This document shows, piece after piece, positions 1 through 43,151 of a DNA stretch of 43,151 bases. The position numbers and the translations under genes were made by a program. The stretch is from assembly GCA_000934665.2 (NCBI GenBank), contig JYFJ02003378.1, positions 1 to 43,151 of the forward strand, read 5' to 3'. Position 1 is the stretch's first letter. Each line of letters begins with the position of its first letter. Source of the DNA: Catajapyx aquilonaris (lineage: Eukaryota). The notes below the pieces were generated by a model. That model had not been told where the DNA came from, ran no database searches, and saw only the letters and a program-made list of their open reading frames with translations.

Positions 1-81
1 CAGTGCATGGTGCAGTTGCACTGTATGATCACTGCAGAGGCCATACAAAAATATTATAATAAGAAAATTGCAATGTACTGG

Positions 82-192
82 TATTTATTCAGTCGCACTG
101 TATGACTGATTAGCTGAGAGTTATCTGAATTACAATAATTGTAATTCAGATAACTCTCAGCTAATCAGTCATACAGTGCGACTGAATAAATA
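82..192. repeat. Perfect palindrome: 55 bp arms with a 1 nt loop
   Basis: 82-136 is the exact reverse complement of 138-192. Confidence 0.95.
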
Positions 193-298
193 ATTATTAA
201 ACAATTAGGCAGGATCAGTGATCAGTTATTCAGTATACAAGTACAGTACTTCCCATTGCTTTACCCTCAATGTTTCAGCCTGTCTGTTGGTACTGTAC

Positions 299-1296
299 CT
301 CCTGAGCATGTCCCAGCAGCCGCATGATACCGTTGCTCGCCTTGGCAGCTCTACTTTTAATCTGTCCGACCTCTTCAGACTAATTTAGTAAACAAGGAAA
401 AAGAAACACTTGCCTTTAGATCCATGGACACTTTTTTGGTGTAATATTCTAGATAATTATACAGGTTGAATAAGACCTCTAACAGTAAGTAAAACTCCAG
501 CCAAGGTATTGATGGTCTAAACCTAAAATAAAACCCACATTTTAAATTTGTATTGAAGCAAAGTGTCCGCTGGAGGGATATTGACCTGGGAGTTCCGAAT
601 CACTCTGTACAATGAACTATACATATAGTAGCCTAGATTATATTCACATACTGTAACCCAACCCCCAGTCACTCCCTCAAAAAGAAAGAAAAAAAAGCCC
701 TTTCAACATATGACCTTCCCAAGAAGGTTGTTCACAAAGTTCAACAATTCATTTCAATTACAGAGGTTGATGCATCAATTACTTAACCTTATTAGCTAAA
801 ACTTCTGATAACCATTACAAGTAGGCTACATGAGCTCAGTAATAAATCGATAACCACTACTGATATTTCAATTACTGCAACCTTCTGTACACAACCACCC
901 TCTAATTATCCCTGCTGGTCCAAAATCTACCAAAAAATTAACATTTCTGCCACCAAAATTGCAGCCAAATTTCACGGCAATAGAACAGAGCTGTGACGTC
1001 ATAACGAACGCGTTTACATTTGAGGTGAAGACGGGTCACGACGCGATCGAAACGCGATCGAGATGACATTCAGGCCTGACTATAGGTCGCGTCTAGATAA
1101 TTAAGCGCGACCTGCGTCTCGACCACGTCTGGTTCTGATTCCAACAAAAAATCAACAAGAATCGAACACTGACCTGCTCCTCCCCCTTCCCCTTATTCTT
1201 CCTCCTTCCGATCTTGACCTCCACCTGCTGGTTCTGAACCTTATTCTTGAGTGCCCTGGCTCTCTGGCCCATTAGGATCTTCTTGGCAGCGTCCAT
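299..1296 (-). CDS. First two coding exons of an unidentified gene that continues past the left edge (MDAAKKILMGQRARALKNKVQNQQVEVKIGRRKNKGKGEEQ/SEEVGQIKSRAAKASNGIMRLLGHAQE...)
   Basis: Exon 1296..1174 (ATG, 123 nt, donor GTCAGT) and exon 379..299 (acceptor TAG, 81 nt, donor GTACAG) join in frame at phase 0; a CpG-rich region surrounds the first exon. Confidence 0.6.
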
Positions 1297-1374
1297 CTGA
1301 ACCGATGACACTTGAGAGGACGCGCAACGAGCGGATTTAGACGAGACGGAATCAGTCGCAATCAAAATGAGTCG

Positions 1375-1386
1375 GCGGCCATCTTG
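1375..1386 (-). promoter_or_regulatory. YY1-like CAAGATGGC motif near the 5' end of the left-edge gene; similar motifs at 3377-3386 and about 16057-16065
   Basis: The minus strand reads CAAGATGGCCGC just upstream of the coding ATG; the motif is common at TSS-proximal positions of housekeeping genes. Confidence 0.35.
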
Positions 1387-1559
1387 TTCCAACCCCGCCA
1401 AAACAAGTCTTCAGACGCCGCCGCCAGTCGGCGCTGCAGTCGACATTTTTTTAAAAAACCAATCTAGCGCAAATATCGTTCCATATTTTAAACCCCAACC
1501 AGGTCATTAAAATTTGCCATTTAAAATACCACGAATTTAACAGCAATTTATTTAGCACA

Positions 1560-1628
1560 ATTTTTGTGTTGTGGTTTTGGCAACACTGTGTGAGACTTAC
1601 AGCGTTGCCAAAACCATAACACAAAAAT
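1560..1628. repeat. Near-perfect inverted repeat (~30 bp arms, 9 nt loop) in the divergent intergenic region
   Basis: atttttgtgttgtggttttggcaacactgt pairs with acagcgttgccaaaaccataacacaaaaat with 2 mismatches. Confidence 0.85.
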
Positions 1629-2255
1629 ATTATTCACTAAAATTCTGATCAAATTGAATTTAATGGAACATTTTAAGTCAACATGAATTTGTGCATTTAC
1701 ATATTATTTGAATAGGTTTGCACGCAAACATTTCATTGCACTCTTGCGCTATTAAGTAACAGGTGCAAAGGTCAATGACCTTACATGCAAAAAAAAATCG
1801 ACTTTTTTTTTCTCGCCATAAAATATTGGAGTATTGCACATTATGCTGTACAATTTCATTATTTAACCATAGTACATCACTGAAATTCGACTGATATTTT
1901 AGTACAGTAAAGATATGTTTTCATAAATAATGCAGTATGCAATTGTAGGAATCGACATCACAACAAAAATATTCAATTCGCATCAGAAATTGATCCATTT
2001 TTTCTTTAATGAACACAAATTGGAATAAACCTAACAGTCACTTTTTCACTGCAATACAGACCTTTCGGAATTAAAGCAATGTCCTTAATTTTTAAAAAAA
2101 ACACCTTTATTAACAGAATCAAATGTCAGTTCAGAGCTGCATTGTTGCAATTATTGGCAATCCTGCACGTAAACAATCCAGCAATATTCCTGGAAATCAT
2201 ACATAACATCATTGTGATACTAACACTCTTTTATGTACAAAAATAAAATAAAAAA

Positions 2256-4550
2256 ATGGAGTACTTGAAGCAAGCAACGTTGTGGGGTCCTTGCCTGGAC
2301 ATAACCAAAGCCCGAAGAGCATTTGGACTCCGATGCCTCCCAAAGCTGGTAAGGAACGCACAAAATAATTCCAACCCGCTTGAATCGTAACCATTTTCCA
2401 ATAAATTGACAGGATGAACACTTGAACGGAACCAACCTCCTGATCCAACAACAAGCGATCAATTCGCTGGACGAATGTTTGCACGACCCGGAGAATGTCG
2501 CACATGCCCTCAGGATTGGATTAGTCAGAACGCAAGTCCCTTCCGCACTTTTTTTATACATAGTATGTAATATGGCCCATTACTGAGCCAATCCATCCAT
2601 ACTGGGAACGTCCATCCCCCTGCCACCCATGTCGTCCACCAGCCTCCTTAGGAGTCCCAGCATCTCCGCACTCTGCTCCTCATACCGTTGCCTAGCCAGT
2701 TTCATCTCCCTGTTACCCTCCTTCAGCAAGGCCAGTATCTCACTGTCCACGTCAACCGTCTTCCGTTTGACTCCCTGCTGAACAGGCACTGGCGGAAGCC
2801 TCTCCTTGACGTCGTCCTCCGAACTGGCATCTCCTTCTCCGTCGCCAGATCCCAGGCATGCATCCATATGCTTGTAGAACACCCATTGCCTACAGGGCTT
2901 CCCGTTAACAGCGCCAGATTTCAGCTCCTAAAACGCCACAGGTGTAATACACACGACAACAAATTGAAGCGCACGTACTTTATACTTGTGGTACATGTTC
3001 TCCCACTTCCGCTTGGCTTGCTCTTCCGTCACAACCTCATCCAACCCCAGCTCGGTCAGGATCAGCCTGCCAAAGAGAGGCGCAATCAATGCTAGATCAA
3101 CGCTAATTAGGCAAACCGACTCAACTGCATCCCGGCACGTGCGGTGTTCCTCTTTCCGGTGAAGAGGTGTCCGTACTGGGTACGCAGCTTCACAAACCTC
3201 TTTGTCATCTCTGTCGACCCTGCAGAAGTGTTTGTATAATTATCAACCCAACATAATGACGTTTATCTTTGCCCAAAATGGTACGTACATTTGTAAGGTG
3301 TTGCTGGAGTGTCCCATGTGAGCCTGTCGCCTTTTTGGAGCAACTTTTCGTTCGAAGAATCTTCCTCACTGGACAGCGCCATCTTGAAGTAGGGCACAAG
3401 TCCGCTAAGGGCACTACTCTAGGCACATGAAATTAAGTTAATTTTAAAAACGCTGCATTTTTATCCCTTACTATATCCGTTTATAGACAGTTAATAACCA
3501 ACTTAAAACTGATAATTTGAGAAAATCATTTAAAAAGCGGTCGATTTGAAAAGGATGTAACTACATATCTGTACAGAGGGGCTGTATAAAACAGTTTTAA
3601 CACAATTGTTGTTGAAGTAATGAACATAGATTAATTAGTTAATTGCATCTGGTCCTGATAGGTTGATCAAACTGCTGCCGTCCAGAGACCAGCTAGTGCG
3701 GCAGAAGGCCTGCAGCTGCCTGAGGACAATCAGCAACCACCAGATTGGAAGGGAGGAGGCCATCAAGCAGGCCCTTCCAGCCGCACTCTCCTTCAGCCTG
3801 AGGGATGAGGCCAGACCGGTGCGCTTCCATGCCCACCGGTGCTTGCTGGCACTGGCGCAGGGGCCGGAGGGAGCCATGGGAATCCTGGATGCTCTGCTGG
3901 TCAAGCAGCTGCTCAGGCGGCTGGCAAGGGAGGACGGGGAGATAAGGGCCATTGCACTGGAGACGCTGCACAATCTCTTCCAGTTCGACCGTCTCCAAGG
4001 ATTGGGAGCGGGTGGGCTGGCCACTCTGATGAAGCAGCTGGATGCCGAGTACTGGGCGGTCAGATGGGGTGCTGCCGTCTGCATTGGGGAGCTCTCAGCC
4101 GACCCTGCTGGAAAGCTGCAGGGAAACAAGATGAACCTGATCCCAGCCCTCATTAAAATGTTTGACGACGACGTCATGACGGTCAGTTGACCCGTCACAG
4201 CCAACATGATATCCGTTTGACTAATGAATCCTTGTTGCATTCAGGTACGTGCAGCGGCAGCGGCAGCCCTCGGGTTCCAGACGATTACGACCCCTGGGAA
4301 GATCCAGGCGGTCAAGCTTGGCCTCGTAACCAAGGCGGTCAAGCAGCTGGATAGCGGGTGCTGCCCTTGCACGCACGAGATGATGCTCAACACGCTTGGG
4401 CTGCTGACCAACCTGGCCACCGTCCCGGAGGGCCGCAAGATCCTCCTGGAGCACCACATGGAAGTCCTAAACATCTGCGAATTCCACAAGAATTACAAGG
4501 TTGCCTCCAGTGCCAAGCAGCTAGTCAGGGTCATCCAGTTCATGCCTTAA
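2256..4550 (+). CDS. RSPH14: Radial spoke head 14 homolog (RTDR1-like ARM-repeat protein), ~345 aa, 4 exons
   Basis: Exons 2256-2348, 2713-excluded none; exact set: 2256-2348, 2413-2531, 3662-4181, 4245-4550 (1038 nt, in frame). Motifs AFGLRCLPKL, LHDPEN, TPGKIQA, PEGRKIL and terminal VIQFMP match recalled RSPH14 motifs (AYGHRALPKL, MHDPEC, TEGKYAA, PEGRKAL, VIEFKP). Intron 2 is modelled as GC-AG. Confidence 0.85.
2580..3382 (-). CDS. Myb/SANT-like (trihelix/MSANTD-type) DNA-binding protein, ~207 aa, 4 exons, nested in RSPH14 intron 2
   Basis: Exons 3382-3289, 3219-3126, 3066-2979, 2927-2580 with GT-AG introns of 69, 59 and 51 nt; 624 nt in frame. Reads YKWSTEMTKRFVKLR..LFTGKRN..EQAKRKWENMYHKYKELK..WVFYKHMDACL followed by a C-terminal coiled-coil-like segment. 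Confidence 0.8.
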
Positions 4551-5489
4551 CCTTTTCCCTGTGGCGCAACGCTTGCAACAAGTAGTGAGAGGGGAGCAAG
4601 CAATGAGACAGAAAAGGCATGCCTTCAACAATTTATTCACAGGTGTAATGCTCTTCTTTTTACTTCTTCGCGGTGCCTTCAAGGCGACCAAGTAATGGTT
4701 GGGGGGGAAGGGGGGGACAAAAATAAGGATAAATAAAATTAGATGGGGTAGATGCTTATATTTGTTGTTGTTGCAGGGAAAATGAAAATAAGGTCAATAA
4801 CATAACCTTGGTTTTTTTTAAATTATTCTCCTGAGCCTTTAAAATTTCCTATATCATTTTTTTTTTTTTTTTTGCCTCCACCTTGTAGTTTTTGCTGATC
4901 AATCATGCTGCTCACATAGTCATGCAGCTGCATATTAACACTTTTATGTACAGTCCACAAAGTTCACCCCGCTTCCCGCGCGCGCACATGTATCCTCCAC
5001 CCCGCCTTCGACTGGGCAACGACTTGCCTCTCGCTGCAGGGTTCAGTCTGCTGCGGCGTGAGCAACCAGTTGGCGCAGTCGAGACGGGGCGAGATCGTTT
5101 TCCCCCACCCCTGCTGGATATCCCGCGAATTAGCTCCCCTTAATTTTAAGGCGGGGACAATACTGAGTTAAGGTTAAATAATTAATATTACAGGCTGGGA
5201 AAGGGCGGGGTGGGGGAGGATGACAGAAAACAATATTGCGGGAGGTGAGGCCAAGTATCTCACTTGGGGGAGCTGTACTTTCACATGGGGGAGGCAGAAA
5301 AAGGGGGAAAGGAAAGAAGGGCCTAGGAGACATAGGGGGGAGGTTCAGCCCTGTAAAAACAAGTCAATCCACACAACCACAATTTTAATCATTTTTAAAT
5401 AGGTGGTGTAAACATTCGCCTCCCGAAACCCGCCCCCATATCCCCCATCCTCCCTGCCTCAATTTTCCTCTCTCTAACGCCATCCACAT

Positions 5490-8400
5490 TCACCAGCACT
5501 TGCTCTCTATCTTGTGTGCTTCCGTTATCTTCCCCTGTGCACTGAGTACCCTGGCTTGAACAGACGGGTGTAGGGCCGAGAATCCTGGGGGAACCAGAGG
5601 AGACGGGGAGGAGGAGGCGGAAGAGGCGGAGGAGGAGGCGGCGGAGGAGGAGGAGGAGGATGGGGATGGGGAGGCCGAGTGGTGGGGAGGCACACCCTTG
5701 GTTCCAACCATGGAGCCGACCAGCCCCCCGTTTGAGACCAGTTGCTGTGTTCCAGGGGGTGGCAGCTGCGGAGGTGGGTACGCCAGAGTGGGGTTTGGGA
5801 GTGTGGGTGGAGGAGGGTATCCCAAGGCCTCGAGCCAGTGTGGAGGGGAGTCAGAGCGGGACTTGCTGAGCTGGCCGCTGACCACTATGGCCGGATCCAG
5901 GGCTGACCACTCCGTCTGAGGGGGCGCTGTGTTCATGCCACTGCTTCCGCACTTCCAACCTGAACAGAATACGCCAACAGTCAAGATTCGCTTTGGTCGC
6001 TTGCAACAACATGTGTATAGTCAAGAACCTTACCTTTGCGTTGAAGTGACTGCGGCAGAGAAGGCAGCGAGTGCAGTCCACTGTGAGTATGGTGGGGTAG
6101 GGAGGAGGAACCCGAATTGCTTCCGCCGCCTCCCGCTCCGCCCGCACCAAAGGCCAGCAGGGAGTGCAGCCCTTCCAGTCCTGGAAACACATCCTTGTTG
6201 TTGTTGTTGTTATTGTGATGGTGTGGATGGTGGTGGAGCTGCTGTTGTTGGTGATGCAAGTGGTCCATGTGGTTGCTCAGGTGGTTGAGGTGTGGAGGAG
6301 GAGGAGGAGGGTGGTTGGGTCTGGAGGTGGGGAGAGGAGGGTGCCTCATCCCACCACCATTGCCATACTGTTGTTGCATCTGACTGAACATGCTGAGATC
6401 ACCGCTCGAGTTGATCCCGGAACCAACTGAGGATGACCCCATGTGGTTGTGGAGGAGGGAGCCCAGGCCAACATACGGGAACAACTTGCTACCAGAAAAG
6501 TCTGGGGGGAGAGAGATATACACAAAGGTAAGTTTTGTCATCACCCAGCAGTTGCACAAAAGCAAATCCCAGAACTGACCTGGATGATGTGTTTGCTGCT
6601 GCCGAGGTGTTGCGGCTCCAACTCCCAACCCGTAGGAAGAGGCAGCAGAGGAGGCGAATCCAGGCGGGGGCTGCCTGGCCCTGTTCCCGGGCATGGTTCC
6701 AGGTTTGGAAGGTGGGGGAATCCTCTGGTGCTGCCCACTGAGCAAATGAGCCAAGTGTGGTGAGGACTGAGAGTGCAGGTGGTGGTTCTGGTGGTGGTTG
6801 TGGTTGTTGTATAAGGACGCGTGGGTTGCCGATGAGGAGTGGCGCAAGTGGGGCGGCTGGAGCACGTATTGTGTGCCGTAGTGGTTGTATTGAGAAGCTT
6901 CCTCATCCTCCTTTTCCATGATCTCCGCCAGGGCCTTCTGCGTCTCGTGGAACGGGTCAAACCCAAGGTCATCCTCACCTAGCTTGGAGGAGGAGCAGTC
7001 CTCGTCATCCACAACGTCACCTTCCCTGCCGCCCACTACACTGGTTGAATTTCCACTATTAAACCCGAATGCGGCTTGCCAGTCCGTATTGCTATGGTGT
7101 GTGGGAAGCGACTCAGGCATGGCAGGGGCAGAGTCACACAGCCAGTCTGGAAACGAAACCAAAAAGTGATGAACCAGCTGTTCCTCCCACAAAAAGCTGT
7201 CTTCTACACATGTCCCATAATTATCCCATAATTCTTACTCTCTCTCTCTCTCTGACTGTGAGTGCACACATTCATGAGTCTTTCAAATGGACACCCTACA
7301 CATGACAATTTCATTAAAAAATTGCTTAGGAACCATGACTTTGCTCATGTAGACAACTAACAAGCATTTCTCGGACAAGCAAATGGCTGCACTGCCTGTC
7401 CATTATCCCAACAGACCCAACGTAAAAGTCTGCAGTGAAATATGCAACTTAAGATTGCGACACTCACCTCCGTCCAGTGAGGATGTTGGCAGAGAGGAGG
7501 AGGACGAGGCTTTGCTCCCCGATGGAGATCCGTCACTACTTGTGGTGACTGCTGCCACAGAGGATTGCACTGAGTTGCTGAAGAAGGAGTTGCTGGACAC
7601 CGCATGATCTTGAAGTACCACTGGGTTGTTGGCCATTATGTTGGGCTTCTTCTGGTGGAGGGAAGGAAGGGAGGAAGATGAAGATGAGGACGAAGAGGAA
7701 GAGGACGAAGAGGAGGAAGTTGATGATACTGGGGAAGGTGATTGGCTAGGGTGAGGAGGATTCTGTGGTGAGAACAAGGAGGAGGTGGATGAAGATGATG
7801 ATGATGATGAAGAAGAGGATGAGGAGGATGAAGATGAAGAGGAGGATGGAGAAGAGGAGGCGGAGGAGGATGGAGAAGGTATCGGCTTTGGCTTTGACTT
7901 TGAGTCTGTGGCCTCCTGCTCGTTGGCAGGGGGGCTGGGTGGGGAGGGTATTGGGGTGTGGGAGGAGAGGGAGGAAGAGGAAGAGGAGCTGGAGGACGAC
8001 GAGTGCCCCTTCTCCCTGCTGCTCTTCCTCTTCCCATTGACCTGCGGCTGCTGCTGCTGCTGCCCCTTCTTCCCACTCTTCCCTCCACCACTCCCACCAC
8101 TGCCTCCCTGCAAGGAAGGCCACACGCCCTCTTTGACCCCTCCTCCTTCCTTCCCATTGGCGATACCCACTTTGCTGTCCACCAAAGTCTTGTCCACCAC
8201 CTTTTCACCTCCACTGCCACTCCCACTACCATTCACTCCCCCACTGCTTGCAGGTGTTGTTACCGGAGGAGAGTTGTTGCTTGGTCTCCTTGAAAAAATG
8301 GACAAAGTTCATGTAAGCCCTGTGATCTAAACAAGTATCCGCAAATGCTCAATCCAGCTATGAGAACTACATGACACCAATTCAGTAGCATAACAATTGG

Positions 8401-11400
8401 CTTGGGAATACTACGAGGGGAGTTCATAAAGTTCGCGCCTTTGGGTTGACGGAAATGAGAGAGACGGTTCAAATTGCAGACATGTACGAGTATTAATCCT
8501 TCTCTCTATATGAACTATGCAAAGCCACACATTTTTCCCAGTGATTCACGACCTGCGGGACACCATCATTGTATAAGTCGACACTTTGTGCTTGAAAATG
8601 GTTTTCAACCTCTGTGATCACCCCCTCGTCGCTTTCGAAATGTTCCCGCACAGTGGTTGCTTCAAGTGGTAAAAGCGGAAGAAGTTCCCAGGGGCGAGGT
8701 CTGGGGAATACGGCAGATGGGGCAGAATATGTACTCCAACTGGCCTGCAAGTGCCACAGTTGCATGGGCAGAATGAGCAGGTGCATTGTCGTGCACACCT
8801 TGCGTCACCATTCCTCTTCTCTTCAGCTTGATCAGGTGATACAGCTTTTACAGGAGATCTTGATAATACTGCCCTGCGATGGTCTGACATTTTTGTGCCT
8901 AATGAGTCAGAATAAAATCCCCGGGAATCCCAAGAAAAACACTGAGCATAACCTCCCCAGATGATGATGGCTGCATTCTGCCCTTCTTTGGCGGTGGAGA
9001 GTTTTGAGTGTTTCCACTGCTTGTTCTGCAATTTGGTCTCTAGGTCGTAGTAGCACACCCAACATTCGTCCATGATCTGAGGAGTCGGTTGAAAAAAACA
9101 CCATCTTCGGAGAGGAACATCGCCAACATTTCCTTAGCCTTACCCAGGTTTAAAACTTTTTTCAAGCACAAAGTGTAGACTTCGACAATAATGGTGGCCC
9201 ACAAGTCGCACATCGCTGGGAAAAATGTGTGGCTTTGCAGGATTAATATAGAGAGGAGGACTAATACATGAGTGCAATTTGAACCGTTTCTCTCATTTCC
9301 TAAAACCCAAAGGCGCAAACTTTATGAACGCCCCTCGTAAATATGCGACCTGCGCACTCGGTTGCGCTCACTAAAAAATTGATCTATAGGATCTTGGCTT
9401 TGGCATCAAGTCAAGAGGAATTTAGAAATGGTTGCTGGTGGATACCCTGACGACTATCAAGTTTGCATAGTTACACGTGTAACTGAGGCAAAGTTTGAAT
9501 ATTCTCCATTTCATCTTCACAGCAACGCCAGGGAGCATAAACTACATAAGAGGCGCAAACTTCTGTCGCCGCCTTTGATGTTCGCGTCTCTCTGTTTATA
9601 GGGCGTTGCCAAGGCTGGCGGCCATTTTGAAGTGTGTGGTAGGCCAACGACGTATAAATAGGGTACAGGCAGGCCGTCAAGGTCCGCGGGGGTCCACCAT
9701 ATTTGATGGCTTTGGCGGCCATGGCAACTACACGGCAAGAACACGCGCGAATTTGAATTCGATATTGGAATGGGTGAGTAAATTGTTATTGCCGTGGCAG
9801 CCAAAACCATCAAAGAAGGCGGACCCCCGCGGACCTTGACAGCCTGCCTGTACTCTATTTATACCTCGTTGGTGCACCACGCTGCCAGCCTTGGCAACGC
9901 CCTATAAACAGAGAGACGCAAAAATCGAATGTTTGCGCCTCTTATGTAGTATATGCTCCCTGTCAACGCAAGTAAAACACATCATTTGGCCTGAAATGTG
10001 TTTTCGCTACGACGCAGTACTCCAAGCCACGAAAGGTATAGCACTGCTCTCAGTTTCTGCAGTTAACAATAGCTGCCATTAATGACTCTCTTACACATGA
10101 AAACGCAATTAAAGATGGATATTGCGTAAGTAATCCAAAAATTAATACTGGCAGCTCTTTTTCTCAGAAACGGACGGCTGCTTACTCCCATGTGCATGGA
10201 GTTGTATGGCATCGAAGTCTTAGATTAGTCTCCTCCTCACCTTTCCTTGTTGATGTTGTTCTGTGTTGTGCTAAAGACTTGCTCATGCAGCTTCTTCTCA
10301 TAGTCCTGGTGCTTCCCTTGCTGCATCTCCTCCTTGGTGAAGCTGGCCTCCTGCTCCCCTGCAAACAACAAATACAGACATCACAATATGGTCTCATAAG
10401 ACTCTCATGTCCTCCACAAGCGAGACTTACCCAGCTCATGCAGGTACATGCAATCAGACTTTGGGCACGCCTGGTTCTTCATGAAGTGCGAGCAATACTT
10501 GGTTGTCCCCAGTGAGGCCTTCAGCGTCTTCCCATCCACAACAATGTTGTTCACGTTGTGGATAGCCTTCAGGGCGTCCTCTGACTTATGGTAAGTCACG
10601 TACGCAGAAGCACTTGGGCCTTGAGTGCCAGCATACGAGGAGCTATGGTTCACGACCACCTTGTGGATCTTGCCAAACTTTCCGAAGTAGTCAGCCTTCC
10701 TCAGAACCTATTGACGGGCATAGATGTGGCATTAATAACGTGGTTCCAATGCAAATAGCAGGTCCATGATGCTCAAAGTGGCATAAATAGGGAGGGATCA
10801 CTGGTGAGGACATCACATCTACATGCATTGCATCAGTAGGGCTAACCAACTGTTCAATATAACAACGAGGGGTCACCCCGAAACTGGACTTTGGACTACG
10901 ACTGCAACTCTTCTGAACACTCTAAATGCCCTTGTACAGTTGCTTGTTTCACTGCAAAATCTCCGTCACTTCTATTTTTAAAACATGCTGCCATTGTTGT
11001 AACTGGAGATGTCACGAGTAATGATAGAGAGGGAGGTCAGGTTGGAGGAGGTGGGGGCACCACTTCCCCTTTCCCTGCATTATAAACTGAGTTAACGGCA
11101 TTTTTATCGCAGCGCATATCACATTTCGGACACTGAAGACCCATACCTATGCATGGAGACATTTATCGCAAAATGTTCCAATTTGGAGGCAGTGGCCGTT
11201 TAATGTAAATTTTGCCCTGTGGTGATCCCAGCTCAGAAACGACCTTTTCAGCTAATTTTCACATGACCTAAGCCCTTTACTCCTCAAAGTGTGTGGATTT
11301 GCTGGAACAAAACCATTATTTGCCTTCTATGTACTACATTACTTCCTTATCCCAACTTCTGATTATTCAACTAAGCTATGGAGAGGTCAGTAGTGAAATT

Positions 11401-13242
11401 CCCTGTTTTCTCTCACTCACTGTGGTTAGTCAGAAAGAAACACGAGTGCCCTGCCTTGGTCTCAAGGCCAAGTTTGACTTGTATCAGTACAAGCGTTATG
11501 ATCTCCTGCCCAGTCCTACATCTCAAACATAAGTGTCCTTGGGATTCCAAGTGTCACCAAAATTTGAGGGTGCTGTCACACTTTCCACGTCTGTGTTATC
11601 TTTAAACGTAATGCTTGCACTTGTAGCCTGACTCTTGGAGAGTGCATACCCTGACCCACTTTTCTCCTGCTGACAAGGCCAAGGTTACCATATGGAACTG
11701 AATTAATCATCATTTTGCTCCTTCAAATTACTGCTTAATAATTATAATTGCCTTTCCTCCTTGTCTGAAAGCAACTAAAATTCGCACTTCTTTTTGTTTC
11801 GCTTGTGTCCCTTACCTCAGCATCTGCCAGCCTCTGTGGTAGCCCAACGACGAACACTAGGTTCCGCTGGACAACCCTGACATTGGCAAGCAGGCGGCGG
11901 TTCTCAGTGAGCTTCTGCTTCCTCTGCGAGTCCCTGTGCCTCTTTTCTGCCTTCAAACGCACTATTTCCTCCTGGGTCAAGGGCTTGAAGTCTGCCGGAT
12001 TTTCAGGATATTGCTTGCGACACGCTGGACACAGGCCGTTCTCATCAGTCCGGATCCGATGCCAGCAGAAGCGACATATCTGCCAAAGAAATTGCAGACA
12101 TTGTCCTGAATTGCTCATCAAAACAATGGAGATGGCTCGGCCACACTTAAGCAGTGGCAATGATGCAGCCCCCTAGTAACCATGTTAGCCCATCCCAACC
12201 TAGGGAACAAAGGAACATAATTTGACCCTGCCCTATTGTTTCTTATCAGACACTTGTTCTCATTACTAATGAAACTTGGCACTTCTTCGAAACTTGTGCC
12301 TTGCTCATGCACTGATACCACAAGGCGTAGCCATCTGCAATGAACTTAAAATGGCTGTACCAAAGGACAGTGCATTTTCATTGCGCTGAAATGCCTGATT
12401 TTCCCCGAGTACAACTACCCTTGCTGAATCCTGTCATTCATCACACAGTACTGGATACCTTCGCATTGTATGGCCATCCAATCCGCACACGTTGAAGAGC
12501 AATACAACAGACTCCTGCACAAGCCCAAGGCTGTTTCGTGTAACATCTCCGCCTCACACTGGCCACTTGATGATTCTTCTACGCACAATTCACAATGGTT
12601 CCAGATTCTCAGTACTGTTAACTTGTCAACAAACATTTAGGCTCCGATGTTAGCCTTGAACCTGACCCAACTCTCACAATGAGCTAAAACCAATCCATTT
12701 CCTTTGACAGGAGTAAATGAACTTCTGCACAAGCTGCTGACCACATGGTTTTAATGGTCAAAAACAGCCATCAAATGTGTGGTAAACTAGCCATAAGGAG
12801 AGACATTAAAAGTTTCGCTGCCAGCTGAGTCATGCACCTCTTCTGGTAGGTCCAGTGCTTCCAAGTAACAACGCCTGTCAGTTAAGAAGCCAATATCCAA
12901 ATTAACAACTTATTTAATTAACTTAATAATCCTAATAATACTGCCGTTATAATATGAAGCCACTGAACAGGCTCACACTTGCAACGGCCATCATTGCCAA
13001 TGTTTCTTTAAATAAGGAAAAAGTGCTGCCCATTCCACACAAAAGAGACTCCGTCTCGCTGAAAGGAATTCCTAGGGATAATCACTGCTATGCACTTGCG
13101 CATCAGGCAAGAACAAAAGTGTCAGAATTCGTACCTGGTACCCGCACGTGCATGGGAAGAAGCTGAGGTCGTCCACCTCGAGTGGCTCCATGCACAAGGG
13201 ACACTCCACCTGCTCCTCTCCACTCTGGTTCATAACGGACAT
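5490..13242 (-). CDS. CNOT4: CCR4-NOT subunit 4 (RING E3 ligase with RRM and C3H zinc finger), ~1030 aa
   Basis: Exons 13242-13135 (CPLCMEPLEVDD..CTCGYQ), 12079-11816 (ICRFCWHRIRTDENGLCPACRK..VRVVQRNLVFVVGL), 10707-10431 (YFGKFGKIHKVV..ASLGTTKYC..CMYLHE), 10358-10241, 8288-7468, 7146-6580 (DWQAAFGF, DDLGFDPFHETQKALAEIMEKE), 6501-6034, 5959-5490. All splice phases are compatible; the extreme C-terminus is less certain. Confidence 0.95.
8414..9337 (-). mobile_element. Non-autonomous mariner element with a degenerate transposase and extended inverted ends
   Basis: TA target duplication (8412-8413 and 9338-9339); TIRs cgaggggagttcataaagtt / aactttatgaacgcccctcg; frameshifted transposase fragments DECWVCYYD, PHLPYSPDLAP and WEKCVAL. 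Confidence 0.9.
9529..9962. mobile_element. Fold-back MITE with ~200 bp imperfect inverted arms and CAGGG...CCCTG termini
   Basis: cagggagcata...tatgctccctg; internal blocks such as tctctctgtttatagggcgttgccaaggctggc recur inverted; flanks gcaacgc / tcaacgc suggest a 7 bp TSD with one mismatch. Confidence 0.8.
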
Positions 13243-14965
13243 TATGTCTTCGCCTATCTTTGCTTCTTTCTCTTGTCAAGCTCCACTTGAAAAACTGCGC
13301 TGCTGCTGCTGCTGCTGCTCCCAAGCGAGAGAGTGTCGTTCCAAAAAAAAATACGCTCGAGCAAAATCAGTCCACCTGAAAAAAGAAGCGGGTGTGAAAT
13401 GCAAAATTATTGGCAGAAGGGCAATCCTGCAGCACTATTTTGGGAAGTGACATGCATGCAACCAGCTTTTTTTTTTTCTTTTTGTAAAGCCCATCAAAAC
13501 CTGTTCTCTTAGACTTTCAGGCATTAGCAATATGCACACAGGTGACTCAGAGAATTATCACTAATACAATACACAGCTTCCTTATTTAAAAATAGTATCA
13601 AAAAATCTCAAGGTTGGCAGGAAATAAACAAACTACAACAACTGGAATGACCAGTAAATCCTGCAGAATAAGCCAGCAGAAAGTGAACAAAAATAATTTT
13701 AAAATCACCAGTGACACTTCCTATTCCGTGCTAATGGACCAACTGTTGACCCTCAAACAATGACACTTTGGGGGGGGGAAAAATCAGTGGTTTACAAAAT
13801 ATGAGACAAAATCCGAGTTTTCATGACTACAAGTTTCGGAGCCTCTGAATGAAAACTGCAGGTCGGAAAATGTTCCAGGATATTCATTCTGTCCTACTCA
13901 TTAACTCCAGAAGATTCGCCATTCATACACCATATGTCATAGCAGTGTAAGGTGCAAGTTACATATATTTGCCTACAACCAAGGCCCGACTTTCTAGCGT
14001 GACAAAATAATGCGACAATAATCAGATCCACTTTCCTGAATTGTAGCTAACAAGGCACTATCTCAAGACGATGATATTATTCAGGCTTTGTGCAAAGCAG
14101 CTCACGATGCAATTATCACGTCGCTTACACTGACACCGTCAAAGGTGTGCAAAGCACGCCCTTGTCCCTTGCAGTCTGGTCACTACTCCAGTCCACATCA
14201 CTTGAATTTAACCGCACTCGATAGTCACTTGACCAAACAGCAGTATAATTATTCACTACTATCTTAACAACATTGATAACGTGGCCAAAATTAACTCTGC
14301 CCTCTTGGGCCTGTCACTTTCCAACATGAAGCGCACACTGCACCATTTCCACACCCTGAGGGTTGCACCACGTCAAGAATTCTGTGAATTAGCCCGATTG
14401 TCACCGTCCTAGGCAAGCCAGTGCCTGGTTCCAATTGTAACAGATTGTCCCATTGTGAGCACGCGATTCACAGAAATGAAATCTACATAATTTCCCCCTA
14501 ACAATTAGCAAGTCTTCACCCACCGTACATCTGGCCTAATCACCTTATCACGGTTATCACATTGCGACAAAACATGTCAAGAATGGAAATTTCCCCCTTT
14601 GCTGACCACGTCTGTCGCACTGCATTCCAAAATTGAATCTGCAATGACAAAAATATTACAAACTACTCGTCGCTAATGACAAAAGGACGCTGTCAACCTT
14701 TGTTTTTCCACGATTTGAGTCATGGCCACGGCCAGCACCATCATGTGTCATTTCACATTCTGACAAAACGGCGAACCCATGGGACAAGTGGCGTCCGAGT
14801 TATATCGGAAAAGCAAAATGTGTTTGCATCAGGTTTCTTTTGGCTCTCCTGTAAAATTATGCAGATGATGAATTCATCATGTTAGCGACGTACTATCCGC
14901 CATCAAGCGTGATGTTACAGGCCTATGACAGGAGTAAATGGGGTAAATCACTCGTGAAGTCCGCT

Positions 14966-15075
14966 GTACGGTATAAGGCGCCAAGTCCGGCTATTCCGTG
15001 GTACGGTATAAGGCGCCAAGTCCGGCTTTTCCGTTGTACGGTATACGGCGCCAAGTCCGGCTTTTCCATTGTACG
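14966..15075. repeat. Minisatellite, 3 x 35 bp (gtacggtataaggcgccaagtccggctwttccrtk), in the inferred CNOT4 5' UTR intron
   Basis: Units at 14966-15000, 15001-15035 and 15036-15070, with no spacers. Confidence 0.9.
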
Positions 15076-15859
15076 TAAAAAGCGTCCATTGTACGCTCAA
15101 CTGCCGAGTGATTTACTCAAATTTTCCTGTAGGCACCTTGTTTCCATTCTGTGTCCGTCCGTGGATAGGCCACAGGCTGACCTTATCGACTAACGCACTT
15201 CCCTGGCTGTTCTCTAACCAGCGGGCTGTCACTTCCTACGGGTCAAACCTGCCTCTATCCGCACCTACTAGTGTACAGCCCACATGGTTCCGTCCAGCCC
15301 TAACCGCACACCTAATGTGTTCCGTCCAAACAGCAGGACAATGTTTAAAAAAAAAAGTTATTGTCCCTTCTCACCAGTGTTTCCTTTTTTGCTACCACTG
15401 GTCCTGTTGGTAGTGTGTCCTGATGGAAGGCAACCCCCGAACAACAAACACTGCACCAACAAAACAACAAGAAGGTGTAGAGAGAAAGACGAGGTGGAGG
15501 GGGGGAAAGAGCTAGGCTTCGAAAATATGAAAAAAGAGGAGGGGAGAAGTTGTAGAACTTGACGGGTGGTTCGAACAACCCTACTCGAAGTAAAAGCAAG
15601 GGGGATGTCCAGCCAATGTCTGGTATACGTAGGAATGGGACAAAGGCCCTACGACAGGGAAAAAAAAGAACTTTTTTCGGATTAGAATTTAGAATCGGGT
15701 GTAACTGCAGCGATTTTGTTGGTGGTGGTGGAGGGGGGTAGGAGGGGGTAGGGGGTAGGGGGAAACCTTTCTGTCGTTCTACTGGTGGGAGGAGGAGGAC
15801 TGTGGAGGGGAGGGGAGGGACTGGGGAGGAGGTGCGCACTGGTGCACTGCGCATAGTCA

Positions 15860-16070
15860 CCCGGATGGAGGTGATGGGGCGCAGCTGGTGACAACTGAAG
15901 GGCGCAGTGCGGCACAAAAGGCGGACATGTTGGGTCCAATTGGAACGTCCAGTCAATTTATTTAAAACAAACACACACACACACGAATTATATATTTAAT
16001 ATCATAATTAAATGCAGGATTTTGATTCAAATTGGACGCCATTGTGTCATACCGACCCGCCATTTGGGGT
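15860..16070 (-). promoter_or_regulatory. Probable CNOT4 non-coding first exon and TSS region
   Basis: CpG-containing region with a donor-like CGG|GTGACT near 15861 and AAATGGCG motifs; the acceptor for the ATG-containing exon is at 13376-13377. Confidence 0.4.
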
Positions 16071-16826
16071 CCCACAATCAAATGGAATAAAAATTTTCAA
16101 GATATTGCACAAATGTACTGCCCAGAATTATTTCAATGCCTGAGACCGCATCAGACAGTACTGCGCTACCGGTCACAACAATCATAATTGCATTTAAATT
16201 ATGCGTGGATATGGACAACAATGTGAAACCACTCACTGGCACAACGCACGGTCGTCACCAACAGAGTGGACCGTACAGCCCGTACTTCAATTTTGAGGGA
16301 AAAGGAGATGTTGTCTCACCTGCATCACGCGTTCCTATGTATTCCAAAAAAATATTATTTGGAGGGTCAAAAGGACCGGCGTGTTTACATTGACGACAGA
16401 GCCGGTGTACCAGTCTCCATGGGGATCGGCAGCTTTCATCCCGTGTTCCAAATAACGCTCTGAAAACTACTACTGGCCTAGCTCATTTGCAAAACCGCCG
16501 AAGTAAATTTTTGCAAACAAGAGTTATATATTTAAAAAAAGGCATCTTCACAGAGTAAAATATACTGTATTTTTAATCAAGGGTCATACATAATACCTAC
16601 AGTATTACAAATGCAGACACCCAAAATTGTCAAACGGGGTTGTCAATGCGACAAAATATCAATTCTAAACTATTCTACAGTCAGGACAAGTCCTTCGGGA
16701 CCATAAATAATAACGTTCTTCGAACTGGCGTTCATGCAAATTCAAGAGAGAAAAAAAATAACAACGCAAGGGAGGAATGATGACAAACCGTCTGTTTTAC
16801 AAAAACCACCGACGCCCCTTTTTGAG

Positions 16827-19800
16827 CTAAGACGGCCGGCTGACGTTAGCCTGGCTTGTGAGTAACACCACTTGCTGTGGCTGATTCCCAGCCGTTGTCC
16901 GATTGGCCTGGGCTGCGTTGAGAGTAGCAGTCTGCGCCTCATTCAAAAGATAGATCGCACCGTTGGGCAACACAACACCCACACGCCTTTCGTGGTTCTC
17001 CGTCTGGATATGGATCATGTTCACACGCGTGGAGCCTGGAGTGCCAGGCTGCAGCGGTGCTCCTTGGGGAATCACCAGAGATTTCAAGGCATTGGCTGAT
17101 GCACTAGTTACATTCACTGCTGGTGTACCTGCGCTGGTAGCACCAGGGAGCACAATGGTCTTGACAGGAGTCGGTGATCGAACTGCTGTGGCGTTGGTGA
17201 AGTGAAAGGTGGAACCTGCACTAGGTGATGCGGAAGAAACCTGAACGGCAGGGGACACTGGTGAGGCAGGCATTGATGCCCTAACCATGATTGATCTCAC
17301 GGGGGTGCTTGATAACATCGGTGACACTACTGTTGTCACTAGTGGCGACACAGGCGTAGTTGGTGTCGCGGTGGGCACTGGTCTCGGAGGAGTAGCTGGT
17401 AAAACTGTCACGGCAGGCTTAGTTGTCTGTGTGGTCACTGGTAACTTCGGCTGCTCCTCCGCTGTATCCGCCACCTCCTCCACAGCACCCACTTCTTCAG
17501 TAGCACCCACGTCTGTGGGCATCTCAGGTAATGAAGCGTCATCCCAGTCAGATGGATCAATTCCGGCACTGCTCATTGCACACTCCAGAACCGAAGCAGA
17601 TTTGGAAGGGGTGCTTACGGGAGTCTGGGACGAGCTGTTAGCAACACTAGACACGACACCAGTACTACGAACGTTAATTGTGCTTGTAATGACTGAGTTA
17701 TTGCTAACAGCCTGAGGAGTAACTCTCGCTGCAAGAGCAGGTACTGACCTTGCAGGAGTGCCTATGCGTATTGTATTCGGAGTACTGGTGACAGTGGCTA
17801 GTGAGGTGCCAAAGCGGATGGTGCCTGGGGTACTGAAGGTGCTGGTGGCAACAGGAGTGCTGAACTGAATCGGTCCTGTAGTACTGGCAGCATTTCCGAT
17901 ATGTATGATGCTGGGGGTACCACCAATGCTAGCAACTGGATTGCCTATGTGGATGGCACCTGGGGTACTGCTAGTGACGTAACGAATGGTGCCTGGGGTG
18001 GTGACGGTAGAAGACACTGGCGTGCCTATGTGTATGACTCCTGTTGTACTGGTAGCAGCTGTTGAGCCAATGTGAATAATTGAACTAGGTGTTGTTGTAC
18101 TGGTGGGTGGGCCTATGCGTATCACAGAACTTGGAGTTCCGGGACTCGTTGAGAGAGGGCTACTGACGCGGATGACACCTGATGAGCCAGTGACCCCAGG
18201 CCTTACGAAAGTCAGCCTGTTTTTGGCTTCACCACCGCCCAGGTTGGCCAGCAGCCTGGGTCCCACTGACTGCACTGCTTTGGCTGCCTGCTCCCCAACT
18301 ATTTTGATCAGGAAAGGTTTCCCTTCATTATTCTTCGCTGGGATGTAGTACGTCGGCGTTTTGGCAGGCTGCATGCCGTTGCTCTGAGCAGTGCTGAAAA
18401 CTTTGGCACCCTCTTGCAGAACATCTTTAAGGAGGGAACCTGGCTGGGATGCTAATTTCGCTTCAACATTTGGTTTGAGACCGGTTGAAGCTATAATCCT
18501 TATTGGCGAAGCTTGTGGGCTGGACAAAGTCGGGACTGACGTTGTGACGGTGGTTCCACTTGTGATGGCAGTGGCAGTAGAACTTGCTACAACGGTTGCA
18601 GTGGTTGTGATGGCAGGAGCTGTTGTGATGACAGTACCAGTGGTGGTGGTGGTGGTACCAGCTGAAGCCATCCGCTGCCTCAGGAGCAACTCTCGGACAA
18701 GCTGCTGTGGAGTCTGAGCTGCTCCCCCTGCACCAACTGCTCCGGTAAGTCCGGCACCAGTTAATGCGCTCCGAGGAACCATGATAGTCCTGGTGCCGGT
18801 GGTCGGAAAGCCTGCGGTTGTAGTCACTGGAACCAGGGTAGGCTGACCATTCGCGTCATTGCGGATCATGTAGATCACTCTTTGGGCAGGAGCCAACTTT
18901 GGAGGTATCTTCCCTGCCATCTGATAAGAGAGGAAATCAGTTAAAATGCAGTTCAATTCCAATGACATACACTAGCACAAGTAATATTACCGGAGTGGAG
19001 GGGCGTTTGGCAGGTTTCTGATGCAAGTTGTTGACACCATTGCTTCCAACCTTGTTTGGTGACTTTTTATTCTTAAGTTGTTGCTGCTGCTGCTGTTGCT
19101 GCTGCTCCGCCTTCATCTTCTTCATCTTCCGCTTGGACCAAGAGCTCAGCTCAAACGTGTCTGAGGAGTCATTGCTGTCCTCATCCCAGTCAATCACTTT
19201 CCGATTTTCCTTTGCCTTCCTCTTCCTCAGCCTTCTTGCATACAGCCCTCCTCCTTCTGGCTCCTCATCTTCCTCTTTGGGCGCTTCCTCATCTACGGGC
19301 AGCACCGAGTTCAGTGGCGGTGGCTCCTCCACCACCTCCTTTTTGGCCACTGGTTCAATAGGAGCTACCACCCCATCCTCATCATCTGCCTCAAACGTCC
19401 TGCACCACACCTCCTCGGCTGGGTCAGGCTTCCGCGAGTCTCTTTTGTTGTAGTCCTCATATTCACGGTACAGTTTGCACCTCAGTCGACGTGTAGCAGC
19501 AGCCAGCTTGGCCTCCCAAGGCTCCAGCTCTTGCAGGAGGTTTTCCAGCGAGCGCTCAAGATGGGCCTCGCAGCGGGGACGACGCCACTTATCATCCTGT
19601 GAGCAATTTTTGGAAATTGTGACATCATTACCGACTAAAGCTTGCATTACTTACCTCATGAAGGTAAGATGGCCTCTCTCGGCTGGAAACCTGGAACTTC
19701 TCCAGGAATATCCGAAGCCCATCCACTGAGTCCACCACCAGCTGAAAGTGTCCCCTGCCTGGTTCCAAAGTCATCCCCATTCCTTCCTCCTCCTTGACGA

Positions 19801-22800
19801 CCTCCTCCTCAGTTGCCTCCTTGACGGCCGTACCCTTCTCCTCCACAGTTGAAACCACCCTGTCCAGAATGGAGTCCATGATGTCCAGTGCCATCATGCC
19901 AGGTCCATCAATCTCCAGGGTCGGACTGGCATCATCGACAGCTTCCCCTTCCTCCTCGTCCCTGTCCTTCTTCCTCCGCTTGTGCTTCTTCTTTTTCTTC
20001 TTCTTTCGCTTCTTTTCTTCCCCGCCATCACCTTCTGACACCACTGACTCGTCACTCTTCTTCAGAAGCTTCCTCATCTGCAGTCTGGTTAGCCTCCCTC
20101 CTTTTGATTCAACTTCCCATGCCGCAGCTGCCTCCTTCTCCTTTTCCTCCTCCTCGTCTTCATCATCCCTGCCTTCCTCCTCGTCGTCCTCTTCCTCACT
20201 CTCCTCCTTCCTCTTCCGCTTCCTGCGCCTCCCTGCCCTGCTCTTTCTCCGAGCCTCCTCCTCCTCTGCCTCTTCCTCATCCAGACCCTCTCTGTTTTCA
20301 ACCCACCGTGACTGTCTGTATATCCTGAGATCCTGCCCACAGAACTGCGGAAAGTGCAGGTACAAGTTCTCATGCCTGTCTGTCCCCAAAATGTACGATC
20401 GCTGATCGGCCAGTGGTTGCTCAGCAACTGACTCCGCAATTGTCTTGTGCTTATGCTGAAGGAGAAGAAAAAAAGGTCATAATTACTGCCAGTTTCATTT
20501 GCTCCTAACATTTTCCACCTGTTTACAAAAGTGGGTGTGAGCCCACAATCACAAGCAATCAAGCATAGCATTTACTTTGTACGTATGATGATAAAGAGAG
20601 AGATAAAAATGGTTTGGATAAGAGCATCACATAATATTGAATATACTTTTCCAAAATAAAATTTAAAAATGCATTTATCCCTATTGATGTTAACCTTGCA
20701 ACATAACGCATGCCCTCTGTTTACATCTTATATGCTTCCGTCTGTGCTTGCCATGACAGACGCCATTACACCAGACGTGTCCTTGAGCACACGTGGAACA
20801 TGAATATTGCTTTGCTACGTGCAAATTTGTATCCACATTTCCACGTAACATAATATTGTAATGTGTCTGTCAACTTGGAATATAATAGAACCTACAATCT
20901 TTGCTTACAGTCATGAAAATACAGTGTACTACTGGACACCAGTGCAATTACAAGCGAGTATTCCGCTTAAATGACCTGAGTAATGCTTGTTGTTAAAAAG
21001 ACTCACCAGTAGAAAGTCACATAGGGCCTTGAGGATCCAAACTCTTTTGTGGAAGGGAAGTTCATGGAAGGGAAACTGGTCCAGCGGATTCACTTCTCCG
21101 AGCATGTCCCACGTCATCGGCTCCAGTCCCAGGGTATCAAACATCTGTACGGAAAAAGGCGAAATTTAAAAAATGACCACCAAATAAAAATGCAAGTGGC
21201 ATCAAGTTGAACAAAGCACAAATAAAGATATATTTTTCTCCTTGCAATCATGTAATAAAATGCGACTTTATGAACCAATTCCCATTTGGCTATAACAGAC
21301 CTGGGTTATAGTAGACTGATTTCCACAGTCCCTCAAGCCTATAACCTTGAAGTCGGTTATATCCTGAGTCTACAGTGTATAGCATCATTATTCTCAAAAA
21401 TATTTTGGAGGCTCATTTCAAACTACAAAATGGTACTGTACTCCCATCGAGATGACAGTGGGAATTCAAGCAGGCCAATCCCAGTGACGTGCCGCTCTGG
21501 TAAAAAATCCACCAACCCACCTTCTGCTTATCTCGGTTCTCCTTATAGTAGATGCGGTACCAGGAACGGAATTTGCCGGCCAGCTTTCTCGTCCACACAG
21601 AGTAAGGCATCGAGGGCAGCTTGTCTAGTTTTGCACGCACATTAGGGGAGCTGCAAATTGTAATAAAACATGCCAACATGAATGTGTGCTACACAAGTAC
21701 TCGCAAAATAAATAAATAACATGTGCGTGATGCGAAAACTACTTTGGATAACTGAAAACCATGATGGAACAGTTCTTGGTTATAAATAAGACATCAGCCA
21801 TTCAGCCAAAACTACTTTGAGTGGTACAGTGGTGACAGACTAGCTTCAAATGCACTTATTAGTAGATGGGAATAATAGTGAAGGCGCTATTTTACCTAAG
21901 CAGAGCAGTCATGAGCATGGAGAGAGTCCTGGACGCCTGTGGCATAAGAAGAATCCTCTCCAACTCAAACTGAGGCACTTCATTGATGTTCAGGGCCTTA
22001 AGCGTGATAAAGATGAAGTGGCCTATCTGCGGGAGCTGGAAAATAATGCGAAATTTGGATAAGCCTTAAAACATGCGAAAAATGGAAAGAGAACCAAGGA
22101 GTGCAACTCACCTCCCACATCAGCCTCATCTGCGACAAGATTGGCTCCTTAAGCAAGGTTTCCTCCCAGGTAAGAATCTCCTTTTCCTTATCCTCTCGCT
22201 GCTGCCTCTTCATATCCTGCTGCTTCTTCTTGCTCTCTCGATCCCTCTCTGCCCTGTTATCACGTACTCTGTACAGCACATGTGAGAAGAAGCTCAGGTC
22301 CTGAGTCGATGACCTGGATGACCTCCGCCTGTGCTTATGCTGCTGGCTGTGGGCTTCTGCCTCTGATTCAATTGGCAATCCAGATGTTGCCTCCAAGGTA
22401 CACTTGGCACGGAGGTCACTGCAATGAATGTGGCATAATGATAAAGAGGATCCCAAAATAAGGGTAAAAATATTATTCAAATGATGTACAGGATTTAAGA
22501 AGAATTATTAATCTTCAATGTAAAATTTCCTAAATTATCCTCCCTGTCCTGGATGTGGTGGCATTCAAAAGGAGCGTGTTTGGAAACTCACATGGGCAAG
22601 AGGGCCAGCTTCTGCTCCATGATCTGCTCCAGCCTCAGTCCCTTCTTGGTCCGGCTGTGATATGGGCCAAAGTAGCGGTAGCAGTTCTCCAGCATCAGGC
22701 GGAGGTCAGACACCAGCACAGTGAGGTCAGCATACTGACCAGAAACCAACTTGGACTTGACTGCCATTTCAGGAAAAAAAAGTTGTACAAAATTACATCC

Positions 22801-23924
22801 AGTTTAACTTAAAATGTTCCTGAAGGTACTTGGAGAATTTTTTCTATCAAGGCGTCACTTTTGGGCACACAATAACTACTGATATGTGACGATGGCTAAG
22901 TGTTTATTGCACCATCCACACGAAATTCCATGTGTGCTACAAGATTAGAGAACACATAACGAGTGTTTATTCATTCGGGCAAAAATTCCAGGCAGCATTT
23001 TTTTCGAAGATGGACCGGGTTGTGATTAAGCCAATGCTACTTTATGTTGCAAAGAGCTGCCAACATTATAAATCAGATTACCCCACGAAGAGTGTGAGGA
23101 ACTTTCTACAGCAGTGTTCGCAAAAATTTCCACTTTGTAACGTTTCTTCGAGCCATAAATAGTATTGCTTTATCCAACTGGAATCAAGTAACTGACTTAC
23201 TCTTGCTGAGCCCGATGGGCTTGACGACAACGTCTTTGTAATCAGGGAGGTCCTCTCTTCCAGAATCCTCCATAAAAATCCAGTTGAAGCTCCGGTTGGA
23301 TTCTGCCATCAGGTCAGCCAGGATTCGGAAGCCATGCTGCAGTTCTGGGCTCAAGTCCTCTGGGACAGGTTCGGGTTCTTGCTTGGATCCTGGAGGCCAA
23401 GGGCCACCCACCCTGGGACTGGGGCTGCCCCTAAGGCCACCCATGGGCCACCAGCCATCACCCATTATATCCAACTCACTTGTCTTCTCCTCATCATCAT
23501 CATCATCATCCACTTCATCTTCCTCTTCTTCCAATTCCTCTTGCCCTTCTCGTGTTCCGTGTTCTTCCTGCACTTGTTCTTCTTGTGCGGCTAGTTCCTC
23601 CTCCACTTGTTCTTCTTGAACAACTAGTTCTTCCTGCACTTGTTCTTCTTGTGCGGCTAGTTCCTCCTCCACTTGTTCTTCTTGAACAACTAGTTCTTCC
23701 TGCACTTGTTCTTCTTGTGCATCTGGTTCTTCCTGCACTGGTTCTTCTTGCGTGCCTTGTTCTTCCTGCACTTGCTCTTCTTCTTCCTCCTCCTCCTCCT
23801 TTTGAACGTCAGTCTCAACTTCCATCTCAACCACACCGCACTCAAAGTCTTCTATAATGTCGCCCAAGGGCTCACCCAGGGGCCTCTCCTCCACCTCAAT
23901 CATTTCTCCTCCTCCACAATCCAT
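16827..23924 (-). CDS. BRD10: KIAA2026/BRD10-like protein (atypical bromodomain, DDT, WHIM/WSD-like, long Thr/Ser/Pro-rich tail), ~1700 aa, 9 coding exons
   Basis: Exons 23924-23201, 22760-22592 (SDLRLMLENCYRYFG..LEQIMEQKLALL), 22418-22112, 22035-21896 (WELPQIGHF..FELERILLMPQ across the junction), 21650-21521, 21144-21007, 20455-19655 (LGTDRHENLYLHFPQFCGQDLRIY), 19596-18991, 18920-16827. Phases are consistent and the motifs match recalled KIAA2026 sequence. Confidence 0.85.
23561..23780 (-). repeat. Coding tandem repeat with a 33 bp unit (QEEQVQEELVV / QEEQVEEELAA) and an exact 66 bp higher-order duplication
   Basis: Visible in both DNA and protein of the first BRD10-like coding exon. Confidence 0.9.
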
Positions 23925-24227
23925 CACTGGTTCATGTTACTGCGAAGATCAAGAAAAGTCAGTCAGTACAGCACATTATAAACACATTTTTTTCACACAT
24001 TGTAAAGTACATCCCCACTTCACCTTAATTAAGCTTCGCATTGCTCGCCACCATAAGCATCAACTGAAAGGTTTCATTGCCCATTTATTGCCTTCCATTT
24101 ACTTGGTGATGCAGCATGTATGCAACGGGATTTAAGTTTACCTAGCTTATTTCATAGAGGAAGTTGCAGCCCATGATCAACCAAAACTTCACTGTAGCTA
24201 ACCGTAAATCTTTGCCCTACTGTACTA

Positions 24228-24375
24228 TTAACCACAAAAGTAATGTCGCATTGTTATGTGATGGCGTGCGCGACGTGCTGCTTATCATGGGCGTTGCCAA
24301 GTTACGGATGTTAATTTGGCAATATTCTGGAATCCACAACTGACGCTAACAGTGCGACGTTACTTTTGCGGTTAA
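24228..24375. mobile_element. Small MITE with ~25-30 bp TIRs, flanked by TTAA (piggyBac-like termini)
   Basis: ttaa|ccacaaaagtaatgtcgcattgtta ... taacagtgcgacgttacttttgcgg|ttaa. Confidence 0.6.
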
Positions 24376-26149
24376 CAATACCAATCCCTTCAATAACACA
24401 TTAATTTTGAAAATGTCAAAAGGAACATTTGTTCAAAAAACCCATGGGGATTTAGACCTTCAGCCAGTGTAAATTTACACAACAGATAATGAAATCCAGC
24501 CATCTCTACATTGCCCTGCAAGCACAACTTACATTCACACCCCTCCCTGTGGTGAAGGAATCATTGTTATCAGCTATACAGAAGACCCTTATCTGATGGT
24601 AATACCTGACTGTTCCAGATGCAGTCTGGACGAAATCCCAGAGCAAATGTTCACAATCCCGAACATTGAATTTAAATGGGTTTCCTTGGCACTGCCATGG
24701 TTTTGATGTGGTCTTGGTTTCCCCCCCCCCTTTTTCACAATCCATCGGTAACAATATGAATCAAGACACATTTACATGTGCACGATTTCATGAGCGATGT
24801 TGCAGCCATTTGTTTGGGGCGAAAATATATTGTTACCACAATATTGTTACTTTTCCTCAGCTATGTACAGTACATCTCTGCACATCGCTGACCCAATCGC
24901 TCACATGTAAATGCATCTTAATAAAGTTTTGTCAATTTAAAAGGCATCCGACTTTGATCATAGCCGAGGCCAGCCCCATGCAATTCATACGATACAGTAG
25001 GTGAATATAAAAGTCTCCGTCTGCGACTATGGCGCATCCCCACAGGGATCTTGTGGTTCGGGTGGACGCTCTTGACGCATTAACCAATCCGAACCATTCT
25101 TTCCACTGCATCTGGGTCTGGAGGACATTCTCAGATCGCCAATCAGCCACCCGAACTGTGGGGCGTGCCAGCACCAAATTCCAGGCTGGGGGAGACTTTC
25201 ATATTCAACAACAGGCACCATATGGCTAGGTAGGGAGTTGGCGGAGCGTTGGGAGAGGCATAGCGGCCTATGCAACGTAATCTTTCCCTGCCTCCATCCC
25301 CACCATTGTTAGAATAACGTGCAGGTTATTGACTTCTGGCCAACCTTTGCAGTGTTTTTAATTTTTACAGGCCCCGCCTGCAGTCACCACCACAGCGCAA
25401 TAACAAAATGACTGGAGAAGGAGGCCATGGATTGCGAGGATATATTATAGCTATGGCGTCCTACAGAAGAGATGTGACTGCACTTGATATCGTGTTTCTA
25501 GCCCAGCTCAGTTAGCCATGATCAGTATCAAGCTCACCTGGCTGCATCAGAGCTGGACAGAAGGTATGTCTCTTATTCCCTGCCCATGACAGTAGCCGTA
25601 TGGAACAGGGCGCAGGTCAGCCGAGCTTTCCGCCTGCATCAAATCAGCTGGAATCTACGCAGCATAGAAGAAACCCGGCCATGAGGTTTCTTCACTCCGC
25701 AAGCAACCTTGCGGAGTGAAGAAACACATTCAAGGCACCTTCCGTCAATCCAACCACGCTCCAAACTCTTAGCCATGGCCACTAGGCCTAGCCCTTTTCC
25801 TCATGGGGCAACACAACAGATCCCTTACCCTGTGCCCACAATGCAAACCACCAGCAGACGAACCACCATCCTCCAGAGTCTGGGGGGACGGAACGAGCCG
25901 GCTCTGGGCCGAGAGAGCGAAGGGCCCGTGACCCCGCCGGGGGTGGCGGCGAGGCCTGTTGGCCTTCCACCCACACCCCCGACAGAATGGAAATCAAAGT
26001 GTCCCGCCGGGCTTAGGAAGTGTGCCCGGGTGTTCCAAAAGGTGATGCACCGGAGGGGGGGAGGAGGAGCGGGGAGGGAGGAGAGGGGAAGGGTGGGGGG
26101 AATTTACACACACACACACACACGCTGTATAGAGAAGCCCCCGATCCGC

Positions 26150-26615
26150 GTTCAGAATATTTCTTTCCCTTCCCTTTGCGCTTTGCCTTTCCTATCTCTA
26201 CGCGCATCGGGGGATACGCACACACGGCTTCTCTCCCTCTCGTCGCATCATCACAGATGGGCTTCAGTTTAAACCTATTTGTATTAAAACAAATTAAGAA
26301 GATTTTTTACTAATTACATGGACGATATGCCACGGGCTTAGAACCCGGTTTTGACATTTATTTACACATTCACGTTGACACACGCGTGCGTGTGACTATC
26401 TGCGCATGCGTTGCTGGCTATGCGTGACACGTTGGTTGAGGTTGTAAAAATTGGAACACGCCAAAAATTCGCACGTGAAAAATGAAAACGCACGGTAGCG
26501 TACATTTAAAAAAATTCGTATGTATTCATTGAATTACAGTGTTGTAAACCAAGATTACAGGTCATATTCACTGGTGACTTTATCTTGCAGGCACAGTTTT
26601 TCAAGATGAACACAT
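26150..26615 (+). repeat. Diverged direct repeat, copy 1 (partner at 31302-31761); overlaps the inferred BRD10-like promoter
   Basis: Collinear shared blocks: gttcagaat, ctctacg..cggggg.tacgca.acac, gggctta.aacccggttttg, ttcattgaattacagtgttgtaaac, tacaggtcatattcactggtgactt(t)atcttgcaggcaca, tcaagatgaacacat. Confidence 0.85.
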
Positions 26616-27317
26616 CGGGGCATATCTTGTTGAGCATGAACCCTTTTGATAATAATGGACCTTACTTTTGACTCATCTGTGCATCTGTGTGTGTAAGTTT
26701 GTAGCTTGCTCCTTTATTTATTTTTCAATCACTGACACGTGTGAACCAATCTTCCAGTTGCGATAATTTAATCATGCAGGCTATATAATTAACCAGTTTG
26801 CCGCGTTTCAGAATTGACAATGCGCATGTGAAAAAACTACCACTGTGTAGTCATATATGTTTGGCGACGCTGTGCTCCTGAGGCCACAGTGGTTTTCACC
26901 CTTCGAGAGTTGAAAAGAGAAGTCTGGTTGAGCTTTGCTGATCAAGGGAAGGGAGTTCTGGAGCCTGTCTCTGCCAATGTATATTACACAGGAAATAGTG
27001 CGCACTGTTGTTCTGCAATTGGAGAGTCACGCATTATTATGCTGCACGACCATTGTTGGGTTATTCCAGGGCATGTCAACCGAAAAGAAAAATTATTCAG
27101 AATGTCACCATGTCTCATTTGCATGAAAATTTTGGCAAACAGTAATTTAATCACGATAGTAGTGTAAAATGCATTTTTTGTTTTCCCTTGTTACGAGGGC
27201 AGTCTTAACAAATTGTGACTGTTTGTGTGTAAAGAGATGACTCGCTGTGAGGGGCATCATGTTCAGAATGGATTGAAGTATTAGATCACCAATTCCTGTT
27301 TGAATATGCCACGATCC

Positions 27318-27400
27318 CGGGGAGGTGTGGTGGCCGAGATGGTAACGTCTCGGCTTGCTGAGTGAATGGTCCCAGGTTCGATCCCCATCTGGGAGCTCCC
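27318..27400 (+). mobile_element. tRNA-derived SINE head (3' extent unclear)
   Basis: A box tggccgagatgg (27331-27342) and B box ggttcgatccc (27375-27385); no convincing cloverleaf. Confidence 0.6.
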
Positions 27401-28249
27401 TTTCACCTGCGTCAGGAGGGTCTCTGTCCTGCACCTTGGAGGTGTCTGGCAACCTAACCTCCTGGGGGACTGCACATGACCCCATATCAGACATTGCACT
27501 TGCACCCATGTTCCCTCCCCAAAAAATCCTCATCCTTACCCCCATGTCCTTTCATCCTTGCACTGCAGTTAGAAGAAAAATCAGAAAATTGAAGGAAAAA
27601 TGGTGGCATTCTACCCCCCTGTAAGGGCCTCTATATATCAGGGGAGAGTTTTCAAGTAGTGTTTGAAACCGGCAACCATGTGACGTCGGGCGAAAGCGGC
27701 ACGCACAGCTTGTTTATGCTACCAGTCGCTGAAACATTGCACCAAATTTGCGTGATTTGCGCTCGGCCTTAAAGTCATTCTGGACACCATGCCACTTACC
27801 ACGAGTCACGCACTAATTCTCATTATCACATAAACAATCAGTCTCAATTTGTTTTGACTTGCCCTCGCATGTCCAGGGCAACTATGAAATCAAGGTAAAA
27901 AAATTTATGGAGTTTACTATAATAATCAGTCCCTCCTGCCATATCTCAGGAACTACTCACTCTATCTCAATGTACAGGGTGTAAATGAAATAATTGCACA
28001 TTATTTTAGGAATGATAGAGTGACTCTAAAGAAACATATTTTGCCAATACACACGTGATGCCGCAGAAGCATTATGTCAGAAAACGAGGATTTCTCATGC
28101 ATCATACCATAGTAACCACCTTGCTGACTATGGTTATTAACATTTACACATTCACTCATGCATTTTGCTGACTGTGAAGACCTGTGCCAGAAAGTTCAAT
28201 TAATACTAACAGTATACCACACTGTCCTGGTTTTGTTACAGCCTGTGTC

Positions 28250-30115
28250 ATGGCAGCCTCACTCCCAAATCATCTGCCAGAGTCCTTCGACAATTGTAAC
28301 AGAGATTGTACAGAAGAGAGCGAGACAACTTCTGATGGCACAGAGATGGGGATTAGTGTCCCTGACTCTCATCATTTGGACATGTTGCGCCAACTGGATG
28401 ACTTCCGCCACTCCTCCATTTTCTGTGATGTCGATCTGATATGCGAAGATGGGACTTCTCTTAAGGCCCACCGAGCCATACTTGCAGCATCCAGCCCCTA
28501 CTTCAAGGCCATGTTTTCTGGGGGGCTGGCGGAAGAGGGGCAGTCTCGGGTTCCCATACATGGGGTGTCGTCTGCATCAATGAAGATGCTGGTTGATTGT
28601 GTGTATACTGGACGCATGGAGAAGTTGTGTCAAGGTAATGTGGGGGAGGTGGCCGCGGCAGCCAACATGCTTCAGATACACACGGCTGAAGCCCTGTGCA
28701 CCAAGTTCATGAGCCAACATCTGGACAAGTCCAATGCAATTGGTGTGCACAGATTCGCCACTGCATATAACTACACCAAGTTGGCAAATTTGGCCTCCAG
28801 ATTTATTGAGGACAACTTTGATGCTGTTTCTACTTCAGAAGAGTTTATGAATCTGTCAAAGGAGGATCTGCCACAGTACTTGATGAGCAGTAAAATAAAC
28901 TGCGGTAAAATAAACTGCCGTAGGGAGGGAAAAGTCTTGAGAGCTGTAATTGCCTGGATTGAAAAGTCGGTAGAGGAGAGGCGGATGTATGCACATGAAC
29001 TGTTGGAGTGTGTAAAGTTAGCAATGATACCATACAGCACCATTTATGACACCATGTGCAATGATGCTGCCCTGAAAAGCATTCTGAAGTGTAAGTTTGG
29101 GGATGTGGGAAAGAACTCTGAATCAGTGGTAGCAGGAAAATCTGGGATCACAACTGTCATATATGTAGTTGGAGGGTGGGAGTATGACACAAGGCAACTG
29201 ACACCAGGAAGAAGATATCCGAATATGATACTATCCAGAACTGTGTGGTACTTAAACATGCTTTGTGGCACGTGGCACAAGTCAGAGGGTGTGGGGTTCA
29301 GTGATGACCGGCATATTACTCGAGAGAATCCTAGCATTGCTGCCATTGGATTTACTGTTTACCTGGTAGGTGGTATCTCTGAAGATGGGGAATGGTTGGA
29401 CTCGTATGATTTTTACCACACAAGTGAGGAAACTTTGTTTAAGGGTGAGGGCAGACTGGAAGTCGGACGTTTTTATTTTGGCCTGCAAGAATTAAATGGC
29501 TGCTTATATGCATTTGGTGGAAGAGATCGGAATTGGACTCCCCTTGGGAGCATTGAAAAGCTTGATCCCAAGAATGGTGAATGGCATGTGATTGGCCACA
29601 TGCCCAAAGCAAGATATCTCATGAGTATTGTTTCTTATGGAGGTCTGATTTATGTGATAGGTGGGCAGGATCATTCACATGTTCATTCGAAAGAGTTGAT
29701 GTCTTACAATCCAGAAACAAAAGAGTGGAAAACACATGCTCCCTGGTTGAATCCACGCTCGAGCGTGGGAGTTGCTGTCCTTGATGGCCACGTGTATGTT
29801 GTGGGTGGAATTATAAGTGTTGGGGAAGACATATTACCTTCAGATGCAGTGGACAGGTATTCTTTTGAGAGAAACGAGTGGACAACGATCCCTCCTTTGA
29901 AGCAGGGGATCATGAGCCCAGGAGTGGCAGCTGCTAATGGCTGCCTGTATGTTCTTGGTGGACAAGTGAGAGGGGAGAATGGGGGGGTGGAGATGACTTC
30001 TGATGTTGTGTATTATAATCCCGAGACTGGTGAATGGAACTCAGGGATATCAATGCCAAAACCCCATTGTGAGTTTGGAGCATTTACAGTACAATATTGG
30101 ACTGCCCAATATTGA
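28250..30115 (+). CDS. Kelch-like protein (BTB-BACK-Kelch, probable Cullin3 adaptor), 621 aa, intronless CDS
   Basis: BTB motif DVDLICEDGTSLKAHRAILAASSPYFKAMF, a BACK region, and six Kelch GG motifs (IYVVGG, VYLVGG, LYAFGG, IYVIGG, VYVVGG, LYVLGG). First in-frame ATG at 28250 follows an acceptor at 28240-28241; a probable 5' UTR donor is at 27895. Confidence 0.92.
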   Translation: MAASLPNHLPESFDNCNRDCTEESETTSDGTEMGISVPDSHHLDMLRQLDDFRHSSIFCDVDLICEDGTSLKAHRAILAASSPYFKAMFSGGLAEEGQSRVPIHGVSSASMKMLVDCVYTGRMEKLCQGNVGEVAAAANMLQIHTAEALCTKFMSQHLDKSNAIGVHRFATAYNYTKLANLASRFIEDNFDAVSTSEEFMNLSKEDLPQYLMSSKINCGKINCRREGKVLRAVIAWIEKSVEERRMYAHELLECVKLAMIPYSTIYDTMCNDAALKSILKCKFGDVGKNSESVVAGKSGITTVIYVVGGWEYDTRQLTPGRRYPNMILSRTVWYLNMLCGTWHKSEGVGFSDDRHITRENPSIAAIGFTVYLVGGISEDGEWLDSYDFYHTSEETLFKGEGRLEVGRFYFGLQELNGCLYAFGGRDRNWTPLGSIEKLDPKNGEWHVIGHMPKARYLMSIVSYGGLIYVIGGQDHSHVHSKELMSYNPETKEWKTHAPWLNPRSSVGVAVLDGHVYVVGGIISVGEDILPSDAVDRYSFERNEWTTIPPLKQGIMSPGVAAANGCLYVLGGQVRGENGGVEMTSDVVYYNPETGEWNSGISMPKPHCEFGAFTVQYWTAQY

Positions 30116-31301
30116 TGTGAAAGTGTCTCAATGCAGTCTTATGGTTTTTTTCAATCCGACAATGTGATGAGAGGATAATATGAGTTCACAGGATGGATTC
30201 ACTATTTTATCCAAACCTCCATTTTAGTAGGTAATGATTTAAAATGTTAAAACTCCTTACCTATTTTGTTGGAATGGTTGCACTGTGGTGTTGGATCATT
30301 AATGAAGTGTCATACTTTTGTATGCTGAGAGATATTTGCATAATTATTTGATAACAGTATAAGAACAACATCCCTTGCAGCCATCCCCATATAGTGGCCT
30401 AATATCCATGATGTAGGAAGAAGGTTTGAATAAATTGGTCACAAGCAATAATTTCAATGCCTCTTATTAATTCAGTGGGTTATTATTATTAATGAGAAAT
30501 TAGAAAGTGTGTACCCAGTATTGTTAAGGCGAAATTAATCTGATTTGTGTTGTTATATTTTGATCTTTGAAAACCGGAAATAAAGAATGGTTTTTTTTAC
30601 TATTAATCAGATATTAATTTTTGTACCCTTGGCAAGCATTGATGAAGTGAAAGTATATCCCTTCTCCAACTGGGTATGACAAGATGGCACATTCTTCGGG
30701 AGAGATCCTCTGAGGTGGGTACTCGTGACTATACCAAGGGCAACATGAAATGTTGGTGTGGGAGTTCACTTGCCAAAGTGCCCAAGTCTACTGATTTAGA
30801 CCTTCAATAGACCTATTAGATGATGTTTATGCCACTATAGGTGAGTATAAGGATGCCTTATGAGCATCATAAACCGAGAAACTCTTAGTTGAGCAATTAC
30901 GCCTATATGCAGTTTTTAGTCTCTCCTGAAAAATTTCACCTCATAGCCCTTTGGGAAGTGACGTCTTCAATTTTATTTGTACATTCTTTTGATGTAAACC
31001 TATCAAGCAATTTTGTATTGTGCAACTTGTTGTAGATCATTGTTTGGTGTGCGTTGTACTCGACAAATCATGAGCCAGTAAGAACTTTGTGAGAATGCAG
31101 TACCTGACATTATTTTTCATTTTGCAGGAAAGATTGATCAATGTAATTGATTCATGACAGGACAAAATAAATGCGAATGGCAAGACATGTGATAAGGACT
31201 GGTTCCCATTATTTGTTGCTGCTGATCTGTTTGCATGTTTGAGTGGGAATGAACCAAAGAGCACCTAAGGCTACTAAGGCCATCACAGGTTATGAAGATG
31301 G

Positions 31302-31761
31302 GTTCAGAATTGTTGTTATTTCCTCCCTCTGCCTTCTACGCTCTACGTGCTTCGGGGGGCTACGCAGACACTGCTTCTCTACCTCTCATCACATTACATC
31401 AACCGGGCTTTAGTTAAAAACCGAAAGAAAGTAAATAAACTAGCACAATTTTTGCTAATCACACGTATAATATGCCATGGGCTTAAAACCCGGTTTTGGA
31501 ATCATTTGCACATCCACGTACATAGGCGCACTGGTGCTGCCAATATATTGCGAATGAATGACACCCAGTTGAGTTTGTAAAAATTTGAACGTGCCAAAAT
31601 TTCGCCACGAAAACAATGCTGTAATGCAAATAAAATGCTACATGTTACATTAAAAAATTGGTTTATTTTCATTGAATTACAGTGTTGTAAACAATGCTAC
31701 GACTACAGGTCATATTCACTGGTGACTTATCTTGCAGGCACATTTCTCAAGATGAACACAT
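31302..31761 (+). repeat. Diverged direct repeat, copy 2; contains a minus-strand AATAAA at 31662-31667, a probable polyA signal of the gene to the right
   Basis: Aligns by eye with 26150-26615. Confidence 0.85.
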
Positions 31762-32048
31762 TTCAATCTCTAATAGGTTTTTAAAAACTACAATCTCTCC
31801 CTTACGTTTAGAACAGAAATATTTTTTAAAAATGCAATGGATGGATGTAACTGGACGGAAAAGTTTAACAAGATATGTTTCTTTTCATCAGTGACAGGCT
31901 TTGGGAATGAAACGTTTACTGGACGGAGCATGTCGAGATCGCGATGCTTTCTGGGCACTATTAAAAAATACAATGTTTGGAAGTGTCTTCAGTTGGTAAT
32001 AGCTATCGCATTTTAACTCCAGTATAAAAAGTCCGTATTAATCACTCA

Positions 32049-35000
32049 TCAGCGAGCCAGTAGACAAACTGCTATTGAAACTATTGCAATCCAGGCAGCA
32101 GGCGAGTTTGAAACTCCTGAATCTCCAAATCTGAAGACACGTCTGTGGGCTTCTTCCACGGTCCATGGGTTCTCTCCGTCATTAAAATACATGGGGCATT
32201 GGTCACCTGCAAATGGTATGCAACAGTAAGAGCAAATATATCTTTCCTTCTGATTTCAGAAAGCGATTAAAATACATATTTATGCTTGGCTAATTAATGA
32301 AACCTGAGACACTCACGCTCTCTCTCATACTCATCCATGACGAGAGAGACGCCAGCTCCCTCTGTGTAGTTCCAGCTGCCGACATCCTGGTTTAGGTTGC
32401 AGAAGGGCCCCACTGATTGCGACATGATGACCCTGTTGAGGTCAGCTCTTTGGTACACCCAGCATCGGTACTTGCTGAATGCATCCAGTTCGTCGTAGGT
32501 AATTAGGTATGACTTCAGGTTTTCCTTCCAGTATCCTATGCACTTCATGCGGTAGTCCGGATCACCTTAATAAAAAAATGTAACAATGCTTAGTGCCTGT
32601 AATGAAATGATTATTTCAGGTGATCATGCAAGAACATGCAAAGCAGGTGTAACACCGAGCGGCAGAAAAGCGCAGTGATGAAGGGAAAGTGAGCTACACA
32701 ACCGCACCAGAAATGTATGTGTGAAATGCATGGAAAATAGGATCCATCATGGGTAGATAAGCCCTTATGCCCTTCTGGATTAATGATGCCATGTTTATTA
32801 AAGCCAATGCCTGTATGATTAAGTGGCTCACTTTCACTTGACTCCACTTTATGTGTTACCAACACTAGGAAAAACTAAAATCTAAGTGCTCAGTTACAGG
32901 TTTTATCACAGTCACCAGATTGTTATTATAATACGTATAAGATCTTTATAAAAGCACGAGCATGAAAGTGCTATAGAGGTACTAGGTGGAACAAAAGCAT
33001 ATTCACTGATGCTGGCCCCCTTTTTACTTCGACTTCAAGTGTAGCAAGGAATCAAGTTTCCTGTCAGAAAACGCATAATGGGCCACACCTTCAAAATTCA
33101 AAAATATGACAGAAATTGTCAGCTAACTGTTGTTCGACCCAGTCCGTATCAAGACCCACACAAAATAAATCATCGCCTTCCACTTCAGCCTTCTTTTAGT
33201 AGGGTCCCATTCATTAAATACACCTCATCGACTCTCTCGACTTTCCTAACTCTACATCTCTTACTATCACCCTCAGAATGCAACTATTTATAATGGGACC
33301 CACAATATTACATTTTTGTGAGAAATTAACCCCATTCTCTCAACTATAAGTATAATATTTTTATGCAGTTGAGTAGCAAATAAGAGCTGACAACTGAACA
33401 TATGTAGTTAAAGTTATCCACAGTTATTAGTATTTTTAGACACAAATAAAAGCAATATGTACAAACAAAAAATACACAGCACATAATTGCAGTTTAAAAT
33501 CATGTAAAAACAACATCCCTGCCCTAATACATATTGCATTGTATATATTTTAAATACAAAAATCCTCACAAGTTATTGTCCAATAATCTTCACCCAATTT
33601 TTTTTAGATACATCACCACCAAGAGTTGAAGTGAACCCTCACCTCATCACTCACACTCAAAATCACAAGCATTCAAAATCCATGCGCTGCTGGTTGTATT
33701 GGATTAATTTAAAATAAAAATGTTAAAAACTCGTGCTGTTACTGTCACATGAACCTCGGTCAGCTTCAAATTTTCTATTTGGACCATCAAAAAAAATTTC
33801 AATGGCATGCTTTTTGAAGCTCATACAGCATTTTAAAAATTCAAGTTCATCCTATATTTTTCGGGACAATACCCCTTTAATATCGCCCAAACGAAGCACG
33901 TGGATTTTTATTACCATTGATAAACCTCAATCACACCATGAACATCAAATTAGTGCCAGAGAATCCCTCAGTCATTAAACTCAATTTTGACAATATGAAA
34001 ATAAATAAATAATAAATCCATAACCTAAAAAAAAACACTGCAGAAGAAATTAGGTATAAGACACGAAAGCATAGAAGCCACATCACATGTACACAGTAAG
34101 CATATTTACATAGCCAAGTGGTCGTCAACCATTTTGGAGTCATGGAACCCTCTAGCTTTTCACCAAATTTTGCCTGACTTCTCAGATCAAACCCTGCGTG
34201 ACCCAATTTTTCAAACACTGCACGATGCTCCATTCTCAGGTTATTAAAAGGCAGTTGTGAGTCTGGTAGTACACTAAGTACTCGTTTTACGCACCTGCAT
34301 TTTATGCCGTTTCACATTAACAACGGTTTGAAAACAATGTTTTAACAATTTTTCATTGAAAAGTGGTTAACAATTTGACGATAACAACACAATTTAAACA
34401 TAACCACATCACCATCATAAATTCTCTTTTTTGTTTTTAGTGGTGCCTGTGGCGGGGTCTATCGATAAATACAGTACTCGGCACTCTCCGAAGTCTGTTA
34501 AATACCCTCTTCTGCAGTTCTTGCCAAAAGAAAAGAGATCTCAGAACCCGATAAGCCACGACTTGGAACCTCCCATCAAATGTGCATAATAAATGTTTCA
34601 AATAGTTGGCACTAAAATCAGCAATTTAAGGACAGTACTGTCTGAGAGAAAATTTACGAAATCTTGGAACCTATCTCATTTCCTTCCATTATAATTTTGT
34701 CTCGTTTTACGCCTTTTCACTTAATGTCTTTTCACTTTACGTCACATTTTGCTGCAACCAATTACCAGCGTAAAACGGGTCCTACCTACATAATATGTAT
34801 AAATTGTCAACAGAACAATTTCCATGATAAGTTCAAATGTAGCGGAAACCTGTGTATTACAGAAAGTTTTCACAAAATGGAGCAATTCCACATACTTAAT
34901 ATTGACCAATTAGCTCTATGGAGCCCTTCAGACACACCAAAGGATACTGGAAGTCAGAAGCCCACCAGCTGAAGACCACCATTTTAACATATACAGGAAG

Positions 35001-38000
35001 AAGAACAGAAGCGTAATTACACATATAAGTCCAAAGTGTTCACAAAATATTTTGCGAAAAAAATTTCAGCTCATAAGACATTCCATTCACACAGTGACAC
35101 TTCACCAAAGTTCCACGCAATATTGCAAAAGCAAAAAAGCAGCAACACCAGATTGGCAAAAAATAAGGATCAGTGCCAACACCACAGTGCAGCAAATGTG
35201 TCAAAATTTTACTGTAGATGTCGATAGGCCTTCCCCTGTAGTCAACTGATAGGCAGTAGTTCTCATCGATTGTGATGACCTTCTGATCAGTGTCGCACAC
35301 AGAGAAGTCTGATATGTTGTGCAGGCAGATGACCTCAGGTCGTGGGGATTGCGTCACACCTCCCAAAATCCTAGTCTCAAACAGGACGTCTCCTCTCTGG
35401 GTGAAGTTGAACTTGCCAGCCACTGGGCAGCGAACAGGCACAGGGTCCCTTGCTGGGATGCATGCATATGTGACAGTTCAATTAATAACTAGCATGACAC
35501 TCCAGCTGCCTTTTGGTTCACACTGGGTCACACTGTGTCACTCAAGAGATCAACACTCAAGAGGTACTGGAGAGGTGGTGCAGTGCTCGAATGGCATATG
35601 TCCAGTTCCAAACTTTTCAATATTCATTAGTGTGTTTCGACAGCAGATTTCTTGTCGTAAATATAGCAAAAGGCAGAAGATGACTGCCTCTACAAAATTA
35701 ATTTGTAGAAACTGGTGACAAAAAACTATGCAACAGCGTCTCATGGCTGGCACGTAATATTCTCACAACTTTACACTGGACAAGACTGCACCAACACTGC
35801 ATCTCTCTTGAGAACCGCATTTACACCTTCGGTACAAGCCAGTGAAATCCACTAATGGCAAACTCATTAACAAGTCCAATTTTCACAAACCACAAGTTCA
35901 CAAAGAGTGCATTTCTGCCTAAGACCAAGCATTAATTTCGCTGATAACAAGAAATTTTGGTCCATTTAATAATGTCATAGGTGAATTTCAGTGCATTCCT
36001 TAAATACTACGTACACCTTAGACATACATGCTGCATATTTCCCACTTGCTGAAACCTTACAAGAGAATTAAGCAAGATTAGTTATTCAGGGGAGTGGCTT
36101 TAGCCACTTGAAACCTTTCTCGACGTACTGTATATGTCAATTGGCCTCCCAAGCTGGTCGACCGACATGCACTTGTTGACCTGCACCTCAATAATCTTCT
36201 GTTCAAGGGCGCAGTTTTTCAGCGATGAAATGACATCAGGGCATCTGAGTTGAGGCCTAGGGCTTAAGGTTACCCCTCCAATGAGTCGAGTCTCAAGGGA
36301 CATCTCGCCCTTTTGGACAAACTGGAAAAAGCCAGCCACAGGGCAACGGATTGCTTCTGGCCTCTTGGCTGGCATGTCAGCGGAATAAATAAACTGTGGC
36401 ATTAGTAAAGGCTTAGAAAATCAGCATGCAAGGCAGTGCATGCTAATGGTCACACCTGAAACATTTCATCGTAAGACATGGTGTCACCAACAATCATCCT
36501 GCAACATTAGCATTGCAAAAATTCATTTTAACCCACACATTTCGTAAAACTAATTTCAATTCTCTGCTGCAGTGAAATATTATCTGAGATGCAGAAACAC
36601 TAGTCACAATGGATACTCATAGAGTGAATTCAAAAAAATAATCACGTTTTGCTACATCTGGATGCTGAAACCATTGATTCTCAGGCTGATCATTACCGAC
36701 AATTACGTGCAAGTCATAGCCAATCAATTTAACCATTATATGGTAACTTATGTTTTCTGATGTCAATTCCAAATGCTTTCTGGTTGTAATATTTAATATC
36801 TGATCAGCAGCTAGACGACTTGTAAAAGGTTGTAATTGGCTCTGTCATGGCATAGTGTATGACTTCACTTTGTCACCAGAGATGGTGTAGGTATTAGCAA
36901 CTTCATGACTAGTGCAACAGTATTAAGATGTAGTAATCATCCATAATACCTTGTAATAAACAGCTGTGACCAGCAGTCACAAGCAGGTGCTCCTTCTAAC
37001 TGACATTAACCACCTGCAACAACATACGTCCATAACATTGTACACCTTCACATAAAGTCGCTAACTCCTTGATGGAAAAGTTCCCGAACATTAACTCTTA
37101 GGGCTTTCTACAGTGAACCACAACATGCAGTTGCTGCCTAGTGACTCACCCAGATAGATGTCATATTTCCACGACTGCTTGTTGGGGAACTGGACCCACG
37201 AACAGACAGTGGCCCAATCATTCTTGATCATTGCCAACCCCTTCCTGAACCGGACGACGTTGTGATGGCGTGGAACAAACTCAAAGCAAACATAGTCCTT
37301 TTGACTGGAAGTGAAAAATACAACATTTGAGGAGAGTCAAAATTTTAGGATAACAATGGTCCAGACATTTAAAAGATTCATGTCGCTATGAATGATCTAC
37401 CAGTTTGATTGTTCAATTGTATTGTACAATTTCACTTATCACTCTTTGATGAATATGACTGAAATTATCCTCACCATCCATCAACCCCAAGTCTGGCCAT
37501 CAGGTAGCGAGTGTCCCTTTGCGCTTGGCACACGTAGATGGTTCGCCTGTACCTCCCCTCATCCGGATACCACGTCTCCACTATGTGGGTCTGATTGATG
37601 AACACGTCCGCATCCAAGTTGGCCGTATTGATCCAATCACCACTGAAGTTCTGCGGGAGGTTACACCCAGGGGTCACCACTTCTGCCTTCACTGAAAATA
37701 ATCAGAGAATGACATGAGTAAATTACACAAGACTAATTGTGGTACTCATTTAATACAAACCTGGTGTGATCCTCATCCTCTCTGGGCTGTTCTCAGGTGT
37801 GTTGAGTACGTTACATTCAGCTGTGATCGAAGCCCCGATGTACAGATCATCATCCCGGTTCTTGAGAAAGCAGCGATACTTCTCCTCTTTCCTCGACTCC
37901 TTGGTGTTGGCAGTCGCAAAGAAGTGGTTCTTACCCACAAACCAATCGCCAAGGCACGAATACTCAACAACGCCATCAAAGGTCTCCGTCATTCCCTCGC

Positions 38001-38769
38001 ACGCTCGATAAGTAATATTAAACTTCTGGTTGAGAATAAGAAACTGCGAGCCCGGAGTCTGGCAACTCTGTATCATCGCTTCGGGGTTGTTGCATTCACC
38101 TGTGAACCTGTAGCGGTTCTGGTACCCAAATTGCCACACTCCCTCCAGACTCGAGCGGCAATTTACAGGCACAAAATTCTCCTGGAAAATACAGAACAAG
38201 TTATAATCAGCTTCCTGCTAAATCCGACGTCACAATTACGGTAGCGGAAAACTTCAATGTGTCTTACCTGAAAGAGCGTGATGAGCTGCTGGCTTGGATT
38301 GAGTTTGCTGCACACGTTGTCCACTGTTGGCGGAACTCCTGGTCCGAGGCTGTTGCACCCGCTCTCCACCTTGTCCATGATGTTGATGGTCCTCACAACA
38401 AGCTTGACGCAGTAGTAGCATCCACCTTCCTTGAACACGAACGTGTAGTTGGTGTGAAACTCCTCCCGCATGGACACGCACCACCCTTTCCCGGTCATGG
38501 AATCCGCATTGATCTCCGTCAAAGTGTTGTCTCCATTCTCACGTGAAAACCACGTACCCCAGATGTGCTTCGGAATGTGGCAAGTCTCATCCACACAAGC
38601 CGACAAGTTGAAACAGCACGCTGCAAACACATACGGATGGTTTTAGTCATAAGTAATTAGTAATATTAAGTGTTCTATGAACGAGTCATGAGGCGTATAA
38701 TTCGGGGTAACGCCCTAACTCACCTACGATCAGGATGGAGGCGATGGTGGGCCACCTCGTCCCCTCCAT
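32049..38769 (-). CDS. Secreted Cys-rich, probably GPI-anchored protein resembling the Drosophila Undicht/CG10217 family; ~612 aa with one of two alternative exons
   Basis: Exons 38769-38724, 38620-38268, 38181-37761, 37691-37475, 37304-37150, [36368-36129 or 35452-35213], 32565-32317, 32206-32049; all phases compatible. N-terminal signal peptide (MEGTRWPTIASILIVACCFNLSA); C-terminal small-residue site plus hydrophobic tail (GDSGVSNSPAAWIAIVSIAVCLLAR*). The family name is from memory and unverified. Confidence 0.85.
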
Positions 38770-39500
38770 CTGTCCCGTTCCACAGCTCCCGAACAGCGGA
38801 CAGTGTCCAGTTAAAAGAAGCGGCCAAAATACCAGCAGGCCAACGCCCCGTTCCAGTGAAACCTGCCTACCTGTACTTATTAAAAGAAAAAGAAGAAAAC
38901 AAAATTGGGGGCGCGTTTTACGCTTCTTTTGTAGAATATGTGACGTCATTTTCCTTTCTGCCATCTAGCGGTGACCACGACAAGTACATCTACTGTATCC
39001 ATCCATTACAGTAGTTTACGACTTGTATTAAATTAAATATGTAGAGAAAATTAATCAGTGAAAGTTAACATGTTCAGCTTACATTAATTAGCACATTTTT
39101 TGGCAAAAGGGCTCATTTATTCGAACCTGTAATGGCTCGTACATTACATGTCGGCGGTACTTTCAATTGCTTTGTATGGCCGAATTTGTTATTTTATTGT
39201 TTTGTGTAATTGTTATTGTATTTTATGTATATGTTATTTTCGTAGGGTTTTTTTTTTGGGGGGGGGGGNATCAGAATTGCATTGAATCACAAACCTTTTG
39301 ATCTGAACCACATTTTTTTTGTAATGATGACCACAGCTGAGACACTGACTTCGCTTTATTATACAGGGTACTGTAAACAACAACAAACTGTAACTTAAAG
39401 TGATAAATGCAGCACAATCATTATGATCAATATTTCTAACTGTCTGTGCCCATAAGACAACACTGCTAATTATCAAAAAAGAAAAGTTCACAGATAAATC

Positions 39501-39547
<47 letters not shown>

Positions 39548-39550
39548 TAT

Positions 39551-39584
<34 letters not shown>

Positions 39585-40134
39585 TTATATAATTATATTA
39601 TATAATATAAATATATTATATATATATATTATATATCTATATTATATTATATTATATTTATTATATATATTATATATTATATATTATATATATTATATAT
39701 ATTATATATATTATATATTAATTAATATATATTAATAATTATATATTAATTAATATTATTAATATAATTAATATTATTAATATTATTAATTATTAAAATT
39801 ATTAAATTATTAAAATTATTAAAATTTATTAAAAAAATTATTAAAATTATTAAAATTATTAAAATTATTAAATTATTAAAATTAATAATTAATATTATTA
39901 ATATAATTAATAATTATATATTAATTAATATAATTATATATATTATATATATATATATATTATATATTATATATATATATATATATTTATTATATATATT
40001 ATATATATTATATTATATTATATTATATTATATTATATCTATATATATTATATATATATATTATATTATAAATATATTATATATATATTATATAAATATA
40101 TTATATATAATATAAATTATATTATTATATAATA
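39501..40134. repeat. (ATT)n/(AAT)n microsatellite followed by ~550 bp of almost purely A/T low-complexity sequence
   Basis: Direct reading; only two C bases within the tract (39637 and 40039). Confidence 0.95.
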
Positions 40135-40467
40135 TCTCCAGTCAGTGACCAGCTGCCCGTCTGAACAGTCGCAAGTTCTGGGTGTTCCTGCTTCATCATG
40201 GCCAATACACCGTCGCCTGCGTTCAGCTGCTTACTAGTTGTTTACATTGTATGATTGTACGTTTTGTGTATATGTGTTCATATCATTTATATCATATTCA
40301 TCCCTTTCATTAACCTCTGCGTGGCCTGACCATCCACCAGAGTGTCATTTTGTAGGTCATACGAGGGGGACAGGGGCAACCTGTACTCCGCTGGCTACCC
40401 CTCTATGGGATTATTTTGCCGTGAAGTAAATGATGATGATGATGATTATTATTATTATTATTATTAA
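40135..40467 (+). mobile_element. Possible 3' end of a retroposon ending in an (ATG)n(ATT)n tail
   Basis: Unique-looking sequence that ends abruptly in atgatgatgatgatgattattattatt; family not identified. Confidence 0.35.
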
Positions 40468-40840
40468 TGAACCCCTTTCAGTGGTCAATGACACCTGAAC
40501 AGGCAATAATTACTGTAATTTAATGTAATTTAAATAATTTCAGTAAAAATAGATTTTTAGATCATTCGATATCATTTACACCAGGCACAGGCTAAGAGTG
40601 ATTTACATTCTCAAATAAAGGGAAAAATATAATGTGTGCACCAGAAAAGTGATGTTCACAGTGAAAGTGTAATAATTAATCTGGAAAATCAGTCCTGCTC
40701 TAAAGATTCCAATTTGTTCTTGTATCCGATAGAAATAAGTATAAGTTACACACTACTCTGTAACCTGCAGTCCTGTCACATGATCGAGTGCCATATGTGC
40801 CCTCTGAGATTGTCTTGCTTGCTTTGCTAAACTATCTCTC

Positions 40841-42395
40841 CTAGTCTCCACGTGCAGAGATTACGTAAGGCGCACTCGTCTGGTGCACTCTGCTCTTGTG
40901 GCGCCGCACGTTAAATGGGCTTGCAAAATTTTCCCCGCACACGTCACATGAATGGAATTTCAAATTCAAGTGGACACCATTTACGTGACTTTTCAATTTA
41001 CCACTTTCAGAAAATTTCTGGGAGCAAAATTTACATTCATGTGGTTTCTTGCCAAGATGAACTGAATTGACATGGCCTTCCATGTGACTCTTGTCAGCAA
41101 ATTTCCTATTGCAATGACTGCAAGCGTATTGCTTCTCTCCAGTATGTGTATTCAAATGCCTGGTCAAGTGATGCTTTTGTCAAGCCTCATGAGAACATAA
41201 TTTGCACTGATACCAACCACCTTTGAGTGTCTTTTCCATCTCTTTCATCCTCTCTCTGCCAACCGTCTCTTCATTCCCTGATTGCTCTTTCTCATCTTGC
41301 AGTTTGTTCGCTTTCCTCTTCCCAGAATATATTTCCCCCTCCACTAGTCTTGCTTCTTCGATCATTTGCCTTCTCCTTTGTGTCATTCGCAGCTGTCTCA
41401 TGAAACTCGACACAAGCATGCAGCTCCCTTTCTGAGAAGAACGTCTTGCTGCACACCTTACACTGGTTGGGGCCCATACCACCCTCATACTTCTGCAGAA
41501 GATGCTCCTACGTGAAGTGATAATAAACAAATCAATGAAATATCCAGTTCATGCAGTCTTCAGCTGTACAAGTAATGAACAGATTGAACCAAATGCAATC
41601 ACTTTGTCCAACCAGCAAATATAACACTGATAATTGGATGAGTTTATCAATTCAGTTAACTTATATGTCATTTTGTGGAGCTACTCTGCACTTGTTATTA
41701 AATCTTCCAGATGTTTATTCTCCCCATTTTGATCCCCGGCATCCAAAATGCCTCATTTCCAGTCCTCCTTGGATATTAAAATAGAAGCACAAAATTGTCC
41801 AAATCAATAATCATTCATGTTTTGCTTGAAAATAATGTATTCATTTTATGTCATCGGATCAAATACAAAGGAATATGTTTGGAATAATTCAGATAAATTT
41901 TACTGATGTGAATAACTTTTCCAAAACAATTTATATCATGCAAAATAACGAGATATTGCAGATTCAATCACATTTCTTCTCCCTGTGACAAATATGAAAC
42001 AATGAAGCCATTTTGTCCCCCCAACTGACCCAAGGCCCGGGGTTCAATTGGCTGTAGGAAAGGCTTACATGCGACCAGGTAGGCAGACGAATGGGAAAAA
42101 TTAATGGCAATATCTTGGCATGCTAAAGACTCATGCAAGACTCTGTGCATCCAGCGGTGTCAGAATATTCATCGGCCATCCCTTCATTCTGAAATAATAA
42201 TGTGACTTTACTAGCAAAACCTGTTTAAATTACTTTGCGTACTTTTTGAAACTGACGTTCTCCTCGTATCTGTCATGTCGAATGTCATTTTCGCCACATT
42301 CTGATGCCAACGGGTCCAGCAATTGCCATTCTTCTGATTGAAATATTCTCCCTTCACAATGTCAGTACTTGACGGCTCACGTGCTGCTTCACCTG
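40841..42395 (-). pseudogene. Disabled C2H2 zinc-finger gene
   Basis: Terminal exon from an acceptor near 41508 encodes a degenerate finger (CKVC..LHACVEFH), a frameshift near the G-run at ~41336, an in-frame TGA at 41180-41182 inside the finger CKLCSHEA*QKHHLTRH, then three intact fingers with TGEK-type linkers. An upstream exon-like remnant at ~42243-42392 is also frameshifted. Confidence 0.75.
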
Positions 42396-42960
42396 GAAAC
42401 TAATGGCAGTTCATCATTAGATGCAATTATTATTGTAGGGACGGTAGTCCCTATAGTAAGACCAAACAACCTAAAACAACAACATAAATTTTTCCGGGTT
42501 TTTCTTCTCCGCCAGGATTTTGCCAAAGCATATAACTCAAAAACCCTTACAGATAAAGGTGTCACAGTTTGAACACGACTCCTGCTCGGCGTGACGAACG
42601 ATCCTTTTCCTGTCAGGTTATAGCAAATTCCGTCGTACAAAGCCAGAAAAAAATTAATACTAATTTTATCGGTACTCTCTATAAATTTTCAATTTCTTAG
42701 CAACGATTAAATTCAAAAATTGTCATTACAGTCATTACACCGCCATTATCAAAGAAGCAGATCAATGGCTACATCTAAATGACTCGTTAGTAGAGCCAGA
42801 GGCTGACCCCCGAAAAATACTTAAAAATACTTGAACAAATACTTAGACATGCATATTTAATATTTTTGTTCCCTACCTAATTAACTCTGTCATTATATCC
42901 ATGGCATTACAATGCATAATAATAATCTGTCAATTTTCCTTCAGATATACGTTATGACAG

Positions 42961-43151
42961 ACCGAAGCAGTGGTGGCAGATGGGATATGGTATCCGACTG
43001 CTAATCGGGAGGTCCTGGGTTCGATCCCCGGGGCCGGAAATCCTAACCGTGGTTTTCTGTGGCTTCCCACGGTCCCTCCAGGTAAATGCCGGGGTTGTTT
43101 CCTAAAATAATAGGCCACAGCCGCTTCCTTCCGTCCCTATCCTATCCCCAA
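42961..43151 (+). mobile_element. tRNA-derived SINE, truncated by the window edge
   Basis: A box tggcagatgg (42974-42983), B box ggttcgatccc (43018-43028), then an insect-SINE-like body: ccgtggttttc..ccaggtaaatgccggg..aggccacagccgcttccttcc. Confidence 0.75.

Follow-up and report, generated by a model that had tools for sequence, protein, structure and literature searches.

The window analysed here is a contig of 43,151 nt from Catajapyx aquilonaris (JYFJ02003378.1). On its plus strand it carries an RSPH14-like gene of four exons encoding 345 aa, with introns of 64, 1130 and 63 nt. The long intron of this host houses, in its entirety, an intact small gene on the minus strand which is probably a real gene. 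Host intron 2532-3661 encloses the whole nested coding sequence (CDS; 3382-2580), which runs on the opposite strand and is not needed for the colinearity of the host with RSPH14. The features of both genes are collected in Table 1.

Table 1. Features of the RSPH14-like host gene and of the gene nested in its second intron (window coordinates; a slash marks a splice junction).
Feature	Position	Strand	Description
Host exon 1	2256..2348	+	31 codons, ATG at 2256; donor CTG/GTAAGG; read from sequence
Host intron 1	2349..2412	+	64 nt, GT-AG
Host exon 2	2413..2531	+	39 codons plus 2 nt
Host intron 2	2532..3661	+	1130 nt, GC-AG (AAC/GCAAGT ... GATAG/G); contains entire nested gene
Host exon 3	3662..4181	+	HEAT/ARM repeats
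Host intron 3	4182..4244	+	63 nt, GT-AG
Host exon 4	4245..4550	+	stop included
Putative promoter and 5' UTR of nested gene	3383..3661	-	GC 0.33; prediction only
Nested exon 1	3289..3382	-	ATG 3382-3380; aa 1-31 plus first base of W32 codon; donor GTACGT
Nested intron 1	3220..3288	-	69 nt, GTACGT...CTGCAG
Nested exon 2	3126..3219	-	aa 32-62; first part of (most likely) Myb/SANT-like domain
Nested intron 2	3067..3125	-	59 nt, GTTGAG...TGGCAG, weak donor
Nested exon 3	2979..3066	-	aa 63-92; predicted third-helix region
Nested intron 3	2928..2978	-	51 nt, GTACGT...TTTTAG; tandem acceptor TAGGAG
Nested exon 4	2580..2927	-	aa 93-207 plus TAA 2582-2580
Variant poly(A) signal TATAAA	2553..2558	-	22 nt after nested stop
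Nearest canonical minus-strand AATAAA	2106..2111	-	469 nt after nested stop, beyond host exons 2 and 1

By sequence comparison the host is RSPH14-like, as the initial annotation had proposed: all three of the exons tested (2, 3 and 4) match RSPH14 chains. The reference for colinearity was the solved human RSPH14 (8j07_T), with which exons 2-4 were compared. This chain is the best solved-structure match of exon 2 (E=8.8e-4; aa 2-37 corresponding to chain residues 33-68). Exon 3 is recognised both by Pfam HEAT (4.4e-09) and by 8j07_T (2e-13; aa 4-172 corresponding to 75-245), while aa 1-93 of exon 4 correspond to residues 247-336 of the same chain and also match a second RSPH14 chain (9fqr_Fj, 8.2e-06) and a Chlamydomonas-type RSP14 (7jtk_X, 7.9e-4).

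The measured intron lengths bear out the description of exons 2 and 3 as lying 1.13 kb apart among introns of 63-64 nt. The joining of 2531 to 3662 is backed by gapless colinearity with human RSPH14 across this junction. In protein numbering the host and human RSPH14 show zero offset before as well as after intron 2, and there is therefore no hidden host exon in the 1130 nt; an extra host exon inside the intron, which was considered, is ruled out on this ground. Host intron 2 is of the GC-AG type, a feature absent from the initial annotation. The two GT dinucleotides considered as donors, at 2524 and 2536, are in the wrong phase for the sole acceptor which restores colinearity, and reading of the sequence revealed no GT donor of the right phase for this intron.

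The model of the nested gene comprises exons of 94, 94, 88 and 348 nt, giving 624 nt or 207 codons plus TAA, with a single stop which is terminal. It thereby reproduces the complete four-exon minus-strand ORF (2580-3382) reported in the initial annotation. Its three GT-AG introns (69, 59 and 51 nt) are of a size class like that of the host's 63-64-nt introns. The W32 codon (T/GG) is created by the splice between exons 1 and 2, GTACGT serves as the donor of introns 1 and 3, and every acceptor follows a pyrimidine-rich tract. The start codon has a good context (TTCAAGATGG) and an in-frame stop is located 12 codons upstream. At the other end, 48 nt (2532-2579) separate the nested stop from the host donor, where about 50 had been estimated. 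Other ways of splicing the same frame exist. Alternative in-frame GT-AG pairs are numerous (5, 16 and 37 for introns 1-3, with 15 besides the modelled one for intron 2), and exon 2 has an alternative in-frame donor which places its end at 3117. Splice variants would give products of 210 aa and 206 aa.

Could such a frame arise by chance? Under a loose rule which accepted any GT..AG on either strand, with at most three introns each 45-100 nt long, spliced ORFs of at least 624 nt were obtained in 33 of 150 dinucleotide shuffles of the 1130-nt host intron 2, and the length of the spliced ORF alone is therefore not significant. The codon usage of the nested CDS is more telling. Its log-likelihood is 0.424 in frame and at most 0.04 in each of the five alternative frames. 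Among some 2000 random windows of 621 nt, only about 0.1% attain such a value, which marks the nested frame as coding. The GC content at codon positions 1, 2 and 3 is 0.58, 0.39 and 0.68, the last value falling inside the range of the neighbouring genes (0.47-0.81). Overall GC is 55% for the CDS versus 33% for the 5' flank and 36-47% for its own introns.

We consider it very unlikely that the nested model is not a gene at all and that the long intron simply contains an open frame, arisen by chance or decayed, whose splice sites are coincidental. The equal or longer ORFs in the shuffles are compatible with that explanation, as are the number of alternative in-frame GT-AG pairs, the weak GTTGAG donor of intron 2 and the searches for relatives described below, which gave none. 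It is opposed by the frame-specific codon signal, by the difference in GC between exons and introns and by the recurrent GTACGT donors and pyrimidine-rich acceptor tracts. It would also have to account for three exons which independently lead to the same domain clan, arranged correctly from N to C, and for a long C-terminal helix predicted with confidence by AlphaFold.

The product of the nested gene is most likely Myb/SANT-like, of the PF13837 type. The evidence, which is weak but convergent, comes from three non-overlapping exons (2, 3 and 4) which appear to converge on the Myb/SANT-like clan in the correct N-to-C order. The sole Pfam match of exon 3 is PF13837 (Myb_DNA-bind_4; E=0.016), over profile positions 50-67 of 89 and at 16 bits against a cutoff of 27, the query behind this score being a read-through of exon 3, intron 3 (with X at the stop) and exon 4 and not the spliced protein. 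Pfam gave no Myb match for exons 1, 2 and 4 taken singly or for the exon 1-2 read-through. All the named neighbours listed for exon 4 in a language-model atlas are PF13837 (0.80-0.86) and those listed for exon 2 belong to PF12776, PF13873, PF10545 and PF13837 clusters (0.76-0.80); the atlas scores for the nested exons are all below 0.9 and are rated as leads only. The nearest named clusters of exon 4 carry host-type labels, 'Myb/SANT-like DNA-binding domain-containing protein' and 'ZSCAN29-like'. The Myb/SANT-like identity given in the initial annotation stands as the most likely one, on the sub-threshold match of exon 3 and the atlas neighbours of exons 2 and 4.

The domain segment of 98 residues has a pI of 9.7 and contains eight F and Y residues together; its tryptophans are at positions 23, 32, 84 and 107 of the product, a spacing which we take to fit the PF13837 family pattern. 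Exon 4 includes the end of the domain, an acidic linker, a KRK patch and a long C-terminal helix. AlphaFold predicts this helix as a single one of 41 residues (exon residues 62-102, corresponding to aa 154-194; pLDDT block means 90-96), in whose best register 8 of 11 a/d positions are hydrophobic. A homodimer prediction for the C-terminal 66 residues scored 0.02 against a mark of 0.32, which is evidence neither for nor against dimerisation. The product may accordingly be divided, provisionally, into five parts: an acidic Ser/Glu tail (aa 1-19), a basic Myb/SANT-like domain (a putative PF13837-type trihelix at about aa 20-117), the acidic linker, the KRK patch and the amphipathic helix (aa 154-194). 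In trihelices of this type, as passages of PMC9179366 and PMC9392472 describe them, three helices are held by conserved bulky aromatics. The nested protein could enter the nucleus, bind DNA via the trihelix and hold a partner through its C-terminal helix, all three being roles described, in sections of PMC9392472, for Harbinger Myb-like proteins and their descendants.

The nested gene would be transcribed from within the AT-rich stretch of 279 nt which separates its ATG from host exon 3. The canonical AATAAA named in the initial annotation as the nearest on the minus strand (2106-2111) was found there, and through its use the nested transcript would cover host exons 2 and 1, together with the host start region, in antisense. 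The accompanying claim that the 3' UTR probably overlaps RSPH14 exons 1-2 is possible via this distal signal and is weakened by the TATAAA which follows the stop by 22 nt, with which the nested transcript would end close to the donor of host exon 2. Together with AAAAAG (2553-2548, minus strand), it provides variant signals 22-27 nt beyond the stop, so that the nested transcript may overlap host exons 1-2 and need not do so. With either 3' end, nested transcription could collide with that of RSPH14.

The searches for relatives of the nested gene were blank or spurious. Against 1.84 billion representatives, phmmer with exon 4 returned one match (E=3.5e-4), to a repetitive fn3 protein, which we regard as spurious. 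A word-indexed protein search was blank for exon 4, compared with longer proteins, and for exon 3 (45 aa, extended in frame). The same search was also blank for RSPH14 exon 3, used as a control, despite the RSPH14 relatives present in solved structures, and the blanks for the nested exons therefore say little. A metagenome scan gave 71 pattern matches of which two passed, both being one word match in a fungal LOV-domain protein, and was set aside. There was no match in viral contigs or in NCBIfam, nothing meaningful in solved structures searched with the exon 3-4 read-through, and no Rfam match over the entire 43-kb window. Six domain peptide words of the product, a weak test, had no occurrence in the fish Harbinger protein supplement of PMC9179366, and our literature search found no paper describing a Myb/SANT-like gene nested in RSPH14. 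A kelch ORF of the window, tried in three start variants, likewise had no exact match in the protein collection. The proteins of this organism are possibly missing from it, so that failure to meet the nested gene in the databases does not indicate that it is new or unannotated. Passages of PMC9179366 describe Harbinger Myb-like proteins as differing greatly from family to family, a divergence that would account for blank searches.

What is the origin of the nested gene? In agreement with the initial annotation, which had seen neither transposase nor terminal inverted repeats (TIRs), both are missing from the 43-kb window. No inverted repeats flanking the gene were found in 2300-3900. Comparison of 2500-2620 with the reverse complement of 3383-3700 gave a best local score of 18, equalled in 48 of 200 shuffles. 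No transposase domain was detected at E<=0.001 in the 111 stop-to-stop ORFs of at least 90 aa in the 43 kb, the 1130-nt host intron has no room for a transposase ORF, and no second copy of the nested gene is present in the window. By eye, a Tc1/mariner-like remnant was noticed elsewhere in the window.

We favour, with modest confidence, the reading that this complete, intact gene with a Myb/SANT-like product is an immobile host gene of transposon ancestry and not an active element. We call the copy immobile because it is without TIRs and without a transposase nearby. The Myb/SANT-like clan is carried by Harbinger second ORFs (parts of PMC9179366 and PMC9392472) and has repeatedly been derived from Harbinger (parts of PMC9392472).

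Membership of a clan carried by Harbinger second ORFs would suit a rival reading, in which the gene is not domesticated and is the Myb-like component of a DNA transposon (Harbinger/PIF-type or other), possibly one of many copies, which inserted into the intron and later lost its ends and transposase, and which is intact through its youth or serves transposases encoded elsewhere. We judge this unlikely. It would fit a gene which fills nearly the whole intron, with 48 nt on its 3' side, the searches having given no orthologue or paralogue to show conservation, and the Tc1/mariner-like remnant, as identified by eye, would reflect past DNA-transposon activity in the window. Standing against it are the results of the searches for TIRs, for a transposase in 43 kb and for a second copy in the window, together with codon usage and GC3 which resemble those of neighbouring host genes and introns sized like the host's short ones. 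An old, ameliorated insertion would nevertheless be compatible with all of these observations.

These host-like properties (its own introns, a good start context, codon usage and the lack of transposon features), as well as the host-type labels of the nearest named atlas clusters, would also be expected of an ordinary lineage-specific Myb/SANT-like (PF13837/MADF) transcription-factor gene, duplicated into the intron without a recent transposon and independently of RSPH14. This origin appears distinctly unlikely to us. The searches gave no candidate source paralogue, and the repeated derivation of the clan from Harbinger, as reported in parts of PMC9392472, makes the two ancestries inseparable with present data.

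As matters stand, this is an ordinary nested gene, and its domain family is one that is very widespread and has been domesticated repeatedly. Provided that the gene is expressed and conserved, it would represent one more transposon-type Myb/SANT-like DNA-binding gene in the service of its host, and RSPH14, the host of GNAZ in vertebrates, would be able to house a different nested gene. The locus would, if this is true, be a compact sense/antisense pair (48 nt from stop to donor and a weak GC donor) suited to the study of transcriptional interference at a cilia gene. Broader readings can be imagined and we hold them to be highly improbable. In these, RSPH14 is a recurrent antisense 'nest' (for GNAZ and, here, for a trihelix gene) and nested transcription acts as a radial-spoke switch: it would cross the weak GC donor of the host and, with the distal poly(A) signal, the host start region, and the radial-spoke gene would be shut off wherever the nested factor is expressed. 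More boldly still, the 1.13-kb GC-AG intron would owe its very existence to a Myb-bearing element which inserted into a formerly continuous exon.

Among known systems, the closest by description are NAIF1 and MSANTD1-4, domesticated Harbinger Myb-like vertebrate genes with 3-4 exons and without TIRs or a linked transposase, which encode proteins of 275-559 aa, are single-copy and show vertebrate-wide synteny and negative selection (from the sections of PMC9392472 on these genes). Like these, the nested gene is a small gene, of four exons, without TIRs or a linked transposase in the window searched. The sole domain recognised in their products is a Myb-like trihelix, to which the sub-threshold PF13837 match of the nested product would correspond. 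Its product is shorter (207 aa), and the likeness drawn here is one of description and does not extend to orthology or paralogy. Autonomous Harbinger/PIF elements, as outlined in parts of PMC9179366, end in TIRs of 25-50 bp, are bordered by 3-bp target duplications and encode a DDE transposase. In contrast to these, the nested locus is without TIRs and without a transposase in the window searched, while the architecture predicted for its product, a trihelix DNA-binding domain with a partner-binding region after it, is that of the Harbinger/PIF second ORF.

The second comparison concerns the host. Vertebrate GNAZ is antisense to RSPH14 and nested in one of its introns, and is proposed to have originated by retrotransposition followed by the gain of one intron (according to passages of PMC5896119). 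The gene described here is unrelated to GNAZ. No G-alpha domain was found among the 111 ORFs scanned in the window. The nested gene has three introns, which argue against a processed copy and on account of which we rejected the retrocopy origin that we had considered. Like GNAZ, it has RSPH14 as its host, lies on the opposite strand and is contained wholly within a single intron.

The initial observation holds, with refinements. The minus-strand gene within the second intron of the RSPH14-like gene seems, on a slight balance of probability, to be a real gene, intact and immobile, which lies antisense in RSPH14, encodes a Myb/SANT-like DNA-binding adaptor and is probably of transposon ancestry. 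The host gene occupies 2256-4550 on the plus strand and encodes a HEAT/ARM-repeat protein of 345 residues in four exons. Among solved structures, human RSPH14 (8j07_T) is the top match for exon 2 and is outscored only by a designed ARM protein for exon 3; exon 4 is also matched by other RSPH14 chains and by algal-type RSP14 (7jtk_X). Host and human protein numbering run without offset on either side of the long intron, so the junction of 2531 to 3662 proposed in the initial annotation is right and no host exon is hidden in the gap. The intron lengths given there (64, 1130 and 63 nt) also hold. The short introns are both GT-AG, the long one GC-AG (donor AAC/GCAAGT, 2526-2537). This donor is the gene's only non-canonical one and was not recorded in the annotation; two GT dinucleotides nearby are both in the wrong phase. 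Long introns are not rare elsewhere in the window, with CNOT4-like exons about 1 kb apart, and the contrast in intron length holds inside RSPH14 only.

Exons and introns of the RSPH14-like, nested and CNOT4-like genes
Feature	Position	Strand	Length	Remarks
Host exon 1	2256-2348	+
Host exon 2	2413-2531	+		aa 2-37 on chain 33-68 of 8j07_T
Host exon 3	3662-4181	+		aa 4-172 on chain 75-245 of 8j07_T
Host exon 4	4245-4550	+		aa 1-93 on 8j07_T 247-336
Nested exon 1	3382-3289	-	94 nt
Nested intron 1	3288-3220	-	69 nt	GTACGT...CAG
Nested exon 2	3219-3126	-	94 nt
Nested intron 2	3125-3067	-	59 nt	GTTGAG...CAG
Nested exon 3	3066-2979	-	88 nt
Nested intron 3	2978-2928	-	51 nt	GTACGT...TAG
Nested exon 4	2927-2580	-	348 nt	including TAA
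CNOT4-like RING exon	11738-12172	-		human NOT4 (1e4u_A), 2.2e-21; 37/43 aligned residues identical, counted from alignment
CNOT4-like RRM exon	10408-10707	-
CNOT4-like C-terminal exon	5984-7234	-		long, low-complexity

The window contains several other features. The CNOT4-like gene spans 5984-12172 on the minus strand. A minus-strand ORF (8621-9133) looks by eye, from its motif, like the decayed C-terminus of a Tc1/mariner-type transposase; it has no Pfam match at E<=0.001. An intronless BTB-BACK-Kelch ORF of 621 aa (28250-30112, plus strand) has KEAP1 and KLHL22 as its nearest natural solved relatives, and its exact sequence is absent from a collection of 15 billion proteins. Exons at 21416-21688, 32297-32566, 37753-38642 and 40844-41179, all on the minus strand, encode a KIAA2026 helical domain, DUF7042/DUF7044/DUF7045 and C2H2 zinc fingers. 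The window sequence includes one N, at 39269. Some 600 nt before the RSPH14 start lies a near-palindrome (1536-1652; two 54-nt arms, 78% complementary, 9 nt apart), perhaps a foldback or MITE-like element, perhaps a hairpin RNA; Rfam has no match there.

The complete four-exon ORF described in the RSPH14 gap was recovered by script. Its CDS of 624 nt comprises 207 codons and one stop, which is terminal (2582-2580) and lies 48 nt from the host GC donor, close to the 50 nt first estimated. The start codon is flanked by A (-3) and G (+4), with an in-frame stop 12 codons upstream. The model is least secure where exon 2 joins exon 3: the donor there is weak, and use of another in-frame donor, 9 nt further downstream, would lengthen the protein by three residues. 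The final acceptor is tandem (TAGGAG). A long spliced ORF alone proves nothing: when any GT..AG is accepted, with as many as three introns of 45-100 nt and on both strands, an ORF of at least 624 nt also arises in 33 of 150 dinucleotide-shuffled versions of the 1130-nt intron. With a codon log-likelihood trained on 3005 codons from the window's other genes, the reading frame scores 0.424 and the other five frames at most 0.04; of some 2000 random windows of 621 nt, about 0.1% score as high as the reading frame. The first, second and third codon positions have GC fractions of 0.58, 0.39 and 0.68. GC content is 49-56% in the exons, 36-47% in the introns and 33% in the 5′ flank. Codon signal and GC measures separate the ORF from noise, and a chance ORF is very improbable.

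Pfam searches and folding were run on contiguous pieces of the gene. Pfam has no match for the exons taken singly, nor for the contiguous translation of exons 1 and 2 with their intron. The equivalent read-through of exons 3 and 4, which crosses the in-frame intron 3 with an X at its one stop, matches a single family, PF13837 (Myb_DNA-bind_4), at E=0.016 and 16 bits, below the cutoff of 27; its residues 12-29 (protein 74-91, in exon 3) align to profile positions 50-67 of 89. In a language-model atlas that rates scores below 0.9 as leads, the named neighbours listed for exon 4 all carry PF13837 (0.80-0.86), and the clusters listed for the 31 residues of exon 2 carry PF12776, PF13873, PF10545 or PF13837 (0.76-0.80). 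Weak as each result is, three non-overlapping exons and two methods point to one Myb/SANT-like clan, in the correct order along the domain. Residues 20-117 are basic (pI 9.7), with four tryptophans at 23, 32, 84 and 107; the W32 codon is formed by the exon 1/2 splice (T/GG), and W32 presumably occupies the position of the first conserved tryptophan of the family. An acidic linker, a KRK patch and a predicted helix of 41 residues follow (exon 4 residues 62-102, protein 154-194; AlphaFold, single sequence, pLDDT block means 90-96), hydrophobic at 8 of 11 a/d positions in the best heptad register.

No inverted repeat flanking the nested gene was found, and the alignment of the two host-intron ends scores 18, which 48 of 200 shuffles reach. 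The window holds no second copy, and none of its 111 ORFs of at least 90 aa carries a transposase domain. Repeat search, end alignment and domain scan thus agree with the initial observation of neither TIRs nor transposase: both are hallmarks of autonomous Harbinger elements, and the window shows neither. This does not make the gene domesticated, and an undomesticated transposon remnant keeps a small but appreciable probability. For MSANTD1-4 and NAIF1, the domestication criteria used are single copy, conserved position and dN/dS below 1 (PMC9392472). A search with exon 4 through 1.84 billion representatives brought up no true relative; a word-indexed protein search gave no match for pieces of the nested gene, the RSPH14 control being equally blank, and metagenome and viral scans returned a spurious fungal match only. 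These blanks, to which the kelch look-up adds another, may mean only that the lineage is not covered. Harbinger Myb-like proteins are described as very divergent between families (PMC9179366); this fits the blank searches but is no evidence of Harbinger origin. A host family member without recent transposon link is somewhat less probable than a remnant.

For the nested gene, the nearest canonical minus-strand AATAAA is at 2111-2106, as first reported; a 3′ UTR reaching that far would lie antisense to the host start region, exons 1 and 2 and the intron between them. The variant signals TATAAA (2558-2553) and AAAAAG (2553-2548) follow the stop by 22-27 nt, and their use would put the cleavage site at about the host donor (2531/2532). 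Because the transcript could end there, the overlap with RSPH14 exons 1-2, initially called probable, is possible rather than probable.

A similar arrangement occurs in vertebrates, where an RSPH14 intron is reported to contain GNAZ on the opposite strand, and arrival by retrotransposition has been proposed (PMC5896119). Here no RSPH14 intron contains a GNAZ-like gene, and the domain scan of the window's 111 ORFs shows no G-alpha domain. RSPH14 is compact in this window, and its one long intron holds a gene other than GNAZ, itself split by three introns. The parallel is a curiosity.

Follow-up and report, generated by a model that had tools for sequence, protein, structure and literature searches.

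Gene identity and organization of the locus

The window, by which we mean the whole 43,151-nt stretch of Catajapyx aquilonaris contig JYFJ02003378.1 analysed here, carries on its minus strand an ortholog of the Drosophila gene undicht (udt), as judged from its Pfam domains and the names of its homologs. The domains DUF7044, DUF7042, DUF7043 and DUF7042/7045 follow one another on successive exons, the same domains had been annotated beforehand on homologous proteins, and the gene tree places the window gene within the undicht family. A search with exon B, one of the two alternative exons of the gene, returned 237 proteins with E ≤ 0.001, with "protein undicht" and "uncharacterized protein udt" among the names of the matches listed. 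Over 372 aa, the constitutive part shares 75% of its residues with P0060, a dragonfly protein named udt, and over ~370 aa it is 70–75% identical to the 25 best insect homologs listed. A kelch gene adjoins the udt ortholog and has just 33% identity to its best matches.

The exon map draws on transcript contigs from one public run of unrecorded library type, which was used in assembled form with rare variants dropped; the run derives from RNA because its contigs are spliced. All exons lie on the minus strand. The first coding exon (38724..38951) is bounded by the contig joint 38620|38724 and covered to ~38951, its 5' limit being undefined, and its likely start codon at 38769 opens the protein with MEGTRW and a hydrophobic, signal-peptide-like N-terminus. 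It is followed by a constitutive exon with DUF7044 (38268..38620; PF23071, E 6.9e-18), delimited by spliced contig joints and AG/GT sites, and by one with the first DUF7042 (37761..38181; PF23069, E 2.3e-31), also with contig joints. DUF7043 is split between two constitutive exons: the first half (37475..37691) matches positions 2–54 of the 104 in PF23070 (E 2.1e-07) and has contig joints, and the second half (37150..37304) is 70% identical in tblastn to residues 348–401 of homolog P0003. This last exon adjoins the alternative pair upstream, and its donor joins either exon A or exon B (joints 36368|37150 and 35452|37150).

Downstream of the pair, a constitutive exon at 32317..32565 completes the fourth domain, of DUF7042/DUF7045 type, by encoding its second half (PF23069 positions 56–109, E 1.3e-08; PF23073), and is delimited by contig joints. 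The last exon (31707..32206), covered by a contig with joint 32202|32313 (cut +4), holds the C-terminal part, the stop codon read from the sequence at 32051-32049, and the 3' UTR. Three introns surround the alternative exons. Intron I1 (36369..37149, 781 nt) lies upstream of exon A and is given by joint 36368|37150, reading CT..AC on the plus strand and hence GT..AG on the minus strand; I2 (35453..36128, 676 nt) separates A from B and is spliced out alone in no listed contig; I3 (32566..35212, 2647 nt) follows B and is given by joints 32563|35211 and 32563|36127 (cut +2). These introns had been called unusually long, and they are: the five others, taken from spliced contigs, measure 103, 86, 69, 170 and 110 nt, a range of 69–170 nt. 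I3 also holds a repeated element around 34281-34739, and loose contig ends fall at 34565-34711.

The product with a single copy of the alternative exon has 612 aa, which fits the lengths of its orthologs (606–622 aa). Its N-terminus, MEGTRWPTIASILIVACC..., is hydrophobic and resembles a signal peptide, and its C-terminus, GDSGVSNSPAAWIAIVSIAVCLLAR, passes from small residues into a hydrophobic tail resembling a GPI signal, both judged by inspection of the sequence. In the structure model of homolog P0060, helices occupy both termini (4–25 and 591–612). Drosophila Undicht and the window protein are alike in domain architecture, length (~610–620 aa), signal-peptide-like N-terminus and hydrophobic C-terminal tail. 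Petri et al. 2019 (Cell Rep 26:1641), cited in PMC12487505 and PMC12822584, call Undicht a GPI-anchored protein in their title, and this title together with one sentence in PMC12822584 assigns the Drosophila protein a role at septate junctions. The earlier description of the window gene as encoding a GPI-anchored protein agrees with these results, and GPI anchoring fits both the udt orthology and the tail encoded by the last exon.

Comparison of exons A and B

Exons A (36129..36368) and B (35213..35452) are divergent copies of one coding module. The sequence-only reading, made from the letters of the window before any search, had described two tandem exons of 240 nt with equal phase, intact splice sites and four common cysteines, differing at many positions, and each element of this description held. 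Both exons are exactly 240 nt long (36368-36129 and 35452-35213 on the minus strand), start with two bases that finish a codon, end with one that opens the next (phase 1-1), and are flanked by AG on the acceptor side and GT on the donor side. Their translations, which are as that reading had quoted them, agree at 42 of 80 residues and their DNA at 137 of 240 bases, with cysteines at positions 9, 43, 53 and 67 in both, and synonymous sites between them are saturated (dS 2.5). The acceptors of both exons are poor in pyrimidines; the donor is GTACGT for A and GTAAAA for B. A tblastn search of the window with a full-length homolog revealed no third copy.

The domain context explains why a protein would hold one copy only. 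Exons A and B both match, weakly, positions 2–50 of the 123-position DUF7042 profile (E 0.0098 and 0.019), and because they match the same half of the domain, their likeness is one of homology and not of chance. The exon after B (32317..32565) matches positions 56–109 of the same profile; therefore one domain needs one copy, and the membrane-proximal fourth domain takes its first half from either A or B. Folded alone, this domain was modelled poorly, with pLDDT 50.5 (24–64 in the part from the alternative exon), and the same part was mostly confident when modelled within a full-length homolog. Foldseek gave no credible match against the PDB (best E 1.5e-05, TM ≤0.14).

The proposed difference in glycosylation proved to be a property of the species and not of the exon types. 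In C. aquilonaris, exon B carries the sequons NFT and NIS and exon A has no N-x-S/T at all, as had been noted from the letters. As a general contrast between A and B this fails, since A-type exons of Collembola and Artemia keep NIS/NVS; branchiopod B-type exons are without NFT. What does hold generally is that B has Lys14 where A has a hydrophobic residue, and that B has SDFSVC where A has SS[LFV]xxC.

Transcripts containing exons A and B

Both exons are used in mature RNA, each in its own transcript. One contig joins the upstream exon to A and A to the downstream exon (37150|36368 and 36129|32565), and another does the same with B (37150|35452 and 35213|32565). All of these joints are GT..AG, the two contigs match the window with no listed differences across these exons, and the other five introns of the gene are likewise spliced in the same run. 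Word depth is 6.1 for the A contig and 26.1 for the B contig, so that A stands at about a quarter of B, a rough hint of the ratio only. Neither an A|B joint nor a 37150|32565 joint, which would skip both exons, occurs among the listed contigs, and contigs show presence, not absence. The pair shows several marks of mutually exclusive exons: the two are neighbours and homologous, agree in length and phase, have intact splice sites, and are each joined to both constitutive exons in mature RNA, the last of these seen in one run only. Since each exon is found with both flanks and no listed contig leads from A to B, the mutually exclusive splicing that had been suspected from the letters is supported, perhaps with rare double inclusion or skipping; strict exclusivity would go a step further than the contigs, and we infer it.

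It could be argued that A and B act as cassettes independent of each other, appreciably included together or skipped together, and that the two contigs are merely the commonest paths. Transcripts with both exons or neither keep the frame and nothing removes them, I2 with its 676 nt is long enough to be spliced, contigs drop rare variants, and in a contig of another species (L004) A and B stand together with I2 retained. The contigs of C. aquilonaris, however, run unbranched through one alternative exon each, with neither telltale joint listed, and one domain needs a single N-terminal half. Moreover, no listed pterygote ortholog has two copies, and the five proteins that do have two are gene models. 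We regard independent cassettes as improbable and retain mutually exclusive use of A and B.

The same exon pair in other arthropods

The pair also occurs in branchiopods and collembolans. Five of 208 homologs, all annotated proteins from these groups, hold two copies, of which the first is divergent and the second conserved: P0004 of Lepidurus arcticus (700 aa), P0005 of Artemia franciscana (673 aa), P0006 of Eurycercus lamellatus (672 aa, first copy partial), P0007 of Orchesella cincta (708 aa) and P0008 of Allacma fusca (438 aa). The pair in these models matches that of the window gene, also in its order, divergent first and conserved second. They place both copies in one protein, ~80 aa longer than the relatives of 606–629 aa, whereas the window transcripts carry one, and the two-copy models are probably prediction artefacts.

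The pair also turns up in metagenome loci. In 9 of 24 metagenome loci, cladoceran-like or collembolan-like, an A-type exon precedes a B-type exon at a distance of 171–430 nt with splice sites intact, and in every locus examined the A-type exon retains its length, phase and splice sites. In contrast to the window gene, with its extra exon A and two isoforms, the listed pterygote proteins, Drosophila Undicht being of this type, carry one module only, of B type. Two copies occur in no pterygote ortholog among the matches listed, and no remnant of A was found in the corresponding intron of eight single-copy genomic loci (pterygote-like or other) that hold the upstream constitutive exon (best E 0.078). 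A complete transcript with A alone turned up in no species other than C. aquilonaris. One contig of another species, L004, has the upstream exon spliced to A and B spliced to the downstream exon with I2 retained; it may be a chimeric assembly.

Age of the duplication and selection on exon A

The A/B pair looks ancient on sequence comparison. In the exon tree, 18 A-type exons, that of the window included, form one clade (UFboot 89, SH-aLRT 76, present in 90% of 200 bootstrap trees), and a tree with the window's A and B as sisters is disfavoured by the AU test (p 0.0315). Clade support is moderate, the AU p value is modest too, and the position of the window's exon A, on a branch 1.3 to 1.43 long, could partly reflect long-branch attraction. 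This leaves room for a different history, in which the duplication is recent, arose independently in the Catajapyx lineage and in branchiopods and collembolans, and the A clade is an artefact of long branches. Tandem exon duplications have happened repeatedly, the window's A resembles its partner B (42/80) as much as it does other A-type exons (35–47/80), long branches meet in the tree, and the two support values are indecisive. Independent origins do not readily account for the uniform order, with the divergent exon always upstream and the conserved one downstream, or for the common length and phase. Nor do they account for the signature residues common to A-type exons, which are a hydrophobic residue for Lys14, SS[LF]K/R.C and, with collembolans, PRPQL.C. 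The AU result and the saturated synonymous divergence between A and B likewise argue against them. We consider recent, separate duplications unlikely and favour a single old one.

Selection bears on whether exon A has a function. Between the A-type exons of loci L007 and L020, dN is 0.045 and dS 1.35 (omega 0.033), and between those of L005 and L022, 18 codons differ synonymously with no missense and one nonsense change, a TGA at a conserved cysteine in L005. A-type exons of other lineages are thus, by codon comparison, under purifying selection; the window's own exon A lies outside these pairs. Might exon A then be decaying, with B as the sole functional form and use of A as splicing noise? 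Exon A is certainly the more divergent of the two: it is 54% identical to an aphid protein in tblastn against 71% for B, its best database match reaches 58%, and at least 120 arthropod proteins among the matches listed have a single copy that is 71–83% identical to B. Its long branch, its lower contig depth and the stop codon in one A-type exon elsewhere point the same way. A decaying exon would hardly be expected, however, to preserve an open frame, four cysteines, the invariant motifs CPxxG, SPRP and GRPxDIY, AG/GT sites and the exact length, nor to be spliced on both sides at about a quarter of the depth of B. The strong purifying selection on A-type exons elsewhere, with length, phase and sites kept in all examined loci, also speaks against decay, which we judge highly improbable; a functional exon A is the reading we keep.

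Interpretation

The orthology to udt, the anatomy of the exons and the two spliced forms are shown, as is the pair's occurrence in other lineages. Taken together, we think it probable that the gene places one of two 240-nt exons in each mRNA, and that the pair goes back to a single old duplication and was lost in winged insects. The gene would encode a secreted, GPI-anchored protein of four beta-rich domains, and its mRNA would be either upstream-A-downstream or upstream-B-downstream, yielding two 612-aa proteins that differ solely in an 80-residue module. Form B would be the conserved default and form A a fast-evolving alternative; in C. aquilonaris the module of form A has neither N-glycosylation site, and its Lys14 and SDFSVC are replaced. 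The two forms may accordingly differ in binding or in glycosylation at the junction. The pair would stem from one tandem exon duplication that predates the split of branchiopods and hexapods. Purifying selection would have maintained it in branchiopods, collembolans and the Catajapyx lineage, and winged insects would have lost it. Splicing itself would select between the exons, by means of weak and regulated acceptors, and an RNA helix between I2 and I3 that loops out exon B may contribute. In its fullest form, as an ancient pancrustacean Undicht switch that selection retained in non-winged lineages and that was lost at or near the origin of winged insects, free of any textbook fail-safe and perhaps set by such a helix, the proposal is tentative.

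Possible enforcement of exclusivity

Several known safeguards are unavailable to this gene. As had been argued from the letters, nonsense-mediated decay (NMD) is unable to enforce exclusivity: inclusion of both exons leaves the frame open (752 aa from the first Met), as does skipping of both (592 aa). Steric hindrance is likewise unavailable with an I2 of 676 nt, and so is U2/U12 incompatibility, all donors being GT and, by the U12 donor consensus, not of U12 type. None of this counts against exclusivity as such. With frame and NMD, steric hindrance and U2/U12 incompatibility excluded, RNA structure and trans-acting factors are left as candidates, and exclusivity in this clean, frame-preserving pair with long introns must rest on one or the other.

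Of the three intron pairs in the window, only I2-I3 offers a candidate helix. The best ungapped I2-I3 helix (36049-36025 with 33485-33461) was reached by 1 of 40 shuffles, against chance levels of 38/40 for I1-I2 and 30/40 for I1-I3. Across eight other loci, one of 14 intron pairs stands out (I2-I3 of L002, 1/200 shuffles). Introns fail to align between species, and I2 of five cladoceran-like loci, at 45% mean column identity, yielded no conserved blocks. The inverted and direct repeats that were listed are all short, at 70–90% match. The duplex scan in 30-nt windows, which does not discriminate, gave about −25 kcal/mol for its best-scoring windows.

Several other candidates were rejected. The flanking introns hold no complement to a TGATTGG motif that recurs in cladoceran-like I2. 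The 16-nt match between I1 and I2 (36702-36717 with 35743-35758, 14/16 pairs) is, by estimate, roughly what would be expected by chance when all intron pairs are considered. What looks like an inverted mini-copy of the exon ends, at 34446-34477, matches no better than chance (E 5.4). Whole-intron duplexfold was discarded as a statistic, as its real values were reached by 2/13, 10/13 and 5/13 shuffles and it reports global pairing. No docking-site/selector pair was demonstrated in the window or in the eight other loci.

Relation to known systems and significance

Arthropod genes such as Dscam1, 14-3-3zeta and Mhc acquired their mutually exclusive exons by tandem exon duplication. The window gene resembles them in that its alternative exons are adjacent homologs, alike in length and phase, which enter the mRNA one at a time and swap a domain module, and in that long introns surround these exons. 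It differs from them in having only two variants, of a length that is a multiple of three and with no NMD back-up, and from Dscam and 14-3-3zeta in that no docking-site/selector pair is demonstrated. Mutually exclusive splicing after tandem duplication is a well-known phenomenon, and the window pair is an ordinary kind of switch. The abstract of PMC4691838 names Dscam, and that of PMC6071210 describes the general mechanism. In the literature searched we found no report of alternative splicing of undicht and no paper on DUF7042.

Undicht belongs to a small set of secreted or GPI-linked factors that are required to build septate junctions, which form the epithelial and blood-brain barriers of arthropods. 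If the proposed history is right, many non-winged pancrustaceans would make two junction variants, for example one per tissue or junction type, and winged insects including Drosophila would make one. The difference is confined to a defined module of 80 residues, which is open to tests of partner binding or glycosylation. The pair also poses an annotation problem, as several public branchiopod and collembolan models hold both copies and are probably ~80 residues too long. The EOG-style names of the branchiopod entries presumably mean that the gene serves as an orthology marker.

Splicing of the duplicated exons

Two tandem exons of the undicht (udt) ortholog, A and B, are very probably genuine alternatives whose use is essentially exclusive. 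Exon A (36368-36129, minus strand) and exon B (35452-35213, minus strand) are each 240 nt long, lie between an upstream AG and a downstream GT, and share a codon phase in which the first two bases complete a codon and the last base opens one. Their in-frame translations (AKRPEAIRCPVAGFFQF... for A and ARDPVPVRCPVAGKFNF... for B) are identical at 42 of 80 residues (137 of 240 bases), and four Cys align. Between the two exons, dS is saturated (2.5) and dN is 0.46. Exactly two copies of the exon were found in the window by tblastn with a full-length homolog as query. The N-glycosylation sequons NFT and NIS lie in exon B, and exon A has none. The introns at the pair measure 781 nt (upstream constitutive exon to A; I1), 676 nt (A to B; I2) and 2647 nt (B to downstream constitutive exon; I3), against 103, 86, 69, 170 and 110 nt (range 69-170 nt) for the ordinary introns of the gene. 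The coordinates and the exon alignment confirm the duplicated exons of the sequence-only reading, including their equal length, phase, four Cys and intact splice sites, the sequons confined to the second exon and the longer flanking introns.

Transcript-derived contigs contain either exon. We placed the contigs of X1, the sole public run used (library type unrecorded, stored as contigs), on positions 31000-39500. They skip all predicted introns at GT..AG sites, so X1 derives from RNA, and their listed differences from the window fall at 31049-31118 only. One contig splices exon A between the upstream and downstream exons (joints 37150/36368 and 36129/32565; word depth 6.1), and another does so with exon B (joints 37150/35452 and 35213/32565; word depth 26.1). 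Both isoforms thus exist, each with a single copy. Neither an A-to-B joint nor an upstream-to-downstream joint is listed among the X1 contigs, which cannot prove rarer forms absent. Checked at RNA junctions, the proposed mutually exclusive splicing is therefore supported in this one run. The short flanks of the two alternative-exon contigs (29 and 24 nt) would resemble the two-path bubble of a k=31 assembly graph, and the contig depths give a rough hint that B is the major form in this sample.

Tandem duplication is a textbook source of mutually exclusive exons in arthropods. Such exons are described in two papers (PMC4691838; PMC6071210). Our literature search, which covered the main text of papers from a limited set of journals, returned no paper linking undicht to alternative splicing and none on DUF7042. 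The phenomenon is thus known, and udt appears to be a new gene for it.

Gene identity and domain structure

Successive minus-strand open stretches match Pfam DUF7044 (E 6.9e-18), DUF7042 (E 2.3e-31) and the first half of DUF7043, and the constitutive part of the gene is 75% identical to a dragonfly udt protein over 372 residues. Of 276 candidates from a search with exon B, 237 proteins reached E<=0.001. The 120 matches listed are all arthropod, with lengths mostly near 610-620 aa, 71-83% identity across the exon and names that include 'protein undicht' and 'uncharacterized protein udt'. Counted from the Met at 38769, the product has 612 residues. Its hydrophobic N-terminus and its C-terminus (...GDSGVSNSPAAWIAIVSIAVCLLAR) fit a putative signal peptide and a putative GPI signal, and Undicht is reportedly a GPI-anchored septate-junction protein.

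The two exons encode alternative N-terminal halves of one domain, since both weakly match DUF7042 profile positions 2-50 (E 0.0098 and 0.019) and the exon 3' of the pair covers positions 56-109, matching DUF7045 as well. By this profile coverage, the domain requires just one of A and B. Modelled in isolation, the fourth domain from an aphid-like fragment folded poorly (pLDDT 50.5); the model of a full-length dragonfly homolog, built with 60 aligned sequences, reached pLDDT 84.7. Here the alternative-exon equivalent spans about residues 399-478, with a strand at 412-419, then a long loop (pLDDT 57-72) carrying the top-conserved motif FETRILGGVTxSPRP, strands at 444-449 and 457-465, and a closing linker to strands encoded by the next exon. 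A Foldseek search of the PDB gave no credible match (TM <=0.14).

How exclusivity might be enforced

Two common enforcers of exclusivity can be ruled out. The reading frame survives both double inclusion (752 aa, counted from the first Met) and double skipping (592 aa), which excludes NMD, as had been argued from sequence, and the 676 nt of I2 are far too long for steric hindrance. The donors are all GT (GTACGT, GTAAAA and GTGAGT) and unlike the U12 consensus. Pyrimidine-poor acceptors are typical of regulated exons, and those of the two alternative exons (...GCTGACATGCCAG and ...GCATGCATCCCAG) are pyrimidine-poor; T-rich tracts occur in four of five constitutive acceptors examined, that of the last exon being less T-rich.

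RNA pairing of the docking/selector or looping-out kind was sought by scoring ungapped helices against dinucleotide-preserving shuffles. In the window, the best I1-I2 helix was matched by 38 of 40 shuffles, the best I1-I3 helix by 30 of 40 and the best I2-I3 helix by 1 of 40. This last helix, 25 bp and GU-rich, pairs 36049-36025 with 33485-33461 and could loop out exon B, drawing the donor of A closer to the downstream exon. Among 14 intron pairs from eight other loci that carry the exon pair, one stands out, I2-I3 of the metagenome locus L002 (1/200 shuffles), and the introns of related loci gave no alignment with each other. As the enforcing mechanism, the I2-I3 helix is a hint at most.

Distribution and age of the exon pair

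Two tandem copies, a divergent one (A-type) followed by a conserved one (B-type), occur in 5 of 208 stored homologs with a match: Lepidurus arcticus (P0004, 700 aa), Artemia franciscana (P0005, 673 aa), Eurycercus lamellatus (P0006, 672 aa, first copy partial), Orchesella cincta (P0007, 708 aa) and Allacma fusca (P0008, 438 aa). Each public gene model holds both copies and is probably too long, by about 80 residues. With exon A as query, an exhaustive HMMER search gave 90 proteins (top identity 58%), several of them short genomic ORFs bearing the same A-type signatures.

A metagenome scan returned 24 loci, nine of which (L002, L004, L005, L006 with A partial, L007, L009, L017, L020 and L021) have an A-type then a B-type exon 171-430 nt apart; L022 stops just past an A-type exon, 12 have B only and two are unrelated. 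Wherever the contig shows the site, AG/GT sites and phase are kept in the eight tandem loci checked (all but L004), and exon length is 240 nt, except for one 249-nt B match in L017. Eight B-only loci are genomic and include the upstream constitutive exon. L011-L015 share 95-96% identity with cockroach and are hence termite-like; of the other three, one is nearest a dragonfly and two come from other arthropods. No A-like remnant was found in the corresponding intron of these eight (best E 0.078).

The transcript-like L004 (94-2386) has lost all constitutive introns, with A spliced to the upstream exon and B to the downstream exon, and keeps the 313-nt A-B intron; its genomic counterpart is L009. 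L004 either represents a dead-end intermediate with both exons or was assembled chimerically. Another contig of that species, L003, is plainly a chimera with an unrelated ORF.

The exon pair is likely ancient. The 18 A-type modules fall into a single clade (UFboot 89, SH-aLRT 76) when 46 exon modules are placed in a careful tree; this clade is seen in 90% of 200 bootstrap trees, and the B modules form a hexapod and a branchiopod group. Constraining the window's exons A and B to group was 10.45 log-likelihood units worse (AU p 0.0315). Exon A of the window sits on a long branch and has only 35-47 of 80 residues in common with other A-type exons, among them a hydrophobic residue for Lys14 and the SS[LF]K/R.C motif; PRPQL.C is common to it and collembolans. 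A quick gene tree built from the constitutive part groups the window with collembolans and branchiopods, and one branch (SH-aLRT 98) parts its side from all 22 pterygote rows. A single duplication would have preceded the branchiopod-hexapod divergence, the pair being kept in non-winged lineages and lost in winged insects.

Between the related A-type exons of L007 and L020, dN is 0.045 and dS is 1.35 (omega 0.033). Two near-identical Daphnia-like A-type exons (L005:1563-1802 and L022:691-930) differ at 19 bases, comprising 18 synonymous codon changes, no missense change and one TGC>TGA at a conserved Cys, which could reflect a sequencing error or, in one lineage, a null A-isoform allele. We infer selection on the window's own exon A from these other A-type exons.

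Other features of the window

Within I3, a 39-nt direct repeat occurs at 34281-34319 and 34701-34739, 420 nt apart, and several X1 contigs have partial matches and loose ends around 34565-34711; the element at 34281-34739 probably represents a dispersed repeat or a piece of a transposon. A single-exon BTB-kelch gene (28250-30112, plus strand, 621 aa) has relatives named 'actin-binding protein IPP-like' and 'kelch-like protein diablo', the top matches being only 33% identical. Among the minus-strand open frames at 10405-13275, one contains a RING-like CPLCMEPLEVDDLSFFPCTCGYQ motif and others resemble an RNA-binding domain; together they may mark a CNOT4-like neighbouring gene. Upstream, the udt gene is adjoined by low-complexity sequence at 39234-40132, which consists of long AT-rich simple repeats with I/Y/N/K codon runs in all frames and contains the window's single N, near 39270.
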